A stretch of 64,000 nucleotides of DNA, taken from assembly GCA_016861245.1 (NCBI GenBank), contig BOKZ01000001.1, forward strand, positions 280,962 through 344,961. Direction: 5' to 3'. The translations under genes were made by a program, and so were the position numbers. This DNA is from Patescibacteria group bacterium. Its GTDB lineage: Bacteria > Patescibacteriota > UBA1384 > 2-12-FULL-50-11. Below, in pieces: positions 1-64,000 of the stretch (positions are counted from its first letter, which is position 1; each line of letters opens with the position of its first letter). The notes under the pieces were generated by a model. The model did not search any database. It had not been told where the DNA came from and worked only from the letters and a program-made list of their open reading frames with translations.

Positions 1-2214
1 GGCCTACCAGTGCCACAAGGATTTATCGTGACGGCGGACGCTTATTTTGCTTTCATCAAAGATCATAAGCTTGATACTTTTATCGAGAAAGAGACAAAAA
101 ATCTCGATCCTGAAGATTCAAAGAAACTAAATGTTATTGCCGAAGCGCTACAAAAGGCCATTAAAGAGAACGAATTACCAAAGGCATTGCAGCAGCAGAT
201 AGAAAAAGCCTACGAAGAGATGCACGAGGGTCCGGTTGCTGTTCGCTCAAGCGCAACCGCCGAAGATCTGCCCGATGCTTCATTCGCCGGGCAGCAAGCA
301 ACATTTTTGAATATTGAGGGGAAAAAGCAGCTCATCAAAGCTATCCGAGAGTGCTGGGCGTCGCTGTTTGGAGCACGAGCGATCTACTACCGGACGGTTA
401 ATAAATTCGATCATATGAAAGTCGGTATCGCTGTGCCAGTTCAGAAAATGGTTCAGAGCGAGGTTTCCGGGATAATGTTTACCGTCGACCCAGTTAGTGA
501 GGACACCGGCAAGATCGTTATCGACGCAGGGCTCGGTCTAGGTGAAGCGATCGTTTCTGGTTCCGTAACCCCCGACCACTACGTCGTCGATAAGGAGAAA
601 ATGGAGATCGTAAGTAAAGAGATTCAGCCGCAAGCCTGGATGTTTGTTCGAGATACCGGCGGCAAGAATATTCACAAGAATCTAACAGAAGAACAGAAAA
701 AGAATCCGAAGCTGTCAGACGAGCAGATTATTGCGCTAGCGAAAATTGGTGCTCAAGTTGAGAAGCATTACGGTAAGCCACAAGATACTGAGTGGGCGTT
801 CGAGAACGGTAGCTTTTTCATGGTCCAGGCCCGACCAGTTACTACTCTTGGCGAGAAAAAAGCTAACGAGATAACACCCGAGAGTAGTTCGGAGCCAACA
901 ACGGATTTAAGTAAAGCTGAAGTTTTGTTGAGCGGCGCCGCGGCTTCGGTTGGATTGCGGAGCGGTCCGGTCAAAGTTATCCATAAACCGAGCGAGATCG
1001 ATAAAGTACTCCAGGGCGACGTATTGGTGACAGAGATGACATCTCCCGACTACGTACCGGCGATGCGTCGCGCCTCGGCGATCGTAACTGACACTGGTGG
1101 CAGAACCTCTCACGCCGCGATCGTTTCCAGGGAGCTTGGCATTCCGTGTGTTGTCGGTACCGGTACCGCCACTGCAACACTTAAAACCGGTCAAGTGGTA
1201 ACAGTCGACGGACAGTCCGGTAAAATCTACAAAGGTAAGGTCGGTTCTTCTGAAGTGTCAGCAGCTGCTCCAACTAAATTAACTGCTTCACAAGCACTTA
1301 TGACAGTACCGGTTACGGCTACGAAAGTGTATTTAAATCTAGCAGAGCCAGAAAAAGCCGAAGAGTACGCCGGATTACCAGTCGATGGCGTCGGGTTATT
1401 GCGAGCAGAGTTTATTATCGCTGGTATCGGTGAGCATCCGCGAGCGATGATCGAAGCTGGTCGTAGTAAGGAATACGTTCAGAAACTTTCGCAAGGTATC
1501 GCTACGATCACGCAAGCGTTTCATCCGCGACCGGTCGTCTATCGGTTTACTGATTTTAAGACCAACGAATATAAGTCACTCAAAGGTGGCGAAAAGTTTG
1601 AGCAACCAGAGAATAACCCGATGATTGGTTATCGAGGTGCGTCACGCTACATCGCCGAGCCGGACGAGTTTGCGCTCGAGATTGAAGCGATTAAGCAAGT
1701 ACGCGACGGAATGGATCTTAAAAACCTTCATGTAATGATTCCATTTGTTCGCACTGTCGAAGAGTTTCGTAAGGTCCGAGACCTGATGCACGAGAATAAC
1801 TTGCGCCAAGGGCCGGACTTTAAGCTTTGGATTATGGTGGAAGTGCCGTCAACAGTACTTGAGCTCGAAGAGTATATCAAAGAAGGCATCGACGGCGTCT
1901 CGATCGGCTCAAACGACTTAACACAACTAACGCTTGGCATTGACAGAGATTCGGCGAAATTAGCGGCTGAGTTCGACGAGCGATATCCGGCGGTATTAAA
2001 CTCGATTCTTCATGTCGTCCGAACCTGTCGCAAGCATCACGTTACTTGTTCGATCTGTGGCCAGGCGCCAAGCGTCTACCCAGAAATTACCGAGGCGATG
2101 GTGAAGGCCGGTACTACTAGCGTTTCGGTGGCTCCCGACGTCGCTATTTCTACGCGCAAGCTAATCGCGTCAGTCGAGAAAAAAATTCTCCTTGCACAGG
2201 CGATCGATACCTAA
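1..2214 (+). CDS. ppsA: Phosphoenolpyruvate synthase (pyruvate, water dikinase), 5'-truncated by the window edge.
   Basis: PEP-utilising mobile His domain motif TGGRTSHAAIVSRELGIPCVVG and a C-terminal PEP-utilising TIM barrel. The frame is open to base 1 (GLPVPQGFIV aligns with the PpsA N-domain), so about 40 aa are missing. Terminator hairpin at 2236-2258. Confidence 0.85.
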   Translation, partial: GLPVPQGFIVTADAYFAFIKDHKLDTFIEKETKNLDPEDSKKLNVIAEALQKAIKENELPKALQQQIEKAYEEMHEGPVAVRSSATAEDLPDASFAGQQATFLNIEGKKQLIKAIRECWASLFGARAIYYRTVNKFDHMKVGIAVPVQKMVQSEVSGIMFTVDPVSEDTGKIVIDAGLGLGEAIVSGSVTPDHYVVDKEKMEIVSKEIQPQAWMFVRDTGGKNIHKNLTEEQKKNPKLSDEQIIALAKIGAQVEKHYGKPQDTEWAFENGSFFMVQARPVTTLGEKKANEITPESSSEPTTDLSKAEVLLSGAAASVGLRSGPVKVIHKPSEIDKVLQGDVLVTEMTSPDYVPAMRRASAIVTDTGGRTSHAAIVSRELGIPCVVGTGTATATLKTGQVVTVDGQSGKIYKGKVGSSEVSAAAPTKLTASQALMTVPVTATKVYLNLAEPEKAEEYAGLPVDGVGLLRAEFIIAGIGEHPRAMIEAGRSKEYVQKLSQGIATITQAFHPRPVVYRFTDFKTNEYKSLKGGEKFEQPENNPMIGYRGASRYIAEPDEFALEIEAIKQVRDGMDLKNLHVMIPFVRTVEEFRKVRDLMHENNLRQGPDFKLWIMVEVPSTVLELEEYIKEGIDGVSIGSNDLTQLTLGIDRDSAKLAAEFDERYPAVLNSILHVVRTCRKHHVTCSICGQAPSVYPEITEAMVKAGTTSVSVAPDVAISTRKLIASVEKKILLAQAIDT

Positions 2215-2252
2215 TTATCCCGTTAACGTAAAAAGAAACCCCGCAAGCGGGG

Positions 2253-3380
2253 TTAGTGTGGACGATGTGCGGGAACAACATGCGGGTTGAGACCGATCTT
2301 CTTTAAACCATCGACCATCGAGCGGGCCAACTCTCCATCGGGACGACCGATGAACGTCGTTTTACCGTGAAAGTCTAGGAGTTTGTCGACGGCTTCTTCA
2401 TGTCCGAGAAAGATTGTCTCGGCTAAACAGCCAAACACAGTGTTGGCTACTAAGCTCATCTGTCGACAATGGTCGTTCCAATTGGTGCCTTCTGGCAGTA
2501 GTGCTAGCGAGCCGTCAACTATTGTGACGTCGGGTCGGGCAAGAGCCAGCGACAGCTCGGTGTTTAGCGGCTTACCGATGTCGATCATTATCGCGTTACG
2601 AGCAACCCAGTTTGGGTTAATTGCTAAGGCTGAGACGCTCGAAGTCGCTAGAAACGATAACCGGCAGCCAACTGCTTGGCAGAGATCTCCAACGACAAAC
2701 TCGGTGTGTGGGTGGCACTCGCGATATCGGGATAACTCCTTGCTGTGGTCTTGCTCTGACGTTCCTGTGGTTATTACGATACGCTGTGGTTTAAAAGCCT
2801 CAGCGGCCATAGTGACAACCCGAGAACCTGTGGAGCCGAATCCGCCCAATACCCCGATCGAGAACGGATAGCTGATTCTCGCTTGCTCCACAACTTTTTT
2901 CGCAATCTCAACCGAGAGCCCGCTTGTAACGGTATTGCCTGAGGTAACGACGAGGTACGGATCGGGTAGCGAACGAGCCTGCTGAAATACCGAACGGCCG
3001 TGCCCAGCCGCAATGGCCGTTGCCGCCCCAAGACCAAGTACGCTCAAGCTGGTTTTGGCGAGCTTGCGTAGTTCCTCTGGTGCCGCTAGCAGACGGTCGA
3101 TAGCAAGGTGATGCAGCGGGTGTTTTTGGTCGAGTAGCGCTGCAGAAGTTGCCGGAACTCCGAGAATGTGAACCACAATCTCGACACCGTCGCTACAAGT
3201 TATTACCGGGGAAGGACCGAAGTAGCATTGCGACGACTTGAGTCCGATCGCGAACTGTTCGGCTGTATCTTCTCGGACAACTCTTCCAAGTAGGCCGTTG
3301 CGTAGCTTTAGCGCTTCTTTTGCGCCGTGCCCGCCCTTAGCGGGGATGTTGATAAGAAAGCCGATATGTTCTCTCTTCAT
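2253..3380 (-). CDS. Hypothetical Rossmann-like protein with two GxGxxG motifs; family not recognised.
   Basis: Long ORF; GLGAATAIAAGHG and GVLGGFGSTGS glycine-rich loops. ATG at 3380 (MKREH) preferred over the TTG at 3413. Confidence 0.45.
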   Translation of the reverse strand: MKREHIGFLINIPAKGGHGAKEALKLRNGLLGRVVREDTAEQFAIGLKSSQCYFGPSPVITCSDGVEIVVHILGVPATSAALLDQKHPLHHLAIDRLLAAPEELRKLAKTSLSVLGLGAATAIAAGHGRSVFQQARSLPDPYLVVTSGNTVTSGLSVEIAKKVVEQARISYPFSIGVLGGFGSTGSRVVTMAAEAFKPQRIVITTGTSEQDHSKELSRYRECHPHTEFVVGDLCQAVGCRLSFLATSSVSALAINPNWVARNAIMIDIGKPLNTELSLALARPDVTIVDGSLALLPEGTNWNDHCRQMSLVANTVFGCLAETIFLGHEEAVDKLLDFHGKTTFIGRPDGELARSMVDGLKKIGLNPHVVPAHRPH

Positions 3381-3467
3381 GATAGTAGGTGCACCGAAAA
3401 CGTGACCGCTCAATTATAGGTAAATACACCAGTGGAATCAACGGAAGTGAAGTAGTATCATTCTTGT

Positions 3468-4205
3468 ATGACAATTAAGCTCGATCTAAAGCTCCTGGTG
3501 ATAGCGCTGGTGGTTATGATTCTCGTTATGTTTGGGCTCTGGCGGCCCTGGGAAAAAACAAAAAATCGAACGATCGAAGTGACCGGCCAAGCAGAGCTGA
3601 CTGCTGAGCCAGATGAATTTACGTTTAACGCCACATATCAGAAAACGGCTTCAGAACGAAAGACAGCGATTGCGGCAGTGTCCACGCTCGGTAACGATGT
3701 TGTGGCAAAACTAAAAGAACTTGGAGTTGAAGAGAAGAAGATCACTACCAATGTTAGTACCGGCGTCGGTTACTACGAGCCGGGTATGCCTATCTCAGAG
3801 GATACGCTGCGAAAAGACAACTCTTCGCTAACGGCAGTTTTTACGCTAACGGCGATTGTCAACGATAAAACGCTCGCTCAGAAAGTGACTGATTACATTG
3901 CCACTACTCCGGTACAGTACACAGTTACTCCGCAATACGGCTTCAGTAATAAGACTCGTAAAGAACTTGAAGCGAAAGCACGAACGCTTGCCCTAACTGA
4001 CGGGAAAAAGAAAGCGCTAGAAACTGCCGATACCCTCGGCGTAGAACTCGGAAAAGTTCAGAAAGTCTCAGAAGTTCAGTGGGGAGGCGGAATTATTCCC
4101 CTAGAAGGCAAGGTCGGCAGCGCTGACGCGGTAAGCTCTCCAATCATTCTTCCCGGCGAACAAGAGGTAAGTTTTTCGGTTACAATCACGTACGAACTTC
4201 GTTAA
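3468..4205 (+). CDS. SIMPL/DUF541 family membrane-anchored protein.
   Basis: N-terminal TM helix followed by a beta-rich domain of SIMPL type (26 kDa periplasmic immunogenic protein-like). Confidence 0.5.
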   Translation: MTIKLDLKLLVIALVVMILVMFGLWRPWEKTKNRTIEVTGQAELTAEPDEFTFNATYQKTASERKTAIAAVSTLGNDVVAKLKELGVEEKKITTNVSTGVGYYEPGMPISEDTLRKDNSSLTAVFTLTAIVNDKTLAQKVTDYIATTPVQYTVTPQYGFSNKTRKELEAKARTLALTDGKKKALETADTLGVELGKVQKVSEVQWGGGIIPLEGKVGSADAVSSPIILPGEQEVSFSVTITYELR

Positions 4206-4866
4206 CAGGTAGCAAAAAGCTGTATTCAGCAAAAAAGTGTTTGTTTTTAGTCATAATCAGCTCGATAATTTCCGCAAAACCGGGCATTAGTTCTTCAGGT
4301 CTAATATCGTTAGCTCTCATCCAAAAACATTCGCCTATTACAGAGTCGGTTTTGAGCGATCCAGTAGTTTGTTTGCCGTGAAAAACGTGGAAGAGCATAT
4401 GAGTTAGTAGCGACTCGTCGTCTTCAACGGTTAGATAAACATCTCCCGCGTGTCTGAGTTCGGAAATTAGCCCAGTTTTTTCTTCAAGCTCTCGGTTTGC
4501 GGCGTCTTGGATACGTTCGCCAAGGTGAATTTTACCGTACGGAAAGCCGATCAGCCCGAAGAACGGTTGTTTAGTCCGGCGGTAAAGCAACCATTCTCCC
4601 CGGTCGTTTTGGCAAGCGATAAGCGTAACAATTTTTGGTTGGATCCTGGGCTGCATACTCTTTAGGCTCAGCGTATCGACCATACGCAACCCTTTTCGAG
4701 TGAGCCTGTAACCGGCCGTTACCTTCTCGACAAATCCGTCACGAATTAGTTTCCGCAGGTGATACATAAATAAATTCCCCTCGACGTCTTTTGGCTTAAT
4801 GTCTCGGTACCTGCAGATGTCTTTGTGAATTAACTGCTTGATGACGTATTTCTGTATTTCATGCAT
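4186..4866 (-). CDS. NUDIX hydrolase with N-terminal winged-helix domain.
   Basis: Nudix box GLIGFPYGKIHLGERIQDAANRELEEKTG (GX5EX7REUXEEXGU). ATG start with a GAGG SD. Confidence 0.75.
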   Translation of the reverse strand: MHEIQKYVIKQLIHKDICRYRDIKPKDVEGNLFMYHLRKLIRDGFVEKVTAGYRLTRKGLRMVDTLSLKSMQPRIQPKIVTLIACQNDRGEWLLYRRTKQPFFGLIGFPYGKIHLGERIQDAANRELEEKTGLISELRHAGDVYLTVEDDESLLTHMLFHVFHGKQTTGSLKTDSVIGECFWMRANDIRPEELMPGFAEIIELIMTKNKHFFAEYSFLLPVNEVRT

Positions 4867-5011
4867 AGCCTCTACTGCATACAGTATTGACTCAACAGCT
4901 GTAAAGCCTAGGGTAGTCGACTCAAAATATTTTGACTAGATTCAACAGTCCAACCTGTTATCCTCCACTCGTTGGAGGGAACTCCGGCAATGCACATTTT
5001 AGTGAGGTCTT

Positions 5012-6118
5012 ATGAAGATAATCGCAGTAACGGGTGGAGATGTTTCAGGGAAAACTGATAGCTGGAGACGGCTACCGACGGACCTGAAGGCAAGGGTACT
5101 TCAAGTACCGGAGATCGCTACGGCTTTAATGGGAGCGGGGAAGGCGCTCCCTGCGCTGGGGATTGATATTGAAGTTCAACCAGAAACGCTTCAGCAATAT
5201 CAAGGTGTATTTCGACTAGCACAGTTGGTTGCTGAAGATTCGTGGCGGATGGTGGCAGCAGCCGAAGGCAAGAAGCTTGTTTGGTGCGATCGAGGGATTC
5301 CAGATCTAGTTGCCTACGAACAAGGTGGTTGGCTAGCGGTCGAACAGGCGTTCGGAATGACAAAACAGGAGATTTACGATCGCTACGATCACGTCATCGT
5401 CCTGCGTTCTCTAGCGAACTACGATCCGGAACGGTATCTCCAAATCCAAAAGGAGAATCCGAGTCGGACACCGAGGAGCGTCGAAGAGGTCTTGGCGTTG
5501 GACGAACGAACCAGATCAGCCTGGGCGGATCACCCTGGACTTATTGAGGTAGATGGCAGCAGGGGTATCGACGAGGTCGTTCGTCAGATCGCTGCAGTCG
5601 TGAGGGAATTAACGAGTAAGGAAATAGAAAAGAAGTTCTTGCTCCGTGAGTTACCGGACCTATCTCAATTCCAGCGCGTCGTTCGTGTCTTCCAGCGTCA
5701 AGGTTATTTAATCGCTAAAGACGATGTCGAGCAGCGTCTTCGTCGAGCAGCGGTCGAAAACGGACCGATCGAGTATTTCCACACCGTTAAGGGCGACGGG
5801 ACTGTCTCGAGAAGCGAGTACGAGGATCCAAACCTACACGAGTGGGCATTCGAAGCTCTTTGGGGGCATATCGTTGGGCATCCGATCGAAAAGATCCGCC
5901 ATCTCTCGCTCTGGCAGGGTGTGATCTATGAGATCGACCATTACCAGCAGCCGGGACAGATGTTTGTGGTTGAAGCCAACTTCTCTAGCGAGGACGAGGC
6001 CGCAGCGTTTGTGTTGCCTGCGTGGATGGCAAATGCCATTGATGTCACTGACGACAAACGCTTCAAAGCTAAAAACATCGCTCGAAACGGGATCCCCGAT
6101 CTCAGCGAACTCTGGTAA
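5012..6118 (+). CDS. P-loop NTPase/kinase-like domain fused to a C-terminal CYTH (triphosphate tunnel) domain.
   Basis: N-terminal Walker A VTGGDVSGKT. The C-terminal domain opens with the CYTH signature EIEKKFLL. Terminator hairpin at 6123-6145. Confidence 0.6.
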   Translation: MKIIAVTGGDVSGKTDSWRRLPTDLKARVLQVPEIATALMGAGKALPALGIDIEVQPETLQQYQGVFRLAQLVAEDSWRMVAAAEGKKLVWCDRGIPDLVAYEQGGWLAVEQAFGMTKQEIYDRYDHVIVLRSLANYDPERYLQIQKENPSRTPRSVEEVLALDERTRSAWADHPGLIEVDGSRGIDEVVRQIAAVVRELTSKEIEKKFLLRELPDLSQFQRVVRVFQRQGYLIAKDDVEQRLRRAAVENGPIEYFHTVKGDGTVSRSEYEDPNLHEWAFEALWGHIVGHPIEKIRHLSLWQGVIYEIDHYQQPGQMFVVEANFSSEDEAAAFVLPAWMANAIDVTDDKRFKAKNIARNGIPDLSELW

Positions 6119-6152
6119 CTACCCGCGGGGCCATGTGCCCCGCTTTTATTCA

Positions 6153-7142
6153 TTAGTAGTTTTTCCAAGCTTCGTAGCCGAGTGAAGTTGTTGATTCTTG
6201 CCCAAGTAGTCCGATTTGTTTAAATGGGGCAGCGATATCTTGATCGTACAAAAACGGCCAGATTACAATTCTTGGCGGAATGCGTTCAGTTAATTGCTTA
6301 AATTGTTGCACAAACTGAGCCTGCTCTGCTTCGGAGCTCTCCCAGCCGATAGTCGGAGTTTCACGGAACCATCCGATTTCAGTAAATGCGACTGGTAGCG
6401 ACGTATAATTAGCAATTTCTGAATAGTACCCGTCAGGGATTTCGACAGGGCTCTTGTAAATTAAACACGGATAGCTGGTAAACGCCACGAAATCTAGATT
6501 CTTGATCTCGGTAATTAGGGGCCAACTATTTATACTGGGATCGTTTTTCCCACCGAATAGACCGCCACGCATGCCCTTTACTCGCTCCAGCTGAAAGATT
6601 GTAAATACTTTAGTGTCGGGTGATGCAGCCCGAACATCGGTTGCCAGCTGTTCGATTATTCTGATCAAATTCTCGTAACGAGTCGGCGACTCTAAATATA
6701 TCTCATCGATCTCGTTACCTAACCCGATATACGGAACGTCGTTCTCTTTAATAAAGTTTAGCACTGCATTCCGAAAGTTTTCTCGACCGATGCCATCGAG
6801 CACTTCGTTGTTGTTCGGGCCGGTAATAATGATGGGGGTAATATTATACTTCCTAGATTGTTCGATGACAGTTCGGGCGGCGTTACCGGTTGTTTTTGCT
6901 AAATCTTGATAATTTCCTGCCCAGCTAAGCGCGTTGCCGATACTCGGAATAAGTTTGAAGAAAGCATTGAGGTCAGCCACGCTACTTGATTTTGGCGACC
7001 AACTTACGCCCCTTAACCTCTGTTGGTCGTAACTTATGGTTGTTTCTGTATTTGCACTAGGTTGTTTCGCTCTTTTAAAGAGAATTAATGCGCTCACGAG
7101 TAGTATTGCGACGAGTACAGTCCACAACACAATTTTTTTCAT
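6153..7142 (-). CDS. Membrane-anchored glycoside hydrolase, GH5-like (beta/alpha)8 barrel.
   Basis: N-terminal TM. GLGNEIDE (NEP acid/base) and FTEIGW (nucleophile Glu) motifs with spacing typical of clan GH-A. Confidence 0.55.
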   Translation of the reverse strand: MKKIVLWTVLVAILLVSALILFKRAKQPSANTETTISYDQQRLRGVSWSPKSSSVADLNAFFKLIPSIGNALSWAGNYQDLAKTTGNAARTVIEQSRKYNITPIIITGPNNNEVLDGIGRENFRNAVLNFIKENDVPYIGLGNEIDEIYLESPTRYENLIRIIEQLATDVRAASPDTKVFTIFQLERVKGMRGGLFGGKNDPSINSWPLITEIKNLDFVAFTSYPCLIYKSPVEIPDGYYSEIANYTSLPVAFTEIGWFRETPTIGWESSEAEQAQFVQQFKQLTERIPPRIVIWPFLYDQDIAAPFKQIGLLGQESTTSLGYEAWKNY

Positions 7143-7143
7143 G

Positions 7144-7533
7144 CTATCTCGCTTTGAATTTTAGCGAAGTGGAGTTTATGCAGTACCGTTTACCGGTTTT
7201 ATCTTGGGGGCCATCGTCAAAAACGTGTCCTAGGTGACCACCGCAATTAGCGCACGTTACTTCAGTGCGAACCATTCCGTGTGATCGGTCTTCGTGTAAC
7301 TCTATGGTTCCTTGTTTAGCAACATCAAAAAAGCTCGGCCAGCCGCAGTGTGAGTCGTACTTTGTTTCCGAGTTAAATAGCTTATTGTTACAGGCTGCGC
7401 AGACGTAATCACCGTTTTCGTGAAAATCGACGTACTCTCCCGAGAACGGTGCGTCAGTTCCCTTTAGCCTCAATACTTCGTACTGCTCGGGGGTTAGACT
7501 CTCTTTCCATTGATCCTCAGTTAGTTGCTGCAT
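7144..7533 (-). CDS. msrB: Peptide methionine-(R)-sulfoxide reductase MsrB.
   Basis: CxxC...CxxC zinc site and the [10 protein letters not shown] catalytic motif. Start placed at MQQLTEDQW to avoid overlap with the upstream gene. Confidence 0.85.
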
Positions 7534-8269
7534 TGGTTGGCTTCTGTTTAGTAACCGCAAAGATGACAGCAACTACTAGCAGTATGCCGACAGCCTGTAC
7601 AGTCGTGACGATACTTTTTTGAAGTGGAAAATTCACCCAGATTCCAGCGATCGCCCAAAGAATAACCAGTGTGTAGGCGGCGTCCCTAAGTCGTAATGCA
7701 AAGATAATGCCAAGTAGTCCAGCAATAGTTATCATTATCGAAGCCCAAGCTGACTCGATAATTCCAAAGCCGTTCCAAGAGACGTAATCCAAGTACGCAG
7801 CGACGTTGGCAATTGTAGCCACTGATATCCAACCCAAATAAACACTAAAAGGTAGACTGCTCATCCAATACTCACGTTTATCTAGGGCGGGTCGTGATAG
7901 CATATAGATTCGAATTAGTGAGAGTAGCAGAACCACCATTAAGACTACGCTCAATCCAAATTGTTGGTAGTGCCAGCTTAATAACCAGGCACTATTTGCG
8001 ACAGAACTTAACAGGTACCAGGGTGCTATTCGAGAAATTCGTCCATTGTCGTCGGATCGATTTAAGAAGGTGTAGATCGTGAAACTTATCAATAGTAGAT
8101 ATATCACTCCCCAGATACTGAACACGTATCCTGCCGGCACAAAAAAGACGTCAAACGAATCAGAAACAGCAGCAGTGGTTAGGCCGTTAAATGGCAGTAT
8201 GTTAGCCAGAACGTTACATGTAAGCACAAGTAGTGTTGAACAAATAATAGTTACTCGAGGAATCATCAC
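7517..8269 (-). CDS. Tryptophan-rich multi-pass membrane protein, TspO/MBR-like.
   Basis: Five or six TM helices; the FNGL...[15 protein letters not shown] block resembles the TspO N-region. Confidence 0.35.
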
Positions 8270-8839
8270 TTAAACTATACCCTGGACTTCTTTATATCGG
8301 AAGCAACTAACAACGTGGTCGTTAACCAAACCAGCGCCCTGCATAAAAGCGTAACAAACGGTCGAGCCGCAAAACGTAAAACCCCTTTTCTTCATATCTT
8401 TACTCATTGCGTCAGACTCAGGGCTGGTTGCGCCAATATCAGAATCTTGAAGGTAATGATTAATAATTGGCCGATCATTCACGAATCCCCAAAGATAACT
8501 AGCGAAGCTGCCGAACTCCTTCTGAGCTTTCAGGAATGCCTGGGCATTTTTAACTGTCCCCCGGATCTTTAATCTGTTCCGAATGATATTTTTATCTTGG
8601 ATCAGCTCCTCAATTTTTTTCTCAGAATAATTGGCGATTTTTTGAGGGTTAAAGTTATCGAAAGCTTGGCGAAAACCCTCTCGTTTATTCAATACAATTG
8701 CCCAACTTAAGCCAGCTTGGAATGTATCGAGAACTACAAACTCAAACAGCTTTTGATCGTCATAGCACGGCACCCCCCACTCTTCGTCGTGATAACGAAC
8801 CATCAGCTCGTTTTTACCCGGCCAGCTACACCGTTCCAT
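8270..8839 (-). CDS. tag: DNA-3-methyladenine glycosylase I.
   Basis: MERCSW...YHDEEWGVP...FQAGLSW...IIRNRLKI. Near-canonical Tag motifs; length 189 aa. Confidence 0.9.
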   Translation of the reverse strand: MERCSWPGKNELMVRYHDEEWGVPCYDDQKLFEFVVLDTFQAGLSWAIVLNKREGFRQAFDNFNPQKIANYSEKKIEELIQDKNIIRNRLKIRGTVKNAQAFLKAQKEFGSFASYLWGFVNDRPIINHYLQDSDIGATSPESDAMSKDMKKRGFTFCGSTVCYAFMQGAGLVNDHVVSCFRYKEVQGIV

Positions 8840-8843
8840 GCAG

Positions 8844-9224
8844 TTAGTTTTTTTTGATGGTTTGCATCAGGCCGAATATATTGCCCTGCGGGTCTTCGCA
8901 GTAGCACCAGCGCATAATTTCTTCTGGCCCCATCGGCATATCAGCCAGCGGTTTTACAACCTTCCCGCCGTTAGCCTCAATATCTTTAATCGTTGCGGCG
9001 ATATCTTCGGTTTCAATAGTGTTGATAGTTTTTTCGCTCTCGTAACGCTTCATAATGCCGCCAAAGATTGCTCCCTCTGCTCTATCTTCTGTCTTGCCCA
9101 CCATCCAATAGTCGCTGCCTGGCCACAAGTTAATCTCCCAGCCTAGGGCTTTTTTATAAAACTCAGATAATTTCTCCGGATCTTCTGCGCCGATTTCGAA
9201 ATGGACGACTCTATTTTTACTCAT
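8844..9224 (-). CDS. VOC/glyoxalase-bleomycin resistance family protein.
   Basis: Size and betaalphabetabetabeta-type motif pattern (HFEI...FGL). Confidence 0.6.
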   Translation of the reverse strand: MSKNRVVHFEIGAEDPEKLSEFYKKALGWEINLWPGSDYWMVGKTEDRAEGAIFGGIMKRYESEKTINTIETEDIAATIKDIEANGGKVVKPLADMPMGPEEIMRWCYCEDPQGNIFGLMQTIKKN

Positions 9225-9353
9225 TCACGCTCCTTTTTTGTATATCTATTCGCATTATACTACGAAAATACAGGGTGTGATTATTGGATAAGGTACGGGA
9301 GTGTGTAAAAAAAGCACCAGACCGAGGCCTGGTGCATGATTGTTTGCGTGGAT

Positions 9354-9776
9354 TTACACTTCGTTACCACAGTGATGGCGGAAGGCGAGATTTATCCCCG
9401 ACAGAATCCGCCCAAACACACTAAGTGCTTCTTTTTCGTCCGTGATTGGCCAGACGCTAACAGCCGATGTCCACGTACCCGTCAATTCGCCCGGGCCAGT
9501 TTTTCTCTCGCTGTTGTCTTTCCGGATATCTGCGCCAACCAAGGTTCCGTCCAGGGGTTGATGGGTGCTCTTGCCGTTAGCAAGGAATACACGCCAAGTA
9601 CTGTCGTTGTCTTCAACCCAGAGCCACCCGTGCCGGATGGTTACTGGGATGATCCCCAGGAACTTTTTCCTATCAAGAACTGGCACTGACTCTCCGAATT
9701 GTTCGACTAGTTTTGCAATCTTTTCTGCGGTTGTTTTTTCCATGTTCGAACTGCGTGTGAATTCTACTATAGACAA
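9354..9776 (-). CDS. Hypothetical protein.
   Basis: ORF followed on the minus strand by a hairpin plus T-run terminator (9305-9340). The antisense ORF 9336-9689 is rejected. Confidence 0.45.
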   Translation of the reverse strand: MSIVEFTRSSNMEKTTAEKIAKLVEQFGESVPVLDRKKFLGIIPVTIRHGWLWVEDNDSTWRVFLANGKSTHQPLDGTLVGADIRKDNSERKTGPGELTGTWTSAVSVWPITDEKEALSVFGRILSGINLAFRHHCGNEV

Positions 9777-10169
9777 CCTTAAATGTCAATGGTTTGACCA
9801 AGAAAATGGAGATAAGTTGTTCCGTCAGAAACCTGCCCAGTACCCCACAAAAAGCACTAGTATCGACCAGACAAGAGAAATTACCGAAAGCACCCTGGAA
9901 AACTTAATTACCTGCAAGGCCTCTGCTGAAGTTGGCTCATTTTTGGCAGATCTCAGAAAAAAACGTTTATCTTCATAATTATTGGAACAACAGTAAGACA
10001 GAAAAGACCATATGTCGCGTAACTATTTAGCGCTTCGATAAAGGCGGGGAACCAAACTATACCAGCGATCGAGACTAAAAATGTGAGTTTCGCAAACAAG
10101 ATCATATGACGCTTGATTATCACTTTAGTAGCTTTTGGAAGTAATGAGATTATGTGGGGTCTCTTTCTG

Positions 10170-10187
10170 TGCGGAGAGGGAGGGATT
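10170..10187. repeat. 18-nt perfect direct repeat of the tRNA-Ser 3' end (att-like remnant).
   Basis: tgcggagagggagggatt is identical at 10170-10187 and at 10312-10329 inside the tRNA; the copies are 125 bp apart. Confidence 0.7.
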
Positions 10188-10313
10188 TGTCGCTGTGCTC
10201 CAACTTCTCAATCGCTTCGCTCATTCGCAGTCGAACCATAACGCAACGCGTTAGGTTCTCACCCTACCTATCGGATCGCAAACATCCCCACAGGAGTGGG
10301 TATATCTACAATG

Positions 10314-10400
10314 CGGAGAGGGAGGGATTCGAACCCTCGATACCCTTGCGGATATATCGCCTTTCCAAGGCGACGCACTAGGCCACTATGCGACCTCTCC
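10314..10400 (-). tRNA. tRNA-Ser(GGA), class II with a long variable arm.
   Basis: Manual fold: acceptor GGAGAGG/CCTCTCC, anticodon loop TTGGAAA, 18-nt variable arm, T-loop TTCGAAT, discriminator G. Confidence 0.8.
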
Positions 10401-10477
10401 TAACGAATTCCTGGTAATTTTACCTGAAAACTGTAAAAAAATATGCCCACTCATCGCACGAGTGGGCAGGTCGGCAA

Positions 10478-10765
10478 TTAGCCGACGGATTGCAAGAACT
10501 TCTTGGGGCAGGGCTGCCCATCCACCAGAGCGCGTTGGACGTAGCGCGGAATGTGTTGGTCGTGACCATCCTTCTTCAGCTCGGCGATTCCCTCCCGGGT
10601 CGCGTCGATCCGCCGAAGCGTCTTGTGCGGTTTGTCGAGTAGACGGCTCGACCTTTGCACGGCGCGGTAGACCTGGTTGATGATCCTGCTTCTCGGATTG
10701 GCTCCGATGTGTTGGGCAGCAGCTACCATGAGCTGCCGTTCGTTCTTACAGTTACTGAGTTGCAA
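10478..10765 (-). pseudogene. C-terminal fragment of a tyrosine recombinase/integrase, GC-rich.
   Basis: HKTLRR...GH...RYVQ resembles the HxxR...H...Y catalytic tail. There is no N-terminal or core-binding domain. GC is clearly above the surroundings. It lies beside tRNA-Ser. Confidence 0.4.
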
Positions 10766-10898
10766 TGTGTATTACCCTCCGATGTTCGCCTCCGTTTTTG
10801 CGGAAACGTTTTAGAATGATACTAAAAAATGTCCGAAAGATCCAGTAGTTTCTCGGTATACTCTTCTGGTCCCGTATCTGTTATTCTCCGTGTAAGCG

Positions 10899-12650
10899 AT
10901 GAACGAAGTTGAGGAAATAAAGGGACGGCTGGATCTTGTTGATTTGATTAGTCAGTACGTCGTTTTAAAGAAAGCCGGTACTAACTACAAAGGCGTCTGC
11001 CCGTTTCATCAGGAGAAAACGCCGTCGATGATGGTTAGCCCGCAAAAACAGATCTGGAAGTGCTTCGGCTGCGGTAAGGGCGGCGATCACTACACGTTCG
11101 TAATGGAGGCCGAACACCTTGAGTTCGGCGACGCTCTTAGACTCTTAGCACAGAAAGCTGGGGTTACGTTGCAGCCGCGAACTACGGCTGAGCATCAAAG
11201 CCAGGGTCGCAAGGAGCTGCTCTATCGAGTAAATAAACTGGCAGCAGCGATATTCCAAAAAGTTTTATTTGGGACACCAGAAGGTAAAGCGGCTTTGGCG
11301 TATCTAGAGTCGCGTCAAATTTCAACAGATTCGTTAAAGGAGTTTGGTGTCGGATTTGCTTCGAAACGCATCTCGTTGCAAAAATTGATGGCTAGCAAAG
11401 GGGTAACCGCCACCGATCTACAGCGCGCTGGCTCTCCGGAGAAATTCTTCGATCGAATTATATTCCCAATCTACGACGTACTTGGGAACGTTATCGCCTT
11501 TACCGGTCGCTCGCTCGGAGACGCCCAGCCAAAGTATCTCAACTCTCCTGAAACTCAATTATTCTCAAAAGGCCGGGTTCTATACGGACTGCATCTGGCA
11601 AAGGCTGGTATTAAAAAAGAAGATCGAGTGATTTTAGTTGAGGGCCAGCTGGATGTTATCGCGCTGCATCAGGCCGGTGTTACTGAAGTTGTTGCCAGTT
11701 CGGGGACTGCTGTAACCGAGCAGCAGCTTCAGATTCTCTCTAAATACACTCAAAATTTCGTCCTCGGCTTCGACGGCGACGCAGCCGGCGTCAGTACGAC
11801 CGAGAAAGTTGTTCAACTACTACTCAAGAACGACCTGAGCGGTCGGGTGTTAAGTTTTGGTTCGTATAAAGATGCCGGCGAACTTTTTGAAAAAGCCCCG
11901 AAGACGTGGGCAGACACACTAAAAAGCGCTACAGAAATGGTCGATTGGCTTATTAACCAGAAAGTTAGAGCTGTTGGTTCCCTCCAATTTATCGAGAACA
12001 AAAAGAAATTAACCTCTATGATTTTGCCGACGCTGCAGCTGGTTCCAGACGCCACAAGACTCGACTACTACGTTCAGCGTCTTGCCTCACTGTTACAAGT
12101 TAGCTCGGAAAGCTTATACACAACCTTAAAAAAAACGAGCCAACCAAAAACTCCAGACACTGGCAGCTCAAGAGTAGTCGAAAAGCCGCCCACGCTAACC
12201 AATGAGGAGCAGCTACTTGCACTACTTCTCTCTAACCCGTCTGGGATTAAGCGTCATCTTAAAAAAATTGAAGACGTAGTTTGGCAGAGCATGGATGCCG
12301 AGCTGATTGCTTCTTCAATCAAGAAGTGGTACACTGATGAAACTTTGGTGAAGAACCCGTCTCGCTTTTCTTCACAGGTGAAAACCGACCTTGACTCACG
12401 CATAAGTGAGAAAATTGACTCGTGGCAATTTTGGCTCTCTTCCCAATGGGAGCAGCTTTCGCCGGCGCTTACGGAAGAGCTGCTACAGGAAAAATTCTCT
12501 CAACTCTCAACAAAACAATACGATCAGCAAAAATCCGCGCTAGCTAGCGGTATTCAACGAGCGCAGCAGGCCGGCGATTTAACGGAAGTAAAGCGGTTAA
12601 TGAACGAATTAAACGAACTATCAAAACAAACTAAGGAGAATAACGTATGA
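10899..12650 (+). CDS. dnaG: DNA primase.
   Basis: CHC2 zinc finger [13 protein letters not shown]...CFGCGKGGD followed by a TOPRIM domain. Classic dnaG-rpoD arrangement. Confidence 0.95.
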
Positions 12651-13768
12651 CAAAAGCAGTACCGAAAAAAATAAAGCAAGACGTCGGCCTTAATTTTCCT
12701 GAAGAGCTGATGTACCTTATTCGCAAAGGCCGGGCGCACGGATTCGTTACATATAAAGAAATCTTGCAGAGCTTCACCGAGCCGGAAAATGATTTAGAGG
12801 TAGTCGACGAGTTTATGCGCTACCTTGATACGATCGGGGTTGAGTTACGCGAACCAAAACCCTTACTCGACATTCCCGAAATAGAAACCGGCAAGAAAAA
12901 AGTAGTCAAAGACGACGACATTACCGGACTCAGCGAAGACTCGGTCCGCATGTATCTTCGTGAGATCGGTCAGTACCCGCTCTTAACTGGTGACGAAGAG
13001 GTTCGATTAGCCAAACGGATTGAGCGTGGTGATAAGGCAGCCAAACGAAAACTAGCCGAAGCTAATCTTCGATTAGTCGTCTCGATTGCCAAAAAATACA
13101 TCGGTCGCGGTTTATCGCTTTTGGATTTAATCCAAGAAGGAAATCTTGGTCTGCATCGGGCGGTAGAGAAGTTCGATTACAAAAAAGGCTTTAAGTTCTC
13201 GACGTACGCCACGTGGTGGATCCGCCAAGCAATTACCCGAGCGATCGCCGACCAAGCTCGCACTATTCGTATCCCAGTTCATATGGTCGAGACCATCAAC
13301 CGATATATGCGTACGCAACGCGAACTTCAACAGGAGCTCGGTCGCGAGCCAACCCACGAAGAGTTAGCCAAAAAACTCGGCGTCGAGCTCGATAAGCTCG
13401 AACACATTATGAAAATCTCACAAGAAACAGTTTCGCTTGAATCCCCTGTTGGCGACGAAGGCGACTCGAGCCTAGGCGAGTTCATTGAAGATAAAAATAC
13501 GATCTCACCAGAAGAGCAAGCGATTTATCAGTTGATGAAAGGTCACGTCGAGGAGTCGCTCTCGATTTTAACGCCACGCGAACAAAAAATCTTGCGAATG
13601 CGTTTTGGCTTAGATGCCGAGGAAGGCTCAGCTCGTACCCATACGTTGGAAGAAGTCGGAAAAGAGTTCGGTGTTACTCGCGAGCGTATCCGACAGATAG
13701 AAGCTAAAGCATTACAAAAACTCAAAAAACACGAAGAAGCCTCAAAGCTCAAAGACTACTTAAACTAG
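12647..13768 (+). CDS. rpoD: RNA polymerase sigma-70 factor, primary.
   Basis: Region 2 [27 protein letters not shown], region 4 HTH, and a 4-bp overlap with dnaG. Confidence 0.92.
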
Positions 13769-13804
13769 CGTTGTAATGTTATTCGAATTTGCTACGCTCG
13801 TAGT

Positions 13805-14140
13805 ATGAGTAATATTGGGCTAGAAGACGTATTACAGAAGAGCTTGTTTGAGGTTTCTGAACTTGAGGGACTGTCTGAGGAAGAAAAGGCAGACGTTTTT
13901 CAGAAAGCGTATGAGACGGTGATGAATCGAGTAATGCTGCGAGTCGCCGACCAGCTCGATGAACAAGGTCTAGATAAATTAAAAGAACTGATTAATGCTG
14001 GTGATGCCAAGGCTGTTCAGGCGTTCTTTGAAGAAAACGGTATTGATATTGATCAGATTGCCACGACAGAATCACTTGCGTATAAGGTAGAGATGGCTTC
14101 TATCTCTGAGACGCTGCGCGGTCAGCACCAGAGTAACTAA
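13805..14140 (+). CDS. Small acidic hypothetical protein.
   Basis: ORF only; tightly coupled to the downstream large gene (stop at 14140, start at 14142). Confidence 0.4.
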   Translation: MSNIGLEDVLQKSLFEVSELEGLSEEEKADVFQKAYETVMNRVMLRVADQLDEQGLDKLKELINAGDAKAVQAFFEENGIDIDQIATTESLAYKVEMASISETLRGQHQSN

Positions 14141-14141
14141 A

Positions 14142-16991
14142 ATGTCGGAGCTGAGGGGCGCTGATGCTGGCCAAGATCCGGAAGTTTATGAATTAAGCCC
14201 CGACGAGTGGAAAGATACCACTGAGGAAGTAGCCGAAAAACCAGAGAGCGAACCAACCCCGGAAGAGCCTGCTCCACTGATTTCACCCGAGAACGCCGAT
14301 ACGGTTGTCGATAATAAACAGGAACGCGAGAAATTCGCTATTAATTACGTTGAGCAGGCCCGACAGCGAAGTATCGAAGAGATCGCGGAGCGTTATAAAA
14401 TTAGTGAGGGTAATGTACTTAGCCGATTTATTAAGCAAACCAAAGCTGTATTTGCAGGTGAATACTCTGACTTAAAAATCTCTGAACGAGTTGCTGATGC
14501 AAAGCCTGAAGAGCAAGCCAAAGAACTTAAAAAAGCATTTCGATTATTAGGTCGTGATGGCGCACTTCGTCTCGGCAAAATTGGTGTAAAAACCGGTGTT
14601 GCTGGTGGTATCGGTGCAGGTATTGCCGCAATACTCGGTGGGACAGTCGGCTCGCCTGTCTTTCTAGCGGCGTTGGCTGGCGGTGCTGCGGCGCGAGGGG
14701 CCTTCGAGCTTTACCGACATTTTAAGAAGGATGAACGTGAGGGTAGAACCAAAGTTATCGAATCTCGCTCTAAGGTATTTGCCGAGGCAGCCAGGCTTCA
14801 AGACCAAGCTGTGGATCTAGTCATGGAGCGCGAGGAGGCCGACGAAGAACGAAGGGTGGAAATCGACAAACAACTTGCAGAACTCCATCAATACTTTATT
14901 GACCTCACTCATTATGAAAGCTACCAGGCACTTTATGCGGAAAATAAAGTGGAGAAGGAACTCAGTGGTTTAGCTGAAACGCAAAGACTTGGCTATGACA
15001 AGATGCGTCTTGAAAAAAAACGAGAGAAGGTAGCCGACATTATTGCAGCAGGTGGTTCAATATTAGGTGGGCTGGGAGGATATGCAATTCAGGAGAGCTT
15101 GCTTAATGCCGATATTGATAAAGTTCGTGGGGTATGGGCAGATTTTGATAAAGATGGAATACAACATTTTGTCGAAAAAATTAACCCGAGTGATATCGCT
15201 AGCGCCGATCCAGGGTTTGCCCAACAACTCGAAAAAACAGGAGGTTTTGTCTTTAACTACAACGGTGGAACTGCGGCGGCTGAGTTTGGCGTCAATAAGG
15301 CTGCCGAAGTTACAACAGCCGTGTTAAATAATGGTAGCGAAGTTCACGTATTATCAGGTCTCAACGATAGTATCTTCCGCAACTTGATAGTGCAAAATAA
15401 TCCCGAACTTGCTGAGCGCGCTGCTGCGTTAGCCGGATCGTTCTGGAAAGAAGCTGTGCCAATAGCTGGGGCACAGCTGCAGTTCTTGGCTGAGTTCTTT
15501 TCATCTGTTAAAAAGAGTGGCGGAGAACCCAAGGCAACTGAATCAAAATCTGATGATAATCGGCTAGCATTACCGGGCGGCGAAGCTAAAGCGTTACCGA
15601 TGCGCAAAAAACCAGAAGAATCGGGCGTTGATAAAACGGATGGCGAGCAAGCAGCTCTTAACGCCCGTGACCAAAAAGAATTACCAGCTGGTGAAAATGG
15701 CAAGAACTTACCGGTTCGGTGGGCCGAAAAAGACACTACTGGTCATCAAGAAATCCTTGAAGGTGTTGAAGAGGATATTAGCAAGGCTTTCCTGGAGGCT
15801 TATAACGAAAAAGGCGATAAGAAAGTTGAACCAGAAAGTAGTGACGCTGCGTCGATAGTTGAAGATGTTGAGAAGCTGTATTCGTTTGGAGCTTCTGAAT
15901 TAGACGAAGATACGTTAAACACATTTGGGATCACAATGAGCAAGACTCCAGCACCAGACGGTCGTTCGGTCACGTCGATCTTCTTGAAAAACAAAGACAA
16001 TTTCTCCCAATCTATTAAGTTAGAATATCCGGAGCCAGAGTACGATCGCGAAGGGCGGCCGTTGCCGAACCCGCCTAAGATTGTTCTTGGTAGAACTGAT
16101 TCACGGGAGAAAGATGGTTGGAAAGTTATAACAAACCCATCAAGCAAAGAAGTGACAGCTCTGCTTAACGAGATTGTTGACCGGTTTGAAGATGCTAACG
16201 CCAAGAAACAGCTTCAAAAGGAAGAACCGGTGCCCATCACTGTTAACGGCCAGCCTAATATTAATACTGTAAGGGTAGAAGCAAATAAGAGCGTTGAGGA
16301 GAACGAAGCGAGCGTAAAGTTTGAAGATATAGCCCAAGGTGACGTACTTTTCTTGAGAGTTCCTGAGGGTGATTCAAGCCGAATCGGCACTACTGTTCTG
16401 CGAAGCGGTGAGAAAGAAAATGGTTTGGTAAAAATCACCGTAGATCGAGTCGATTCAAAGCGTCAAACGATCGTTACTAAGGTTGGCAAAATTGCTCAAC
16501 CATTTGTGTATTCAACGATCGAATCAATGGTAGTTGGGCGAAATCTAGAATCATCTCAATCGGAGGAAGTTACAGAACAAGATCGGTCCCCAACCGAAGA
16601 AGAAAATCCAAATCATACTCAACAACCTGAAAAACAAGTAGAGCAGCTAATCCAAGCTCCCGAGCCAGAACCGGAGTCAGAGTCTGAGCCCGACAAGGAG
16701 TTGTACGATTTAATTACAGAGGCGGGTAAAACCCCAGACGATTTCGCCGAGGGCCAGTCAATTAATTTTTCTGAAGCAGCGGATAACAGCGAACAAGCAG
16801 CAGAGATTAAAGAGGCATTAAATATCCCTCGCTCGCAAAAACTATCGGAGACTCCGCTTTCAATACTAATGGCAGAAGGCGTTGGAGAACCGGAGACCAT
16901 AGACTTTAATATTACTTTAATGCGTGATGAAGGTGACCAACAGTACGATCATACTATCTCGCTCCGGGAGCTAATTAAATTAATCAAATAA
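14142..16991 (+). CDS. Large (949 aa) acidic hypothetical protein with a glycine-zipper membrane segment.
   Basis: Gly/Ala-rich TM block GVAGGIGAGIAAILGGTVGSPVFLAALAGGAAARGAF. Coiled-coil and acidic low-complexity regions. Bidirectional terminator at 17000-17040. Confidence 0.5.
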   Translation: MSELRGADAGQDPEVYELSPDEWKDTTEEVAEKPESEPTPEEPAPLISPENADTVVDNKQEREKFAINYVEQARQRSIEEIAERYKISEGNVLSRFIKQTKAVFAGEYSDLKISERVADAKPEEQAKELKKAFRLLGRDGALRLGKIGVKTGVAGGIGAGIAAILGGTVGSPVFLAALAGGAAARGAFELYRHFKKDEREGRTKVIESRSKVFAEAARLQDQAVDLVMEREEADEERRVEIDKQLAELHQYFIDLTHYESYQALYAENKVEKELSGLAETQRLGYDKMRLEKKREKVADIIAAGGSILGGLGGYAIQESLLNADIDKVRGVWADFDKDGIQHFVEKINPSDIASADPGFAQQLEKTGGFVFNYNGGTAAAEFGVNKAAEVTTAVLNNGSEVHVLSGLNDSIFRNLIVQNNPELAERAAALAGSFWKEAVPIAGAQLQFLAEFFSSVKKSGGEPKATESKSDDNRLALPGGEAKALPMRKKPEESGVDKTDGEQAALNARDQKELPAGENGKNLPVRWAEKDTTGHQEILEGVEEDISKAFLEAYNEKGDKKVEPESSDAASIVEDVEKLYSFGASELDEDTLNTFGITMSKTPAPDGRSVTSIFLKNKDNFSQSIKLEYPEPEYDREGRPLPNPPKIVLGRTDSREKDGWKVITNPSSKEVTALLNEIVDRFEDANAKKQLQKEEPVPITVNGQPNINTVRVEANKSVEENEASVKFEDIAQGDVLFLRVPEGDSSRIGTTVLRSGEKENGLVKITVDRVDSKRQTIVTKVGKIAQPFVYSTIESMVVGRNLESSQSEEVTEQDRSPTEEENPNHTQQPEKQVEQLIQAPEPEPESESEPDKELYDLITEAGKTPDDFAEGQSINFSEAADNSEQAAEIKEALNIPRSQKLSETPLSILMAEGVGEPETIDFNITLMRDEGDQQYDHTISLRELIKLIK

Positions 16992-17066
16992 AAATTAGAT
17001 AAAAAAAGAGGACCGTCTCGTTGGCTGGTGCCATTGAGAACGGTCCGTTGTGGATTCATTGTTGCG

Positions 17067-17714
17067 CTACTGCTTGAGCGCTTCCTGCAGAAGCTGCAGT
17101 AGAGTGCCGGGGTCGGGGCGTTCGAAGCCGCGCTGCTCGCAGTAGTCCGCGAAAACTCCGAGTCGCTTCTCGATCCGTGCGTACTCAGGCTGAGGCTTGT
17201 TGGCCTCCGCCCGAAGCTGCTTTGCAGCGCTGAAGTTGATGTTGCCGAGATCATCGAGCAACGGAAGGATGTTACTGGCCGTCACCTTCTGCGGCTTGGC
17301 CAGCTTCGCATTCGTCTGCGACTCCTCGAGTCGCCGGTTGGCGTTGGCGAGACGTTTGGTGAGTTCGTTGTTCTCACCCTCCTTCGTGTTGCTGTCGGCT
17401 CTCGCCGTCTCCAGCTCGCCTTCTAGGCGCCTAATCTCCTCGCGCTCCTTGGCGCACGGTTCCTCTTCCTTGCAAGTGCAAGGTTCCGACTCCTTTTTGG
17501 GGAGGGGTTGCTCGACGATTGGCTTCGGCTCCTCCTTCTTCGGAGGCTCCGGAGCTGGGGTCGGTCGCTGAGGCGGAGTCGGCGGTGCCGTCTCCAGCCT
17601 GGCGGTAGGACGGTTTGCGTATGCCCCCCAAGCCGCGATGGCGGCCAGGACGAGCAAGACGATGATGAGGATCGCCCCGAGGGGCGTGGTCAGCATGAGG
17701 TCACTGATGTTCAT
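17067..17714 (-). CDS. GC-rich membrane-anchored proline/Glu-rich coiled-coil protein (hypothetical).
   Basis: ATG at 17714 (MNISDLML) preceded by AAGGAG. One TM helix, a PTPPQRPTPAPEPP tract, a coiled coil. GC about 60% against a 47% background. Confidence 0.5.
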   Translation of the reverse strand: MNISDLMLTTPLGAILIIVLLVLAAIAAWGAYANRPTARLETAPPTPPQRPTPAPEPPKKEEPKPIVEQPLPKKESEPCTCKEEEPCAKEREEIRRLEGELETARADSNTKEGENNELTKRLANANRRLEESQTNAKLAKPQKVTASNILPLLDDLGNINFSAAKQLRAEANKPQPEYARIEKRLGVFADYCEQRGFERPDPGTLLQLLQEALKQ

Positions 17715-17731
17715 GGTTTCTTCCCGACTCC

Positions 17732-18328
17732 TTAGCGGTGGATCCAGTAGCGTCGGCCAAAGCCGATCAGAACGATGAGAGTGAGAATCAGAACCCACCA
17801 AGTGAGTCCGTCGAACTTTCCGTTGATGCCGGCGATTGCCGGCGTCACGGCGTCCATCTCTTCCTCAAGCGTTTTTACGCGCTTTTCGGTTTTGCCTTGT
17901 CGGTCGTTAAGACCGCCTTTGCCGTTCAACTGCGACTCGTGCTTCCACACGAGGTTGCTGTGAGCATCGAGCCTAGCGTCTTGCGCCTTGTCGCGCGCCG
18001 CTTGCTGCTTTTTAAAGGCAGCCAGGGCGTTCGAGTGAGTGCGCATCCGCTTCGCGGCGCGAGCCATGCCCGGCTTGTCGCCGCGATGCCGACACTCGTT
18101 GTACTGGTTTTTTGCCTCGAAGTAATTCCGAGCCGCTACCTCAACTCCCTCCCGAGTTTCCCAGGGCGGAGGTTGATGACTCGGCAAGTTCGTGGGGTCT
18201 TGGCCGACTGGGTCGGTGCTCGTGACCGGCGGGTTCGCTCCGCCGAGTTCGTCGACGCTCTGCGCGAACGCAGAAGCTGAGCCGACGACGAGCACAATGA
18301 CGAAGAGAAGCATTTTCAGAGTCTTCAT
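17732..18328 (-). CDS. GC-rich secreted or membrane-tethered hypothetical protein.
   Basis: Signal peptide MKTLKMLLFVIVLVVGSASAFA and a C-terminal TM. Strong AAGGAGA SD. GC about 59%. Confidence 0.5.
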   Translation of the reverse strand: MKTLKMLLFVIVLVVGSASAFAQSVDELGGANPPVTSTDPVGQDPTNLPSHQPPPWETREGVEVAARNYFEAKNQYNECRHRGDKPGMARAAKRMRTHSNALAAFKKQQAARDKAQDARLDAHSNLVWKHESQLNGKGGLNDRQGKTEKRVKTLEEEMDAVTPAIAGINGKFDGLTWWVLILTLIVLIGFGRRYWIHR

Positions 18329-18530
18329 TGGTGCGTGTCTCCTTGGGCCGTCGCCGGCCGTCGTAGCAATGTCGTTATGTTTATGTGCGTCGTGGTTGTT
18401 TTCTGAACTCTCACGATGCGGCGCTAACTATACCCGAAACATTGCAAAATGTCAATAAGTTTAGACGGAATTTTTGGAATAATTTCTAATTGGTTAACAG
18501 AGTAATTTTTTAGAAAGGGGTAGGGTAAAA

Positions 18531-19331
18531 CTATTTCTTAATGCCAGTTACACAGCCAAAGCGGGCTTCGGAAATATTCTCTTCGTCGCTGCGCCGATGT
18601 GAGAAAAAGTCTGAGCTAGTACGAGTGTCGATCGGCGATTCTTCGATATGTTCCTCGTAAATCCCAGCGCTAAGTAATTGATCGTAGGCAAATCGAGAAA
18701 CGTCAACATGGTAGTGTTCAATCTCGTTATCTCTGACAATATTTTTGTCAGAGAAGGTGCATTTATTGCACCTATATATATACGGCTGCCACTGAGGAAA
18801 CTTTGTCTGGTTTATCTCTTTAAACTTAGCCGACTCCTTCTTAATGCTCGGAGACATACCTACAAGGATATTCTCAGGTTTGGCGCCGTAGTGTTCTCGA
18901 AGAGCTTGGACTGCTACTCGAGGAACTTCTCGGTGGACACCTTTCCACCCGGCGTGAGCAAGCGCTACGCAACCAGTAACAGGGTCGTAGAAGAAAAGCG
19001 CCAGACAGTCGGCGACTACAAAGAACAGAAAAACATCGGGTTTATTGGTTACTAGAATATCGGCCGACAGGAGTGACCTTGTCTCCTCGACGCCCTTACC
19101 GCGATCTTTCTCTGTTACTTCGAGAACATCAGCTTCGTGAAAGAGCTGGGCGACAGCAACTTTCTCTGGGTTAACCTCAAGTGAGGTGAAGAACTTATAT
19201 CGGTTAGCGATCACCTCGTCGTCTCGCCCGTACAAAAATGACATATTACCAAAGGCAGCGGTGGCGACGCCGTGAACCAATTCGGGGAATTTCGAGAGAT
19301 TTTGGAAACGATACGCTTCCATAGTACTCAT
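18531..19331 (-). CDS. pgeF: YfiH/PgeF (DUF152) laccase-domain purine nucleoside phosphorylase family protein.
   Basis: ADCLALFFYDP...ALAHAGWKG conserved core. Confidence 0.75.
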   Translation of the reverse strand: MSTMEAYRFQNLSKFPELVHGVATAAFGNMSFLYGRDDEVIANRYKFFTSLEVNPEKVAVAQLFHEADVLEVTEKDRGKGVEETRSLLSADILVTNKPDVFLFFVVADCLALFFYDPVTGCVALAHAGWKGVHREVPRVAVQALREHYGAKPENILVGMSPSIKKESAKFKEINQTKFPQWQPYIYRCNKCTFSDKNIVRDNEIEHYHVDVSRFAYDQLLSAGIYEEHIEESPIDTRTSSDFFSHRRSDEENISEARFGCVTGIKK

Positions 19332-19410
19332 TTTCCTTCGTTTATTGGGCGAAGCGTCGGGAACGGAATTACTTCTTTAATTGAGTGCTGGTTAGTGAGA
19401 ATACTCAGCA

Positions 19411-20895
19411 TTACTTCGTTTTCTCCTCACCAATATTCTTGATAGGTTTTAGCGTAGGAAAGGGTATAACTTCCTTTATAGAATATTGGTTCGTCAAAAT
19501 CATCGTCATTCGATCTATTCCCATTCCCCAACCGGCAGTCGGCGGCATACCGAATTTTAAAGCCTCGATGTAGTTTTCGTCGAGCATCTGCGCTTCGTCC
19601 CAACCTTCTTCGCGCATCTCCATCTGTTCACGGAATCTCGCTTCTTGATCGAGCGGATCGTTTAGCTCTGAGTACGCATTTACTAATTCAAACCCACCCG
19701 CCACAATTAGCTGGAACTTTTGTGCAGTCTCTGGCCGATCTTCGTAACGTTTGGCTAGCGGCGCGGTCGCGATCGGGTAATCGATAACGAACGTAGGTTG
19801 AACAATCTTGGGTCGGCAGGTTTTTTTGAACAGCTCATCAACCAACTCGCTCCACACTTTAATATCTTGACCCTTGAATTCAATCTTTTTTGCTTTAACA
19901 GCGGCGTTAAGCTTTTTAAAATCGTTCTCGGTGTCGATGTTAATCCCGGTCTCTTCTTCAATAAGGTCGCGATATTTTTTAACGACGAAATCACCGCTAA
20001 AGTCGAGTTTGTGACCTTGGTACTCAATAGTTAACGTACCGTTTGTTTTTTCGACTAATTCTTGAACTAGTTTTTGAGTAACACCGCGCAACCCTTCGGC
20101 TGTTTGATACGCCCAGTAAAATTCACACATCGTGAACTCTGGATTATGCATGTGAGACAATCCTTCGTTGCGGAAATCCGGGCCGATCTCGTAGACGCGC
20201 TCGAAGCCGCCCACGACTAAGCGTTTCAAATACAGCTCGTCGGAAACTCGGAGATAAAAATCGGCGTCAAGCGCGTTGTGGTGGGTAATAAACGGCCTAG
20301 CGGTGGCACCGCCTGGGATTGGCTGTAGTACCGGCGTGGTTATTTCGATGAATCCGTGGCGATCGAGAAAGTCGCGAATACCGCTAATAATGTTACTACG
20401 GGTTTTAATGATTTCTCGAGTAGATTTGTTAATCTTAAAATCCAAAGAGCGCGATCGGTAACGCGTTTCGACGTCCGTCAGGCCGTGCCAGCCCTCCGGA
20501 ATTGGTAGGAGCGATTTTGACAGTAGCTGAAATTCTTTAGCTTTTAAAGAAAGCTCGCCAGCTTTGGTAATAAACATCTCCCCCGAGATCCATACGTAAT
20601 CGCCAACGTCCAGAAGTTTCAGGAGCTCATACGACTTCTCGCCGACTTCGTCGAGCTTAAAATAAACTTGCAGTTTTTCTTCTGGATCTTCGATGTCAAA
20701 AAAGGTCGACTTGCCGTGCTCTCGAATCGCTGTAATCCGACCCACCGTTGCTGTCTTCTCGCCTTCTTTCTTTTTTCGAACCTCGCCGATTACGTGAAAG
20801 CTTGGCGTTCTGTTCGGATACGGATTGATGCCGAGCTTTTTAAGTTCGTTTAGCTTGTCTAATCGGATCTCAGCCTCAGGCTTGTTCTGACTCAT
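19411..20895 (-). CDS. lysS: Lysine--tRNA ligase, class II.
   Basis: N-terminal OB anticodon-binding domain and class II motifs 1-3; 494 aa. Confidence 0.92.
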   Translation of the reverse strand: MSQNKPEAEIRLDKLNELKKLGINPYPNRTPSFHVIGEVRKKKEGEKTATVGRITAIREHGKSTFFDIEDPEEKLQVYFKLDEVGEKSYELLKLLDVGDYVWISGEMFITKAGELSLKAKEFQLLSKSLLPIPEGWHGLTDVETRYRSRSLDFKINKSTREIIKTRSNIISGIRDFLDRHGFIEITTPVLQPIPGGATARPFITHHNALDADFYLRVSDELYLKRLVVGGFERVYEIGPDFRNEGLSHMHNPEFTMCEFYWAYQTAEGLRGVTQKLVQELVEKTNGTLTIEYQGHKLDFSGDFVVKKYRDLIEEETGINIDTENDFKKLNAAVKAKKIEFKGQDIKVWSELVDELFKKTCRPKIVQPTFVIDYPIATAPLAKRYEDRPETAQKFQLIVAGGFELVNAYSELNDPLDQEARFREQMEMREEGWDEAQMLDENYIEALKFGMPPTAGWGMGIDRMTMILTNQYSIKEVIPFPTLKPIKNIGEEKTK

Positions 20896-20945
20896 ACCAA
20901 GATTCTACCTGAAAACCCCCATTATTAGGAGCTCCTTTCAATAAA

Positions 20946-22010
20946 TTAATCGTCTAGTAAGTTCTGTTCGGTTTTGTCTAGTACGTGCTGGTTCTCGATT
21001 TGATCCATCACACGCCCGAGTTGACGGCTGCGGGTACTACTAACAACTTGATACTGCTTACTGGCAGACTCGAGACGAGTTCCAAGCGTATCTAGCTCGG
21101 TCGAGAACTTCTCGTACTCTTGGCGAAATTTTTGAACCAGCGAGATAACATTATGAATATTTGACTGCATCTGAAAGTTAGAATGGGCTTGCTTGATTAG
21201 TCTTAGGAGCGCCACAAACGAGTACGGACCAGCTAATACCACTTTTTTAGCCATCGCTTCTTCCCAAATGTCGTTCGAACGTTCGTAGATGTAACTAAAG
21301 ATCATTTCGTTAGGAATAAAGGCTACGGCAAAATCGACGGTGTTGTCGTCCGGGTTTATATAGTTACGATTGGCGATGTCGCCAATTTTCTTGCGAACAT
21401 CACGCTGAAATTGAGCGAAATGCCGCTTCTTCTCCTCTGGGTCTTTCGCCTCCGCTGATTTTTGAAGATTCTGATACGGGAACTTTACGTCGATATTTAT
21501 CTTAGTTTTATCTGGCAGCACCACCGTAAAGTCCGGGCGACCTTCGCCAGATTGATGCTGAACAAAGTAATCCTGGTTGATTACAAAGCCCGCCATTTTT
21601 AACAGGTCTTCAGCGATCCGTTCGCCGAATTGACCGCGGGTTTGATTGTTTGAAAGAACGTTCTTTAATTCATCGGTCGAGCCTCGCAATTCGCTGGCTA
21701 GCTGTTTGTGTGCCTTAAGCTCTTCTTGTAGCGCTGAAAAACTAGAGATTCTATCTTGTTCGCTTCGTCTTAGTTTCTCGTCCGTTTCTTTGAGCTGAAG
21801 GCGAATCTCGTCGACGAGCGTCTTGATCGCGTCTTTTTTGCCCTCAAGATCTGTCTTAATTACTTCTTTCTCGGCGCCGAGCTTTTCTTTCGCTAGGTTG
21901 AGGAGCTGTTCGCTTACCGAGCTGAAGTCACTTTGTCTGTTTTTGAGTAAAAAATAGGTTATACCGGCGCCAAGCATTACTCCACCGGCAAGAAAATAGA
22001 CGTCGTTCAT
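20946..22010 (-). CDS. rmuC: DNA recombination protein RmuC.
   Basis: N-terminal TM, a long coiled coil, and the RmuC C-terminal nuclease-like block (GRPDFTVVLPDKTKINIDVKFP). Confidence 0.8.
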   Translation of the reverse strand: MNDVYFLAGGVMLGAGITYFLLKNRQSDFSSVSEQLLNLAKEKLGAEKEVIKTDLEGKKDAIKTLVDEIRLQLKETDEKLRRSEQDRISSFSALQEELKAHKQLASELRGSTDELKNVLSNNQTRGQFGERIAEDLLKMAGFVINQDYFVQHQSGEGRPDFTVVLPDKTKINIDVKFPYQNLQKSAEAKDPEEKKRHFAQFQRDVRKKIGDIANRNYINPDDNTVDFAVAFIPNEMIFSYIYERSNDIWEEAMAKKVVLAGPYSFVALLRLIKQAHSNFQMQSNIHNVISLVQKFRQEYEKFSTELDTLGTRLESASKQYQVVSSTRSRQLGRVMDQIENQHVLDKTEQNLLDD

Positions 22011-22106
22011 TTCGCTAGTATGCCAGAAAATTAGCTAAAAGTACTTGTCAATGGAATAAATTAGCAGGAGAATATTAGAACCCGCAACCAGCGGGGAAGC
22101 GAGGGA

Positions 22107-22409
22107 ATGCTTATGAACCTTAGAATCTATTCTGGAACATGCGTCACCATGGCGACGCAATTGGAAGCGGAGCTCGAGCTCATCGACGGCGCGAAAGTGG
22201 AGCGCATTGATGACCCGCCCGAGCCTGATGGTCGTGGCATGAGACCGATCGTTTCGGTTCGACTTGAGGTCGACGGAAACTCGGTCTACGAGGGCTACGA
22301 TGCGATTCGCGCTTGGATCGAGCGCCATCATCATCTTCGTGTCGCTCGCCGACACACCCGCCTTCTCCAAGGTTCCAGAGCGACTGCCCGTATCCCGGCA
22401 TACGCCTGA
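22107..22409 (+). CDS. GC-rich small hypothetical protein (86-100 aa).
   Basis: A plus-strand ORF followed by a perfect hairpin (CGACTCC...GGAGTCG) plus T6 terminator at 22420-22455. GGGAA SD. GC about 60%. The opposite-strand ORF 22035-22370 is rejected. Confidence 0.4.
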   Translation: MLMNLRIYSGTCVTMATQLEAELELIDGAKVERIDDPPEPDGRGMRPIVSVRLEVDGNSVYEGYDAIRAWIERHHHLRVARRHTRLLQGSRATARIPAYA

Positions 22410-22438
22410 GGGCGATCGCCCGTCACGACTCCAACGTC

Positions 22439-22918
22439 TTAGGACTGCGGAGTCGTTTTTTGTTGGTTCGGCCGAATATATTTCCAGTAAGCAAGGAAGA
22501 CCAGGACCACTAACCCAAAGGCAACGGCCAGAAAGCGAACTTTTTCATCGCCGCCAGCCAACGCTCGCCCTAGACCGTATAACAGGGTGAAGACCCCACC
22601 GAGTGTTAAGCCGTCACCGATCACCTCAATACTACCGACCCAGATAATCGAGACAGCAAGAATTACTAGCGCAAATCCGATGAGTATTAGTGAGACGTCT
22701 CGGTTATAGGTGTCCATACGCTTCATGAAGGTTTTGTTCTCTTCGTCGAATTTATCTTGTGCTGCTTTTTGTTCTTCCGTGTACCCGTTAGTTCCGGGGT
22801 AATTTAGTTCTCTCGGGTATTCAGGGTACTTTGGTTGAGGGTAGAACGCTTCGATTCCCAACCCAACAACAGCCGCAAATAACAAGCCGATCGCAATAAC
22901 GTAGAGTGTTTTTAACAT
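22439..22918 (-). CDS. Hypothetical integral membrane protein (4 TM).
   Basis: Hydrophobicity pattern only. Confidence 0.45.
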   Translation of the reverse strand: MLKTLYVIAIGLLFAAVVGLGIEAFYPQPKYPEYPRELNYPGTNGYTEEQKAAQDKFDEENKTFMKRMDTYNRDVSLILIGFALVILAVSIIWVGSIEVIGDGLTLGGVFTLLYGLGRALAGGDEKVRFLAVAFGLVVLVFLAYWKYIRPNQQKTTPQS

Positions 22919-23035
22919 ATTTGTAGCGTACGCTCATTCGAGAACGATTCAAGTGGGTATTGCGCTTGGAGTAAATAACGGTAAAAGTAGAGACAAGAGT
23001 AGTTTTAACAAAAACGAGGAAGGAGGTGAGGTGGT

Positions 23036-23248
23036 ATGAAAATGAGTGGAATGGGAATGTTAGTTTGGGTCCTACTGTTTATTGGAGGACTTAACTGGGG
23101 TCTTGTTGGATTCTTCCAATACGATCTAGTGGCAGGTTTATTCGGCGGCATGGATTCCATGCTTTCACGCGTTATCTACAGCCTAGTTGGACTAGCGGCG
23201 CTGTGGAGCCTCATCTCTATGTTTGGTAAGGGCGGCAAGCGACAATAG
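23036..23248 (+). CDS. DUF378 family small membrane protein.
   Basis: GLNWGLVG motif with two TM helices; GGAGGTGAGG SD. Confidence 0.6.
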   Translation: MKMSGMGMLVWVLLFIGGLNWGLVGFFQYDLVAGLFGGMDSMLSRVIYSLVGLAALWSLISMFGKGGKRQ

Positions 23249-23324
23249 CATGGGCGGTCAAAAGCCAATGTAGTTCGCGTTATCGCAATTGCGAAAACTA
23301 AAAAGAGGGGTTTTACCCCTCTTT

Positions 23325-25202
23325 TTAGTTTGGCTTTCGAACGGTAATAACCGTGCCGTTACTCGACCCGTCTGGATCGTGGTTACTGACAGACTGGTAG
23401 ACGTAACCAGACTTACTTAGCGAAGTCACAGTTAATGTAACAGAGGCTTTCTTAATTGTTGGGAACGACATAACGCATTTACCGTTGATTGTTGTACAAC
23501 TTGCTGTCCCAGAATATCCGCCGGTCCAAGTTCCGCGTACGACTACACCAGAAAGAGCTACCTCGTTTTGATCGTGGGCTGTCACCGTAACCGACCCGGA
23601 CCATCGCCCGTTTCGTTGAACCGCAGAAGTACTCGAGTCGATATCGCCGACGTGCATCGAAATACTTGGAGGCGGTTCTTCAACTACCGACGGAACGATT
23701 TTTATAAGCACGATTTTGTCTGGGATGGAAAGCGCTACTGATTGGGTTTTGGTGTAACTCGCAACTGGGGAGACGTTGTCTTGCGAGTAGACGGTAATAT
23801 CTGACATGGTACCAAGTTGTAGCGTCGCCGGAACGATCGAGTCGGTATCGGTACTGCTTGCGACGTCGTTATAGGCGACCAGCCAAAAGCTCTTGTCTCG
23901 CTTTTGGAACAGGACGTGTTGGAGCGTTGTACTACTATTGGCTAGCGAGTAGTTCAAATTTCCAGTTGTAAAGCCGGAGCCCGGGTCTTTCAGTAGAGAG
24001 ATGATGTTCTTTACAGCAGTAAATGCCGGTTTTGGTGTGCCGTTGGCGCGCACGATTCCGAAATTTTTTTGTTTAGTGTCGGACTGGCTAACTTCGTCGA
24101 GCAGCTCGTAGTTATAACTTTTATCGATCGCTGAAAGCCCTTGAGCGTCTACTGAAGTCGTAAAGTGAGTAAAGAGCGATCTCGGAAGATACTTAGCTTG
24201 CTGGGTTTCTGAGACTAATCCGGTTTGAATCGGCGTAGCGGCGGGCCAACCTAATTCAGTCGCAGTTAGTTTTTTCCCGGGCAAATACGCTTGCCAGACT
24301 TGAACTTTTGGCCCCAAACAAGAAGACTGAGCTTTGCCGGTACAGTACGGATGGAAGCTACCGGTGTCGACTAGCGGTTTAATCACGTCAAGTTTCGCTA
24401 ACTCAGCCGAAACGTCTGTTGTGGTACCATCGGGATTAGTCTTTTTTGCGGTGCTAAACTCTTCGAGGTGAACGTACGACGGTGAGAGGATCGGAATAGA
24501 CTGAGTCAACGGATCGGCATTTAGCCCGTCGTACAGAGATCGCATTGCGCTGATCGTATCTTCGATCCAGGTTGGGTTTCTGTTGGTTATTTTATCGTAC
24601 CAAGTGCCGGAGATCTGGCACTCTGGTCTCCAAGAGAAACAGTGGTCGGGCTCGTTTGGTCCTTCGAACGCAGCAATCTTAACTGCGGCCGTTACGGTTT
24701 GCCCGACCTCTTCTCCGCAGCCACTCGGAATAACCCCACCTTGCAGTAGTAGTTTATTTTTAACCTGGAAACATTTATTACCAGGGAAAGCAGTTGATGT
24801 GGTTGAGTTAGAAACGATTAAGTTAACCGCAATCGGTGCGCTGCCATCGGTTGGGTTGCTCAGTTCTGATAGCCGCTCGGCGTAGCGCTTGAACGAGTTG
24901 TTGCCCGTTCCCATCGTGCCATGGCTGTCGCGGATATAACGCACGCCTAATTCTTTTAGTTTTGGCTTAACAAGAGAAGTATAAACGTCGGTGAAGTAAC
25001 TATTAGTGTTGTAGTCGGCGTAACTAAAATGCGTATTCAGACCAAACGACTCGACGAACGAGTCGGCTGGGTACGCTTTTACATCTGTTGTTACAGACGC
25101 CGCCTCAAACTCTCCACTCTCTTCGGTGCGATTAAAATAGACAAAAGCGGCGATTCCTACTACCACTAAAAATCCGGCAACGATCAGTAGTTTTTTTCGC
25201 AT
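23325..25202 (-). CDS. Secreted glycoside-hydrolase-like protein (GH-A clan-like barrel plus a C-terminal beta-sandwich).
   Basis: N-terminal signal/TM; FEGPNEPD (acid/base) and ATELGWP (nucleophile) motifs; a C-terminal Ig-like region. Confidence 0.45.
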   Translation of the reverse strand: MRKKLLIVAGFLVVVGIAAFVYFNRTEESGEFEAASVTTDVKAYPADSFVESFGLNTHFSYADYNTNSYFTDVYTSLVKPKLKELGVRYIRDSHGTMGTGNNSFKRYAERLSELSNPTDGSAPIAVNLIVSNSTTSTAFPGNKCFQVKNKLLLQGGVIPSGCGEEVGQTVTAAVKIAAFEGPNEPDHCFSWRPECQISGTWYDKITNRNPTWIEDTISAMRSLYDGLNADPLTQSIPILSPSYVHLEEFSTAKKTNPDGTTTDVSAELAKLDVIKPLVDTGSFHPYCTGKAQSSCLGPKVQVWQAYLPGKKLTATELGWPAATPIQTGLVSETQQAKYLPRSLFTHFTTSVDAQGLSAIDKSYNYELLDEVSQSDTKQKNFGIVRANGTPKPAFTAVKNIISLLKDPGSGFTTGNLNYSLANSSTTLQHVLFQKRDKSFWLVAYNDVASSTDTDSIVPATLQLGTMSDITVYSQDNVSPVASYTKTQSVALSIPDKIVLIKIVPSVVEEPPPSISMHVGDIDSSTSAVQRNGRWSGSVTVTAHDQNEVALSGVVVRGTWTGGYSGTASCTTINGKCVMSFPTIKKASVTLTVTSLSKSGYVYQSVSNHDPDGSSNGTVITVRKPN

Positions 25203-25205
25203 TAG

Positions 25206-25424
25206 TTACTTATTACGAAGCAGACCTAGTTCGAGCTGGATATAGCCGAGACTCATAATAATGAGTCCACCCATTACTTTAATCGATGGGAACGCAACGA
25301 TCGTCTCTTCTTGAGCAAAGTTAATTAACCAACCGCTCACACCGAACGCAAAGATTGCCGCACCGATAAAAATAACACTTAACGCTACCGCTACGAACGA
25401 CTTGTCTTGTCTTTTCCAAAACAT
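25206..25424 (-). CDS. Small membrane protein.
   Basis: Two predicted TM helices; placed directly upstream of the hydrolase gene. Confidence 0.35.
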   Translation of the reverse strand: MFWKRQDKSFVAVALSVIFIGAAIFAFGVSGWLINFAQEETIVAFPSIKVMGGLIIMSLGYIQLELGLLRNK

Positions 25425-25509
25425 TTCCCCTCCTATTCTCTTTTATATAACAGTAACAGCTCCCGGCTGTGAAGCAACAGGAGCTGTTCTGTTCTACAAT
25501 TTTACTTGT

Positions 25510-25833
25510 TTATCGGCTCCAATTACTGTTGCCACCGCCGCGATTGTCGCGTGGTTGCATTGGACGAGCAACGTTGACCGTGAGCGGTCGACCGTCGAGC
25601 TCTTTACCGTTCATACCTTCGATAGCAGCTTGCGCTTCTTCTGGGGTACTCATCTCAACGAAAGCAAAACCCTTTGAGCGGTTGTCGCGATCGTATTTGA
25701 TCTCGGCAGACTCAACTGTACCAAACTGATCAAAGGCAGCCTTGAGGCTGTCGTTGGTCGAGTTGTAGCTGATATTACCGATAAAAAGACGCTTGCCTGA
25801 AGCGGCTTGTTCTTGGTTGTTTGTTTCTTCCAT
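25510..25833 (-). CDS. RRM-type RNA-binding protein.
   Basis: RNP-2 LFIGNI and RNP-1 KGFAFVEM motifs. Confidence 0.85.
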   Translation of the reverse strand: MEETNNQEQAASGKRLFIGNISYNSTNDSLKAAFDQFGTVESAEIKYDRDNRSKGFAFVEMSTPEEAQAAIEGMNGKELDGRPLTVNVARPMQPRDNRGGGNSNWSR

Positions 25834-26011
25834 GACGTTCCTTTCTTACACTTTCACCGTAGGACGACCTTGATGTCGAACGGTCATGGACCCGCAATAT
25901 TGCAAATAGTTCATTACCTTCTCGAACCTACAACAGTAATCATAGCGATATATATGAATCTGTAAAGTACAAATCGATAGTCACGAGGAATTTTTAAACT
26001 AATATTGATGT

Positions 26012-26569
26012 ATGCGTTTATTTCATGAGGAGTTCCACTGGAAGTATCCTAACCTGTCGATCCTACTAGTGAGCGTGCTACTTACTATCATCGGGCTGAA
26101 GAACGGTTCCCTACAATCCGTCGTCGATTTATTGGGTTATCTTGGGTATTTTGGGATTCTTGTGGCGGGATTGCTGTTTGTTTCTACCTTTACCGTTGTT
26201 CCGGCGGCTGCGGTGTTATTTGTTTTTGCCAAGATTACAGATCCAGTAATTGTGGCAATTATCGGCGGATTAGGGGCGACTATCGGAGATTTGATCGGAT
26301 TTATATTCGTTCGCGAGCGCTTACTGGCAGAATTAAATCCACTGTTAAAAGCATTACATCTGTACCGGAGGATCAATATTGTTAATTCTCGCTATTTTGG
26401 TTGGTTTGCCCCGGTCTTAGGGGCAGCGGTTATCGCATCCCCGCTACCGGACGAGTTAGGATTGACGTTACTTGGGATCACGAAAATAAAAGTTCACTCA
26501 CTTGCGTTAATTGCTTTCGTCTTAAATAGCCTTGGGATACTACTACTAGCGATCGCGGCCAACTCGTAA
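26012..26569 (+). CDS. Integral membrane protein, possibly VTT/DedA-YqaA-like.
   Basis: Five or six TM helices; weak similarity pattern only. Confidence 0.35.
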   Translation: MRLFHEEFHWKYPNLSILLVSVLLTIIGLKNGSLQSVVDLLGYLGYFGILVAGLLFVSTFTVVPAAAVLFVFAKITDPVIVAIIGGLGATIGDLIGFIFVRERLLAELNPLLKALHLYRRINIVNSRYFGWFAPVLGAAVIASPLPDELGLTLLGITKIKVHSLALIAFVLNSLGILLLAIAANS

Positions 26570-26580
26570 TTAACTAATTG

Positions 26581-26994
26581 TTAGTTATACGAATCGATCT
26601 CGTCTTCGATCTCCCAGGCAAGTTCGATCAGTCCGATACTATTCAGAGCCTCAGGAATATCCTCGAGATCTTCGACGTATCTGCTAACGTCTCCGCCTTC
26701 TTTATAAATACTGGCTCGAGCGATCTGAGCGCCAATCCGTACTTCGGCCGAATCCACACTCTCGACTAACGCCTCTAATTGGTCGCTGTACTCGTTGTGT
26801 AATTGCTTGCGGTCTTCTTCGTTGTTCGCTCGGATAGCCTCGGCGAGCAGATGATGCGTGTGTTGCATCTCCTCGGATTCGTGAAATCCGAGAAGCTCCA
26901 AAATCTTAGGCAGATTAAACTCTTGTTTCTGCTCAGTCTCGCTATTCTCTGGGTTATAGCCCGGTTCAAGCTCGCTCATAGTATTTATGTACAC
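26581..26994 (-). CDS. Acidic hypothetical protein.
   Basis: ORF only. Start is GTG at 26994 or ATG at 26979. Confidence 0.4.
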   Translation of the reverse strand: MYINTMSELEPGYNPENSETEQKQEFNLPKILELLGFHESEEMQHTHHLLAEAIRANNEEDRKQLHNEYSDQLEALVESVDSAEVRIGAQIARASIYKEGGDVSRYVEDLEDIPEALNSIGLIELAWEIEDEIDSYN

Positions 26995-27057
26995 CTAATC
27001 TAAGGTAATAGAAATAGATCTCAACAAATTGGGTCACATTCCTGCTATAGTTCAAGA

Positions 27058-27543
27058 ATGAAAATAATTATTGGTATCGTAGTAGGGTTAATTGTAATCG
27101 GATCTGTAGTTTTTTTTACTAAAAGTAATAGTTCTCAAGAACCAGCAGGTGAGAACGCGACAACATCGAGTACACAAGAATCGACTGCACAGACAGATAC
27201 AAACTCGACCGCCGATACGGACACCACCGCTACTGCCGAGGGAGAGTATAAGGACTACTCCGCTGAGGCAGTAAGCGCTACTGGGGGGACTAGATTACTG
27301 TTCTTCCATGCATCTTGGTGCCCACAGTGTCGAGCGCTTGATGCGAGCATTAAACAGAGTAGCATCCCGGCAGGCGTTACTATCTTTAAAGTCGATTACG
27401 ACTCAAACCAAGCTTTAAGAAAACAGTACGGCGTAACAGTTCAAACAACGGTGGTTCGGCTCGACGCACAAGGTAACCTTGTTGAGAAGTACGTTGCGTA
27501 CGATCAGCCTAACTTCGACTCTGTTAAAAGCAACCTATTATGA
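27058..27543 (+). CDS. Membrane-anchored thioredoxin-like thiol:disulfide oxidoreductase.
   Basis: TM anchor, a Ser/Thr-rich linker and a WCPQC active site. Confidence 0.8.
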   Translation: MKIIIGIVVGLIVIGSVVFFTKSNSSQEPAGENATTSSTQESTAQTDTNSTADTDTTATAEGEYKDYSAEAVSATGGTRLLFFHASWCPQCRALDASIKQSSIPAGVTIFKVDYDSNQALRKQYGVTVQTTVVRLDAQGNLVEKYVAYDQPNFDSVKSNLL

Positions 27544-28265
27544 TCTCGTTGGTAGTCGTCTCGTTTTTTGCCGGGTTTTTAACGGTATTAGCGCCGTGCA
27601 TTTTACCGCTACTCCCGGTTGTACTTGTTGGTACAACGAACGGTACATCGAAGACCGCGAGAGTTTCCACGATAATCCTCGGACTCACAATCTCTGTTGT
27701 CGTCTTTTCTCTTCTACTTAAAGCAACCACAGCTTTATTAGGCGTGCCGCAACAATTCTGGCAGGTCGTTTCCGGGGTGCTGTTGGTGTTTTTTGGCCTG
27801 GTTATGCTTTTTCCCAGCCTTTGGGAAAAACTCGCGGCGCCACTTAGTGCAAAGGCCGGGCAGTCGTTGCAATCAGCTGGTGGTACGCGGAATAAATGGG
27901 GAGATTTCTTGCTTGGGGCGGCACTAGGCCCAGTATTTAATAGCTGTAGTCCGACGTATGCGCTTATCGTTGCTGTAATTTTGCCAACGTCGTTTACCCA
28001 GGGCTTGTTATATCTAATTCTCTACGCCCTAGGTTTGGCGGTCGCGCTCTCGCTGATCGCGCTTCTTGGCCGCTCGATTGTCTCGAAACTCGGTTGGGCC
28101 GCCGATCCCCACGGCTGGTTTCATAAGGCGATAGGATTACTACTCGTTGTTGCCGGTGTCGCTGTTGTGTTTGGTCTAGACAAGAGTTTCCAAACGTTTG
28201 TGCTGGATAACGGTTGGTACGATCCGATTATGCGGCTCGAACAGCGTTTCGATTTACGAAATTAA
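27540..28265 (+). CDS. ccdA: Cytochrome c-type biogenesis/disulfide electron-transfer protein CcdA (DsbD core).
   Basis: APCILPLLP motif; six TM helices; 4-bp overlap with the thioredoxin gene. Confidence 0.8.
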   Translation: MISLVVVSFFAGFLTVLAPCILPLLPVVLVGTTNGTSKTARVSTIILGLTISVVVFSLLLKATTALLGVPQQFWQVVSGVLLVFFGLVMLFPSLWEKLAAPLSAKAGQSLQSAGGTRNKWGDFLLGAALGPVFNSCSPTYALIVAVILPTSFTQGLLYLILYALGLAVALSLIALLGRSIVSKLGWAADPHGWFHKAIGLLLVVAGVAVVFGLDKSFQTFVLDNGWYDPIMRLEQRFDLRN

Positions 28266-28658
28266 ATAGAAGCTGGCAATAAACATCGCTGTAAAATTGA
28301 CTGCCGATAGAACACACCAAGTGCAAAACGCTCGTAGTACGAATGCTTGGACGTAAGTGAAGTACATCGAGAACGCAAAGCCGATCCAGATAACAATTTT
28401 TGCAATTCCGAGCGCGTTGGCGCTGTACCAGAAAACGATCGCAAGAAGAATTACATACATAACAAAGCCGAGGATCGGATTCGGAATGCCAAAGGTTTTA
28501 CTTTGAGGCGCAGTTTGAACTTTTTTACACCACTCGTCGGGAAAAAACGGACACCAAACGTCGGTTCCCCGCAGCTTGTGATAGATAAGATACAACGTAT
28601 CAAGTAGCCCGATCACCGCGAACACTTTGACGATATCCAACGCAAGTTTATTATCCAT
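28254..28658 (-). CDS. Vitamin K epoxide reductase (VKOR) family protein.
   Basis: Four TM helices with the CTWC active-site motif and a CPFF loop cysteine. Confidence 0.75.
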   Translation of the reverse strand: MDNKLALDIVKVFAVIGLLDTLYLIYHKLRGTDVWCPFFPDEWCKKVQTAPQSKTFGIPNPILGFVMYVILLAIVFWYSANALGIAKIVIWIGFAFSMYFTYVQAFVLRAFCTWCVLSAVNFTAMFIASFYLIS

Positions 28659-28810
28659 TGCGCCTCCTTTGAGGCTATTGCACGCTTATCGGTTAGGGCT
28701 GTCAAGAACTGCATAAGTTGAAGTGTCATACCGCAGAGTGCTGCATTTTATTTAGATTTTTGCTAAACTGCGTGGACTAATTGAGCTAGCTCAGTTAATG
28801 GAGATCGCAA

Positions 28811-29125
28811 ATGAACAAAATGTACTTCGCTAGTCTGTTCGGACCCGGGCAGGCAAGTTTCGAGGAAGCCCAAGACTGGGCACGTCGTCTCGCTCTCGGC
28901 GAGATCAAGTCGTTCGTCCCGGTTCTCGGCAAGATTGCCGGTTACCACGTCGAGCACAGCAACTCACAGATCCCTGTGCAGAAGTTCGACCCGCCGCTTC
29001 GAGAGGGTCAAGAGGTGACAGTTCTCTTCGTCAACAAGTTTGGCAACGTCTCGCTGATGCGCGACGAAGAGGGAACGCTCAGCTTCTACCCCCACGTCAA
29101 CGCCAACGTCGAGTACGACGAATAA
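28811..29125 (+). CDS. GC-rich small hypothetical protein.
   Basis: GGAGA SD 7 nt upstream. GC about 58% against a 47% background. Hairpin plus T-run terminator after the stop. Confidence 0.45.
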   Translation: MNKMYFASLFGPGQASFEEAQDWARRLALGEIKSFVPVLGKIAGYHVEHSNSQIPVQKFDPPLREGQEVTVLFVNKFGNVSLMRDEEGTLSFYPHVNANVEYDE

Positions 29126-29176
29126 GTCGCTCCGACTCAACCGCATGGTTCGCCCAGCGGTTTTTTATAACTGTGA

Positions 29177-30406
29177 TTAGCGGAGGTAAGTTTTAACTTT
29201 TGCCGAGAACCCAACGACGGACGAGCAGGATTGTTTAGGGAATGATTCGAACTGGATTGAACGGTTATCTTTCATTTGAACAAGCGCACACCCGTGGACT
29301 GCCGATTGTGGCTTAACTTTTGGACCCTTAATAACTGTGTTACCTGACCACGGCGCGCCGTTTGCGTCTGTGTACCCCCATTGGACTAGCTCGTATTTAA
29401 CTAAACCGCTTTGAGGGCTAACTTGAGCGGGGTCTGGTGTGTTAGCTACGGTAGTAAATTGTTTTGCTTCTCCACCAAAATCTCCAATTGAAATAATAAA
29501 GTATGTCGGATCGTAATGATCGGGGGCAAATGAAAGATGGCCACCCCAATATTCTCCACCGGTACCGTTAGTTTTGCCGCCATACCAATTAGTGCCTTCT
29601 TCGAACCAGTTTCCAATCAATTTTCCGTCAATATCGTAATCGATTTTGCCGCTAACCGGCTCAGCTATTCTTGGAGAACGCGCAAGTATTTTTGCTTTCA
29701 GCTCATCGGTATAGTAGTCAAGCGGATCGGCGGTGTAGAGTTTCCAGTTTTCGGCTTTGTAATGTTCGGGATAGATAAAACCCTTGAGCGGCTTAGTTGT
29801 GTCCCAAACAGCAAAGTCTAGAGTCTGACCACCGATTCGTCCGATCAGTTCGCCGGCCTTAACTTTTATGCTAAGTGGCTTTCTGAGCGAGCCGCCTCTA
29901 GCTTCGTCGTAAACTTTTTTTATTTCCGGCGTTAAACTTGTAACAAGATCGTAGTAGTAGAAGTAGTTACAGGTAATTGAGAAAACGAGACGATATTCAG
30001 TACCGCGTTCGTTAGTTCGCTCGCCGATATCTGTGATGGTTGCATCGGCCATGGCGTAAACTTCGTAGATGTCTCGCTTCGACATATAATCAGCTGGAGC
30101 GAAATACTGATGATCGATCGGCGTTACGTGTCCACCAACCATTAGGCCGTACGGGATAACAACGGAAAAATCTGACTCGTCCATCGGTAACTTGCTTAGT
30201 TTGTAGGGGAAACCTTCGCCCTCACAGCCCTGGCTGATCGCTTTACCAGCCTTGTATGCCTCGTTCTCATTATCTTTAGTTTCGGTGGTTGTCTGGCTAT
30301 TTGTGGTGTTAATTGGTGTTCGTTTGACAGCAACTGCTGTGGCAACCGCAAAAACTAGAACAAGTGGGGTCACAAGAAAGAGAAATATCTTTCGAGCTTT
30401 ACTCAT
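29177..30406 (-). CDS. Secreted hypothetical protein.
   Basis: N-terminal TM/signal, a Thr-rich linker and a Trp/Tyr-rich beta-type domain. Confidence 0.5.
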   Translation of the reverse strand: MSKARKIFLFLVTPLVLVFAVATAVAVKRTPINTTNSQTTTETKDNENEAYKAGKAISQGCEGEGFPYKLSKLPMDESDFSVVIPYGLMVGGHVTPIDHQYFAPADYMSKRDIYEVYAMADATITDIGERTNERGTEYRLVFSITCNYFYYYDLVTSLTPEIKKVYDEARGGSLRKPLSIKVKAGELIGRIGGQTLDFAVWDTTKPLKGFIYPEHYKAENWKLYTADPLDYYTDELKAKILARSPRIAEPVSGKIDYDIDGKLIGNWFEEGTNWYGGKTNGTGGEYWGGHLSFAPDHYDPTYFIISIGDFGGEAKQFTTVANTPDPAQVSPQSGLVKYELVQWGYTDANGAPWSGNTVIKGPKVKPQSAVHGCALVQMKDNRSIQFESFPKQSCSSVVGFSAKVKTYLR

Positions 30407-30438
30407 ACTTTTACGCTAACGGTCTGGCGTAGGTATGT

Positions 30439-30708
30439 CTAGCTCCCCCAATTGGTAAAAACACCAACGGCGAGTTCAGCCCAAAGCCAAAAGATGCTAG
30501 CAGCAACGAGTACACTGAGGGCTCGGAGCCCAAGACTCTTTGTTTTGTCTAACGCAGTTAGTAGGCTTACTCCAATACCAACGAGCATCACCCAGGCAGC
30601 GGCAAAATCCGAGACAGTCCAACTTACCCCGTTGTTCAACTGCATCGCGATTAACGGTAGTAACATCAGCGCTGCGGCTCCGAGAGTAATCTTCAAAATA
30701 TTGTTCAT
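30439..30708 (-). CDS. Small membrane protein.
   Basis: Three TM helices. Confidence 0.35.
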   Translation of the reverse strand: MNNILKITLGAAALMLLPLIAMQLNNGVSWTVSDFAAAWVMLVGIGVSLLTALDKTKSLGLRALSVLVAASIFWLWAELAVGVFTNWGS

Positions 30709-31007
30709 TATTTTCTCTTGCCCAGTATATATTTCTGTGACGGACTGAGCTCTTTATCTTTTCTGTGTGTACAGCCCAGCCAACAGCACGGCCGACGCTT
30801 ACCCTCAACCAGCTCCGGGCAGATTCGGTTGATATGATCCCGTCTTGTTTCAGGCCTTTTAACTGACTCAACCCAGCAGATCCACTCGTTGCGGGCGAGT
30901 GGCGTTAGAGTTTCCCACTTCGTTAGGGCGGCTTTGTTGGCAGTTAGGACTCTTTTTAGTTCAGGCGATAAATTATGTACCGTCCCTCCCGATATTTCTT
31001 TAGGCAT
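30708..31007 (-). CDS. YdeI/OmpD-associated family protein.
   Basis: LTPLARNEWICWVESVKRPETR...GKRRPCC motif pattern. Confidence 0.5.
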   Translation of the reverse strand: MPKEISGGTVHNLSPELKRVLTANKAALTKWETLTPLARNEWICWVESVKRPETRRDHINRICPELVEGKRRPCCWLGCTHRKDKELSPSQKYILGKRK

Positions 31008-39145: not shown

Positions 39146-40578
39146 TGAATATTAACCGGAGTACCGATTGGGATGTTCTGGTAGAACCAGATCGAGGCTT
39201 CGTGTCCGAGCCGGACGCAACCGTGCGAAACAGGGCGACCTAAATGCGAAGATCCTTCGATAATAGTGTAGGCAGCGTTAAATGCCGGCAAGTCGTGGAT
39301 ACCGTAGCCTTCGTAGCCAGAGCCGTCAGGATTTCTGGATAATGCGTTCCAGTTTCGCATCCAAATGCCCGGATACAGTCTTGATTGGGCGATATCGATT
39401 TTGTTCTTAATGTAAAACAACCCTTTCGGCGTCGGCGTTCCAGCTCGACCGGAAGAAATTAAAAACTGGTTTACTCGAGTTGGACCGTTCATTATATAGA
39501 GCGTCTGGGTCTTTAAACTAATGTCGACGTAGAGTCCCGGAAATAGGTTAGCGACGTAGTCGGGATGGATAATGCGTTCTGTTAGTGCAACTGTGCGTAC
39601 TGGGATAGGAACCGGTTGCTCGAATGCGCGTTCGGTAATTATTCGGGTTACCTCATTAGTCAGCGCTGCTAGTTCTACTTCCTTGCCGTCTCTCCCCTGG
39701 TTTGTAACTTCGCCTGTATCTGACAAGATGGTTTTTTGAATCATCTTCAGATTAATTTTGGAAGCGACTTTCGAGTTAAGTAGCGCGCTAAGTTTTTCTT
39801 TAGAAATAGACCAATCCAACTTACCGTTATTGGCGGTGTAATCGATGACGGTGTATTGATCGGCAGCAGTTAATGTAAACTTCCGGTTGTCGCTTTGGAG
39901 GGTAATTGGCTTTAAGCTCTCCACAACGACTGTTTTCGTTGCTTCGGCAGCAGCAGTGCTGATCGCGGCCTCCGTTTCGGTATACTTAGCGATCACTGGC
40001 CTTAACGAACCGTTCGTTATTTGTTCGGTTATCTGTGACTCGATGTCAGCGAAGTCGAGCCAGATTCCGTTACTGGCGGGCTGGACAACGAGATTGTTAT
40101 TTTCGATTACGATTACCGCATCTTTGGCAGTGTTGCTAACGGCGAACTTTTCGTTAAGTACTGTTCGTAGTCGCTCTTCGTCGATGGTAAAAGGAAGCGG
40201 CTCGGCTTTGGCGGAAAAGAACGACTTCCAGTACCGAGGTTTAAGCCAAAGGAAGATATCGTCTGATGCGGTTACAAGCGCGCTCGATTGTTCCGGGGTA
40301 ATTTTAACGCCAAGTTCGCTAAGCGACGTGTTAACTACTTTTTCTTCGAGCTGAAGCGATAGTGGCTCACTAGACAGTGTTTCGGCTTTTGCTTGTAAAG
40401 TATTTAAAGCTTGCTCGGGGGCGCTGTTACCAATTGAGACACCGGCAAGGTGCGTGTTTGGTAATACGAGATTGTGATAACGAAGCGTAGTCCCGGCAGC
40501 GACAGCTGAAATAAGAGAAAAAACCGAAAGAAAACCAAACAGACTTACTAATAACTTTCTTTTTAGCCCTTGGTTCAT
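39142..40578 (-). CDS. L,D-transpeptidase (YkuD domain) with a large N-terminal extracellular region.
   Basis: C-terminal catalytic SHGCVRL motif; N-terminal TM anchor. Confidence 0.8.
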   Translation of the reverse strand: MNQGLKRKLLVSLFGFLSVFSLISAVAAGTTLRYHNLVLPNTHLAGVSIGNSAPEQALNTLQAKAETLSSEPLSLQLEEKVVNTSLSELGVKITPEQSSALVTASDDIFLWLKPRYWKSFFSAKAEPLPFTIDEERLRTVLNEKFAVSNTAKDAVIVIENNNLVVQPASNGIWLDFADIESQITEQITNGSLRPVIAKYTETEAAISTAAAEATKTVVVESLKPITLQSDNRKFTLTAADQYTVIDYTANNGKLDWSISKEKLSALLNSKVASKINLKMIQKTILSDTGEVTNQGRDGKEVELAALTNEVTRIITERAFEQPVPIPVRTVALTERIIHPDYVANLFPGLYVDISLKTQTLYIMNGPTRVNQFLISSGRAGTPTPKGLFYIKNKIDIAQSRLYPGIWMRNWNALSRNPDGSGYEGYGIHDLPAFNAAYTIIEGSSHLGRPVSHGCVRLGHEASIWFYQNIPIGTPVNIH

Positions 40579-40587
40579 CGTAAATAA

Positions 40588-41517
40588 TTATGACGGGATT
40601 TTTTTCTGTTTACTATATTTTGTAGTATCAAGTAAGGCCTTAATAAAATTATCAAACGAAATACCTGCTGCCGCCAACTCTTTATTGATAAGCGAGGTTT
40701 TTGTCATGCCTGGCAGCGTGTTTACTTCAAGAAAGTACGGAGTGTCGCCAACAAGAATCCAATCGATCCGACAATATTGGCTAATGCCGAACTTCTGAAA
40801 AATTTGTTTTGACATCGTTTGGATCTTATTACTTATACTTGTGCTGATCTCTGCCGGGCATATCTCTTGGCAGCCAGAGGTTTCGTCGTACTTCGCCTGA
40901 AAGTCGAAGTATTCTGAGTTGGGACGAATCTCTACAATTGGCAACGTTTGGATACTCCCGAAAAGATCAATCACTCCACACGATAACTCTCTACCGCTAA
41001 GGTATTCTTCTACTAGCACTTGCGGGTCATATTTTGCAGCGTTTTTTATTGCGGTGTTGAGTTGTACATTGTTGGTTACGATCGTTACGCCGAAGCTTGA
41101 ACCTTCTCGATTGGGTTTTATGACCATCGGGGAGTCTAGGCTTGGCACCTGATGTTTGTCTAATAACTCCCACCTTGCTGTTGGGATAGTTAAGTCGAAT
41201 ACTAACTGTTTAGCGCTGTTCTTGTCCCAGGCAAGCCGACAAGTATTTGAATCGGAGCCAGTATAATTAAGGTTTAGCTCTTGGAGTATCTCCTGTATGG
41301 CTCCGTTCTCTCCAATTCCTCCGTGAAGCGCGATTAGTACTACGTCTGGCTTTATTTCGATTAGTTGTTTTTCCCAGTCGGGAGCTGCCGGGTCAACTAC
41401 AGTATATTTAACGCCCGTTCTTCTTAGAGACTCTTGAATACTCCGTAAGGTCCACAACGAAACCTCTCGCTCAGAAGAATTGCCGCCCGCAAGCACTGTG
41501 ATCATTGGGGAATGCAT
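40588..41517 (-). CDS. ddl: D-alanine--D-alanine ligase.
   Basis: ITVLAGGNSSEREVSL N-domain and ATP-grasp core; 309 aa. Confidence 0.88.
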   Translation of the reverse strand: MHSPMITVLAGGNSSEREVSLWTLRSIQESLRRTGVKYTVVDPAAPDWEKQLIEIKPDVVLIALHGGIGENGAIQEILQELNLNYTGSDSNTCRLAWDKNSAKQLVFDLTIPTARWELLDKHQVPSLDSPMVIKPNREGSSFGVTIVTNNVQLNTAIKNAAKYDPQVLVEEYLSGRELSCGVIDLFGSIQTLPIVEIRPNSEYFDFQAKYDETSGCQEICPAEISTSISNKIQTMSKQIFQKFGISQYCRIDWILVGDTPYFLEVNTLPGMTKTSLINKELAAAGISFDNFIKALLDTTKYSKQKKIPS

Positions 41518-41572
41518 AAATTTAAATCATGGACCGCCGAGGTCTTTACCATAAGGCAACTGCTGTTCCGTG

Positions 41573-41645
41573 TGGGGGTGCATGGATTCGAACCATGGAC
41601 CACCAAGGTATAAGCTTGGCGCTCTAACCGCTGAGCTACACCCCC
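41573..41645 (-). tRNA. tRNA with anticodon UAU (Ile, AUA-reading).
   Basis: Manual fold: acceptor GGGGGTG/CACCCCC, D-arm GCTC-AGCGGTTA-GAGC, anticodon loop CTTATAC, T-loop TTCGAAT, discriminator A; no encoded CCA. Confidence 0.7.
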
Positions 41646-41659
41646 ACACGATCCAGCAG

Positions 41660-41730
41660 TAAGCTTGGCGCGCTACTAACTACTTTTAACAGTTAGGGCG
41701 CTTCAGCGCCGACCGCTGAGCTACGGACCC
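41660..41730 (-). repeat. Partial tRNA-like fragment (5'-half copy of the adjacent tRNA) immediately upstream of tRNA-Ile.
   Basis: It shares GTAGCTCAGCGGT and GCGCCAAGCTTA blocks with the intact tRNA but has no T-arm or 3' acceptor strand. Confidence 0.5.
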
Positions 41731-41929
41731 AGATTACAAATAGTATTGTACGGTTTTGAGGAAGTTATCTCAACCGAGAAAACTGATTTGACATCAAATC
41801 CGAGCTATGGTTACGTAAGTCCAGGCACCTTAGGGGAAAACTTCTAGGGAGCGTCAGTCGAGGGGAAAAGTGAGGGGCGAAGAAGTGAGAATGCACACTT
41901 CCGAGCTCATTAACAATATAAGGAGGAAC

Positions 41930-44125
41930 ATGAAGAATTTTCTTGTTCGTTTTACTGCTGTACTTCTGGCGTTCCAGGGATTGGTTGCTGCGCAACTTTT
42001 CACCCTTTCTGCAGCGCAAGCTGCAAATGGCGCTCCGGCAGTAGTAATTAACGAAGTAATGTGGATGGGTTCAAAAGACTCCGGCGGCAACCATAGCGCC
42101 GACGAGTGGATTGAGCTCTACAACAACAGTGACACAGCGGTCGATCTGACCGATTGGGTGCTAACAAACACGGGCTTAAATGCCGATACGCTTGATGGTC
42201 AAATTCTTAATCCAGGCGAGTACTTACTTATTAGTAATTACACTCCAGGAAATACTAGTAGCGTATTAAGCTCGGGTATCCCAAGCGTGATTGATCCAGA
42301 TATCAACCTACCCGGTGAGGATAGTTGCCCAGTTGGCGGTGTCGAATTAAAGGACAGTCTCGGGTTAGTAATCGATAAAGTTACCTGTTTCGGTGGTTCT
42401 TGGCCGGCGGGGCTGATGAATACCAATGAGCGCCGAGCGATGGAGCGAAGCTTCCCTTATAGCGAAGAACTCTGGCACACCTCAGTTGGATTCGTGAATA
42501 TGGAGGCTGACGCAAGGGGTTACACGTTTGCCACACCACTCGTAATCAACGATCGCACTCAAGTAGTTGCCGGTATCGTTAACGATGGAAGCGGCAGCGA
42601 CATCGATTGGACCGACGATACCAACAGCATCGATGTTAACTGGAGCGGCTTTTCCGATGATCAGTCTGGAATCGCCCACTACGAGGTTGGTTTAGGGACT
42701 ACCCCAACAACCGATGACTTTATGCCGTTTATAAACGTTGGGCTTGCAACATCGCACACATTTAACTATCCAGTTGAAATCAGCTCTGGTAGTTACTTTG
42801 CTCTTGTGCGCGTCACTAATGGCGCGGGAATTTCGAGCATCGTCGCAAGTGACGGCTATACGATCGATATCGTTAATCCTGAATCTCCAACGAACGTTGT
42901 AGTTACAGACGTACCAGCAGACAACGGCGGTAGCGTCGTAGTGAGTTGGGACGCATCAATTTCAGTCGATGAGATCACCTATCAGGTTAACTATCGTAAG
43001 CAAGGTACTGTCGATTGGACAAGCGTCTTGGTCGGTATGCACCTGTCGCATCAGATTAACGGCTTAGAGAATGCACCAACATTCTATGAGTTCACGGTTG
43101 AAGCGATCGACTTTAGTAACCGTCACTCGTTGCCAACCGCAATCGAAATTGGACAAGCACTCGACAACTTGGCGCCGATCTTAACGGTTTCTAAAATTGT
43201 TGTTGGGCAGAACAAGCCAACAACAGTCGACACTGTTTCCGGAATTGCTGGCGCAGTAAGCGAGAGCTCGACGGTAAGCGTTTTCGATCGTGACCCGTCG
43301 CTTCCAGGAGCGGTGTTGCTTGGCTCTGTTGTGACGAATATCGACGGCTCGTTTGCAAGTATCTCGATTGGCGACAATCAGTACGCAACCGTCTATCTGC
43401 AGGCGATCGATCTGGCCGGTAATCCTACGCCAGCCGTAGCCCTGCAAAACGATATCGTTGCACCGAACGCGCCTACGCTGCACAGCGCAACAGCTACGTG
43501 CCAAAGCGAGACGTGTCGAGTTGAGCTGCACTGGATCGATAACGGTCCAGACACTGCGACGTATCAAGTTGGTTACACGATTGACGGCGTTGAAAAACTG
43601 ACGCTATCGTCTAGCTCAACAGGAATCGCGCTCGACTTACCCTCCGGTAAGGGCGTCAGCTTCGTGGTTTACGCGTTTGATCAGTACGGTAATAAATCGG
43701 TTAAGAGTAACGTGATCTCGATCCAGCTAACAGCAGGTGTAAAAACTACAGCCACTTATCACTCTGGCTCGCAAAGCACAGTGACGGAAGCGATCCCAGG
43801 TAGTCGAGAGGTTGTGGAAGCCACGCCTTCTAGTGACGGATTAAATATCGTTCCACCAGCGCAAGCAGCAGAACCGGTTGACGGCGACGAGAGTAGCCAG
43901 TCGAGTCCAGTTAAAGACGCCAACGACCAAGACTGGTCGAGGATCTTTATCGTGATTCTTCTACTACTAATAGTAGCCGGCGGTTTTTACTCGCTCTCAC
44001 GAACATTTCGTGACGTTCCGGCCGACGAGCCGATTCTCCCAGTTACAGCTAAAAAGAAGGAAGAGTCCTCGAAGTCGAAAACGAAACCGGCGACGAAACC
44101 GAAGAATAAAAAGCGACGACGCTAA
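41930..44125 (+). CDS. Cell-surface protein with a lamin-tail domain (LTD), FN3/Ig-like repeats and a C-terminal TM anchor.
   Basis: LTD signature AVVINEVMWMG...DEWIELYNNSDTAVDLTDWVL; repeated beta-sandwich modules; C-terminal TM plus a KKRRR tail. ATG at 41930 sits behind an AGGAGG SD and is preferred over 41870. Confidence 0.7.
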   Translation: MKNFLVRFTAVLLAFQGLVAAQLFTLSAAQAANGAPAVVINEVMWMGSKDSGGNHSADEWIELYNNSDTAVDLTDWVLTNTGLNADTLDGQILNPGEYLLISNYTPGNTSSVLSSGIPSVIDPDINLPGEDSCPVGGVELKDSLGLVIDKVTCFGGSWPAGLMNTNERRAMERSFPYSEELWHTSVGFVNMEADARGYTFATPLVINDRTQVVAGIVNDGSGSDIDWTDDTNSIDVNWSGFSDDQSGIAHYEVGLGTTPTTDDFMPFINVGLATSHTFNYPVEISSGSYFALVRVTNGAGISSIVASDGYTIDIVNPESPTNVVVTDVPADNGGSVVVSWDASISVDEITYQVNYRKQGTVDWTSVLVGMHLSHQINGLENAPTFYEFTVEAIDFSNRHSLPTAIEIGQALDNLAPILTVSKIVVGQNKPTTVDTVSGIAGAVSESSTVSVFDRDPSLPGAVLLGSVVTNIDGSFASISIGDNQYATVYLQAIDLAGNPTPAVALQNDIVAPNAPTLHSATATCQSETCRVELHWIDNGPDTATYQVGYTIDGVEKLTLSSSSTGIALDLPSGKGVSFVVYAFDQYGNKSVKSNVISIQLTAGVKTTATYHSGSQSTVTEAIPGSREVVEATPSSDGLNIVPPAQAAEPVDGDESSQSSPVKDANDQDWSRIFIVILLLLIVAGGFYSLSRTFRDVPADEPILPVTAKKKEESSKSKTKPATKPKNKKRRR

Positions 44126-44189
44126 ACGCGCAGAAAAACGATCTCGAAAGGGATCGTTTTTTTGTTGGCGAGTATGCTAGTCTGAGGCA

Positions 44190-44582
44190 ATGGTAGTAGA
44201 GAAGAGTAAAAAATTTCTGACCTACGCAGCTGTTGTCGCGCTATTCCTTTTTGCGCTTTACTCAAATATCCGATTGATCGTGCGTAACTATAACTTGCAA
44301 AAGCGAGTTGAAATTGTCCGAGCGGAAGTGAATCAAATGCAAACACGTAACGAAAAATTACGACTAATCCTCTCCTACTATCAAACACCTGCCTATCAAG
44401 AAATCGAGGCGCGTCGGCGACTGCAGGTAAAAAAACCCGAAGAAACAGTACTGACGGTGAAGGGATTAAATCTGAGCGCTGAAGAGCTTAACCTTTTAGA
44501 GGACGCGGTTTACCAAGAGCACGCCACCACAGAGGTCGAGGAGAAAACAAATTTCCAGAAATGGTGGGAGTATTTGTTTTAG
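44190..44582 (+). CDS. FtsB/DivIC-like septum formation initiator (TM plus coiled coil).
   Basis: A single N-terminal TM followed by a heptad coiled coil; size fits. Confidence 0.45.
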   Translation: MVVEKSKKFLTYAAVVALFLFALYSNIRLIVRNYNLQKRVEIVRAEVNQMQTRNEKLRLILSYYQTPAYQEIEARRRLQVKKPEETVLTVKGLNLSAEELNLLEDAVYQEHATTEVEEKTNFQKWWEYLF

Positions 44583-44656
44583 TGGCAAGGGTGGGGAACG
44601 ATCCCACGACCTCGGGCTTATGAGTCCCGCGCTCTAACCAACTGAGCTACCTTGCC
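44583..44656 (-). tRNA. tRNA-Met/Ile2 (anticodon CAU), elongator type.
   Basis: Acceptor GGCAAGG/CCTTGCC with G1-C72, D-arm GCTC-AGTTGGTTA-GAGC, anticodon loop CTCATAA. The T-loop reads ATCGTTC, which is non-canonical (A54). Confidence 0.6.
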
Positions 44657-44659
44657 AAA

Positions 44660-44719
44660 TTGTGAGGAGTGAGCGCGAGCGAAATAAGTGCTTCGCTCTC
44701 ACCACTGAGCTACACCGGC
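44660..44719 (-). repeat. Partial tRNA-like fragment (acceptor plus D-arm only) immediately upstream of tRNA-Met.
   Basis: GCCGGTGTAGCTCAGTGGTGAGAGCG followed by a non-tRNA sequence. Confidence 0.45.
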
Positions 44720-44834
44720 ATTAATTGTATTAACAGAAGAATTGTACCAATCTTCTTCGAGTAAATAAAGGTAAATCCCTTGATTTAACCGATGCTTTTC
44801 GTCATACTTTGCAGAACATTCGGAGCACTTTTAT

Positions 44835-45404
44835 ATGAGAATATTTCGTGCAAAAGAAACGATCGTCGTAGACCATCTTTCTAGCGAAAGAGTACAACTC
44901 CCCAGCGAGTGTGTAGTTTTTGAGTTTAGTCAGCCCGAATGGGCACAGCTGAACTGCGAAGACGCGACCTGGATCATCGATCGCGGCTGCGCGACCGAGT
45001 ACATCGGCTCAACGCAACTACTGCGAGTCTATGTGAGCTTTCTCACGTATAAGCGGCGATGGCTGGCGTTTAGGGAAGTTGTCTCGACGCATTTGCCGCT
45101 GCCGGCGGCTCTTGGGTTATTCTCGATGATTCGGCACCAGCCGTTCGAGTTAACTGGTAAAGCTGCGTTCGACCTGCTCTCGTTCCTGTTCGTCGATCTC
45201 TCAGGCGCAATGCGCCGTGGCGGAAAGTGGCAGTTTCGACCGGAGACAAACTATCAAGTGCGCGGAGTTCCTGAGAAATGGTGCATCGCCGTTAAAGTAC
45301 CAGACGACCTCGTCGGTCTACTGATCGGCCCAAGCGGTCGCACTATTGCTCGCGTTGAAGAGTTCACCGACTACATCAAAAACCGCATCTCATTTCGCGA
45401 CTAA
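44835..45404 (+). CDS. GC-rich hypothetical protein with a C-terminal KH domain.
   Basis: VPDDLVGLLIGPSGRTIARVEE (KH GxxG loop). GC about 57%. Terminator at 45407-45430. Confidence 0.5.
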   Translation: MRIFRAKETIVVDHLSSERVQLPSECVVFEFSQPEWAQLNCEDATWIIDRGCATEYIGSTQLLRVYVSFLTYKRRWLAFREVVSTHLPLPAALGLFSMIRHQPFELTGKAAFDLLSFLFVDLSGAMRRGGKWQFRPETNYQVRGVPEKWCIAVKVPDDLVGLLIGPSGRTIARVEEFTDYIKNRISFRD

Positions 45405-45436
45405 CCAGCCCCTTCTCGGGGCTTTTTCTTTACCTG

Positions 45437-45496
45437 TAGCGGGGGCACGATTTCGTAAGAAACGTGACCACTTGTTCTTGTAGCGGGGGCACGATT
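45437..45496. repeat. Two tandem 17-nt copies (45437-45453, 45480-45496) of the 3' end of the tRNA-Met at 50111-50181. Candidate attR of an integrated element.
   Basis: GTAGCGGGGGCACGATT occurs at 45437, 45480 and 50110 (inside the tRNA T-arm/acceptor). Confidence 0.7.
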
Positions 45497-46065
45497 TTGA
45501 GCAATAGGCTCAAAACGTTGCACGATACTCGTGCTACGCACTCGTCTTCTCGCTCACTTGTTCGCTCGCAGTCGCACGTGTTTTTCTGACGAAAAACAAC
45601 GTTCAAATCTTGCCCGTATTAAGCAAAATACCTCCAGTTGGAGGTATTTTACATAGTAGTCGGGAGTGGAAACCTCTCGAACTTTGGAACTTACTGGTTT
45701 CTAGTCTTCCCTCTCTTATTACTTGCGTGGAAGAGCTACGGAATATCGATATTATTGCCGACGAAGAAGAAGTGGTCTTGGTCCCCCTTTCCGCCCTTTA
45801 GGCGTTCTGGTAGGGTTTGCTCATAAATGGCAAGTCAAGAACCAGCTAACAACATTCCCAACCTGTCACAAACGCTTGCGGATATAGACACAAGCGGTCC
45901 ACCACCACCTGCAAATCAGGCAACAACTGAAAATGGTGAGATCGTTAATCTTAACGACAACCCGAAAAGCGTTGTAAATAAGTAATACAAGAAATTGCTC
46001 GAACTGATGATGGGTCAAAATCTACCTCTGTTAAGCATGAGAGAAAAACTGTAATATAACCACAG

Positions 46066-46800
46066 ATGGCTTCCTCAGATACCGTGGATAAAGTTAGAAA
46101 CAGCATAGCTCTTGTAATAACGCTTAACGCCCAGAATAAAGTCACTGGCAAGGGAAGTGGTTTTGTCTTTTATCGCCCCGGGCTTCTTGTGACCTGCAAT
46201 CACGTTGTTGGGAGTGATGATAACGTGAAAATAAGACTAGTTGATTCATCCGCAGATTTCATTGAAGCAAAAGTCGCCATTAGGGATGAAGAACATGATT
46301 TAGCTCTCCTTAAGTACGATGCAACGAAATCACCCGACTCTCTTCCCTTAAAACCCTTAGAGCAGTCAAAGATAATAGAGGGCATACCGGTTCTGTTCGC
46401 AGGATATCCACTGGGTTTATTTACCCTAACGACTCACCAGGGTTTGCTATCGGGTATCACTAAGGATTCAACGGGCATTACTACATACTTGATTGATGGA
46501 ACAGTAAATTCTGGAAATAGCGGATGCCCCCTTATGGACCAAGACGGTAATGTTATAGGGGTGGTTAACGCAAAGAGACGAGAGCGGAACGACCTGCTTA
46601 ATCGGGTTGAGGAGTTGCAGCTTGGGGCACTTTCGCTACACGGGATTGATTTGGTTGAATTGTACCAAGCTTTGATTAGTAACGTACAATTAGGTATGGG
46701 CTACGCAGTACCGTGCTCGTATATCCCCTCTTATAAAGAGACTGAAGAGCCTGTAGTAGCTACTCAAGCTCAGGCGAAACAAAAGAGAGAAAAGAAGTAG
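46066..46800 (+). CDS. Trypsin-like (S1/HtrA-type) serine peptidase domain protein, with no signal peptide.
   Basis: Catalytic triad contexts TCNHVV (His), DLALLK (Asp), GNSGCPL (Ser). Confidence 0.7.
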   Translation: MASSDTVDKVRNSIALVITLNAQNKVTGKGSGFVFYRPGLLVTCNHVVGSDDNVKIRLVDSSADFIEAKVAIRDEEHDLALLKYDATKSPDSLPLKPLEQSKIIEGIPVLFAGYPLGLFTLTTHQGLLSGITKDSTGITTYLIDGTVNSGNSGCPLMDQDGNVIGVVNAKRRERNDLLNRVEELQLGALSLHGIDLVELYQALISNVQLGMGYAVPCSYIPSYKETEEPVVATQAQAKQKREKK

Positions 46801-47103
46801 ATGGAAAAATATATTTTTAGATCAAACGGCCAGTATATGGGCTTTATAGTAAATAATTATCTCTTTTCTCGTGATAACGCCTACCTGGGTTGGGTTGAAG
46901 CAGATAACGTTTGGGATGCAGGAGGTAACTTCAGGGGAAAGCTAATAGAAATCACTGGTCATGCCTACATACTGAGAAGTATGTTTACTGTCAGTCCTAT
47001 CCCAAAGCCTCCGAAACCATTCCCTCGTCCCGTCCAATTGCCGACTCCACAACCTAATATCTTGCCAATAATACCGCCTATCGGTTATCAAGACGGATTC
47101 TAG
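46801..47103 (+). CDS. Hypothetical protein, translationally coupled to the protease (TAGATG overlap).
   Basis: ORF only; proline-rich C-terminus. Confidence 0.4.
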   Translation: MEKYIFRSNGQYMGFIVNNYLFSRDNAYLGWVEADNVWDAGGNFRGKLIEITGHAYILRSMFTVSPIPKPPKPFPRPVQLPTPQPNILPIIPPIGYQDGF

Positions 47104-47369
47104 TTTATAGGGCTATAGTTAGGCTTATTATTTTCGGCACTCGGTTGCCGATATTCGTCATATCTGGTAAATTTTATAGTAGTAACTTAGACAATTAGTT
47201 GGACTTAACCCGTGGGTAATACCTACGGTATGGCCATAAAAATCTCTCACAAGTAGTAAGCTCGTCGTTCAGAGCACTTGTGAGAGTCACGTCTCGAAAG
47301 GGGCGTGGGTGCTTCGGCTATCGCAGGCGGCGAGCTTTTTGCTACCCGCCAGCACCAACAAGGAGGTAA

Positions 47370-47936
47370 ATGGAAGTGGCGGAAAAGAAAATTAAGGCTG
47401 ACCAACACAGCCAGTATTGGACCTTTACGATCTTAGCGTTATTGATTCCCGTTGTCGGAATCGTTATGGGGATTATCTACTTGTCCAAACCGGACAAGCT
47501 CGATAAAAAAGTCGGCGAACACAGCATAGCGGTTAGTATCTTTGGACTGATTGCCTACGGGATATTAATCGGCGTATTGAATGCTAATGGAACCCCTATA
47601 GTGGGCGTCCCGGCCGTTACGATACCCTCAGTAACAACCCCTATTACAACTCCGGCAGTATCAGCAGCCAGTAAAATAACTTTGTCGAACAACTCCGTTA
47701 AAGAGAGTTACGGTCTTTGGCAGATAGTTGGCGAAGCAAAGAATACTGACAGTGCTGCCCATACTTTTATCATTTCTGCCACTTTCTACGGAACTGATGG
47801 CAAGATAGTTGGGACAGCTACTGGTAATGTTAATGACTTGGCGGCTGGGGACACTAAAACCTACACTTTATTGTCTTCTGACAACCTTACTGGCTACAAA
47901 GACTATAAAGTGCAAATCTCGACTATGATTCAGTAG
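47370..47936 (+). CDS. Membrane-anchored beta-sandwich (DUF4352-like) hypothetical protein.
   Basis: N-terminal TM; Thr/Pro linker; C-terminal FxxTxxG beta-domain. Confidence 0.4.
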   Translation: MEVAEKKIKADQHSQYWTFTILALLIPVVGIVMGIIYLSKPDKLDKKVGEHSIAVSIFGLIAYGILIGVLNANGTPIVGVPAVTIPSVTTPITTPAVSAASKITLSNNSVKESYGLWQIVGEAKNTDSAAHTFIISATFYGTDGKIVGTATGNVNDLAAGDTKTYTLLSSDNLTGYKDYKVQISTMIQ

Positions 47937-47971
47937 TAAATACACAAGATTTTAGAAGGACTTGCCTTAGT

Positions 47972-48418
47972 CTATTTTGCATCGAGGGAGTCTTGGTCAA
48001 TTCCTAGACTATTTTTTAGCTCCTCAATCATCCGCTGACCATGTTGTTGTTGCTCGGGGCTTGGATCGGTTGACCTAGGGAACTTGTTCTTTAATTTGAG
48101 TGCCAACGTTATTGCTTGAAGGCGGATAGAGTGGTCCGTAATCCAGTACCTAGACCCGTTCGCAATGAATAGCTTTTTAGCTTCCGTTGCCTCTTTAAGC
48201 CCCTTAACCAACTCGATGTCACTTAACCCAGACTCATCAAGTAATTCAGTTAGGTTAAGTTTGTTTAAGTTTTTTGACCCAACCACGGCAGCCGAGGCTC
48301 TATCTACGCAGTCGTAAGCAGCTACGGCGGCTTCAGTCGCGTTGCCGGTAGCTAAATAGAATTTCGCCCAAGTTTTTTGTTTGAGGGTCTTAGGTGGGTG
48401 AGCTGCTACGGAATTCAT
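47972..48418 (-). CDS. Phage terminase small subunit-like protein (Terminase_2/P27 family).
   Basis: LKQKTWAKFYLATGNATEAAVAAY matches the family N-terminal signature (L..KQ..F..EY...GNAT.AA..AGY). Confidence 0.6.
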   Translation of the reverse strand: MNSVAAHPPKTLKQKTWAKFYLATGNATEAAVAAYDCVDRASAAVVGSKNLNKLNLTELLDESGLSDIELVKGLKEATEAKKLFIANGSRYWITDHSIRLQAITLALKLKNKFPRSTDPSPEQQQHGQRMIEELKNSLGIDQDSLDAK

Positions 48419-48440
48419 TATTTGTACTAAAGCAGGTAAG

Positions 48441-50141
48441 TTGTTGGAGGAAAAGAAGATGGATACTAACTGGACTCTTGAAACTTTACGAAACTACTTT
48501 GTAGAGTCATTTGCGAGTAAGAATGAGGTCTCAAAAGAAGACTATAAATATGTAATTTATGCTCGCAAGTCAACCGACGACAAAGACAAGCAGTCCTGCT
48601 CCTTATCCGATCAGGTCAAGGAATGTAAGAAGTATGCGGCTAGTGTGGGACTAGTGGTTGTAGGTAAGCCTATAGAGGAAAAGAAATCCGCAAAAAAATC
48701 GGGACAAAGACCAAAGTTTGATGAAATATTAAACATGATCTCTACTGGTAAGATTCACGGCATTATTTCCTGGCACCCAGATCGACTTAGCAGAAATATG
48801 AAAGAAGCCGGAATAATTATTGAAATGCTGGATGAGGGGAAAATAAAAGATCTTCGTTTTGTAACTCAACAGTTTGATAACTCCGCAAGTGGAAAAATGA
48901 TGCTTGCCATCTCCTTCGCAATTAGTAAGCAATATTCAGATAACATGAGTGTAAATATTACTCGTGGGTCTAAGAACCGACTCTATGAAGGTCATGGGAT
49001 GTACCCAGTCCATGGCTACTATAAGGATGGAGATAACTTTTTAAGGCCCGATGGAGCAAATCACGATCTGTTAAGAGAAGCGTTCCAAATGAGATTAGGC
49101 GGTGAAACCCACGCAGCTATTTGCGAGTTCTTGAATACTTCCGGATATCAAAAAGCCAGAGGGATGGGTGTGGTCAAGCACATAACATTCAAATGGACAC
49201 CGGGTAAACTTTCAGAGCAGTTCTCTAATCCCATCTTTGCGGGGCTGCAACTACATGGCAAGGATGTAGTTAATCTTGTTGACCTTTACAACTTTGAACC
49301 CCTAATTACACCGGAGCAGTATGTAATGATTAGTTCGCTAGGAAAGAATCAAGGCTTTCTTAAGAAACACCGGAGCAAGAAAAAAAAGATAGCCCAATTA
49401 CTAAATGGGAAAATTCTTTGCGGATATTGTAAACGGCCGATGCATGCCAGCATGACCACAAAAAAGCCTAAAAATGGCCAAACAGAAAAGTCTCTTTATT
49501 TGTTTTACCGCTGCCCTTACGGCGATTGTCCTTTCTTTGCTGAATGGGAAAAGTTTAAGGCTAAGAAAAGACACCACCTGCATGTCAAGGCCAGAGTGAT
49601 AGTTAACTTTGCCCAAGAACAGCTGACACATTTGAAAGTAAACTCCGAAGAAACCTTCAACAGCCAAATTGCTGGATTGAAAGCCGAAGCCGCAAGCAAT
49701 ATCCAAAAACTCCAAGTCAAGAAGACAAACTTAGAGCGTCAACGTGTCAGCAAGAAGGATCATATTCTTTCGTTGCAAGAAGCGGTAAAGAATATTGATA
49801 CTAAGGTTGTCTCAGAATTCCAATCAGATTTAGATAATGAGATAAAGTCACTTACTCAAATTAAATTCGCAATCGCTGAAGTTGAGGAAGCAATTGAGAT
49901 AAGTCAGACGGCAGTACCTACATACAAGGATTTCCTCGAACTTATAGCTTCCCTACCAGTTAAATTGCAGTATGCAAAAATGCTATTAGCTAAAGATAGA
50001 ATACTAAGTTCTATATTCTCGAACTTTTATGTAACAGATAAGGGCGTGCAAGGGTTTACGCTCGCTGAACCATATGCAAGCCTACTTGTGCCTCAAAATG
50101 TTCGTTCTCGTAGCGGGGGCACGATTCGAACGTGCGCCTAG
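48441..50141 (+). CDS. Large serine recombinase (integrase).
   Basis: Resolvase catalytic domain YARKSTDDKDKQSCSLSDQ with DRLSRN. Recombinase domain, CGYCKRP/RCPYGDCP zinc ribbon and a coiled coil. Ends inside the tRNA-Met. Confidence 0.85.
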   Translation: MLEEKKMDTNWTLETLRNYFVESFASKNEVSKEDYKYVIYARKSTDDKDKQSCSLSDQVKECKKYAASVGLVVVGKPIEEKKSAKKSGQRPKFDEILNMISTGKIHGIISWHPDRLSRNMKEAGIIIEMLDEGKIKDLRFVTQQFDNSASGKMMLAISFAISKQYSDNMSVNITRGSKNRLYEGHGMYPVHGYYKDGDNFLRPDGANHDLLREAFQMRLGGETHAAICEFLNTSGYQKARGMGVVKHITFKWTPGKLSEQFSNPIFAGLQLHGKDVVNLVDLYNFEPLITPEQYVMISSLGKNQGFLKKHRSKKKKIAQLLNGKILCGYCKRPMHASMTTKKPKNGQTEKSLYLFYRCPYGDCPFFAEWEKFKAKKRHHLHVKARVIVNFAQEQLTHLKVNSEETFNSQIAGLKAEAASNIQKLQVKKTNLERQRVSKKDHILSLQEAVKNIDTKVVSEFQSDLDNEIKSLTQIKFAIAEVEEAIEISQTAVPTYKDFLELIASLPVKLQYAKMLLAKDRILSSIFSNFYVTDKGVQGFTLAEPYASLLVPQNVRSRSGGTIRTCA

Positions 50142-50181
50142 TGGTTATGAGCCACTCGAGGTACCATTCCTCCACCCCGCT
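50111..50181 (-). tRNA. tRNA-Met (anticodon CAU), the integration target.
   Basis: Similar to bacterial tRNA-fMet (AGCGGGGTGGAG...CTCATAA...TTCGAAT...CCCCGCTA), but with A1-U72 and only two GC pairs at the base of the anticodon stem, so initiator identity is uncertain. Confidence 0.7.
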
Positions 50182-50344
50182 AATTAGGCATTATAAGGCA
50201 ATCTAGGGCAAAAAACCACCCTCGGTTCGCCGATCGAGGTTCTTACGTTGATTGTCGCTCTCTATCTCGGTACAATCTGGTTATGACAAATCGTAATCAT
50301 CGAGCAGGCATCCAGAATACGCGCATAAGAAAGTTTACAAATAA

Positions 50345-52156
50345 ATGAATACACGTAATCGTTTATGGCGCCAAATTTTCTCGGCTTTAACAATTGTATT
50401 TTTAATCGCCGTTGTTTGGAGTTTATTTAGTTTTCAATCGGTAGAGAAACCTCAAGATGTCCCGATCTCTCAAATAAGTAGCGAAATCGCAGCCGGAACT
50501 GTTGAAAAAGTAGTTGTCGAGGGTAATAAAGTTACCGCTGTCAAAAAAGATAAAACGGAGCTCGTGAGCTATAAAGAGTCTAGCCAGGGCCTAAAAGATT
50601 ACGGAATTACCTCTGAGAAAGTTATTGTTGATATTAAGAACCCGGATTCCGGCGCGGTTTGGTCGACGCTAGCCTCGATCTTTCTACCGTTTCTTTTAGT
50701 TGCGGCGTTACTGTACTTTTTAACTCGCCGCGCTCAAAGCGGCAATATGCAAGCGATGTCGTTTGGTAAAACCACTGCCCGATCGTACATGGGAGAGAAG
50801 CGTGTCACGTTCGCTGATGTGGCGGGGATGAAACACGCCAAACAGGAACTGGTTGAAATAGTTGAGTTTCTAAAAAGTCCGGCCAAGTTTAAAGCGCTCG
50901 GAGCGGAGATCCCAAGAGGCGTACTACTTATCGGCCCAGCTGGCGTTGGAAAGACGCTTTTGGCGAAAGCAGTAGCCGGCGAAGCGAACGTCCCGTTTCT
51001 GTCGTTATCTGCTTCTGAATTCGTCGAGATGTTTGTCGGGGTCGGTGCGTCGCGCGTGCGCGATCTATTTACCAAAGCGAAGCGTCTTGCGCCCACGGTT
51101 ATTTTTATCGACGAACTAGACGCGGTTGGGCGACAGCGCGGTACTGGTTTGGGCGGCTCACACGACGAGCGTGAGCAAACGTTAAACCAAATTCTAGTTG
51201 AGATGGACGGATTTGATACCGACGCTAACGTAATTGTATTGGCGGCAACTAACCGTCCTGACGTTCTTGACCCAGCCCTCTTGCGACCAGGAAGATTCGA
51301 TCGAAAAGTTTCGCTCGATTTGCCGGATCGAGCCGAACGCGCAGCAATTTTAAAAATCCACGCCGCTAACAAACCGCTCGACTCAAAAGTAGATCTAGAA
51401 GAAGTCGCTAAAGGTACACCTGGTTTGTCCGGAGCAGATCTGCGCAATGTTATGAACGAGGCGGCGATACTGGCAGCACGTGACGGTAAAAAGAAAATCG
51501 ATCAGAAAGATTTGCGACACGCAATCGATAAAACGTTACTCGGTCCTGAGCGAACGAGTTACCTAATGACGGAGAGCGAACGCAAAACTGTCGCGTACCA
51601 CGAGGCCGGACATGCAATCCTCGGTCATATTCTTCCCGAGCTCGATGACGTTCACAAAGTTTCGATCGTTTCTAGGGGAATGGCCCTTGGCTATACGCTG
51701 AGTCTGCCTAACGAAGATCGCAAACTAATCCCACAGAAAAAATTTGAGCAGGAGATCGTACAGCTTCTTGGTGGACGGGCAGCCGAACAGATTATCTTTA
51801 ACACCGTAACAACTGGTGCCAGCAATGATCTTGAGCGCGCGACGGCTATTGCACGGAATATGGTAACCGTGTTTGGTATGAGCCGACTCGGACCGATTAA
51901 GGTTGGCGAGCGCGAAGAGATGGTATTTCTTGGTCGGGAGATGGGAATGCATAGGGTTCATTCGGAAAAGTTAGCGGCACTCATCGACGAAGAGATTACG
52001 AAAATTATCACCAACGCCTGGGAAACTGCCTTAAAACTTCTAAGTAAAGAGCTTAAGACTTTAAAAGTTATGGCCGAGGCGTTGCTTAAAGAAGAGACGC
52101 TCGAGGACGCTGAGCTGGCCGCCATCTTTGCTACACTAAAACCAGTACGAGGCTAA
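50345..52156 (+). CDS. ftsH: ATP-dependent zinc metalloprotease FtsH.
   Basis: N-terminal TM pair, AAA Walker A GPAGVGKT, SRH, HEAGH zinc site. Confidence 0.95.
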   Translation: MNTRNRLWRQIFSALTIVFLIAVVWSLFSFQSVEKPQDVPISQISSEIAAGTVEKVVVEGNKVTAVKKDKTELVSYKESSQGLKDYGITSEKVIVDIKNPDSGAVWSTLASIFLPFLLVAALLYFLTRRAQSGNMQAMSFGKTTARSYMGEKRVTFADVAGMKHAKQELVEIVEFLKSPAKFKALGAEIPRGVLLIGPAGVGKTLLAKAVAGEANVPFLSLSASEFVEMFVGVGASRVRDLFTKAKRLAPTVIFIDELDAVGRQRGTGLGGSHDEREQTLNQILVEMDGFDTDANVIVLAATNRPDVLDPALLRPGRFDRKVSLDLPDRAERAAILKIHAANKPLDSKVDLEEVAKGTPGLSGADLRNVMNEAAILAARDGKKKIDQKDLRHAIDKTLLGPERTSYLMTESERKTVAYHEAGHAILGHILPELDDVHKVSIVSRGMALGYTLSLPNEDRKLIPQKKFEQEIVQLLGGRAAEQIIFNTVTTGASNDLERATAIARNMVTVFGMSRLGPIKVGEREEMVFLGREMGMHRVHSEKLAALIDEEITKIITNAWETALKLLSKELKTLKVMAEALLKEETLEDAELAAIFATLKPVRG

Positions 52157-52170
52157 ACCCGAAGGAGGGG

Positions 52171-52704
52171 ATGAAAAATACGGTTTTAGAGAAATTATTC
52201 TGGGTTTCTGGTTGGACATACGATTTCACTAAGATCGCGACGATTTTTCTGATGATCGGGTTATTGAGCCATTATTTTTTCTTTTCGGTACTGATTGTCC
52301 GAGGTAAGAGTATGGAGCCGAACTACGTCGACGGCGATGTAGTTGGTGTTAACAAAATTGCTTACATCGTTTCAACACCGAAGCGCGGCGACGTTATCGC
52401 GATGTTTTTTCCCGGCGAGACTCAAAAACGTTTTATCAAACGGGTGATCGGGCTGCCCGGCGAGACGATTCGAATTGCTGATGGGCTGGTTTACGTAAAC
52501 GGCACGCTCTTAGTTGAAGGCTATCTCAGTCCAGAGCTACTCACGATCCCGAATCTCGAGCGAAAATTAGTCGAGGGAGAATACTTTGTTCTTGGAGATA
52601 ATAGAGTTGCAAGCTCAGACTCGCGTGCCTGGGGGGCGGTCCCAGAGTCGTTTATAATCGGTAAAGCGTTGGTAAATATCGCAAAGCTACCGAGTCGTCC
52701 TTAA
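52171..52704 (+). CDS. lepB: Signal peptidase I.
   Basis: SMEP(N) catalytic Ser box and the GDNR...SxDSR box. Confidence 0.8.
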   Translation: MKNTVLEKLFWVSGWTYDFTKIATIFLMIGLLSHYFFFSVLIVRGKSMEPNYVDGDVVGVNKIAYIVSTPKRGDVIAMFFPGETQKRFIKRVIGLPGETIRIADGLVYVNGTLLVEGYLSPELLTIPNLERKLVEGEYFVLGDNRVASSDSRAWGAVPESFIIGKALVNIAKLPSRP

Positions 52705-54278
52705 GAAACCAACGGTCCTCTGAGGGTCGTGATCGTTTTTGAGATCGAGTCGGTAAGCTCGGTAATGTCTTCAACAAACTGAGTAGTTGAGGACTCTTTG
52801 TACGTAATAAACCAGTCGGGCTTAATAATGGTGGTGCTCGATCGGTCAAATCGCTCGGCCCATTCCTTAGTTTTATTCAGAGCAATTGCGTAAGGGAGAT
52901 ACAACTCGAAGGTGTGGTTACGAGTACTCTCGAGCGGTAACGGTTCCTTCAGCCCTAAAAAGTTACCGAACGATATCCAGTCTCTGCGGGTTGCGATACC
53001 CGCTTCGCTGTATCGAACTAGCTTTGGCGTCAATCGAATAATCAGAAACGAGACTAGCATCGTGCCACCGAGCGGTATGCTTAAATACGGTGACGCACCG
53101 ACTATCGCCACCCAAAGCAGCCCGACGGCGCTGGTAAAGTAAAGCGCTAAACCGAAAAGTTTATACTTAACTCGGGTCAGATGTGGGTTCTCTAAGAAAA
53201 AGTTTTGTTCGGTAATGATTTGGTACACTTGTCCGAACGCGTCTCGAACTTTCGGGCTAAATAGCGAACTATCGGTGATTTCTTGCAGTCCTTCAGTTGC
53301 GAGCTTGCCATGATCTGGGAAAAGCTCTTCAAGGATATTGCGTTCCCAACTTGTTAGATGCTCATCGAACGGCTTGCGCTGGCTTAGGTAATACTGCCCG
53401 GTTCGCTCAACTATAACGATGTAGCCGCGCCGACAAAGTTCTACGAGTAACGCCACGATCACCCGGGGGTGTATCTTCTTTTGTACGAGCACACCAACCA
53501 ACATCGCTGAAAGCTGGCTCGGGGGACGGTCGAGGATCGAAGTAACTGGTACTCGGTCGAGGCGTTGACGTCTGTATAGCAGTAGTAACATCGATAGGCC
53601 AATAATTGGTAGCAGTATTCCAAGCGTCAGCCACGGTAGAACCTCTAGATTTGTTAGATATAGTCGTATCTCTTGAACCTTAGTTAGTGAAAGAACTCGT
53701 TTCGGCCAACTAGCGCTGATTGTAAACAACGATCCCGGAGCGGCGTATTCAGCACTATACACAACCGTATTATTGCTAACTGTCGTTTTAGGATTTGAGA
53801 CCCCGGAAATTGCAAATGCGTTTCCAGTTAGTCCTTCGGTCATATCTTTAGTCGGCAACGAAAAACTGACAGAGACGTTATAGATTGGATCAGGAATCTC
53901 CTGAAAAATTTTTATAAAAATTTGATCGCGATTATTGTTTCTAACTAGCGTTGTGGTCGTTGTATACGTAATTTTCCATTCTCGAGCGAGCTGCTTTGCG
54001 CGGACTACGTGGTGGTTACCAATCTTACCAACCGAGTAGCGAGAGTCGTCGATGTCGCTACCGTCGGCGCTAACAACAAGATTCCTGATATTCGAAAAAA
54101 CCTCCCATTCGAGCTGTATAGGAGTGTTGTACGTTAATTTTTGTGCAATCTGAACCGATCCGTTCTGATTTAAAACTGTTTCGATGTTGAGCTGTTGCAT
54201 CGGCGCGGCGCCACGTGCTTGCCCAGCTAGGCCCAACAGCAGTATCGCAAAGAGCGATATTTGGAAAATTCGGATCAT
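52701..54278 (-). CDS. DUF2207 family membrane protein.
   Basis: Signal peptide, an extracellular beta-rich domain, a TM, a cytoplasmic loop, then two TM helices. Confidence 0.55.
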   Translation of the reverse strand: MIRIFQISLFAILLLGLAGQARGAAPMQQLNIETVLNQNGSVQIAQKLTYNTPIQLEWEVFSNIRNLVVSADGSDIDDSRYSVGKIGNHHVVRAKQLAREWKITYTTTTTLVRNNNRDQIFIKIFQEIPDPIYNVSVSFSLPTKDMTEGLTGNAFAISGVSNPKTTVSNNTVVYSAEYAAPGSLFTISASWPKRVLSLTKVQEIRLYLTNLEVLPWLTLGILLPIIGLSMLLLLYRRQRLDRVPVTSILDRPPSQLSAMLVGVLVQKKIHPRVIVALLVELCRRGYIVIVERTGQYYLSQRKPFDEHLTSWERNILEELFPDHGKLATEGLQEITDSSLFSPKVRDAFGQVYQIITEQNFFLENPHLTRVKYKLFGLALYFTSAVGLLWVAIVGASPYLSIPLGGTMLVSFLIIRLTPKLVRYSEAGIATRRDWISFGNFLGLKEPLPLESTRNHTFELYLPYAIALNKTKEWAERFDRSSTTIIKPDWFITYKESSTTQFVEDITELTDSISKTITTLRGPLVS

Positions 54279-54323
54279 GACCTTATCGTAGCCTAGTTTC
54301 CTCGATTAGAGTACGCTAAACAC

Positions 54324-54572
54324 ATGAAACGATTTGCGGCCGCCTATCTATTTGCAATAGTTGTGGTGACGCTGCTGGCTAATCTTGTGTTTATTCTTTT
54401 GTACGGGCGGCAATTCTTTTACGACGCAGCGATACTTTGTACTGAGAATTGCAGTGGGTCAGTAAACGAGCCGAGTATTCTTCTGCCGCTTCTTGGGATA
54501 AACGCCATCGTTCTCATACTTTTTATATTCGGTTACTTTGTCGCCAGATTACTAATGAAGACGAATAAGTAG
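54324..54572 (+). CDS. Small membrane protein.
   Basis: Two TM helices. Confidence 0.35.
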   Translation: MKRFAAAYLFAIVVVTLLANLVFILLYGRQFFYDAAILCTENCSGSVNEPSILLPLLGINAIVLILFIFGYFVARLLMKTNK

Positions 54573-54620
54573 TTACGAGCATAGACCGTCGTAACTGGTT
54601 CGTGATAGTCTAAAACAAGA

Positions 54621-55172
54621 ATGAAGTATTTCTTCGGCACAATCGTGATCGCTCTGATCGCGTTTGGTTACTACTCGTTTTATTACCAGCCGCTCGCCGC
54701 GTCGTCCCCAACGGCGACTCCGGTTTTAACGCTCTCAGAGATACCTAACGACATCTGCCCGGAGAAAATATGGCTGCTAGTTGCGGCTGTTAACGACCCG
54801 AAGCCCTTAGTTGATCGGTCGGTCCCAGTTAGAGAATGCCGAACAGTACTTCTTAAGAATTATCTTCCAGCGTCGTCGGGTGAGTACGCAGTTTTCATGA
54901 AGTTACCGACGTCGCTCGCTAGCTCAGTAGTCGTGAGCACTCCCCTCACTCGATCTATCACCGTACCTATCCGTCTCGGTGATGTAACTAAGGACAACGT
55001 AATCGACGCAGCTGACGAGAAGTTGGTTACTGATGCGCTGTACTCAATCGGCGGCGTAGCCGACATCACAGGGGACGGTAAAGTTTCGGTTGATGATGTT
55101 GTGACTGTGCGCATAAATAAAGGGGTTGGCGCCGATCGACCGGACAGTAAGCCCTGGGGGAAGATCGAGTAA
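54621..55172 (+). CDS. Secreted protein with a C-terminal dockerin-like repeat.
   Basis: Signal/TM; the DVTKDNVIDAADEKLV and DITGDGKVSVDDVV Ca-binding-type repeats are dockerin-like. Confidence 0.45.
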   Translation: MKYFFGTIVIALIAFGYYSFYYQPLAASSPTATPVLTLSEIPNDICPEKIWLLVAAVNDPKPLVDRSVPVRECRTVLLKNYLPASSGEYAVFMKLPTSLASSVVVSTPLTRSITVPIRLGDVTKDNVIDAADEKLVTDALYSIGGVADITGDGKVSVDDVVTVRINKGVGADRPDSKPWGKIE

Positions 55173-56488
55173 TGAAACGAGCGCTGTCGAGTCGAGCGGT
55201 GTTTATTATTTTAAGTTTTATTACTGCAGTACTGCTCTTTGGATCGATGGTGTTACAAAACGTTTATTTTAAAGCCGACCAAGTTGATTCGTCACTCTTT
55301 ATCTCGCCGACGACGTTCTCGCGCAAACCTAACTCCAACGTCACTCTACAAGTTAAAGCCAATATTCAGGGCGCGGCAGTTATCGCTGGGGCACAGTTTT
55401 ACTTGGAGTACGATCAGTCGTTATTGGAGTTTTCTGAAACAACAACAACACCCCCATTTACTAGTTTGCAAAGCGTGGCTGACGAAGGGGTGGTGGCTTG
55501 GACGCTTCTTCCGTCTACGGAATTCGGCACGACGGTTCAGTTGAGCGGCGAGGTAACGTTTGGTTCGGTAGCGTTCAAAACAATAGCCGAGGGCCAAGCG
55601 ACAGTTCGTTTCCGTCAGAGCGACAGCAGTATTACGGCGATTGATTCGAGTCGTTCGCCGGCGCTTTATAACGCAATTGTTTCAATCCAGGACAGTAGCG
55701 GAATTATCTCTGAGCGAAACGGGGAGGCGGCGAAGCCAACCGAAACGTTAACGAAGTCTGCCGAAGTTCTCCCGACTTTCTCGGCGCAAAAGGTGCTGCG
55801 TAACGAGCCGGTTGTTTCCGATGTCGCTGCGAAGTTGCTTGTTTCGCTAAAGTACGTTGGTGGGATAAGCGTTCGCTTTGGCACGACTAGCGACTTACCA
55901 CTGACGATTGAAGCAAGCGAGCTATCGCAGCATCATCTAATCGACTTCTCAGCCCTCGAACCAGAGACGCGATATTATTACCAGCTCATAGTCTACTCCG
56001 AAGACAAAAAAACCTCTCTAAAAACACAAACGAAGAGTTTTGTCACATCTAGCGCTGGCGGTCGGATTGCTGATCAGAAGCTGACGAGCGTAGCAGTGTT
56101 GCCGGAAGTCGCTACTAAGACCGCTAAAGTTGTAATCGCCGCCCGTGACGATCAAGGGAAGGTAAGTAGCGAGCAGTTAACTGTTGTGCCAGTTTCGGGA
56201 AGCGCACAAGTTATAGAGCAGCGAGCACTTAACGGAATAACGGTCGCCACCGTTTCTTCTACTATCACAACCAATCAAAGCGTTGACTTATCTGTTCGTG
56301 CTGGCGAGCGGGAGGTTGCACAGGCGAAACTTACGTTCGATCCTTCGATCGCCGACCACACCGAGCCGATGTATAAGTTCCCAGGTCCGATTCAGATCAC
56401 GCCGAATAACGCGGCTCTACTGTTTTTGGTGGCAGCGGGGATGATTTTATTCGGCATGCTGTTTATCCGTCTGGCAAGAAGTAAATAA
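55172..56488 (+). CDS. Cell-surface protein with an N-terminal cohesin-like beta-sandwich and a C-terminal TM anchor.
   Basis: The QFYLEYDQSLLEF segment resembles the cohesin core. C-terminal TM LFLVAAGMILFGMLFI. Confidence 0.4.
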   Translation: MKRALSSRAVFIILSFITAVLLFGSMVLQNVYFKADQVDSSLFISPTTFSRKPNSNVTLQVKANIQGAAVIAGAQFYLEYDQSLLEFSETTTTPPFTSLQSVADEGVVAWTLLPSTEFGTTVQLSGEVTFGSVAFKTIAEGQATVRFRQSDSSITAIDSSRSPALYNAIVSIQDSSGIISERNGEAAKPTETLTKSAEVLPTFSAQKVLRNEPVVSDVAAKLLVSLKYVGGISVRFGTTSDLPLTIEASELSQHHLIDFSALEPETRYYYQLIVYSEDKKTSLKTQTKSFVTSSAGGRIADQKLTSVAVLPEVATKTAKVVIAARDDQGKVSSEQLTVVPVSGSAQVIEQRALNGITVATVSSTITTNQSVDLSVRAGEREVAQAKLTFDPSIADHTEPMYKFPGPIQITPNNAALLFLVAAGMILFGMLFIRLARSK

Positions 56489-58098
56489 TGTCGCCGATTC
56501 GCCGCATCACCAACTTATTCTATCAGTCGCACAACTTGAAGCAGGCGGTTGGTATCTTGTTTGTGACGGTACTAATTAGCAACGTCTTGGGGCTTATCCG
56601 TAATATTATTATCGCCAATCGGGTTGGCGTAACCTACGGTTCGATCGGTCCGCTCGACAATTACTACGCCGCCTTTGTTTTACCCGATTTTCTTTACAGC
56701 ATTTTAATCGTCGGTGCGCTCAGCTCGGCGATCCTCCCGCTACTGGTAAAAATCGATACCGAGGAAAACGATCAGAAATTTTGGCAGACGTTTAATACTC
56801 TACTCTCAACTGGTTTCACGGCAATTATTTTTGGGCTAGCCGCACTGTATTTTATGCTCCCTTGGTTGATGCCGCGATTATTCCCAGGTTTCTCAGATGT
56901 CGATATTCGGCAGACAACCGAATTAGCGCAGGCGATGCTACTAAGCCCGCTATTCTTTACTGTTTCCCAGCTCTCAACCTCGGCACTGCAGGCAAAGAAA
57001 ATGTTTTTTGCGCCGGCGTTAGCGCCGATCGTTTACAACGTCTCAATTATTACGGGCGCCCTGCTTATCCCCAGATTCGGCTTACCGGTCCTCGTTTTCG
57101 GAGTAATCTTAGGGGCAGCGGCGCATTTTCTCGTTCAGCTTCCAAGTTTACTGCGACTGGGTTGGCGTTTTAGTTTTGAGATTAGTTTTGGCAGCGGTTT
57201 AGTTCGTCAGGTGTTTAAACTAATGATCCCGAGAACAATCGCTCTCACTAGTACCCAATTGCTACTCATCGCTTTCTACCGCATCGCCTCAGATTTTTCG
57301 GCGGGTTCAATCGCTATTTATCGCCTGACCGACGATCTGCAAACTGCACCGGTGTTGCTACTCGCCAATACGTTAGCGATGGCGATTTTACCGGACTTTA
57401 CGCGCAAATTTGCTAAGGATCAAAAGGAAGAGTACCAACAGCTTGTCGGCAAGGCTCTTCGTCTACTCCTGTTTATTTTTCTACCGGCGACGATATATCT
57501 TTTGCTGTTTAGAACACAAATTATCGGTTTATATATCTCGATCGGTCACAGTATCGACCCAGCTGAAACAATAATGGCGATCAAGACCTTTTCGTATTTC
57601 GTGATTTCAATATTCTTTCAAGGCGCCGTACTACTTTTGGCGCGAGCGTACTTTGCGCGCTCAGACACAATGCGCCCCACAGTCTACAGTATCTGCTCGA
57701 TTGCGGTGGCGCTTCTTTTTGCGTGGTGGAGCGCTCGCGCAACTTCACTCGGTGTGGCTGGGCTCGCACTCGCCTTTTCGATCGGCTCAATTATTAACGC
57801 ATTACTACTGTGGTCGACTATTGGGGTACCGCTTCGAAGTTTTTTGTACGATATAGATGGTAAAAAGAATGTATTGTTAGTGTTAGCCGGTGGGCTAATG
57901 ACGACAGCAGTATTTGCTGTTGCTTACGTCGCTTCGCCGACGGTTAGCGCGCTTTTCACTAATAGCCCGTCCGCGCAGAACTTAATTGAACTATTATTTG
58001 GATTAGCGGTAGGACTACTGTTTTACTTTGTCTGGAGTAAAGTGTTTAATCTAGAGCAATGGCAGATGATCCGCAACAGACGTTCTACTCAGACGTAG
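56488..58098 (+). CDS. murJ: Lipid II flippase MurJ (MviN family).
   Basis: About 14 TM helices with MATE-like topology; a conserved Arg-rich central cavity. Confidence 0.8.
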   Translation: MSPIRRITNLFYQSHNLKQAVGILFVTVLISNVLGLIRNIIIANRVGVTYGSIGPLDNYYAAFVLPDFLYSILIVGALSSAILPLLVKIDTEENDQKFWQTFNTLLSTGFTAIIFGLAALYFMLPWLMPRLFPGFSDVDIRQTTELAQAMLLSPLFFTVSQLSTSALQAKKMFFAPALAPIVYNVSIITGALLIPRFGLPVLVFGVILGAAAHFLVQLPSLLRLGWRFSFEISFGSGLVRQVFKLMIPRTIALTSTQLLLIAFYRIASDFSAGSIAIYRLTDDLQTAPVLLLANTLAMAILPDFTRKFAKDQKEEYQQLVGKALRLLLFIFLPATIYLLLFRTQIIGLYISIGHSIDPAETIMAIKTFSYFVISIFFQGAVLLLARAYFARSDTMRPTVYSICSIAVALLFAWWSARATSLGVAGLALAFSIGSIINALLLWSTIGVPLRSFLYDIDGKKNVLLVLAGGLMTTAVFAVAYVASPTVSALFTNSPSAQNLIELLFGLAVGLLFYFVWSKVFNLEQWQMIRNRRSTQT

Positions 58099-58236
58099 AT
58101 AAATCGCGCCATGGTAGTGGCTGCGTATCGGTACTTATTTCGATTGTCATACTGGCGGCGTTAGTTGCTGGCGCCATCTATTTCTTAAAGCGCTTCGTCT
58201 AGAGTATCAGCCTCAGATCAGGTAAAATTAACAGGT

Positions 58237-59943
58237 ATGAATATCCGTAATTTTGCGATTATAGCTCATATTGATCACGGCAAGTCGACACTTGCCGATC
58301 GCCTGTTGGAAAAAACCGGTTCGGTTAAAACCGGCAGCGGTAATCAGCTACTAGACACGATGGATCTCGAGAAGGAAAAAGGGATCACTATTAAGCTCAA
58401 CCCAGCCAGGATGTCGTATCGATACGACGGTCAGGAGTACCAACTAAATCTTATTGACACGCCCGGTCACGTTGACTTTGGATACGAAGTCTCGCGCTCG
58501 CTCGCTGCTGTCGAAGGAGTACTATTGTTGGTTGATGCCAGCCAGGGCATCCAAGCGCAAACGCTGACCAACCTCTACCAAGCACAAAAACTAAATCTGC
58601 GGGTGATTCCTGTGATTAATAAGATTGACTTGCCGACTGCACAACCAGAAGAAGCAGCTGAGGAGGTAATGAACTTATTAAACTGTCCGTACGAAGATAT
58701 CTGTTTTGTTTCTGGTAAAACGGGCGAGGGTGTCGATGAGTTACTTGAAAAAATTGTAACGGACATCCCGGCACCAAAAGTTACGGGGGAAGACGAGTTG
58801 CAAGCTCTAGTATTCGACTCGTTCTTTGATTCATTTTTGGGCGTTGTCGCGTACGTTAAAATCGTTAGCGGCTCGATTTCCAAGCAAGAAAAATTACAAA
58901 TGAAAGCAACTGAAGCGCAGTTCGAAACGCTCCAAGTCGGTTATTTACAGCTCAAGCGCTACACGCTCGATCAGCTAAGCGAGGGCGAGATCGGTTACGT
59001 AGCAACCGGGTTAAAAACAGTTCAAGACTGCCGCGTTGGCGACACAATTGTGGCACATCGTAGTACGGTGGCGTTACCAGGCTATCAAACGCCGAAGCCG
59101 ATGATTTACGCTTCTTTCTATCCAGAACCGGGCGAGGAGCGGCTACTTGGTAACGCACTAGAAAAACTCAAGCTTAACGACGCCTCGCTCGACTACGAAC
59201 CAGTCAACTCGAAGGCACTCGGCCCGGGCTACAATATTGGCTTTCTAGGTTTGTTACATATGGAAATTATTAAGGAACGCTTAGCTCGGGAGTTCGATGT
59301 ATCTGTTTTAGTTACGACGCCAACGGTTGCTTATATTCTTGAACCAAACGCTCAGCAAGAGCCGTGGGTCGATTTAGAAATCGTTTGCCCACAGCGGTAT
59401 TACGGTACGGTCAGCGAACTAACCTCTCAATATCGAACAGAATTTCAAAATGTTGAGTATATCGGTGATCGCGTTATTTGCCGTTATCAGGCACCGCTCG
59501 CTGAAGTAATTGTTGAGTTTTACGATCGGCTTAAATCGGTGACCGCCGGCTACGCCTCAATGGATTACAAATTAATCGGTTATCGCGAAGCAGACTTAGT
59601 TGCGGTCGACTTGGTTATCGCCGACGAGCGCGTAGATGCATTCACGCAGTACATGGTCCGTTCTAAGGCCGAGCGGTACGGACGAGCAATGGTGAAAAAA
59701 CTAAAAGAGTTAATACCACGTCAGAACTTTGAAGTATCGCTGCAAGCGGCGATCGGCGGCAAAATTATCGCCCGAGAAACTATCTCTGCCTTTCGCAAAG
59801 ACGTTACTGCTAAGTTGTACGGCGGCGACGTTACCCGCAAAAACAAACTGCTAGAAAAACAGAAAAAAGGTAAGAAAAAAATGCGCAATCTGGGTCGCGT
59901 CGAAATCCCAAATAAGGTTTTCATTGATCTACTGAAACAGTAA
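58237..59943 (+). CDS. lepA: Elongation factor 4 (LepA).
   Basis: NIRNFAIIAHIDHGKSTL G-domain, the LepA C-terminal domain, and a terminator at 59944-59975. Confidence 0.92.
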   Translation: MNIRNFAIIAHIDHGKSTLADRLLEKTGSVKTGSGNQLLDTMDLEKEKGITIKLNPARMSYRYDGQEYQLNLIDTPGHVDFGYEVSRSLAAVEGVLLLVDASQGIQAQTLTNLYQAQKLNLRVIPVINKIDLPTAQPEEAAEEVMNLLNCPYEDICFVSGKTGEGVDELLEKIVTDIPAPKVTGEDELQALVFDSFFDSFLGVVAYVKIVSGSISKQEKLQMKATEAQFETLQVGYLQLKRYTLDQLSEGEIGYVATGLKTVQDCRVGDTIVAHRSTVALPGYQTPKPMIYASFYPEPGEERLLGNALEKLKLNDASLDYEPVNSKALGPGYNIGFLGLLHMEIIKERLAREFDVSVLVTTPTVAYILEPNAQQEPWVDLEIVCPQRYYGTVSELTSQYRTEFQNVEYIGDRVICRYQAPLAEVIVEFYDRLKSVTAGYASMDYKLIGYREADLVAVDLVIADERVDAFTQYMVRSKAERYGRAMVKKLKELIPRQNFEVSLQAAIGGKIIARETISAFRKDVTAKLYGGDVTRKNKLLEKQKKGKKKMRNLGRVEIPNKVFIDLLKQ

Positions 59944-59978
59944 TAAAAAAACCGGGCCGAAGCCCGGGTGTTGTCTGA

Positions 59979-61001
59979 TTACAGACGGAAAAGTGTGTTC
60001 TCATCGCCAGTGACGTTTTCGACCATGTCCTTGAAAGGGACGCCGAAACTCTTGCCGATCACGATTGTTGACGTGCGTGCACCGTGCGAGAAGAAGCGAA
60101 CGCCTCGCAGGTCGGGAATGATGTCGCTGTTGGTGACAGCTGTTGCTGTTAACAGCATTTCGTTCGATCGAACGAAATCGCGGATACCGTATACTTCTGA
60201 GCGTTTGAAGTCGCATTCCAGCAGTCGCTCTTCCAGCCGTTCTGGCTTTTTCGAGAGATCCTTTTCATCGAGCTCAGCGTCGTACGGAACCATTGCTTGG
60301 AAACCGCCGTTCAACGCTTCGGCGCCGATGGCGGTAATTCCACCTTCCGGTGCGCCACCGATTCCCCAGAGCATGTGAAGGTTGCTCTCGCCCATCATTA
60401 CCGCTAGTGCTAGCAGGATATCGCCGTCCTGGACTCGCTTCAGCCGAAATCCAGCGTCTTTGAGCGACTGCATGTCCTTCTCATGGCGTGGTCGGTCGAG
60501 AATACCGATAGTGATCTCTTTCGGCTCTCGGTTGAGCGTTTCGGCGACGACCCGAGCGTTTCTTAACGCGCCGAAGGTGATATTAACGTGTTGCTTCGAG
60601 TCGCGGCCAGTGACCAGCTTCTTCAAGTACCAATCGGGTATCGGACGTTGGCCTCCTTCGGGGGTTGCGGCGAGAATCGAGACCGCGTTTGGTAGAGCGT
60701 TCGCGCAGAGGTTCGTGCCCTCCAGCGGATCAATGCTGATATCAACGACCGGCAAGCGTGCGTCTTGCGCACCTTCGCCTAGTCGTTGGCCGTGGTACAG
60801 TAGCGGCGCCTTGTCGCGCTCGCCTTCCCCACAGACGATATTGAAGCAGCAAGGCAGGCTGTTGAATTCCCGCTCCATAGCTTCGACAGCCATTTTGTCT
60901 GCGCCTTTCCGGTCGTTGTAGCCCATCATATGAGCAGATGCAATCGCGCCGGCGCGCGTTACGTTCATGAGGGGTCGGTAATACCGATCGATGAATTGCA
61001 T
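59979..61001 (-). CDS. glpX: Fructose-1,6-bisphosphatase class II (GlpX).
   Basis: DISIDPLEGT metal-binding motif; about 340 aa. Confidence 0.85.
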   Translation of the reverse strand: MQFIDRYYRPLMNVTRAGAIASAHMMGYNDRKGADKMAVEAMEREFNSLPCCFNIVCGEGERDKAPLLYHGQRLGEGAQDARLPVVDISIDPLEGTNLCANALPNAVSILAATPEGGQRPIPDWYLKKLVTGRDSKQHVNITFGALRNARVVAETLNREPKEITIGILDRPRHEKDMQSLKDAGFRLKRVQDGDILLALAVMMGESNLHMLWGIGGAPEGGITAIGAEALNGGFQAMVPYDAELDEKDLSKKPERLEERLLECDFKRSEVYGIRDFVRSNEMLLTATAVTNSDIIPDLRGVRFFSHGARTSTIVIGKSFGVPFKDMVENVTGDENTLFRL

Positions 61002-61097
61002 AGTTTCCTCCGTGATGTCGTGATGTGAAAGATCAGACGTTGCAATATTTTACCGGAAAATAGGTAAAAAAAGAACCCTCCGAAGAGGGGTTTTGCG

Positions 61098-61718
61098 CTA
61101 CCAATCCAGTTTCTTGACCGGATCAACGTAGGTGCGGGCGTAGCGACGATCTGGGAATGCGTCGTCTGGAAACGGAATCGACTTAGTCTCGCACCAGAAT
61201 TCTAGAATGCCGCGATTGATTCGCTGCTTGATCGGTTCGCGTTGGTCGTATTCAACGCGACCACCTTTTTTGGCGACTACTGCCTGAATCGCTTCGACGA
61301 TACGTTGGACACTAAACGTTAACTTGTATGGAATTGTCACAGTAGCGACGAAGTTTCGCTCGAGCGCCTTATCGAAGATTACTCGATTCTCATCTCCAAG
61401 CGCAGCGGCCACGGCGGCTGGATCACCTTCAAGCTCAGAGTATCCGAGTAAGATTCGGTACGTGTGACCGTCGATGACGATCTCAACATAGCGAACACTT
61501 TCTCCTACCTCGTCCATCAAACGGTTCCGAGCATCGCGCAATTCTTCCTCGGCCTTAAGGAACTTGTCACGCTTTTTGAGAAAACGACGTGTCTTCCAGT
61601 TGAGACGTTTCTGGTCTCTTTTGGAGTTGTACGAAGGGTGATCTTCGCCGCGCTCGACCCAGAGTGTTATCGGAAAGAGCGAGAGGACGAAACTAAAATA
61701 TCGACTTGCATTTGCCAC
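61098..61718 (-). CDS. Hypothetical protein.
   Basis: ORF with a bidirectional terminator at 61071-61092. Confidence 0.4.
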   Translation of the reverse strand: MANASRYFSFVLSLFPITLWVERGEDHPSYNSKRDQKRLNWKTRRFLKKRDKFLKAEEELRDARNRLMDEVGESVRYVEIVIDGHTYRILLGYSELEGDPAAVAAALGDENRVIFDKALERNFVATVTIPYKLTFSVQRIVEAIQAVVAKKGGRVEYDQREPIKQRINRGILEFWCETKSIPFPDDAFPDRRYARTYVDPVKKLDW

Positions 61719-61745
61719 TGTTGCTTCTCCTGGTTGTAAGTTGCG

Positions 61746-62114
61746 TTATTCCGCGTGTGCTTCGGCGTGAGCCGAGCTACCGCCGGCGCTAGCGCTAGCG
61801 GACGCTGATGCGGAAGCATCGTTGGAATACTCATAGTAGTAAGTAGTGGTATACGTTGTATACGTTCGAGTGGTTATTGGGGTGCTCTTCCTTTTTGGAG
61901 TTTCAGCAAAACCTTTGTCGGTAGTGCTGGTAGTAATAGTAGGCGCTGGTTGTGTCGGCGGCTCTTTCTTTTGTTCGGTTGTTTGGGGGGTATTTGGTTC
62001 GTTATTAGCTTTCTGTTCTTGTTTTGGTTGGCGTAGCGCAAGAAAGGCCCAGACAGTACCGACCATAAATACGATGAAAATCCCGATCAAAATTATTTTT
62101 AGTAAACGTGACAT
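61746..62114 (-). CDS. Membrane-anchored low-complexity (Thr/Tyr/Ala-Ser-rich) protein.
   Basis: N-terminal TM; TYTTYTTTYYYEY and ASASASAS tracts. Confidence 0.35.
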   Translation of the reverse strand: MSRLLKIILIGIFIVFMVGTVWAFLALRQPKQEQKANNEPNTPQTTEQKKEPPTQPAPTITTSTTDKGFAETPKRKSTPITTRTYTTYTTTYYYEYSNDASASASASASAGGSSAHAEAHAE

Positions 62115-62148
62115 TCTATCGGCAGTATACTTGTTTTATAGAGAAAAT

Positions 62149-62982
62149 CTAGTCAGAAATAACAAATTTTCCTGCTTGTTCGCTTAAAAAGCCCTCAACT
62201 ATTAGTTGTGATAATGCTGTAGAAAGTTGATTTTCTCTAAACGGTAAAAGCTGTAATAGGCGTTCTAATGTAATCGGACTATTGTCCAATACGGCTCTCA
62301 GCACTGCGGCGCGGATTTGCCTGAATGATCCTTCGAATTTTGATTGACGGACGTAATGCAAGCTACGATTATTGGTGATAATTTTCAGTCGGCCGAGCAT
62401 CGCGCCGTAGTCAACCATAGCCCAATACCACTCGCGGATAGATCGCTCGTTTTTTAGTAGTATCTTTATCTTTTTGGCGATCTCGGTATCACTAACCACT
62501 TCCTGATTTTTAAAATAAAAGTAAGTAATAGTCTTTCGGATATTGGTTTCAATGAATACTACTTTCTGGTTAAAAGCATATGCTAAGACTGCCCCCGCAG
62601 TATTAGCACCAACGCCTGGTAGTTTAGTGAGATCAGTTAATTTGCTCGGAACAACACCATTAAACTCCGACGCAATCTGTTCGGCGGCGCGCTTGAGGAA
62701 AAGCGCTCGTCGATTATAACCGAGCCCCTGCCAGAGCTGTAACAACTCGGTTTGTGAACAAGTAGCTAGTGACAACACGCTTGGGAATTTGCGAATGAAT
62801 CGACGGTAGTAGTCGACAACTCTACTCGTCTGAGTTTGCTGCAGCATAATTTCGGAGACGAGAATGTAGTACGGATTAGTTGTTTCGCGCCACGGAAAGT
62901 CCCGCTTATGCGTTTTGTAGTACTCCCAAATTTGCTGATTAACTTGTGACGCAGTCGCAACCTTTGGCGCGGAGGATTTCAT
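62149..62982 (-). CDS. HhH-GPD DNA glycosylase, MutY/Nth-like N-domain without an Fe-S cluster loop.
   Basis: WQGLGYNRRA and LPGVGANTAGAVLAYAF motifs; no C-terminal Cys4 cluster. Start placed at MKSSAPKV. Confidence 0.6.
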   Translation of the reverse strand: MKSSAPKVATASQVNQQIWEYYKTHKRDFPWRETTNPYYILVSEIMLQQTQTSRVVDYYRRFIRKFPSVLSLATCSQTELLQLWQGLGYNRRALFLKRAAEQIASEFNGVVPSKLTDLTKLPGVGANTAGAVLAYAFNQKVVFIETNIRKTITYFYFKNQEVVSDTEIAKKIKILLKNERSIREWYWAMVDYGAMLGRLKIITNNRSLHYVRQSKFEGSFRQIRAAVLRAVLDNSPITLERLLQLLPFRENQLSTALSQLIVEGFLSEQAGKFVISD

Positions 62983-63271
62983 ATTGTCGCTCGATTGTAT
63001 CAACAAATACTGACTGCACAGAATCACCAGTTGCAAGGTCCTGTGAAAGCGAACTACGATGGCTGTAACCTCGCCGATTCATCTCTGCAACAAGCGCTTC
63101 GTGCCGGCGATAGAGAGCGTGGAGTTTTCCGGCCCATCGGAGTGTCTCAGGGTGTTTGGCGTAGCCGGACTTTTCGTTAACTAGAACCGACCAAATAGCG
63201 TGCAGCTCACGATGTTCGCCAAGTAAATGCTTACGACAGAGCCGATTTGGCTCAAGATCCCAAATTCGCAT
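62939..63271 (-). CDS. Pyrimidine-dimer DNA glycosylase family (T4 endoV-like, Pyr_excise).
   Basis: MRIWDLEP...LLGEHRELH N-terminal signature. Confidence 0.6.
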   Translation of the reverse strand: MRIWDLEPNRLCRKHLLGEHRELHAIWSVLVNEKSGYAKHPETLRWAGKLHALYRRHEALVAEMNRRGYSHRSSLSQDLATGDSVQSVFVDTIERQYEILRAKGCDCVTS

Positions 63272-63510
63272 TACAATAGCCCACTCAAAAAACCAAGAAT
63301 TGTGATAGTTGCCCAAATGGCGTTTAGAACTACTGGCTGGAAATCTTTCTTGGTATATGATTCATAAATCAAGAATAACGAACCAAAAATGTTTAGCAAA
63401 ATATAAACTATGGATTTCGGTTCGACGACCTGAAACATGACCAACGCAAACGCGCCGACGATCATAACCACTCCGATCCAACCGATCAGCTCAATGTTTC
63501 TGCTCTTCAT
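63271..63510 (-). CDS. Small membrane protein (2 TM).
   Basis: Hydrophobicity only. Confidence 0.35.
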   Translation of the reverse strand: MKSRNIELIGWIGVVMIVGAFALVMFQVVEPKSIVYILLNIFGSLFLIYESYTKKDFQPVVLNAIWATITILGFLSGLL

Positions 63511-63757
63511 TTTTCCCCCATTGCCACTTCGGTTTCTCGCCAGTTAGGTACGTGATAATAAGTAGCGCAATAGTTAAAACGGCGATCGGAATAAGTAAGT
63601 TATCGGTCACGTATCCGGCAGTGTTGTTCGTTTGGTCGGCTTTTAAAACAATACTAGCTACTCCCCCGAAGTAGACTCCGATAATCGCCCAGCCTTGCCA
63701 CGTTGCCGGTGTCCAGCCCCAGCCGTAGGTTTTGCGCACAAACCAATACTTTTTCAT
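63491..63757 (-). CDS. Small membrane protein (2 TM).
   Basis: Hydrophobicity only; its start codon lies inside the tRNA-Gly 3'-end repeat copy. Confidence 0.35.
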   Translation of the reverse strand: MKKYWFVRKTYGWGWTPATWQGWAIIGVYFGGVASIVLKADQTNNTAGYVTDNLLIPIAVLTIALLIITYLTGEKPKWQWGKNEEQKH

Positions 63758-63775
63758 TGAGCGGGAGACGGGAAT
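63755..63775. repeat. 21-nt direct repeat of the tRNA-Gly 3' end (second copy at 63814-63834).
   Basis: cattgagcgggagacgggaat occurs twice, 59 bp apart. Confidence 0.7.
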
Positions 63776-63818
63776 TCGAGCTAGCGCTCGGTTCCCTCTT
63801 TTGTAGTAATAATCATTG

Positions 63819-63889
63819 AGCGGGAGACGGGAATCGAACCCGCGTCACCTGCTTGGAAGGCAGGAGTTCTACCATTGAACCACTCCCGC
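63819..63889 (-). tRNA. tRNA-Gly(UCC).
   Basis: Acceptor GCGGGAG/CTCCCGC, anticodon loop CTTCCAA, T-loop TTCGATT. Confidence 0.8.
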
Positions 63890-64000
63890 GGTTCCCTGTA
63901 ATTTTACCAAAATAACCGATAATTGTTAGGCTTTACGGGCGATATCCAGCACGGTTTTGAGCGCTACAATCATCGCAGCCGGAGCCACGAATTGGCTGAT

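What the first reader, a model, noticed from the sequence alone, without database searches (positions are those of the whole stretch)
10170..10765. Decayed integration hotspot at tRNA-Ser: 18-nt 3'-end direct repeat plus GC-rich tyrosine-integrase C-terminal fragment
tRNA-Ser(GGA) has an exact 18-nt copy of its 3' end 125 bp downstream. This has the attL/attR signature with almost all cargo deleted. On the other side lies a 95-aa ORF with the HxxR...H...Y tail of tyrosine recombinases, in DNA of clearly higher GC. Together these mark past, and perhaps repeated, site-specific integration at this tRNA.
Basis: partly seen in the sequence, partly recalled or inferred. Interest (0 to 1): 0.55.

Follow-up and report, generated by a model that had tools for sequence, protein, structure and literature searches.

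The report
Integration scar behind a serine tRNA
The 18-base repeat behind this tRNA gene is real and is most likely the leftover end of a mobile element that once inserted there, but the neighbouring small gene is an ordinary conserved gene and not a broken integrase.

Summary
The repeat is confirmed. TGCGGAGAGGGAGGGATT lies at 10170-10187 and 10312-10329. It is the 3' end of tRNA-Ser(GGA), from T-loop A58 to two bases past the discriminator. Only two copies exist in 64 kb, against 0.06 expected.

The integrase claim is refuted. The 95-aa ORF has no PF00589 hit. Its homologues are all 84-112 aa. Synonymous changes outnumber non-synonymous ones. It keeps its place next to tRNA-Ser(GGA) in distant relatives and models as a confident five-helix bundle.

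The attL/attR reading is supported, but with a different enzyme class. In the same window an intact large serine recombinase gene (48441-50141) ends over the 3' end of tRNA-fMet. That tRNA's 3' end, also from A58, recurs exactly 4.6 kb downstream. A relative (L009) has a decayed recombinase of this family abutting an identical tRNA-Ser(GGA) 3' end. Two close relatives (L001, L014) lack the repeat and about 1.09 kb.

The 124-nt spacer resembles the distal end of the fMet element, but only suggestively (p about 0.003-0.01). No recombinase remains at the Ser locus.

This is an ordinary kind of feature in an understudied phylum (Patescibacteria). The recurrence of very short remnants is unexplained.

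The parts
10313..10400 (-). tRNA-Ser(GGA). No CCA is encoded; the gene ends ...CTCTCCG-CA.
   Evidence: ARAGORN. Rfam RF00005, 57.7 bits.
10312..10329 (-). Proximal repeat copy (attL-like). It covers T-loop A58-A59-T60, the T-stem 3' strand, the acceptor 3' strand, the discriminator and CA.
10188..10311 (-). 124-nt spacer, the presumed remnant of the distal (P-arm) end of an integrative element. It holds a hairpin right after the tRNA (ACCCAC-TCCT-GTGGGG), a second hairpin (GAACC..GGTTC) and the motif CGACTGCGA.
   Evidence: The fold is slightly more stable than shuffles (z = -2.2). A local alignment to window 45546-45654(-) scores 41, against a shuffle maximum of 40 (p about 0.003). That score ranks only third among roughly 1260 chunks of the window. 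CGACTGCGA occurs only at these two places in the window.
10170..10187 (-). Distal repeat copy (attR-like), an exact 18/18 match.
   Evidence: The copy is identical in ten strains.
9225..10169 (-). Strain-variable segment between the distal copy and the glyoxalase start codon. It holds a 56-aa hydrophobic ORF (9953-10123) and a 129/140-aa orphan ORF (9354-9776) with its own promoter-like site and hairpin. It is absent from L001 and L014.
   Evidence: No third repeat copy is present.
10478..10765 (-). 95-aa ORF. It is NOT part of the scar. It is a conserved small helical protein gene with a GGAGGG ribosome-binding site, followed by a terminator at 10444-10468.
48441..50141 (+). Reference case in the same window: an intact large serine recombinase gene whose 3' end overlaps the 3' end of tRNA-fMet (50110-50181, - strand).
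   Evidence: Pfam PF00239 3e-23, PF07508 5e-07; PF13408 is weak (E 0.004, 17.9 bits, below the 25.3-bit curated cut-off). ARAGORN.
45436..45495 (-). Distal end of the fMet element: two exact copies of the tRNA-fMet 3' end (ATCGTGCCCCCGCTAC) at 45480-45495 and 45436-45451, 28 nt apart. The proximal copy is at 50110-50125.
63759..63775 (-). Exact 17-nt copy of the 3' end of tRNA-Gly(TCC) (63818-63889), 59 nt downstream of that tRNA. This is the same kind of short remnant.

Best explanation
The 18-nt repeat pair is the scar of a site-specific integration into the 3' end of tRNA-Ser(GGA).

The inferred sequence of events is as follows.
1. An integrative element carried a copy of the tRNA's last about 18 nt in its attachment site.
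2. It recombined within the T-loop, at or just before A58.
3. Its own copy now completes the tRNA (10312-10329).
4. The displaced chromosomal 3' end became the distal copy (10170-10187).

The enzyme was most probably a large serine recombinase of the family that is intact elsewhere in this window. It was not a tyrosine recombinase.

Nearly the whole element has since been lost. Only about 124 nt remain, and these look like the distal, attachment-site-proximal arm.

The tRNA, the scar and the adjoining 0.9 kb behave as one block recently shared between strains by homologous recombination.

The GC-rich 95-aa ORF upstream is an unrelated, vertically inherited small gene.

Shown: the repeat, its boundary, the empty relatives, the in-window precedent, and the identity of the ORF. 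Inferred: that integration made this particular repeat, the enzyme class, and the deletion of the interior.
For: - The repeat is exact and non-random.
- Its left boundary is T-loop A58. The same boundary is seen for the repeats that bracket a 4.7-kb element carrying an intact large serine recombinase at tRNA-fMet in this window, and for a tRNA-Gly copy.
- Recombinases of this family end over the 3' end of a tRNA in L072 (fMet), L074 and L075 (Pro), and L073 (Pro, two elements in tandem). In L009 a decayed one abuts tRNA-Ser(GGA), whose 3' end is identical to the window's.
- L001 and L014 are close relatives (DnaG 99% identical for L014). They have tRNA-Ser followed after 76 bp by the glyoxalase gene. 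They lack the second copy and the 1.09 kb.
- Across the family, the DNA just 3' of this tRNA is the variable point of an otherwise syntenic locus.
- The spacer aligns over about 108 nt with the distal end of the fMet element. Both have a hairpin at the start with compensatory changes, a second hairpin at the same place, and a shared 9-mer.
- The block 10520-9183 has 5 differences in 1337 nt against strains that differ by 3.5% in the flanks.
Against: - No recombinase gene or fragment lies at the Ser locus itself.
- The spacer-to-fMet-element similarity is weak. It ranks third of about 1260 window chunks, and two unrelated chunks score higher. The syntenic element in L072 gives it no support.
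- The empty sites are not clean. The DNA after the distal copy does not match the 76-bp flank of L001/L014. Either further rearrangement occurred or the block came from another lineage.
- Both copies read CCGCA where L001 has CCGCCA. The distal copy therefore does not look like the L001-type native end.
- Random deletion does not obviously explain why the remnant starts within a base or two of the tRNA end.
- It also does not explain why similar short pieces recur (28, 42, 53, 68, 105, 124 and 151 nt).
Confidence: 0.6

Rival explanations
1. The spacer plus distal copy is a discrete, non-autonomous miniature element. It would be essentially a solo attachment-site arm, inserted as such by a serine recombinase supplied in trans. 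On this reading it is not the product of random deletion of a kb-sized element.
For: - Short pieces that start right at the tRNA end and finish with that tRNA's own 3' end recur. Examples are window Ser (124 nt), window Gly (42 nt), between the two distal fMet copies (28 nt), L004, L003 (two tandem units), L063 (151 nt, with a sister contig L059 lacking it) and L051/L065/L067 (about 105 nt).
- The identity segment lies wholly on one side of the crossover. attL therefore stays attB-like and attR attP-like (inference).
- Tandem elements exist in L073.
Against: - No second copy of the 124-nt spacer was found anywhere in the window, the loci or viral contigs.
- The sizes vary 5-fold.
- A DNA circle of about 140 bp is a poor recombination substrate (general knowledge).
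- L063 and L059 share only 11 nt of flank beyond the insertion.
Confidence: 0.2
2. The spacer and distal copy form a functional structured RNA co-transcribed with the tRNA. The 3' strand would mimic the tRNA acceptor/T-stem. It could serve, for example, as a processing signal or a decoy.
For: - In other Patescibacteria contigs, homologous pieces of about 105 nt sit behind four different tRNA-Ser isoacceptors. Each ends in its own tRNA's 3' end.
- These pieces have covarying hairpins and a purine strand complementary to the copy (p 0.002-0.03).
- They are not in Rfam.
- The window spacer folds slightly better than shuffles (z = -2.2).
Against: - For the window spacer, complementarity to the copy is no better than for shuffled sequence (p about 0.6).
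- The covariance model of that family gives only 11.9 bits (E = 2.9) in the search of all loci. The hairpin just before the copy is missing.
- There is no Rfam match at E up to 1.
- There is no sequence variation among strains with which to test covariation.
Confidence: 0.1
3. One reading: a tyrosine-integrase element integrated here, and the 95-aa ORF is its decayed C-terminal catalytic fragment.
For: Only a superficial H..R / H / Y spacing and the higher GC of the ORF.
Against: - No PF00589 hit at E up to 10, and no PHROG or NCBIfam hit.
- All four close homologues among 1.84 billion representatives are 84-112 aa.
- The claimed catalytic His/Arg residues are not conserved.
- Synonymous changes outnumber non-synonymous ones and indels are in frame.
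- The same gene sits before tRNA-Ser(GGA) in L070/L071 (48% identity) and L013.
- The AlphaFold model has pLDDT 91.8 and is a five-helix bundle. No recombinase appeared among the PDB matches listed, all of which had E of 2 or more.
- The ORF lies 5' of the tRNA, outside the repeat-bounded interval.
Confidence: 0.02
4. The repeat arose by local duplication or slippage, or by chance, without any mobile element.
For: L003 shows an exact tandem duplication of a 97-nt unit containing the tRNA 3' end.
Against: - Chance is excluded.
- The sequences following the two copies are unrelated, so this is not a tandem duplication.
- The boundary coincides with that of a bona fide recombinase-bearing element.
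Confidence: 0.05

Closest known systems
Integrative elements and genomic islands that insert into tRNA gene 3' ends and leave partial-tRNA direct repeats. Examples are P4-like and SSV-type integrations, Prochlorococcus islands and tycheposons. These examples are cited from my own knowledge and were not checked in papers here.
   Same: - The direct repeat equals the tRNA 3' end, starts in the T-loop and restores the tRNA.
- The locus is a strain-variable hotspot.
- Remnants and tandem copies accumulate.
   Different: - The associated recombinases here are large serine recombinases, not tyrosine integrases.
- The remnant is only 124 nt.
- The host is a reduced-genome Patescibacterium.
Large serine recombinases (Pfam Resolvase + Recombinase + Zn_ribbon_recom), as in phiC31, Bxb1 and A118-type phage integrases.
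   Same: The domain architecture of the window's 566-aa protein (48441-50141) and of its more than 1000 homologues.
   Different: - In this family the gene's 3' end overlaps a tRNA 3' end.
- The att identity segment is 16-18 nt, not just the central dinucleotide.
- Enzymatic activity was not tested.
Cis-mobilisable or degenerate elements (CIME-like): att-flanked remnants lacking an integrase. Cited from my own knowledge.
   Same: An att-flanked piece with no recombinase of its own.
   Different: It is orders of magnitude shorter and carries no genes. Mobility is not shown.

Membership tests
Tyrosine recombinase catalytic domain (PF00589), tested for the 95-aa ORF | Significant match to the Phage_integrase profile | tested here: not met
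   No hit at E up to 10 in Pfam. Nothing in PHROGs or NCBIfam. A profile of the family finds no PDB chain at E up to 10.
Tyrosine recombinase catalytic domain (PF00589), tested for the 95-aa ORF | Conserved R-H-R-(H/W)-Y catalytic residues | tested here: not met
   H19, R25/R27, H68 and H71 vary among the six homologues. Only Y75 is invariant.
Tyrosine recombinase catalytic domain (PF00589), tested for the 95-aa ORF | Being a fragment of a longer (300-400 aa) protein with the mixed alpha/beta catalytic fold | tested here: not met
   The homologues are 84-112 aa. The AlphaFold model has pLDDT 91.8 and consists of five helices. No recombinase appeared among the Foldseek PDB matches listed, all of which had E of 2 or more.
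attL/attR scar of integration into a tRNA 3' end | Direct repeat identical to the tRNA 3' end, on the 3' side of the tRNA, more than chance | tested here: met
   18/18 match; 2 copies against 0.06 expected.
attL/attR scar of integration into a tRNA 3' end | Repeat boundary at a recombinase crossover position used by a bona fide element | tested here: met
   The Ser, fMet and Gly repeats all begin at T-loop A58. The fMet pair brackets an element with an intact recombinase.
attL/attR scar of integration into a tRNA 3' end | Empty site in close relatives, with flanks that join cleanly | tested here: inconclusive
   L001 and L014 lack the second copy and the 1.09 kb. However, the DNA after the distal copy is not their 76-bp flank.
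attL/attR scar of integration into a tRNA 3' end | Recombinase gene or recognisable element DNA between the repeats | tested here: inconclusive
   There is no recombinase at the locus. The spacer's similarity to the fMet element's distal end has p about 0.003 against shuffles, but ranks only third window-wide. The relative L009 has a decayed serine recombinase at this same tRNA.
attL/attR scar of integration into a tRNA 3' end | Recombination activity at this site | not testable with these tools
   Needs an in vitro or in vivo attB x attP assay.
Structured tRNA-Ser-linked element of L051/L065/L067 (model R1) | Significant covariance-model match, plus a 5' strand complementary to the 3' copy | tested here: not met
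   11.9 bits, E = 2.9 over all loci. Duplex energy is no better than shuffles, p about 0.6.
Large serine recombinase, tested for window 48441-50141 | Resolvase + Recombinase + zinc-ribbon domains | tested here: met
   PF00239 3e-23 and PF07508 5e-07 pass their cut-offs. PF13408 is only weak (E 0.004, 17.9 bits, below the 25.3-bit curated cut-off).

The most novel reading that the evidence does not exclude
The short pieces that begin at a tRNA's end and finish with a copy of that tRNA's own 3' end may be a discrete class, not random debris. Examples in this window are the 124 nt behind tRNA-Ser, the 42 nt behind tRNA-Gly and the 28 nt at the fMet element. About 105-nt covarying homologues sit behind four tRNA-Ser isoacceptors in other Patescibacteria. 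On this reading they are either miniature elements moved by tRNA-targeting serine recombinases, or tRNA-top-half-mimicking RNAs made from tRNA trailers.
Probability: 0.2. Interest if true: 0.65.

Novelty: new member of a known kind. Interest (0 to 1): 0.35.

Why it matters
Mobile elements of Patescibacteria (CPR) are poorly described. This locus and the intact element 35 kb away show three things:
- tRNA 3' ends are used as attachment sites in these tiny genomes.
- The enzyme is a widespread family of large serine recombinases whose own gene ends over the tRNA.
- Integration leaves very short scars.

The result also corrects an annotation trap. A GC-rich small ORF next to a tRNA is not evidence of an integrase.

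The practical value is modest. It gives candidate attB/attP pairs for a recombinase family, and a caution for island-finding tools that look for tyrosine integrases only.

Tried and rejected
1. Searched viral contigs for the two window junction 24/25-mers. No hits.
2. Looked for a third, degenerate repeat copy at the far end of the 1.09-kb extra DNA. None found; shuffles give 0.3.
3. Looked for a relic of the L001/L014 76-bp flank inside the extra DNA. Not significant (p 0.06 and 0.2).
4. Tested a 'minihelix' reading of the window spacer, with a purine strand pairing with the copy. It is no better than shuffles (p about 0.6) and was rejected for the window. It does hold for L051, L065 and L067.
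5. Tested membership of the window spacer in the L051/L065/L067 family with covariance model R1. E = 2.9. Rejected.
6. Looked for a degenerate att copy just before the module in the fMet element. The score is at chance level.
7. Compared the spacer with the proximal end of the fMet element, with the L009 element and with the L072 distal region. No similarity.
8. Scanned viral contigs for relatives of the recombinase. Nothing found.
9. Two literature searches found no paper on this arrangement. One search failed on syntax.
10. The functions of the 56-aa and 129-aa ORFs remain unknown. There are no family hits, and only same-species copies exist.

Full report
**Observation.** The window carries tRNA-Ser(GGA) on the minus strand at 10313-10400 (Rfam tRNA 57.7 bits). 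The 18-mer TGCGGAGAGGGAGGGATT occurs exactly twice, at 10312-10329 and 10170-10187. No further copy with up to three mismatches exists in 64 kb, against 0.06 expected. Read in the tRNA sense it is AATCCCTCCCTCTCCGCA. That covers T-loop A58 onward, the T-stem 3' strand, the acceptor 3' strand, the discriminator and two more bases. Between the copies lie 124 nt. The sequences that follow the two copies are unrelated, so this is not a tandem duplication.

**The 95-aa ORF is not an integrase fragment.**
- It has no match to PF00589 or to anything else in Pfam at E up to 10, and none in PHROGs or NCBIfam.
- It has a GGAGGG ribosome-binding site 9 nt before its start codon (read). A strong terminator lies at 10444-10468.
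- A word-indexed search of 5.8 billion proteins found one homologue. An exhaustive HMMER search of 1.84 billion representatives found four small ones of 84-112 aa, and no recombinase.
- The histidines and arginines that suggested an integrase tail vary among homologues.
- Between strains, synonymous codon changes outnumber non-synonymous ones, most changes fall at third codon positions, and the one length difference is in frame.
- The gene keeps its place, followed by a terminator and then tRNA-Ser(GGA), in L070/L071 (48% identity). It also keeps that place in L013.
- A profile of the family finds no PDB chain.
- AlphaFold gives a confident five-helix bundle (pLDDT 91.8). No recombinase appeared among the Foldseek PDB matches listed, and all of those had E of 2 or more.
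- Its higher GC is real, but it belongs to a vertically inherited gene.

**Relatives.** The arrangement dnaG, then divergently tRNA-Ser(GGA), is conserved in fourteen Patescibacteria MAGs labelled Berkelbacteria or Saccharimonadales. What follows the tRNA's 3' end varies from genome to genome.
- L001 and L014 are close relatives. L014 has DnaG 99% identical. In both, the tRNA is followed after 76 bp by the glyoxalase gene that sits at 8844-9224 in the window.
- The window has about 1.09 kb instead. This comprises the 124-nt spacer, the second copy, and about 0.95 kb with two orphan ORFs.
- The site is therefore occupied here and empty there, but not cleanly. The DNA after the distal copy is not the relatives' flank.
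- Ten strains that differ from the window by 3.5% share the layout. Within 10520-9183 they differ at only 5 of 1337 positions. This block has therefore been exchanged recently.
- L014 also carries a different tRNA-Ser(GGA) allele between homologous flanks.

**The decisive context is in the window itself.**
- A 566-aa large serine recombinase gene at 48441-50141 ends over the 3' end of tRNA-fMet at 50110-50181.
- That tRNA's last 16-17 nt, again starting at A58, recur exactly at 45480-45495 and 45436-45451. These copies bracket a 4.7-kb element that encodes a small-terminase-like protein, a trypsin-like protease and others.
- A third tRNA, Gly(TCC) at 63818-63889, has an exact 17-nt copy of its 3' end 59 nt downstream.
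- Recombinases of this family have more than 1000 homologues, mostly CPR. They end over tRNA 3' ends in L072 (fMet, syntenic), L074 and L075 (Pro) and L073 (Pro, two elements in tandem).
- In L009 a decayed recombinase (PF07508 and PF13408; 26% identity to the window's, E 1e-13) abuts tRNA-Ser(GGA). That tRNA's 3' end is identical to the window's.

**Is the spacer element DNA?** The 124 nt align over about 108 nt with the distal end of the fMet element.
- Both start with a hairpin that shows compensatory changes. Both have a second hairpin at the same relative place. They share CGACTGCGA, which occurs nowhere else in the window.
- The score exceeds all 300 shuffles. It is nevertheless only the third best among about 1260 chunks of the window. 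L072 gives no support.
- I treat this as suggestive, with p about 0.01 after allowing for the three targets tried.

**A rival that I followed and rejected for this locus.** A scan of metagenome contigs with the tRNA's 3' 43-mer turned up homologous pieces of about 105 nt behind four different tRNA-Ser isoacceptors (L051, L056/L067, L065). L063 is more distant.
- Each piece ends in its own tRNA's 3' end. They have covarying hairpins and a purine strand complementary to the copy. They are not in Rfam.
- The window spacer does not match their covariance model (E = 2.9). It lacks the hairpin next to the copy. Its complementarity to the copy is no better than shuffled sequence.

**Verdict.** The repeat is best read as the scar of integration into tRNA-Ser(GGA), most probably by a serine-recombinase element, with the interior lost (confidence 0.6). 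A discrete mini-element (0.2) and a functional RNA (0.1) remain possible. This is a known kind of feature in a little-studied phylum. The narrow, recurrent size of such remnants is the one point that remains unexplained.

Noticed in passing
window 45436-50181: An apparently intact integrative element of about 4.7 kb sits at tRNA-fMet. Its large serine recombinase gene (48441-50141) ends over the tRNA 3' end. It also encodes a Terminase_2-like protein (47972-48418), a trypsin-like protease (46066-46800) and a Bflower protein (46801-47103). Exact 16-nt att repeats lie at 50110-50125, 45480-45495 and 45436-45451. The same element is present in several public assemblies (L076-L079).
   Followed up: partly
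window 63759-63889: tRNA-Gly(TCC) has an exact 17-nt copy of its 3' end (ATTCCCGTCTCCCGCTC) 59 nt downstream. The 42-nt spacer contains a small hairpin (CGAGC-GCTA-GCTCG).
   Followed up: partly
L051 4289-4410; L067 10066-10188 and 11253-11379; L056 (same as L067); L065 108-232; L063 2064-2231: A family of roughly 105-150-nt pieces lies directly behind tRNA-Ser(TGA), (GCT), (CGA) and (GGA). Each ends in a copy of its own tRNA's 3' end. They have covarying hairpins and a four-way-junction-like consensus (model R1, 72-97 bits). There is no Rfam family for them, and no recombinase lies nearby in the DNA held.
   Followed up: partly
L003 3500-3960: A relative has three copies of the tRNA-Ser 3' 29 nt at 97-nt spacing downstream of the tRNA, with two identical 68-nt spacers. 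It also has two partial copies of the tRNA 5' 23 nt upstream. The order is nested: 5',5',tRNA,3',3'. L004 has a 3' copy 67 nt downstream, with a complementary strand in the spacer.
   Followed up: no
window 10300-10415 compared with L014 3395-3510: Two genomes with 99% identical DnaG carry different tRNA-Ser(GGA) alleles between homologous flanks (about 17 differences, mostly compensatory). L001 has the window's allele but L014's downstream flank, and it encodes CCA, which the window's gene lacks.
   Followed up: partly
window 9183-10520: This block is about ten times less diverged than its flanks between the window and strains L040-L049 (0.4% against 3.5%). Four of the five differences cluster at 9654-9690.
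   Followed up: no
L009 3270-4001; L011 871-1424: Other insertions occur between tRNA-Ser(GGA) and dnaG in relatives. L009 has a LAGLIDADG-like ORF. L011 has a pair of small ORFs that look like a MazE/MazF-type toxin-antitoxin pair; this was judged by eye from the translations and not tested against any family library.
   Followed up: no
L073 6800-14500: Two serine-recombinase elements with parallel gene sets sit in tandem next to tRNA-Pro(TGG). The internal junction keeps only a degenerate copy of the tRNA end.
   Followed up: partly
window 10478-10765 and P0003-P0005: A small family of confidently folded five-helix proteins of about 100 aa has no known relatives or structural match. In this lineage the gene always lies next to tRNA-Ser(GGA) and dnaG.
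   Followed up: partly
L072 11497-13932: The FtsH gene next to the syntenic fMet element in a Berkelbacteria MAG carries an intein with a LAGLIDADG domain, according to precomputed Pfam hits.
   Followed up: no

What the first reader, a model, noticed from the sequence alone, without database searches (positions are those of the whole stretch)
41573..44719. Two tRNA genes each preceded by a partial copy of their own 5' half
A fragment bearing the acceptor/D-arm, and in one case anticodon-stem, blocks of the downstream tRNA sits upstream of tRNA-Ile(UAU) at 41660-41730. Another sits upstream of tRNA-Met(CAU) at 44660-44719. Neither fragment has a T-arm.

With the 3'-end duplications at tRNA-Ser, tRNA-Gly and tRNA-Met(50111), all six tRNA loci in the window show partial duplications. 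That is far more than chance. It suggests very active tRNA-targeting integrases, some of which recombine within the 5' half, or some other recombination process.
Basis: seen in the sequence. Interest (0 to 1): 0.6.

Follow-up and report, generated by a model that had tools for sequence, protein, structure and literature searches.

The report
Orphan halves of replaced tRNA genes
The two fragments are left-over front halves of older tRNA genes that were cut at the anticodon when a compact piece of DNA carrying a complete replacement tRNA took their place, and in other Patescibacteria the same process has built tRNA genes nested inside tRNA genes up to five deep.

Summary
Both fragments are real and sit at the stated coordinates, but neither is a copy of the tRNA downstream of it.

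- **Fragment 1 (41660-41730, minus strand).** It is nt 1-35 of a different tRNA-Ile(UAU) allele, with a 35-nt hairpin insert in the D-loop. A 95%-identical relative still holds the matching 3' half downstream of the working tRNA.
- **Fragment 2 (44687-44719).** It is nt 1-33 of a tRNA-Met allele that is complete at the same spot in three relatives.
- **Shared architecture.** In relatives and in about ten other Patescibacteria the tRNA-Ile locus reads: promoter, 5' half ending C32-U-U-A35, leader strand, complete tRNA, complementary trailer strand, small hairpin, 3' half. Nesting reaches 3-5 levels. An intact "empty-site" gene exists in L072.

My reading is that a promoterless tRNA cassette inserts site-specifically into the anticodon loop of the resident gene, replaces its function and leaves orphan halves. 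In this window the 3' halves were later deleted.

The inserting enzyme is unknown. I found no published description of this arrangement.

It does not fit these two loci.

The parts
41745..41773 (-). Sigma-70-like promoter (TTGAGA, 17 nt, TACAAT) that drives the whole tRNA-Ile locus. It lies upstream of the orphan 5' half.
   Evidence: 10 of 12 matches, and no promoter-like site between fragment and tRNA. The same sequence sits directly before the tRNA in L075 and before the outer 5' half in L001 and L003.
41660..41730 (-). Orphan 5' half (nt 1-35, ending C32-U-U-A35) of a tRNA-Ile(UAU) allele with acceptor GGGTCCG.
   Evidence: The matching 3' half (..CGGACUCA) is kept in L001 at 9905-9944. 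The joined halves, minus inserts, are called tRNA-Ile(tat). Acceptor pairing is 7/7 between the outer halves against 4/7 with the inner tRNA.
41676..41710 (-). 35-nt insert in the D-loop of the orphan half. It forms two hairpins (GGCGC-UGAA-GCGCC and CUAACU-N9-AGUUAG).
   Evidence: Both hairpins form in the minimum-energy fold. The insert is single copy in the sequence held. Hairpin inserts occur at the same D-loop place in the orphan halves of L003, L006, L009, L012, L013 and L017.
41646..41659 (-). Leader strand of the inserted cassette (CUGCUGGAUCGUGU).
   Evidence: It pairs with the trailer at -18.0 kcal/mol, z = -4.3 against shuffles, and is in the fold.
41573..41645 (-). Working tRNA-Ile(UAU), the cargo of the cassette.
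   Evidence: ARAGORN. Rfam tRNA model 74.8 bits. Identical to the un-nested tRNA-Ile of L075.
41560..41572 (-). Trailer strand (CACGGAACAGCAG), complementary to the leader.
41546..41559 (-). Small hairpin at the 3' end of the cassette (UUGCC-UUA-UGGUAA).
   Evidence: A hairpin of unrelated sequence occupies the same position in L001, L003, L005, L006, L007, L009 and L012.
41507..41542 (-). Decayed, hybrid 3' remnant: the 3' strand of the anticodon stem from the GGGTCCG allele, fused to an older T-arm and acceptor remnant. The ddl start codon (41515-41517) lies inside it.
   Evidence: Alignment A2. L001 has two separate 3' pieces here and the window has one fused piece. Its T-loop differs from the L001 counterpart almost only by G/C-to-A/T transitions (read).
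44724..44750 (-). Promoter-like region of the tRNA-Met locus (TGGTACAAT and a second TACAAT), upstream of the orphan half.
   Evidence: Read. The region is the same in L001, L002 and L077. The simple scan did not list it.
44687..44719 (-). Orphan 5' part (nt 1-33) of tRNA-Met allele 'A' (acceptor GCCGGUG).
   Evidence: 33/33 identical to the complete tRNA-Met at the same place in L001 and L075. L077 has the intact allele alone, next to divIC.
44657..44686 (-). 30-nt spacer. It is an imperfect inverted copy of nt ~16-28 of the orphan half and locks that half into a hairpin.
   Evidence: Fold (stem GAGCGAA/UUCGCUC extended by GUGAG/CUCAC). Single copy.
44583..44656 (-). Working tRNA-Met allele 'B' (acceptor GGCAAGG). 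Its 3' end abuts the divIC stop codon.
   Evidence: Only its 3' part (from nt 35) remains in L001 and L075.

Best explanation
Both fragments are the orphaned 5' parts of earlier resident tRNA genes. A compact, promoterless piece of DNA carrying a complete tRNA of the same specificity entered the resident gene in the anticodon loop and took over its function.

**tRNA-Ile locus.** The entry point is after A35. The cassette has four parts:
- a 14-nt leader;
- a complete tRNA-Ile(UAU);
- a 13-nt trailer that pairs with the leader and extends the acceptor stem;
- a small hairpin.

The resident gene's promoter now drives one transcript. In it the old 5' half is a structured leader, and the inner tRNA is presumably cut out by the ordinary tRNA-processing enzymes. 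Because the cassette's own tRNA offers the same target again, repeated insertion builds nested, Russian-doll loci. The old 3' halves lie downstream, are dispensable, and are lost by deletion. That has happened in this window.

**tRNA-Met locus.** A 30-nt spacer plus allele B replaced nt 34-73 of allele A. Close relatives hold the reciprocal state.

**Shown:** the nesting, the matching halves, the filled and empty sites, the break position, the covarying leader/trailer helix, and the turnover among near-identical genomes.

**Inferred:** that the cassette is a mobile, site-specific element, and that the outer copies no longer work. The enzyme is unknown.
For: **The halves belong together**
- Removing the inserts in silico makes ARAGORN call tRNA-Ile(tat) for all seven outer genes tested (L001, L003, L005, L006, L007, L009 level 1, L013 level 1). 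The window's fragment joined to the L001 3' half is also called tRNA-Ile(tat).
- The acceptor strands of the two outer halves pair 7/7 in 7 of 8 nests. Cross-pairing with the inner tRNA usually gives 4-5.

**Filled and empty sites**
- L072/L073 carry the intact GGGAGUG tRNA-Ile at the syntenic place.
- L077 carries intact tRNA-Met A next to divIC.

**Same architecture and same break (after C32-U-U-A35)**
- It holds in L001, L003, L005, L006 and L007.
- It also holds in species representatives named Berkelbacteria, Woesebacteria, Gottesmanbacteria, Saccharibacteria and 'Patescibacteria group' (L009, L012, L013, L017, L030, L033, L034, L038, L040). L009 and L013 have 3 levels and L017 has 5.

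**Leader/trailer helix**
- Duplex energy averages -15.4 kcal/mol in 11 nested cassettes against -4.1 in 128 other tRNAs (Mann-Whitney p = 6e-8).
- At least seven unrelated helix sequences occur.

**Orientation**
- Among 129 tRNAs, copies of 5' halves occur only upstream (9) and copies of 3' halves only downstream (12). The reverse controls gave 0 and 2.

**Promoter**
- The promoter lies upstream of the orphan half.

**The extras are dispensable**
- L075, which is 95-97% identical to the window, has the same tRNA-Ile directly behind the promoter, with no orphan half or leader.

**Turnover**
- At tRNA-Met, genomes 95-99% identical hold alternative states.
Against: - No recombinase, endonuclease or transposase was found in or next to either locus.
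- No free or circular cassette was seen.
- The non-tRNA parts are single copy in about 170 kb.
- Scans of viral contigs and of JGI metagenomes returned only chance matches.
- In L003, L006 and L009 the non-tRNA and orphan parts are 86-89% identical while the flanking coding DNA is 65-75% identical. One acceptor pair and one D-loop-insert hairpin pair differ by compensatory changes. This could mean the outer RNA is under selection rather than a relic.
- The tRNA-Met locus has no leader/trailer helix. Its right junction lies at the tRNA 3' end, so it may arise by a different route.
- No single event converts the L001 state into the window state.
Confidence: 0.68

Rival explanations
1. The outer split gene is still a working gene. 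The insert is a new kind of bacterial tRNA intron that happens to carry a tRNA. The leader/trailer helix brings the exon ends together, the insert is removed, and the halves are ligated or stay paired as a two-piece RNA. One transcript would then yield two tRNAs or a tRNA-like RNA.
For: - The outer acceptor stems remain 7/7 paired, with compensatory differences between L003 and L009 and between L005 and L007.
- The outer anticodon loops are restorable in 7 of 8 nests (read).
- Whole nests are much better conserved (86-91%) than the flanking genes (65-75%).
- The insert sits at 35/36. That is the position of the self-splicing group I introns of Patescibacteria (PMC13011429) and of the tRNA-Asn intron in this window.
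Against: - No ribozyme or Rfam family was found at either locus at E<=10.
- There is no bulge-helix-bulge geometry, because a hairpin sits between the helix and the 3' exon.
- RNase P and RNase Z would cut at the inner tRNA, leaving 14 and about 30 extra nt on the exons.
- The 3' halves are lost or decayed in the window and in L017. L009 has a T-stem mismatch at level 1 and a 6-nt loop at level 0.
- D-loop inserts of 35-55 nt would also need removal.
- L075 does without all of it.
Confidence: 0.12
2. These are ordinary scars of integrase-driven islands or prophages that target the anticodon loop and carry their own tRNA copy. The bodies of the elements were later deleted, leaving short remnants.
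For: - The same window holds a serine-recombinase element at tRNA-Met(50110), and short inserts flanked by 17-nt 3'-end repeats at tRNA-Ser and tRNA-Gly.
- GAGCGA-rich tracts lie next to displaced tRNA pieces at several loci, including the tRNA-Met spacer in L001 and the leaders of the Saccharibacteria-type cases.
- tRNA gene fragments from integration are a well-known class (PMC9897764).
Against: - An integrase crossover yields hybrid tRNAs at the junction. It does not yield a complete foreign tRNA nested between two matching halves.
- The inserts are only 120-150 nt, with the same four-part layout in unrelated lineages. Random deletion of element bodies would not recreate that layout.
- The complementary leader and trailer are not expected from attachment-site arms.
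- No integrase remnant is present at either locus.
Confidence: 0.15
3. This is the first reader's literal reading: each tRNA gene partially duplicated its own 5' half in tandem, and the copy then decayed.
For: 13-nt and 12-nt exact blocks are shared by fragment 1 and tRNA-Ile.
Against: - The shared blocks are the generic D-arm and the anticodon stem that all these tRNA-Ile alleles have in common.
- The acceptor strands differ at 3 of 7 positions (Ile) and 5 of 7 (Met).
- Fragment 2 equals a different complete gene in L001, L075 and L077.
- Matching 3' halves exist downstream in relatives.
Confidence: 0.03
4. Chance resemblance, or an assembly artefact from mixed strains.
For: Taken singly, the short exact blocks have blast E-values of 0.05-0.2.
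Against: - The same structures occur in independent assemblies from at least ten samples (Logan, JGI, NCBI, ENA), base for base.
- The halves can be reconstituted into a tRNA.
- The architecture is conserved across classes.
Confidence: 0.02

Closest known systems
tRNA gene fragments left by integrating elements (attL/attR repeats of phages, genomic islands and ICEs; reviewed in PMC9897764)
   Same: A mobile insertion into a tRNA gene that brings replacement tRNA sequence, so that function is kept and a displaced piece of the old gene is left behind. This window holds a textbook case at tRNA-Met(50110).
   Different: - Here a whole tRNA, not just the 3' part, is brought in.
- It lies between both halves of the old gene, so a 5' orphan is made as well as a 3' one.
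- The insert is 120-150 nt, with no integrase.
- The junction shares 0-3 nt.
- The insert carries a leader/trailer helix, and insertions are recursive.
Group I introns at position 35/36 of tRNA-Asn and tRNA-Asp in Patescibacteria (Nakagawa et al. 2026, PMC13011429)
   Same: Same phylum, same site in the anticodon loop, promoterless insert inside a transcribed tRNA gene, patchy distribution among close relatives. One such intron, with an HNH gene, is in this window's tRNA-Asn.
   Different: - There is no group I catalytic core.
- The base before the insert is A35, not U, and the insert ends in A, not G.
- The insert carries a tRNA.
- There is no evidence that the exons are rejoined.
Disrupted tRNA genes of Archaea and algae (intron-containing, split and permuted tRNA genes; PMC4390854, PMC4090602)
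   Same: tRNA genes are interrupted at or near the anticodon loop, and complementary sequences flank the interruption.
   Different: - Those depend on a bulge-helix-bulge motif plus the splicing endonuclease and a ligase.
- No such motif is seen here, and the host is bacterial.
- The interrupting sequence is itself a complete tRNA of the same specificity.
Hairpin-ended single-strand transposons (IS200/IS605 family and their miniature derivatives)
   Same: Insertion immediately 3' of a fixed short sequence (here CUUA) without a clear target duplication, a hairpin close to the right end, small size, and dependence on an enzyme supplied in trans.
   Different: - No transposase was found.
- The non-tRNA parts are single copy rather than repeated through the genome.
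- No matching left-end hairpin is present.
- This comparison rests on my own knowledge of the family. It is a lead, not a test.

Membership tests
tRNA (Rfam RF00005), for the fragments themselves | Complete cloverleaf scoring at or above the curated threshold | tested here: not met
   No tRNA match over 41646-41731 or 44657-44720 even at E<=10. ARAGORN finds only the downstream genes.
Split tRNA gene (two halves of one tRNA separated by an insert) | The 5' and 3' pieces reconstitute a canonical tRNA when the insert is removed | tested here: met
   Met for all seven outer genes tested: L005 and L007 directly, and L001, L003, L006, L009 and L013 after the D-loop insert was also removed. L006 is called with a 4-base anticodon. 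The window's 5' piece joined to the L001 3' piece is also called tRNA-Ile. In the window itself the acceptor 3' strand is deleted.
Integrase attachment-site duplication | Direct repeat identical to part of the adjacent tRNA, flanking an element that encodes a recombinase | tested here: not met
   - The fragments are not identical to the adjacent tRNA.
- They lie 14 and 30 nt from it, with no gene between.
- By contrast the feature is met for tRNA-Met(50110): 17-nt repeats and a serine recombinase at 48441-50141.
Group I intron in a tRNA anticodon loop | Catalytic core recognised by RF00028 | tested here: not met
   No RF00028 match at 41500-41900 or 44500-44900 at E<=10. The model does find the tRNA-Asn intron at 36270-36540.
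Group I intron in a tRNA anticodon loop | Insertion inside the anticodon loop (35/36 in Patescibacteria) | tested here: met
   The tRNA-Ile halves end at A35 and resume at U36 in 10 or more nests.
Archaeal-type spliced or split tRNA | Bulge-helix-bulge motif at the exon-intron boundaries, plus the splicing endonuclease | tested here: inconclusive
   By inspection the 5' boundary lies in a 4-5-nt single strand, and the 3' boundary follows an extra hairpin, so there are no 3-nt bulges 4 bp apart. No formal motif search was run, and the endonuclease was not searched for.
Miniature transposon (MITE, or REP-like element) | Many copies per genome; terminal inverted repeats at the very ends | tested here: not met
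   - All non-tRNA parts are single copy in the window plus seven loci.
- The inverted repeat (leader/trailer) is internal to the 3' hairpin.
- Only about 170 kb was available, so copy number genome-wide is untested.
Self-targeting mobile tRNA cassette (proposed here) | Filled and empty sites, a constant insertion point, a conserved cassette layout, recursion | tested here: met
Self-targeting mobile tRNA cassette (proposed here) | An identified enzyme, or a free intermediate, that moves it | not testable with these tools
   No candidate gene lies at the loci. Whole genomes and read data are not available here.

The most novel reading that the evidence does not exclude
Patescibacteria harbour a previously undescribed kind of selfish or semi-selfish element. 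It is a promoterless cassette of about 130 nt, consisting of a tRNA-Ile(UAU) gene clamped by a leader/trailer helix and followed by a hairpin. It homes into position 35/36 of resident tRNA-Ile(UAU) genes and survives by replacing the essential gene it destroys. Because it carries its own target, it nests recursively. A bolder variant is that the nests are true tRNA-bearing introns, spliced by an unknown bacterial pathway.
Probability: 0.4. Interest if true: 0.9.

Novelty: new variant of a known kind. Interest (0 to 1): 0.77.

Why it matters
- **A new way to insert into an essential gene.** If the cassette is mobile, it shows a third way for an element to sit in an essential single-copy gene without killing the host. 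The known ways are to splice out (introns, inteins) or to restore the missing part (attachment sites). This one brings a whole spare gene.
- **Fast tRNA turnover.** It would explain why tRNA-Ile(UAU) and tRNA-Met alleles differ so much between genomes that are 95-99% identical. It also gives a record of past replacements that can be read like strata.
- **Annotation.** The orphan halves are invisible to tRNA finders, and nests could be mis-called as pseudogenes.
- **An open question becomes testable.** One can now ask whether bacteria have any protein-dependent way of handling interrupted tRNA transcripts. Several nests keep both halves intact.

Tried and rejected
- **Rfam at a permissive threshold on both loci.** Nothing beyond the real tRNAs. 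A weak Yfr1 match (14 bits) and snoRNA matches are noise.
- **Viral contigs scanned with the nest signature.** Seven matches, all chance, with no 5' half upstream.
- **JGI metagenome scan with AGTAGCGCRCCRAGCTTA.** Nineteen matches, all chance, in unrelated coding DNA.
- **High-copy miniature element.** Rejected for the sequence held, where every non-tRNA part is unique.
- **Inversion between the two tRNA-Met states.** Rejected by inspection. The reverse complement of the A 3' part does not resemble the B 5' part, and only a short GAG-rich motif is shared (sequences).
- **One deletion between the orphan half and the inner tRNA as the origin of the clean L075 locus.** Rejected by reasoning, because it would give mismatched acceptor strands.
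- **Integron attC-like, bulge-helix-bulge and hammerhead readings of the three-way junction.** No conserved core nucleotides were seen by inspection.
- **Literature searches.** Five of the eight searches looked for nested, tRNA-interrupted or matryoshka tRNA genes. They returned only the group I intron papers and reviews of archaeal disrupted tRNAs.


Full report
**What is in the window**

All tRNA genes are on the minus strand:
- tRNA-Ser at 10313-10400;
- tRNA-Ile(UAU) at 41573-41645;
- tRNA-Met at 44583-44656;
- a second tRNA-Met at 50110-50181;
- tRNA-Gly at 63818-63889.

Rfam adds a group I intron at 36270-36540 and a LOOT RNA at 47202-47322. The neighbouring genes are ddl, an L,D-transpeptidase, a lamin-tail-domain protein, divIC, a small weakly KH-like protein and ftsH. 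The best named Ddl relatives are from Patescibacteria and Berkelbacteria.

**Checking the observation**

Read on the minus strand, 41730-41660 runs as follows:
- GGGUCCG, UA, GCUC, AGCGGUC;
- a 35-nt insert;
- UAGCGCGCCAAGCUUA.

That is an acceptor strand, a D-arm broken by an insert, the 5' strand of the anticodon stem, and C32-U-U-A35.

Positions 44719-44687 read GCCGGUGUAGCUCAGUGGUGAGAGCGAAGCACU, which is nt 1-33 of a tRNA. A 30-nt spacer follows.

Neither piece has a T-arm, and neither scores as a tRNA even at E<=10.

They are not copies of their neighbours:
- Fragment 1 shares only the generic D-arm block (13 nt) and the anticodon-stem block (12 nt) with tRNA-Ile.
- Fragment 2 shares 10 nt with tRNA-Met. 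It actually resembles tRNA-Ile more (21/23).

**Relatives give the answer for tRNA-Ile**

Syntenic loci were fetched through Ddl homologues and through homologues of the KH-like protein.

In L001, about 95% identical in DNA, the working tRNA-Ile is followed by these parts:
- the trailer;
- a hairpin;
- AUACCUCGGCGGUUCAUGGUUCAAAUCCAUGCGGACUCA, a 3' half whose acceptor strand pairs 7/7 with fragment 1.

The same layout holds in L003, L005, L006 and L007, with other sequences: promoter, 5' half ending CUUA, leader, complete tRNA-Ile(UAU), trailer, hairpin, 3' half.

When the inserts are removed in silico, ARAGORN calls every outer gene tested tRNA-Ile(tat). It does the same for the window's fragment joined to the L001 3' half. 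Outer 5' and 3' acceptor strands pair 7/7 in seven of eight nests, while cross-pairing with the inner tRNA usually gives 4-5.

L072 and L073 carry the intact, uninterrupted GGGAGUG gene at the syntenic site. This is the empty site.

In the window the two 3' remnants seen in L001 have been fused and partly deleted. They leave 41507-41542, which now holds the ddl start codon.

**How widespread it is**

A signature scan of one genome per species returned 36 loci. About a quarter are true nests, and all of those are Patescibacteria:
- L009 has three levels, with both sets of halves kept.
- L013 (Woesebacteria) has three levels.
- L012 is from Gottesmanbacteria.
- L017 (Berkelbacteria) has four stacked 5' halves before the working gene and only one decayed 3' half.
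- L030, L033, L034, L038 and L040 are Saccharibacteria-type cases with a different, GAG-rich leader.
- L015 (WWE3) may be a further nest with decayed halves. That rests on a strong leader/trailer duplex and my reading of its flanks, and I did not count it.

The remaining loci are chance matches of the 6-nt anchor.

Among 129 tRNAs in all the loci held:
- copies of 5' halves occur only upstream (9, all tRNA-Ile);
- copies of 3' halves occur only downstream (12);
- the reverse controls gave 0 and 2.

**The cassette**

Leader and trailer are complementary in every tRNA-Ile nest of the first type. Mean duplex energy is -15.4 kcal/mol, against -4.1 for 128 other tRNAs (p = 6e-8). At least seven unrelated helix sequences occur.

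A hairpin of unrelated sequence always follows the trailer.

The 5' half ends in A35. By my reading of the junctions, the last base of the insert is A in 9 of 11, and the junctions share 0-3 nt.

The only good promoter-like site lies upstream of the orphan half. The cassette is therefore promoterless, and the orphan half is transcribed as a leader. The predicted fold of the whole transcript keeps the D-loop hairpins, the helix stacked on the inner acceptor stem, and the 3' hairpin (z = -5.4).

The non-tRNA parts are single copy.

**tRNA-Met**

- L077, a more distant relative (71-79% DNA identity over the coding flanks), has one intact allele A directly next to divIC.
- The window, L002 and L078-L085 have A nt 1-33, the 30-nt spacer and a complete allele B. 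B's 3' end sits exactly where A's 3' end was.
- L001 and L075 have the reciprocal state: complete A, then CUCAUA, 38 nt, and B from nt 35.

The spacer is an imperfect inverted copy of nt ~16-28 of the orphan half and locks that half in a hairpin. There is no leader/trailer helix here. I could not derive one state from the other by a single event. One possible route is re-invasion followed by deletion between the orphan half and the new copy.

**Relic or functional?**

For a relic:
- L075 (95-97% identical) has the same tRNA-Ile directly behind the promoter, with none of the extras.
- The 3' halves are lost in the window and in L017.
- L009 shows a T-stem mismatch and a shortened loop.
- No ribozyme or known splicing motif is present.

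For a function:
- In L003, L006 and L009 the orphan halves, inserts, helices and hairpins are 86-89% identical, while the flanking genes are 65-75% identical.
- One acceptor pair and one pair in the first D-loop-insert hairpin differ by compensatory changes.

Recent horizontal spread, with co-conversion of the neighbouring exon sequence, would explain the same facts. I cannot separate the two readings with these tools.

The recurrent hairpin inserts in the D-loops of orphan halves remain unexplained. They appear in at least five lineages and never in working genes.

**Comparison with what is known**

tRNA gene fragments left by integrating elements are well known (PMC9897764). They account for the 17-nt repeats at tRNA-Ser, tRNA-Gly and tRNA-Met(50110).

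Group I introns at 35/36 of tRNA-Asn and tRNA-Asp are known in this phylum (PMC13011429). This window has one, with an HNH gene, and the spliced product is called tRNA-Asn.

Neither paper mentions nested tRNAs, and neither did five literature searches aimed at them.

**Verdict**

The 'own 5' half' reading is wrong. The 'recombination at tRNA genes' reading is right in spirit. The two fragments are the visible tip of a recurrent tRNA-in-tRNA replacement process whose agent is still unknown.

Noticed in passing
window 36222-36813 (minus strand): tRNA-Asn(GUU) is split at 35/36 by a 517-nt group I intron (36263-36779) that holds an HNH endonuclease reading frame. The exons are 36813-36780 and 36262-36222, and the spliced product is called tRNA-Asn. 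Relatives L005-L007 and L072 have the intronless gene. This matches Nakagawa et al. 2026.
   Followed up: yes
window 45453-50109, repeats at 45436-45452, 45480-45496 and 50110-50126: A 4.6-kb element is inserted at the 3' end of tRNA-Met(50110). It carries a large serine recombinase (48441-50141) whose end overlaps the tRNA, a trypsin-like protease, and the LOOT RNA (47202-47322). It is absent from all ten close relatives, which keep only the 27-nt insert between two 17-nt repeats.
   Followed up: partly
window 10188-10312 and 63776-63817 (minus strand): Short inserts (125 and 42 nt) separate tRNA-Ser and tRNA-Gly from exact 17-nt copies of their own 3' ends. They are too small to be elements. 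Both contain GAGCG-type tracts like those beside other displaced tRNA pieces (L001, L006, L033, L038, L040, L070).
   Followed up: partly
window 41780-41930 (plus strand), upstream of the lamin-tail-domain gene: The 5' untranslated region of the lamin-tail-domain gene is nearly identical over about 80 nt between the window, L001 and L003, although coding DNA is only about 76% identical. No Rfam family matches it. It may be an unrecognised regulatory RNA.
   Followed up: no
window 41515-41517; L075 2689-3075: The ddl start codon lies inside a decayed tRNA 3' remnant. In the 95-97%-identical L075 the whole ddl gene is deleted right next to the tRNA-Ile locus.
   Followed up: partly
window 44617-44629 compared with L002 6816-6832: The working tRNA-Met B differs between the window (CGGGA...GCCCG) and L002/L078 (CGGCA...CGCCG) by a compensatory swap in the anticodon stem. 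These genomes are otherwise 97-99% identical.
   Followed up: no
L070 4100-4415: The other tRNA-Met (AGCGGGG type) of this relative is interrupted after C-U-C-A35, again at 35/36, by an insert of about 250 nt that looks like a group I intron. I did not test it with a model.
   Followed up: no
L002 15054-20930: A prophage-like block (serine recombinase, terminase, ParB-methylase) lies next to the tRNA-Asn position in L002. It is absent from the window and from L001.
   Followed up: no

What the first reader, a model, noticed from the sequence alone, without database searches (positions are those of the whole stretch)
45437..50181. Compact (~4.7 kb) integrated element at tRNA-Met: serine integrase overlapping the tRNA, TerS-like gene, cytoplasmic trypsin-like protease
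A 17-nt block, GTAGCGGGGGCACGATT, from the 3' end of the tRNA-Met at 50111-50181 recurs twice in tandem at 45437 and 45480, 43 bp apart and about 4.6 kb away. The interval contains:
- a 566-aa large serine recombinase whose stop lies inside the tRNA, the classic attL architecture
- a Terminase_2-type small-subunit homologue on the opposite strand
- an S1/HtrA-like protease with no signal peptide
- three small unknown ORFs
- a perfect 8-bp palindrome followed by a T-run at 45630-45655
- a 10-bp-stem hairpin at 47245-47287

Int plus TerS and no capsid or large terminase is the hallmark of phage-satellite (PICI-like) islands. Such a small satellite-like element in a putatively tiny-genome bacterium is unusual. 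The duplicated attR copy suggests repeated integration or a decayed tandem array.
Basis: partly seen in the sequence, partly recalled or inferred. Interest (0 to 1): 0.85.

Follow-up and report, generated by a model that had tools for sequence, protein, structure and literature searches.

The report
Tiny serine-integrase island at tRNA-Met
A 4.45-kb mobile DNA element, present in some strains of an ultra-small (Patescibacteria) bacterium and cleanly absent from others, sits at the very end of a tRNA-Met gene. It belongs to a large, apparently undescribed family of tRNA-targeting serine-integrase elements, and it also carries an orphan phage packaging gene and the orphan "LOOT" RNA.

Summary
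However, its borders and the role given to the 17-nt repeats are wrong.

**True borders.** Contigs from other samples with 100%-identical flanks lack exactly 4,454 bp (window 45660-50113). The only repeat at the junctions is GTAG, the last 4 nt of the tRNA gene. Both upstream 17-mers and the hairpin with its T-run are also in the empty allele, so they are relics or host DNA.

**Integrase.**
- It is a large serine recombinase from a Patescibacteria-wide clade.
- In 59 of 78 full-length relatives the ORF stops inside a convergent tRNA gene.
- attP lies inside the int ORF, so the circular form would encode a 598-aa protein with a conserved 48-aa tail.
- A TCGAAC motif shows the attB/attP 5-bp shift typical of these enzymes.

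**TerS-like gene.** It is a true SF6-type small terminase homologue, but an orphan with no TerL nearby.

**The "hairpin".** It is part of a LOOT RNA (Rfam RF03000). LOOT recurs in 20 of 165 loci of this integrase family, always ahead of a co-directional ORF that usually encodes a membrane protein.

**Satellite lifestyle.** It is plausible but unproven: there is no replication gene, no known helper phage and no circular junction.

The parts
45436..45452 (-). Relic copy 1 of the tRNA-Met 3' end (17 nt). It lies outside the present element and next to the terminator of the 189-aa host gene.
   Evidence: Exact match. Present in the empty-site contig L002.
45480..45496 (-). Relic copy 2 of the tRNA-Met 3' end (17 nt). 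It lies outside the present element.
   Evidence: Exact match. Present in the empty-site contigs L002 and L003.
45630..45652 (.). Hairpin (ACCTCC AGTT GGAGGT) followed by a T-run. In the empty allele it lies directly 3' of the tRNA, so it is host-side DNA and not part of the element.
   Evidence: Sequence. Retained in L002 and L003, where it abuts the tRNA.
45656..45659 (+). attL core, GTAG.
   Evidence: Junction deduced from occupied versus empty alleles.
45660..50113 (+). The inserted element itself: 4,454 bp, 42.8% GC.
   Evidence: L002 equals window 44621-45664 plus 50110-62156, with the right-hand flank 100% identical. GC content.
45660..45801 (+). Distal segment of the int ORF. In the circular (attP) form it adds a 48-aa C-terminal tail to the integrase. 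It also holds the P' arm of attP.
   Evidence: In-frame continuation gives 598 aa. The L134 sister element gives 596 aa. The two tails align without gaps at 33% identity, E 2e-7, with the same stop position.
45677..45682 (+). TCGAAC motif in the P' arm, at half-site positions 20-25.
   Evidence: Same position in the window and in L134. It lies 5 bp further from the core than the same motif in the tRNA arm. This is the pattern expected for the zinc-ribbon-domain motif of large serine integrases (PMC3783163).
45827..45985 (+). p52: a 52-aa acidic protein (motif IDTSxP...NGE[IV][IV]). It is a conserved companion of this integrase family and a candidate directionality or accessory factor.
   Evidence: 50% identical in L134. 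Profile hits lie immediately upstream of int in 15 or more other loci.
46066..46800 (+). Trypsin-like (HtrA/S1-type) serine protease; no N-terminal hydrophobic segment seen on reading the sequence. Cargo.
   Evidence: PF13365 81.9 bits. phrog_11383 and phrog_9683. Resembles the protease domain of PADLOC RT-Protease_XI, E 2e-21.
46801..47103 (+). Small 'beta-flower' protein abutting the protease gene (its start codon directly follows the protease stop). Cargo.
   Evidence: PF21784 Bflower, 36.3 bits. Public gene calls start it at 46837.
47202..47322 (+). LOOT RNA (Rfam RF03000). It lies 47 nt upstream of the FxLYD gene on the same strand.
   Evidence: 65 bits against a gathering score of 46.4. 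My own covariance model gives 109.8 bits. Covariation: 94.9% of cells paired and 30 of 36 pairs compensatory.
47370..47936 (+). Membrane protein with two predicted transmembrane segments and a C-terminal FxLYD domain. Cargo, downstream of LOOT.
   Evidence: NF038353 FxLYD_dom, 35 bits. Hydrophobic segments at residues 14-32 and 51-69.
47972..48418 (-). Orphan small terminase subunit (SF6/SPP1 G1P type), transcribed divergently from int.
   Evidence: - PF03592, 32.8 bits.
- 532 homologues; 43 of 44 sampled hit Terminase_2.
- In 22 viral contigs sampled the large co-directional ORF just downstream usually carries TerL domains.
- The profile hits 3ZQP over residues 8-125.
- No TerL is present in the window.
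48459..50141 (+). Large serine recombinase (integrase) as encoded in the integrated state: 560 aa, or 566 aa from the TTG at 48441. Its last 10 codons are antisense tRNA.
   Evidence: PF00239 82.9 bits and PF07508 30.4 bits. phrog_95 integrase, E 6e-60. Invariant R36-K37-S38 and four invariant Cys residues.
50110..50113 (+). attR core, GTAG. On the tRNA strand this is C71-U72-A73 plus the next base.
50110..50181 (-). tRNA-Met(CAT), the integration target (attB B' arm). Its sequence is unchanged by the insertion. TCGAAC of the T-loop lies at 50126-50131, half-site positions 15-20.
   Evidence: ARAGORN and Rfam. Motif position.

Best explanation
**What it is.** This is a 4,454-bp site-specific integrative element (window 45660-50113). 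Its host is a Patescibacteria bacterium close to Berkelbacteria.

**Shown.**
- The element is present or precisely absent among strains whose flanking DNA is identical.
- The junctions share only GTAG, the last four bases of the tRNA-Met gene. The tRNA sequence is therefore preserved, and only its 3' trailer and terminator are replaced.
- The enzyme is a large serine recombinase from a Patescibacteria-wide clade. Members of that clade almost always lie tail-to-tail with a tRNA gene, with the stop codon inside it.

**Inferred from sequence.**
- The integrase recombines an attP site that lies inside the 3' end of its own gene with attB at the tRNA 3' end.
- Its zinc-ribbon domain reads the T-loop motif TCGAAC. 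The motif sits at positions 15-20 in attB and 20-25 in attP, the 5-bp shift typical of these enzymes.
- Integration replaces a conserved 48-aa integrase tail with 10 residues encoded by antisense tRNA. The full 598-aa enzyme would therefore exist only in the circular form.
- The conserved 52-aa protein, which becomes int-adjacent in the circle, is the best candidate cofactor.

**Variable cargo.**
- A cytoplasmic protease plus a Bflower protein.
- A LOOT RNA leader followed by an FxLYD membrane protein.
- An orphan SF6-type small terminase.

**Transfer between cells.** The most likely route is that the small terminase directs a helper phage's large terminase to package the element, as in PICI-like satellites. 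I put this at about 0.35. It is an inference from one gene.
For: **Empty versus occupied alleles.**
- L002 and L003 are empty. L001/L005, L006 and L008 are occupied, as is the window.
- The 12-kb right-hand flank is 100% identical; the left flank is 99.8%.
- The core GTAG and both junctions were reconstructed.

**Sister element.** L134 is a Berkelbacteria MAG with the same gene order. It carries a 4,631-bp element at the same tRNA-Met, with the same GTAG junctions. Its integrase is 48% identical and its p52 is 50% identical, but its cargo differs.

**Integrase.**
- Domains and catalytic residues.
- 1,395 homologues; those that carry a source name are mostly Patescibacteria.
- The stop codon lies inside a convergent tRNA gene in 44 of 56 genome loci and 15 of 22 metagenome loci.
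- The TCGAAC motif shows the 5-bp shift in both elements. This matches the attB/attP model of Rutherford et al. 2013 (PMC3783163).
- The circular-form ORFs are 598 and 596 aa, with tails that align without gaps.

**p52.** Profile hits lie next to int in many loci.

**Small terminase.**. No TerL was found in the window or in the 164 related loci.

**LOOT RNA.**

**Composition.** GC is 42.8% in the element against 48% in the flanks.

**Host.** LepA relatives and gene order shared with L134.
Against: - No circular (attP) junction was found in any fetched contig or in JGI metagenomes. Excision is therefore inferred only from the polymorphism.
- The crossover dinucleotide within GTAG is not resolved.
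- Only the P'/B' arms show a shared motif; the other two arms do not.
- The conserved tail could partly reflect DNA-level constraint on the P' arm. The LEL residues are encoded by the TCGAAC motif itself.

**Against the satellite step.**
- No replication gene, origin or repressor was recognised.
- TerS occurs in only 2 of 165 loci of this integrase family.
- No helper phage is known, and neither the element nor its TerS matches any GenBank phage.
- A 4.45-kb circle with no replicon is a poor substrate for headful packaging.
Confidence: 0.75

Rival explanations
1. **Cargo shuttle or defence islet, not a satellite.** The element only integrates and excises, and spreads by transformation or generalised transduction. 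The orphan TerS is cargo. It might act as a decoy that sabotages the terminase of an infecting phage, or as a DNA-binding regulator or directionality factor for the integrase. The protease-Bflower pair and the LOOT-FxLYD unit would be further defence or surface cargo.
For: - Cargo is highly variable across the family and often looks defence-related: Mrr nuclease, membrane-anchored SNase, TIR plus caspase.
- The protease resembles protease domains fused to defence proteins.
- TerS is present in only 2 of 165 family loci and absent from the sister element at the same site.
- No replication module was found.
- Directionality factors of serine integrases are known to be recruited from unrelated proteins (PMC11795197).
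Against: - The protein is a full-length TerS with both a DNA-binding and an oligomerisation domain. The model is confident (pLDDT 90), and its viral homologues sit next to TerL.
- An orphan terS on a small integrative island is the accepted signature of PICI-type and PICI-like tycheposon elements (10.1101/2020.12.28.424599).
- No experiment or comparison here speaks for a decoy or regulator role.
Confidence: 0.3
2. **Decayed prophage remnant.** The integrase and TerS are what is left of a once complete temperate phage. The element is no longer mobile.
For: The element has an integrase, one packaging gene and phage-related protease families. Relic tRNA fragments next door show that decay does happen at this locus.
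Against: - The element is precisely absent from strains whose right-hand 12-kb flank is 100% identical. The insertion or excision is therefore very recent.
- All ORFs are intact.
- A sister element of nearly the same size (4,631 bp) occupies the same site in another genome with different cargo. Small size is thus a family trait.
- The int ORF closes neatly across the reconstructed attP in both elements.
Confidence: 0.03
3. **The first reader's anatomy.** The element is 4.7 kb, bounded by the 17-nt direct repeats at 45437/45480 and 50110, with a duplicated attR.
For: The three exact 17-mers are real and non-random.
Against: Both upstream 17-mers, the 159 bp after them and the hairpin are all retained in the empty alleles L002 and L003. 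The deletion endpoints are at GTAG, 45656-45659 and 50110-50113.
Confidence: 0.01

Closest known systems
Tycheposons of Prochlorococcus (Hackl et al.; 10.1101/2020.12.28.424599)
   Same: - Small integrative elements of a genome-streamlined bacterium that target tRNA genes.
- They leave partial tRNA copies behind.
- They form one family linked by the integrase.
- They split into cargo shuttles and PICI-like members that carry terS.
   Different: - 910 of the 937 tycheposons and cryptic elements use tyrosine recombinases, many carry replication genes, and they are 10-20 kb.
- This element uses a large serine recombinase, has no recognisable replication gene, is 4.45 kb, and lives in Patescibacteria.
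- Shared hallmark genes were not tested.
PICIs / SaPIs (phage-inducible chromosomal islands)
   Same: Integrase plus an island-encoded small terminase, with no capsid, large terminase or lysis genes. Site-specific chromosomal integration.
   Different: PICIs are about 10-15 kb. They carry a replication module and a phage-responsive repressor, and are demonstrably induced and packaged by helpers. None of this is present or shown here.
PICMIs (Vibrionaceae minimalist satellites; PMC10803314)
   Same: Very small satellite-type islands of about 6.1 kb with minimal gene content. They are packaged as concatemers and do not remodel capsids.
   Different: The PICMI core is int, alpA and primase, integrated next to fis, with no terS. 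This element has no alpA or primase, has terS, and targets a tRNA. It would be smaller than the smallest characterised PICMI.
PLEs of Vibrio cholerae
   Same: Phage satellites that use a large serine recombinase. Their directionality factor comes from the helper phage (PMC11795197).
   Different: From my own knowledge, PLEs are about 18 kb with replication and interference genes, and are restricted to V. cholerae and phage ICP1. No sequence relationship was tested or seen.
A118/Listeria-type large serine integrases (structural paradigm; PMC3783163)
   Same: Domain set, short crossover core, and the same DNA motif placed 5 bp closer to the core in attB than in attP.
   Different: Known model integrases target protein-coding or intergenic sites and have attP outside the int ORF (from memory). 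This clade targets tRNA 3' ends, which Mageeney et al. 2020 found rare for serine integrases and not previously reported (4.9%, against 44.5% for tyrosine integrases; PMC7192596).
SSV1-type archaeal integrases (from my own knowledge)
   Same: attP lies inside the integrase gene, so integration alters the int ORF.
   Different: These are tyrosine recombinases in archaeal viruses, and their gene is split into two large parts. Here only the last 48 codons are exchanged, and the enzyme is a serine recombinase.
LOOT RNA, Rfam RF03000 (Weinberg et al. 2017 motif set; PMC5737381, PMC7779021)
   Same: The 47202-47322 RNA and 19 further copies match the family model and its helices.
   Different: Rfam files it as a metagenome-derived sRNA, with no function given in the texts I could read. 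Here it is consistently the 5' leader of a co-directional, mostly membrane-protein gene on serine-integrase elements.

Membership tests
Large serine recombinase (LSR) integrative element | N-terminal resolvase-type catalytic domain with the nucleophilic serine | tested here: met
   PF00239 scores 82.9 bits against a cut-off of 23.3. R36-K37-S38 are invariant in the 23-sequence alignment.
Large serine recombinase (LSR) integrative element | C-terminal recombinase domain plus zinc-ribbon domain | tested here: met
   PF07508 scores 30.4 bits against a cut-off of 21.1. Zn_ribbon_recom scores only 17.9 against 25.3, but C321, C324, C352 and C357 are invariant. The coiled coil was not examined.
Large serine recombinase (LSR) integrative element | Element bounded by attL and attR, with a precise empty attB in relatives | tested here: met
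   L002 and L003 are empty; L001, L006, L008 and the window are occupied. The right-hand flank is 100% identical.
Large serine recombinase (LSR) integrative element | Very short identity at the crossover (a central dinucleotide), not a long repeat | tested here: met
   Only GTAG is shared by attL and attR. Which dinucleotide is cut is not resolved.
Large serine recombinase (LSR) integrative element | Zinc-ribbon-domain DNA motif 5 bp closer to the core in attB than in attP | tested here: met
   TCGAAC lies at half-site positions 15-20 in B' and 20-25 in P', in both the window and L134. The model is from PMC3783163. No such motif pair was seen in the P and B arms.
Large serine recombinase (LSR) integrative element | A recombination directionality factor for excision | not testable with these tools
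   The candidates are the conserved 52-aa protein, the TerS-like protein, or the 48-aa integrase tail. None was tested.
PICI-type phage satellite | Own integrase and specific chromosomal att site | tested here: met
PICI-type phage satellite | Packaging-redirection gene (small terminase, or a capsid or cos module) | tested here: met
   Homology only. Terminase_2 is above its cut-off. The family lies next to TerL in viral contigs. It matches the SF6 G1P DNA-binding and oligomerisation domains. Function was not tested.
PICI-type phage satellite | Replication module (primase or initiator plus origin) | tested here: not met
   None of the six other ORFs hits a replication family in Pfam, PHROGs or NCBIfam.
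PICI-type phage satellite | Phage-responsive master repressor or regulator | tested here: not met
   No repressor-type HTH protein was found in the element. The sister element L134 does carry an HTH_3 gene.
PICI-type phage satellite | Induction by, and packaging into particles of, a helper phage | not testable with these tools
   No helper is known. No attP junction was found in JGI metagenomes, and no match was found in GenBank phages.
PICI-type phage satellite | No virion structural or lysis genes | tested here: met
   No TerL was found in the window.
PICMI | Core genes int, alpA and primase; integration next to fis | tested here: not met
   The definition is from PMC10803314. There is no alpA or primase hit, and the target is a tRNA.
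Tycheposon-like elements | tRNA-gene targeting, with partial tRNA copies accumulating at the site | tested here: met
   The integration point is at the tRNA 3' end. Two relic 3' fragments lie nearby.
Tycheposon-like elements | Shared tycheposon hallmark genes (their tyrosine recombinase clade and replication genes) | tested here: not met
   The integrase is a serine recombinase and no replication genes were found. This is analogy, not membership.
LOOT RNA (RF03000) | Covariance-model score at or above Rfam's gathering score | tested here: met
   65.0 bits against 46.4, covering the full model length 1-121.
LOOT RNA (RF03000) | Helices supported by compensatory changes | tested here: met
   Across 14 copies, 94.9% of cells are paired and 30 of 36 pairs are compensatory. 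Slid controls give about 35%. The alignment was fitted to the model, which favours it.
SF6/SPP1-type small terminase (Terminase_2) | N-terminal HTH DNA-binding domain plus central oligomerisation domain | tested here: met
SF6/SPP1-type small terminase (Terminase_2) | Encoded next to a large terminase | tested here: not met
   The gene is convergent with the FxLYD gene and divergent from int. No TerL profile hit was found anywhere in the 64-kb window.

The most novel reading that the evidence does not exclude
These Patescibacteria mini-elements would be a new class of minimal mobile element with three linked properties.
- The serine-integrase gene spans attP, so that integration and excision switch the enzyme between a full-length 598-aa form and a tail-less form. 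This would be a built-in control of directionality, possibly working with the 52-aa partner protein.
- The terS-bearing member in this window would be a phage satellite of an ultra-small bacterium, smaller than any characterised satellite.
- LOOT would be the riboregulator of the element's surface-protein cargo.
Probability: 0.2. Interest if true: 0.8.

Novelty: new variant of a known kind. Interest (0 to 1): 0.6.

Why it matters
**tRNA targeting by serine integrases.** Targeting of tRNA genes has been regarded as a hallmark of tyrosine integrases. The one large survey I could read called its use by serine integrases unreported and in need of proof. Here a whole clade does it, with one case pinned down to the base by occupied and empty alleles.

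**A possible genetic tool.** The work yields a defined attB/attP pair and integrase for Patescibacteria, a group with almost no genetic tools.

**Context for an orphan RNA.** LOOT gains its first genomic context: it is a leader of membrane-protein genes on these elements.

**A testable question.** The orphan small terminase on a 4.45-kb island raises the question of whether ultra-small episymbiotic bacteria host phage satellites.

**A testable mechanism.** The int-spanning attP suggests a simple way for the integration state to change the enzyme.

Tried and rejected
- **Exact look-up of the 566-aa TTG-start integrase.** Nothing was on record; the 560-aa ATG form is.
- **Contig L007.** At 4,442 bp it looked like a possible excised circle. 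It is simply window 45698-50139, with no terminal overlap, and it ends in the tRNA.
- **Circular contigs.** None of the short contigs checked (L135-L137) and none of the 80 metagenome loci has a terminal overlap.
- **attP junction.** The 29-mer was absent from JGI metagenomes.
- **Viral-contig scan with the single integrase.** No hit.
- **Word-based search with TerS.** It found only 3 proteins. The exhaustive search was needed.
- **The 137-aa HTH_23 proteins recurring in three related elements.** They are not TerS-like (hhalign probability 0.2).
- **Cargo proteins of the window.** They are not shared with 80 related loci, apart from a TerS in L037.
- **Promoter and terminator scans.** Counts were at chance level.
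- **Dyad symmetry in attB and attP.** Only the host terminator hairpin showed up. That run also used a junction coordinate off by one, corrected.
- **GenBank phages.** No DNA match for the element and no tblastn match for TerS.
- **Similarity between the relic flanks and the element's int-proximal end.** By eye it is only a pyrimidine-rich resemblance, so it is not used as evidence.
- **Supplementary text of the paper that introduced LOOT.** It is not held.

Full report
**1.

The 17-mer GTAGCGGGGGCACGATT occurs exactly three times in the window: at 45436, 45480 and 50110. None of 100 shuffles reached three matches. The copy at 50110 is the 3' end of a minus-strand tRNA-Met(CAT) at 50110/50111-50181.

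- a large serine recombinase, 48441/48459-50141, with its stop codon 32 nt inside the tRNA gene;
- a Terminase_2 homologue on the other strand, 47972-48418;
- a trypsin-like protease with no N-terminal hydrophobic segment visible in its sequence, 46066-46800;
- three small ORFs.

The small ORFs can now be named in part. ORF 46801-47103 is a Pfam 'Bflower' protein. ORF 47370-47936 is a two-pass membrane protein with an FxLYD domain. ORF 45827-45985 has no family.

**2. The borders are different from those proposed.**

An exact look-up of the neighbouring FtsH protein returned contigs from other samples. In L002 and L003 the 189-aa host gene and ftsH lie 486 bp apart instead of 4.9 kb.

BLAST shows that L002 equals window 44621-45664 joined to 50110-62156. 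The right-hand 12 kb is 100% identical and the left flank is 99.8%.

Both upstream 17-mers, the 159 bp that follow them, and the hairpin with its T-run are all retained in the empty allele. There the hairpin abuts the tRNA directly: …GGAGGTATTTTACATA-GTAG-CGGGGGCACGATTCGAAC….

The inserted DNA is therefore 45660-50113, 4,454 bp, flanked only by GTAG at 45656-45659 and 50110-50113. On the tRNA strand these four bases are C71-U72-A73 plus the next base. The tRNA sequence is thus untouched, and only its trailer and terminator change.

Four further contigs carry the element (L001/L005, L006, L007, L008). Its GC content is 42.8%, against about 48% in the flanks.

The two upstream 17-mers are older relics of the tRNA 3' end. 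How they arose is not settled.

**3. The host and a sister element.**

LepA relatives with a source name are Patescibacteria, including Berkelbacteria.

A Berkelbacteria MAG contig (L134, GCA_024654065.1) has the same gene order: YkuD, Ddl, LTD, DivIC, tRNA-Met, an element, tRNA-Met, FtsH, signal peptidase. Its element at the same tRNA-Met is 4,631 bp and has the same GTAG junctions. Its integrase is 48% identical and its first small protein is 50% identical, but all other genes differ and it has no TerS.

Small size is therefore a property of the family and not a product of decay.

**4. The integrase family targets tRNA genes.**

The integrase has the resolvase and recombinase domains, an invariant R-K-S catalytic motif and four invariant cysteines. 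It has 1,395 detected homologues; those that carry a source name are mostly Patescibacteria.

In 44 of 56 genome loci and 15 of 22 metagenome loci with a full-length relative, the ORF's stop codon lies inside a convergent tRNA gene. The tRNAs include Pro, Met, Lys, Leu, Gly, Glu, His, Val, Asp, Ala and Ser.

Mageeney et al. 2020 found tRNA use by 44.5% of tyrosine-integrase elements but only 4.9% of serine-integrase elements. They wrote that it had not been reported before and needed proof (PMC7192596). The papers I could search on Patescibacteria gene exchange do not mention this.

**5. Anatomy of the att sites.**

I reconstructed attP by joining the two element ends. This gives …GTTCGTTCTC-GTAG-TCGGGAGTGGAAACCTCTCGAACTTTGG….

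I counted half-site positions from the middle of GTAG. The T-loop motif TCGAAC lies at positions 15-20 in the tRNA arm of attB. The same motif lies at positions 20-25 in the corresponding arm of attP. This holds in both the window and L134.

A 5-bp inward shift of the zinc-ribbon-domain motif in attB relative to attP is the rule that Rutherford et al. established for large serine integrases (PMC3783163). The other two arms show no such pair, and no strong dyad symmetry was found.

The int reading frame continues across the reconstructed attP. The circular form would encode 598 aa in the window and 596 aa in L134. The two 48-aa tails align without gaps at 33% identity (E 2e-7) and end at the same position.

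Integration therefore replaces this tail with RSGGTIRTCA, which is encoded by antisense tRNA. Part of the tail's conservation (the LEL residues) is the TCGAAC motif itself. Protein-level constraint is thus likely but not proven.

**6. A conserved small partner protein.**

The 52-aa acidic protein (IDTSxP…NGE[IV][IV]) is the only gene besides int shared with L134. A profile built from it finds similar small ORFs immediately upstream of int in 15 or more other loci that target several different tRNAs.

In the window it lies at the far end of the integrated element. In the circle it would follow int directly. It is the best candidate for an integrase cofactor or directionality factor. This is an inference.

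**7. The small terminase.**

An exhaustive search found 532 homologues of 130-200 aa, aligned over residues 10 to about 117. Of 44 sampled, 43 hit Terminase_2.

In 22 viral contigs sampled, the large co-directional ORF just downstream usually carries large-terminase domains. The per-family counts are 15 for Terminase_6N and 11 for Terminase_3, and these overlap.

The gene is therefore a real terS. However, it is an orphan:
- there is no large terminase anywhere in the window;
- only one other locus of the 164 related integrase loci has a terS, and none has a TerL within the DNA fetched;
- there is no match in GenBank phages.

**8. The 'hairpin' is LOOT RNA.**

Rfam places a LOOT RNA (RF03000) at 47202-47322, scoring 65 bits against a gathering score of 46.4.

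Using Rfam and a covariance model built here, I found 20 copies in 165 loci of this integrase family. None was found in ten viral terS loci.

Covariation is strong. In 14 copies, 94.9% of cells are paired and 30 of 36 pairs have compensatory changes. Slid controls give about 35%. The alignment was fitted to the model, which favours it.

All 20 copies are followed within 140 nt by a co-directional ORF. In 17 of these the ORF has a hydrophobic segment in its first 110 residues, by a crude Kyte-Doolittle test. Examples are FxLYD here, DUF4352 in L012 and L136, and a membrane-anchored SNase in L029.

Several copies lie divergently within 40-600 nt of int. This pattern fits a 5' leader of a membrane-protein cargo gene better than a free-standing sRNA. 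The papers I could read give LOOT no function.

**9. How it most likely works.**

*Shown:*
- a recently mobile, site-specific insertion at the tRNA-Met 3' end;
- the enzyme family;
- the att sequences.

*Inferred from sequence:*
- recognition of the T-loop motif;
- attP lying inside int;
- the tail exchange;
- p52 as a cofactor.

*Inferred from one gene:* dissemination by hijacking a helper phage's large terminase and capsids, as in PICIs and the terS-bearing 'PICI-like' tycheposons.

Against that last step are the lack of any replication gene, repressor, helper phage or circular junction, and the rarity of terS in the family.

The main rival is a cargo or defence shuttle in which terS is itself cargo, acting as a decoy or regulator. 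Relatives carry an Mrr nuclease, a TIR domain plus a caspase, and nucleases. The protease resembles protease domains of defence proteins.

A decayed prophage is very unlikely, given the identical flanks, intact ORFs and the sister element.

**10. Comparison and novelty.**

By function and architecture the closest analogues are:
- tycheposons, which are tRNA-targeting, leave partial tRNA relics, and have cargo and terS subtypes, but use tyrosine recombinases, are larger and carry replication genes;
- PICIs;
- PICMIs, which are 6.1 kb with a core of int, alpA and primase and no terS;
- PLEs, which are satellites with a serine integrase whose directionality factor comes from the helper.

The element fails defining features of PICIs (replication module, repressor, size) and of PICMIs. 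It should not be filed as a member of either.

It is a new variant of a known kind, the serine-integrase integrative element. Four features distinguish it:
- clade-wide tRNA targeting;
- attP inside the int ORF;
- the association with LOOT;
- a size below that of any characterised satellite.

Noticed in passing
window 36270-36540 (-), with flanks about 36150-36850: A group I intron (Rfam, 69.9 bits) sits inside what looks like a tRNA gene that ARAGORN missed. The 3' exon reads GTCGGTTCGAATCCGACCTCCAGAGCCA. An HNH-type endonuclease-like ORF lies just upstream on the same strand. This fits the recent report of group I introns in Patescibacteria tRNA genes (PMC13011429).
   Followed up: partly
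window 41572-41645 (-); L134 1853-1926: A tRNA-Ile with anticodon TAT, conserved at the same position in the Berkelbacteria MAG. From my own knowledge this anticodon is uncommon in bacteria, and it bears on how AUA is decoded in this lineage.
   Followed up: no
window about 44657-44722 (-): A degenerate 5' half of a tRNA (GCCGGTGTAGCTCAGTGGTGAGAGC…) lies directly upstream of tRNA-Met 44582-44656. Its counterpart in L134 (4877-4950) is an intact tRNA-Met.
   Followed up: partly
L134 10497-12932: The FtsH gene of the related Berkelbacteria MAG carries an intein (Intein_splicing, with a faint LAGLIDADG hit). The window's FtsH lacks it.
   Followed up: no
L037 6700-12700: This is the only other integrase-family locus with a terS homologue (7083-7481). 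It holds two partial integrase ORFs (7938-9032 and 11450-12652), the second ending in tRNA-Leu. It may be a nested or tandem arrangement of two elements.
   Followed up: partly
L016 6580-7934; L035 2192-3789; L029 6416-7861: Related serine-integrase elements carry defence-like cargo:
- a ThsB-like TIR protein next to a caspase-family protease (L016);
- a zinc-ribbon protein plus an Mrr nuclease (L035);
- a membrane-anchored SNase plus an HTH_17 protein (L029).
   Followed up: partly
window 36407-36847 (-): The ORF in the intron region gives a weak hit (E 4.5e-4) to the integrase-family profile. It is probably only a shared cysteine-rich segment.
   Followed up: no
L004 (SRR7904081), start of contig: A 98.3%-identical strain's contig begins exactly at the GTAG of the tRNA (window 50110). 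This suggests that assembly graphs branch at this junction in that sample, so both alleles, or a third form, may coexist there.
   Followed up: no

What the first reader, a model, noticed from the sequence alone, without database searches (positions are those of the whole stretch)
54621..56488. Adjacent dockerin-like and cohesin-like surface proteins
The 183-aa secreted protein ends in a duplicated Ca-binding-type segment typical of dockerins. The next gene, whose start overlaps its stop, encodes a TM-anchored protein whose N-terminal beta-domain contains the cohesin-like ...FYLEYDQSLLEF core. A cognate cohesin/dockerin pair in a putatively minimal-genome bacterium would indicate a protein-scaffolding system on the cell surface. 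That could be relevant to host attachment.
Basis: inference. Interest (0 to 1): 0.5.

Follow-up and report, generated by a model that had tools for sequence, protein, structure and literature searches.

The report
Membrane-anchored cohesin–dockerin gene pair
Two overlapping genes in a small-genome uncultured bacterium encode a membrane-tethered dockerin protein and a membrane-anchored cohesin protein; they probably clip together 1:1 on the cell surface, carry no enzymes, and sit just upstream of the cell-wall flippase gene murJ.

Summary
ORFs 54621-55172 (183 aa) and 55172-56488 (438 aa) exist and share a TAATG stop/start junction.

Protein 1 is: N-terminal hydrophobic anchor, small two-cysteine beta domain, dockerin. 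On its own it is below the Pfam cutoff (14.2 vs 22.9 bits). But 10/10 orthologues hit Dockerin_1 (best 4.7e-8), the family profile retrieves solved dockerins (5.4e-6), and the Ca-ligand positions are almost perfectly conserved in 15 orthologues.

The order Doc, Coh, MurJ recurs in at least 14 diverged lineages. One locus clearly lacks the Doc gene.

It is not a cellulosome: one cohesin, one dockerin, no enzyme, no CBM. The best reading is a Ca-dependent 1:1 surface heterodimer. Binding and function (adhesion versus envelope role) are inferred, not shown. All sources call both proteins hypothetical. Closest precedents are the adjacent single Coh/Doc pair ClcC/ClcD and TM-anchored single-cohesin proteins of Firmicutes.

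Verdict: new variant of a known kind, moderate interest.

The parts
54324..54572 (+). Small two-TM protein (82 aa; conserved YGRQF motif, Cys-containing loop). A frequent but not constant first gene of the block.
   Evidence: ORF; no Pfam family. Orthologues detected by family HMM in L001-L005, L009-L011, L014, L019, L020. Not detected in L008, L012, L017, L021.
54621..55172 (+). Dockerin protein (183 aa): N-terminal hydrophobic anchor, small beta domain with two invariant Cys, C-terminal dockerin, short conserved tail.
54627..54689 (+). N-terminal hydrophobic segment of protein 1 (about residues 3-23); probable signal anchor.
   Evidence: Hydrophobicity and flanking-residue analysis across orthologues; no conserved small-residue (-3, -1) cleavage site. 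Inference, not a dedicated predictor.
54723..54965 (+). Beta-rich domain of protein 1 (about residues 35-115), with invariant P42, C46, P47, C73 (likely disulfide). Fold unassigned.
   Evidence: Alignment A7. No Pfam hit in any orthologue. AF2 model too poor and Foldseek gave no match at E <= 0.001.
54975..55136 (+). Dockerin module (residues 119-172): two Ca-binding loops (D121-D132, D148-D159), each followed by a helix-forming stretch.
   Evidence: Pfam Dockerin_1 14.2 bits in this protein. 10/10 orthologues hit Dockerin_1, best 4.7e-8. Family profile against PDB retrieves dockerins, best 5.4e-6. Ligand positions conserved in 15 orthologues.
55137..55169 (+). C-terminal tail after the dockerin (G.G..RPD...W), with invariant D175 and mostly conserved W179.
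   Evidence: Alignment A7. Role unknown; absent or truncated in L018 and L021.
55170..55174 (+). TAATG stop/start overlap between the dockerin and cohesin genes, preceded by the G-rich run GGGGGAAG at 55156-55163.
55172..56488 (+). Cohesin protein (438 aa): N-terminal TM, cohesin, linker, FN3-like domain, Big_1-like Ig domain, C-terminal TM with basic tail.
55196..55258 (+). N-terminal TM helix of protein 2 (about residues 9-29), preceded by K2, R3, R8 and followed by the conserved juxtamembrane motif GS..LQ(R/N)(I/V).F(K/R)A.
   Evidence: No canonical signal-peptidase site in the conserved motif.
55292..55705 (+). Cohesin domain (about residues 41-178), including FYLEYDQSLLEF.
55805..56056 (+). 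FN3-like domain (about residues 212-295; FG.T...L.GL.P.TRYYYQ).
56084..56347 (+). Bacterial Ig-like (Big_1 / intimin-invasin type) domain (about residues 305-392).
   Evidence: 7/45 members hit Big_1 (best 6.8e-8) and 2 hit Invasin_D3. Family profile matches the repeats of 4e9l_A, deposited as 'attaching and effacing protein, pathogenesis factor', at 8.6e-9.
56405..56467 (+). C-terminal TM helix (about residues 412-432), followed by the basic tail RLARSK.
   Evidence: No LPXTG-type motif is visible before it in the alignment.
56486..56490 (+). Second TAATG stop/start overlap, between the cohesin gene and murJ.
56488..58098 (+). MurJ lipid II flippase gene, the constant downstream neighbour of the cohesin gene.
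   Evidence: Pfam MurJ 197 bits; TIGR01695 233.3 bits, just under its 235.55 cutoff. Immediately downstream in every locus examined.

Best explanation
The two genes encode a minimal, non-enzymatic cohesin-dockerin pair on the outer face of the cytoplasmic membrane of a small-genome, probably Patescibacteria/CPR, bacterium.

Protein 2 is held in the membrane by a C-terminal TM helix, and possibly also by an uncleaved N-terminal one. It displays a cohesin, an FN3-like domain and an intimin-type Ig domain.

Protein 1 is held by an N-terminal hydrophobic segment. It carries a small disulfide-bonded beta domain followed by a dockerin with two calcium sites.

The genes are co-transcribed and translationally coupled, so the proteins are made together. 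The most likely mechanism is that the Ca2+-loaded dockerin of protein 1 binds the single cohesin of protein 2 to form a 1:1 heterodimer on the cell surface. The beta domain of protein 1 and the Ig/FN3 stalk of protein 2 would be the functional, adhesive or structural, surfaces.

Shown here: the domain identities, the architecture, the gene coupling, and the co-conservation of the pair. Inferred: extracytoplasmic location and topology, mutual binding, and the adhesive/structural role.
For: Cohesin identity:
- Pfam above cutoff in the window protein; 24/45 family members, best 7.6e-9.
- PDB profile hits are cohesins only for this region.

Dockerin identity:
- 10/10 orthologues hit Dockerin_1, best 4.7e-8.
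- The family profile retrieves about 28 dockerin or dockerin-bearing chains, best 5.4e-6.
- Ca-ligand positions 1, 3, 5, 9 and 12 are conserved in both repeats in 15 orthologues.

Pairing:
- One dockerin and one cohesin per locus.
- A Doc gene lies immediately upstream of the Coh gene, with overlap or a gap of a few bases, in at least 14 lineages whose Coh proteins are only about 21-35% identical to the window's.
- TAATG junction.
- The two evolve at similar, fast rates: mean identity 36% and 33%, against 63% for MurJ and 72% for LepA. That fits exposed surface proteins.

Location: hydrophobic termini with basic flanks and an invariant Cys pair.

Precedent: an adjacent single Coh and single Doc gene pair forms a heterodimer in Cellulosilyticum lentocellum.
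Against: - No binding test or complex model could be run.
- The window protein's own dockerin score is below Pfam's cutoff, and its AF2 model is unusable (pLDDT 45).
- One divergent relative (L015) keeps the Coh protein next to murJ with no dockerin anywhere in 9.3 kb. A second (L016) has no Doc gene directly upstream, on a short contig. So the cohesin protein can persist without an adjacent partner.
- Only 64 kb of the genome was visible, so other dockerin or cohesin proteins that might be the true partners cannot be excluded.
- The whole neighbourhood (FtsH, signal peptidase, DUF2207, ..., MurJ, LepA) is syntenic across these lineages. Adjacency alone is therefore weaker evidence than it would be in a shuffled background.
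- The mirror-tree correlation was uninformative.
Confidence: 0.6

Rival explanations
1. Both modules are genuine but are not each other's partner. The cohesin binds dockerin-bearing proteins encoded elsewhere in the genome, or on another cell such as a host or a sibling. The dockerin of protein 1 likewise binds a different cohesin, or works simply as a Ca-binding stabilising module.
For: L015 keeps the cohesin protein without any dockerin in 9.3 kb. Only 64 kb of the genome was visible. Cross-species cohesin-dockerin recognition, and a close ClcC cohesin homologue in a genome with no identifiable dockerin gene, are reported in the literature.
Against: Adjacency with start/stop overlap in at least 14 diverged lineages. 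Exactly one of each module per locus. Similar evolutionary rates. The nearest experimentally tested case of adjacent single Coh/Doc genes did form a heterodimer.
Confidence: 0.2
2. The block is primarily a cell-envelope biogenesis accessory of MurJ. The Coh-FN3-Ig membrane protein, with or without the dockerin protein, organises or regulates lipid II export or wall assembly, rather than mediating adhesion.
For: murJ follows the cohesin gene in every locus examined, usually with overlap or a gap of a few bases. This includes the dockerin-less L015, where the gap is about 100 bp. No terminator-like site with a convincing T-tract lies between the genes.
Against: The entire region is syntenic in this lineage, so linkage may be inherited rather than functional. 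No known MurJ partner has this architecture (my own knowledge; not searched exhaustively). The proteins evolve about twice as fast as MurJ, which is unusual for a core biosynthetic partner. This rival is not mutually exclusive with Coh-Doc binding.
Confidence: 0.15
3. The resemblance is superficial: generic beta-sandwich and EF-hand-like sequences that are not true cohesin or dockerin homologues.
For: The window dockerin scores only 14.2 bits. The cohesin Pfam match covers only profile positions 6-55 of 139. The AF2 models are low confidence. Calmodulin-type EF-hands appear among the weakest PDB hits.
Against: Family-level statistics are strong and specific. Dockerin_1 is hit by 10/10 orthologues and is the only family hit by more than one of them. 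Cohesin is hit by 24/45 members with no competing CBM family. Top PDB sequence and fold hits are dominated by dockerins and cohesins respectively.
Confidence: 0.03

Closest known systems
ClcC/ClcD minimal cohesin-dockerin pair of Cellulosilyticum lentocellum (Clole_2599 / Clole_2598; PMC13487519)
   Same: A single cohesin gene and a single dockerin gene sit next to each other, are apparently co-transcribed, and give a 1:1 heterodimer rather than a multi-enzyme scaffold.
   Different: ClcD is a GH5 cellulase and ClcC carries CBM3 and X2 modules with no membrane anchor. Here neither protein has a catalytic or carbohydrate-binding module, both have hydrophobic membrane segments, the gene order is Doc then Coh with a 1-nt overlap, and the organism is a small-genome uncultured bacterium. 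Binding is shown for ClcC/ClcD and only inferred here.
Single-cohesin proteins with a C-terminal TM helix in Firmicutes (H. luporum, C. cibarium, Lachnoclostridium sp. MSJ-17; PMC11557425)
   Same: One cohesin plus a C-terminal transmembrane helix as a proposed non-SLH, non-sortase cell anchor.
   Different: Those sit in genomes with several dockerin proteins or with unidentified partners, and belong to cellulosome-type repertoires. Here the partner candidate is encoded by the overlapping upstream gene, and the cohesin is followed by FN3 and Big_1 domains.
Non-cellulosomal cohesin-dockerin modules: C. perfringens glycosidases (NagJ Coh-FN3, 2w1n; GH33 cohesin, 2vo8), R. bromii amylosome Sca5 cohesins (7urp, 7uvg), Archaeoglobus fulgidus cohesin (2xdh). 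Survey: Peer et al. 2009, cited but not readable here.
   Same: These are the best structural matches to the cohesin domain. 2w1n even shares the Coh-FN3 order. All are Coh/Doc modules used outside cellulose degradation.
Type II X-module-dockerin dyad of CipA (2b59_B)
   Same: A beta domain directly abuts the dockerin with no linker. 2b59_B was the best PDB hit of the shallow family profile, with the alignment running into the X module, and it stays among the top hits of the deeper profile.
   Different: With the deeper profile, only the dockerin and about 13 preceding residues align. The fold of the upstream domain could not be determined. Treat this as a lead only.
Classical cellulosome scaffoldin systems
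   Same: The same two interaction modules.
   Different: No tandem cohesins, no enzyme-borne dockerins, no CBM, no SLH or sortase anchoring.

Membership tests
Dockerin (Pfam PF00404 Dockerin_1) | Tandem duplication of a ~22-residue segment, each a 12-residue EF-hand-like Ca loop followed by a helix | tested here: met
   D121-D132 and D148-D159, each followed by a hydrophobic/amphipathic stretch. First-Asp to first-Asp spacing is 27 residues in the window protein (up to 35 in orthologues). That is somewhat shorter than the 34-35 seen in the classical type I dockerins aligned.
Dockerin (Pfam PF00404 Dockerin_1) | Oxygen-donor residues at loop positions 1, 3, 5, 9, 12 in both repeats | tested here: met
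   Across 15 orthologues: pos 1 D 15/15 in both loops; pos 3 T/N/D 15/15; pos 5 D 14/15 (N once) in loop 1 and 15/15 in loop 2; pos 9 D/N 15/15 in loop 1 and S/T/D 14/15 in loop 2; pos 12 D 15/15. The window protein has Thr at position 3 in both loops.
Dockerin (Pfam PF00404 Dockerin_1) | Window protein itself reaches the Pfam gathering score | tested here: not met
   14.2 bits against a cutoff of 22.9, E 0.053, though it covers profile positions 1-51 of 57.
Dockerin (Pfam PF00404 Dockerin_1) | Significant homology of the orthologous family to known dockerins | tested here: met
   10/10 orthologues hit Dockerin_1, best 4.7e-8. Precomputed PF00404 on the L018 and L021 orthologues. Family profile against PDB: 6kg9_A 5.4e-6, 2ccl_B 8.2e-6, 2b59_B 2.9e-5 and about 25 more dockerin chains.
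Dockerin (Pfam PF00404 Dockerin_1) | Dockerin three-dimensional fold | tested here: inconclusive
   AF2 from a 5-sequence alignment gave pLDDT < 50 over residues 100-171. Foldseek found nothing at E <= 0.001.
Dockerin (Pfam PF00404 Dockerin_1) | Ca2+-dependent binding to a cohesin | not testable with these tools
   Needs biochemistry or a complex prediction.
Cohesin (Pfam PF00963) | Match to the Pfam model at or above the gathering score | tested here: met
   25.6 bits against 24.1, E 1.6e-5, but only residues 47-96 against profile positions 6-55 of 139. 24 of 45 family members match, best 7.6e-9.
Cohesin (Pfam PF00963) | Nine-stranded beta-sandwich (jelly-roll) cohesin fold | tested here: met
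Cohesin (Pfam PF00963) | Binds a dockerin | not testable with these tools
   Only co-conservation evidence is available.
Cellulosome / scaffoldin system | Scaffoldin with multiple cohesins | tested here: not met
   One cohesin per protein and per locus; one in the 64-kb window.
Cellulosome / scaffoldin system | Dockerins carried by catalytic subunits, and a CBM on the scaffoldin | tested here: not met
   No catalytic or CBM family was hit in either protein or in any orthologue.
Cellulosome / scaffoldin system | Cell-wall anchoring through SLH modules or a sortase signal | tested here: not met
   No SLH hit. The C-terminus is a TM helix with a basic tail and no LPXTG-like motif in the alignment.
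Minimal adjacent Coh/Doc pair (ClcC/ClcD type) | A single cohesin gene and a single dockerin gene, adjacent and co-oriented | tested here: met
   conserved in at least 14 lineages.
Minimal adjacent Coh/Doc pair (ClcC/ClcD type) | These are the only cohesin and dockerin in the genome | tested here: inconclusive
   True for the 64-kb window. The rest of the genome could not be read; related contigs reach 685 kb.
Minimal adjacent Coh/Doc pair (ClcC/ClcD type) | The two proteins form a heterodimer | not testable with these tools
   No multimer prediction or experiment was available.

The most novel reading that the evidence does not exclude
A lineage-specific, enzyme-free cohesin-dockerin membrane complex, sometimes with a small two-TM subunit, has been co-opted in ultra-small CPR-type bacteria as part of the envelope machinery built around MurJ. 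One example would be a surface spike or tether whose assembly is coupled to wall synthesis and which mediates attachment to a host cell. That would be a structural or adhesive use of cohesin-dockerin chemistry unrelated to polysaccharide degradation.
Probability: 0.15. Interest if true: 0.7.

Novelty: new variant of a known kind. Interest (0 to 1): 0.42.

Why it matters
Cohesin-dockerin modules outside cellulosomes are widespread, but few have a known job. This family is small and well defined, with about 45 clusters at 50% identity, and every source calls its members hypothetical.

The two modules are stripped of all enzymes, both appear tethered to the membrane, and they are locked into one translationally coupled block with the lipid II flippase gene. 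For organisms thought to live attached to other cells with very few genes to spare, a conserved and fast-evolving surface pair is a concrete candidate for an attachment or envelope structure.

It also offers a very small natural Coh-Doc pair (dockerin about 55 residues, cohesin about 140) for binding studies. If the two do not bind each other, the family would be a useful counter-example to inferring partnership from adjacency.

Tried and rejected
Only the cohesin, FN3 and Ig parts of the protein 2 model were usable. The protein 1 model gave no fold match.

2. Hypothesis: the near-invariant YNA..S.Q motif at the end of the cohesin domain (N167, Q173) tracks the presence of the dockerin partner. 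It was suggested by its absence in the Doc-less L015 and L016. I predicted that motif-less P0052, P0073 and P0054 would lack an upstream dockerin gene. All three have one. Rejected.

3. Mirror-tree style correlation of Doc and Coh divergence against MurJ and LepA: all correlations were high (0.78-0.94) and driven by the one close pair. Uninformative.

4. X-module-like identity of the domain before the dockerin: suggested by the shallow profile but not sustained by the deeper one.

5. Word-indexed homology searches found only 4-9 relatives. The exhaustive representative search was needed to see the family.

6. The locus scan with the 45-sequence alignment failed for lack of a conserved stretch. 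A 10-sequence subset worked.

7. Literature searches for this pair in Patescibacteria/CPR found nothing relevant. The MAG name DTUPAT3 is in no held paper. Peer et al. 2009 is not held.

8. The organism's taxonomy could not be pinned down beyond the record title 'MAG: bacterium isolate DTUPAT3'.

9. NCBIfam has no model for either protein.
Full report
**1. What is in the sequence**

- The stop of the first and the start of the second share one base (TAATG), preceded by a G-rich run.
- The same TAATG arrangement joins protein 2 to the next gene, murJ, at 56488-58098 (Pfam MurJ 197 bits).
- An 82-aa two-TM ORF (54324-54572) precedes protein 1.
- A DUF2207 membrane protein is transcribed divergently, and lepA follows murJ.
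- No terminator-like site with a convincing T-tract separates the four co-oriented genes.

**2. Protein 2 is a cohesin-FN3-Ig membrane protein**

Sequence evidence:
- Pfam Cohesin matches residues 47-96 at 25.6 bits (cutoff 24.1, E 1.6e-5). This covers only the first third of the model.

Family evidence:
- A word-indexed search found only four relatives. An exhaustive HMM search of 1.84 billion representatives found about 45 full-length family members of 424-455 aa (38 at E <= 1e-30).
- Scanned one by one, 24 of 45 hit Cohesin (best 7.6e-9), 34 of 45 hit the FN3-like Pur_ac_phosph_N, and 7 hit Big_1 (best 6.8e-8). No CBM or catalytic family appears.
- The family profile hits cohesin chains in the PDB for the N-terminal domain. 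For the third domain it hits the Ig repeats of 4e9l_A, deposited as 'attaching and effacing protein, pathogenesis factor' (8.6e-9).

Fold evidence:
- The AF2 model is poor overall (pLDDT 55) but reaches about 60-80 in the N-terminal beta domain, which has nine strands.
- Foldseek's best hit is 2w1n, the cohesin-FN3 double module of C. perfringens NagJ (1.5e-6).

Membrane segments: hydrophobic 19-20-residue segments sit at both ends. K/R residues precede the first and a basic tail follows the last. A strongly conserved juxtamembrane motif, GS..LQRIVF(K/R)A, offers no canonical signal-peptidase site.

**3. Protein 1 carries a real dockerin**

- Alone, it scores only 14.2 bits against Dockerin_1 (cutoff 22.9), although the match spans almost the entire model.
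- I recovered orthologues from the genes immediately upstream of protein 2 relatives.
- All 10 orthologues first tested hit Dockerin_1 (best 4.7e-8), and it is the only family hit by more than one of them.
- Their profile pulls about 28 dockerin or dockerin-bearing chains out of the PDB (6kg9_A 5.4e-6, 2ccl_B 8.2e-6, CipA X-Doc 2b59_B 2.9e-5).
- In a 15-sequence alignment the Ca-ligand positions 1, 3, 5, 9 and 12 of both loops are almost perfectly conserved.
- Upstream of the dockerin lies a beta-rich region of about 80 residues with invariant P42, C46, P47 and C73. This suggests a disulfide and therefore an extracytoplasmic location. It has no Pfam match and no assignable fold.
- The N-terminal hydrophobic segment lacks a conserved cleavage site. 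The protein is more likely tethered than secreted.

**4. The pair is conserved as a unit**

- Family HMMs find exactly one dockerin and one cohesin in the window and in each related locus.
- The order Doc, Coh, MurJ, usually with overlapping or nearly abutting genes, recurs in close relatives (L001-L005). It also recurs in L008/L013, L009, L010, L011, L012, L014, L017, L018, L019, L020 and L021. The Coh proteins in those loci are only about 21-35% identical to the window's.
- One further contig shows the same gene sizes but has no DNA held.
- In L021 the precomputed annotations already say Dockerin_1 and Cohesin for the two genes.
- Mean pairwise identity across seven loci: 38% (small TM protein), 36% (Doc), 33% (Coh), 63% (MurJ), 72% (LepA). 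The three envelope proteins evolve about twice as fast as their neighbours, as exposed surface proteins often do.

Exceptions and caveats:
- L015, the most divergent member, has the Coh-like protein between DUF2207 and murJ with no dockerin anywhere in 9.3 kb.
- L016 has no upstream Doc gene, but it is a 2-kb contig.
- The small two-TM gene is often missing.
- The whole neighbourhood is syntenic, which weakens inference from adjacency.

**5. How it most likely works**

The pair is not a cellulosome: one cohesin, one dockerin, no enzyme, no CBM, no SLH or sortase signal.

The best-supported reading is that the proteins are co-translated and inserted into the membrane with their domains outside. 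The Ca-loaded dockerin then binds the single cohesin, giving a 1:1 heterodimer.

What the complex does is not shown. An adhesive or structural surface role is suggested by the Ig/FN3 stalk, the intimin-type domain and the fast evolution. An envelope role linked to MurJ is suggested by the invariant coupling to murJ, which persists even where the dockerin gene is absent.

My confidence is about 0.9 for the domain identities and about 0.6 for mutual binding.

**6. Comparison with what is known**

- The nearest precedent is ClcC/ClcD of Cellulosilyticum lentocellum. These are a single cohesin and a single dockerin in adjacent genes, shown to form a heterodimer, but they carry GH5 and CBM3 modules.
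- Single-cohesin proteins with a C-terminal TM helix are reported in several Firmicutes.
- Non-cellulosomal cohesins and dockerins are known to be widespread (Peer et al. 2009, cited; not readable here).
- I found nothing on this family or on such a pair in Patescibacteria/CPR. All database copies are called 'hypothetical protein'.

**7. Organism**

The closest species representative is 'MAG: bacterium isolate DTUPAT3' (98% identity). Contigs carrying the same proteins reach 685 kb.

**8. Verdict**

'Scaffolding system' and 'host attachment' go beyond the evidence. It is a new, enzyme-free, membrane-tethered variant of the known cohesin-dockerin kind, of moderate interest.

Noticed in passing
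window 36270-36540 (-) and 36407-36847 (-): A full-length group I intron match (RF00028, 69.9 bits against a cutoff of 50). Its 5' part is overlapped by a 146-aa ORF with an HNH-endonuclease-like Cys/His pattern. No tRNA, rRNA or obvious interrupted gene was found around it, so the host gene is unknown.
   Followed up: partly
window 47202-47322 (+): A full-length LOOT RNA match (RF03000, 65 bits against a cutoff of 46.4) just upstream of ORF 47370-47936. The held literature has almost nothing on it.
   Followed up: partly
window 41572-41645 (-): A tRNA-Ile gene with a TAT anticodon, alongside two CAT-anticodon tRNAs at 44582-44656 and 50110-50181. AUA may therefore be decoded by a dedicated UAU tRNA rather than a lysidine-modified CAU tRNA.
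   Followed up: no
window 31881-34547 (-): An 888-aa ORF with an N-terminal helicase-like part (DEVH). It is followed by about seven tandem ~50-residue repeats of the form 'W(L/I)T...(I/V)A..L......W...L.......(H/F)(Y/F)PP(E/D)...L', read directly from the translation. Not searched against any library.
   Followed up: no
window 34705-36165 (+): A 486-aa ORF whose first ~270 residues look like a sigma-70-family factor (for example 'TLEEIGKRYSITRERVRQV'), with a long unrelated C-terminal extension. This is read from the translation and was not tested.
   Followed up: no
window 54324-54572 (+) and loci L008, L012, L017, L021: The small two-TM gene (YGRQF motif) that opens the block is present in many lineages but undetectable in several that keep the Doc-Coh-MurJ order. 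It is an optional member of the block.
   Followed up: yes
L015 4001-5275 (+): The most divergent family member sits between DUF2207 and murJ with no dockerin gene in 9.3 kb, and with an extra 150-aa gene on the minus strand (1805-2257) that has no Pfam family on record. This is a natural 'cohesin without adjacent partner' variant.
   Followed up: partly
window 55172-56488, residues 26-36 and 166-173 of protein 2: Two strikingly conserved short motifs with no known role: the juxtamembrane GS..LQRIVF(K/R)A right after the N-terminal TM helix, and YNA..S.Q at the end of the cohesin domain (N in 42 and Q in 43 of 45 members). The second does not track the presence of the dockerin gene.
   Followed up: partly
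window 52701-54323: The DUF2207 membrane protein gene (52701-54278, minus strand) is transcribed divergently from the block, with only 45 bp between the two start codons. This arrangement is conserved in related loci.
   Followed up: no
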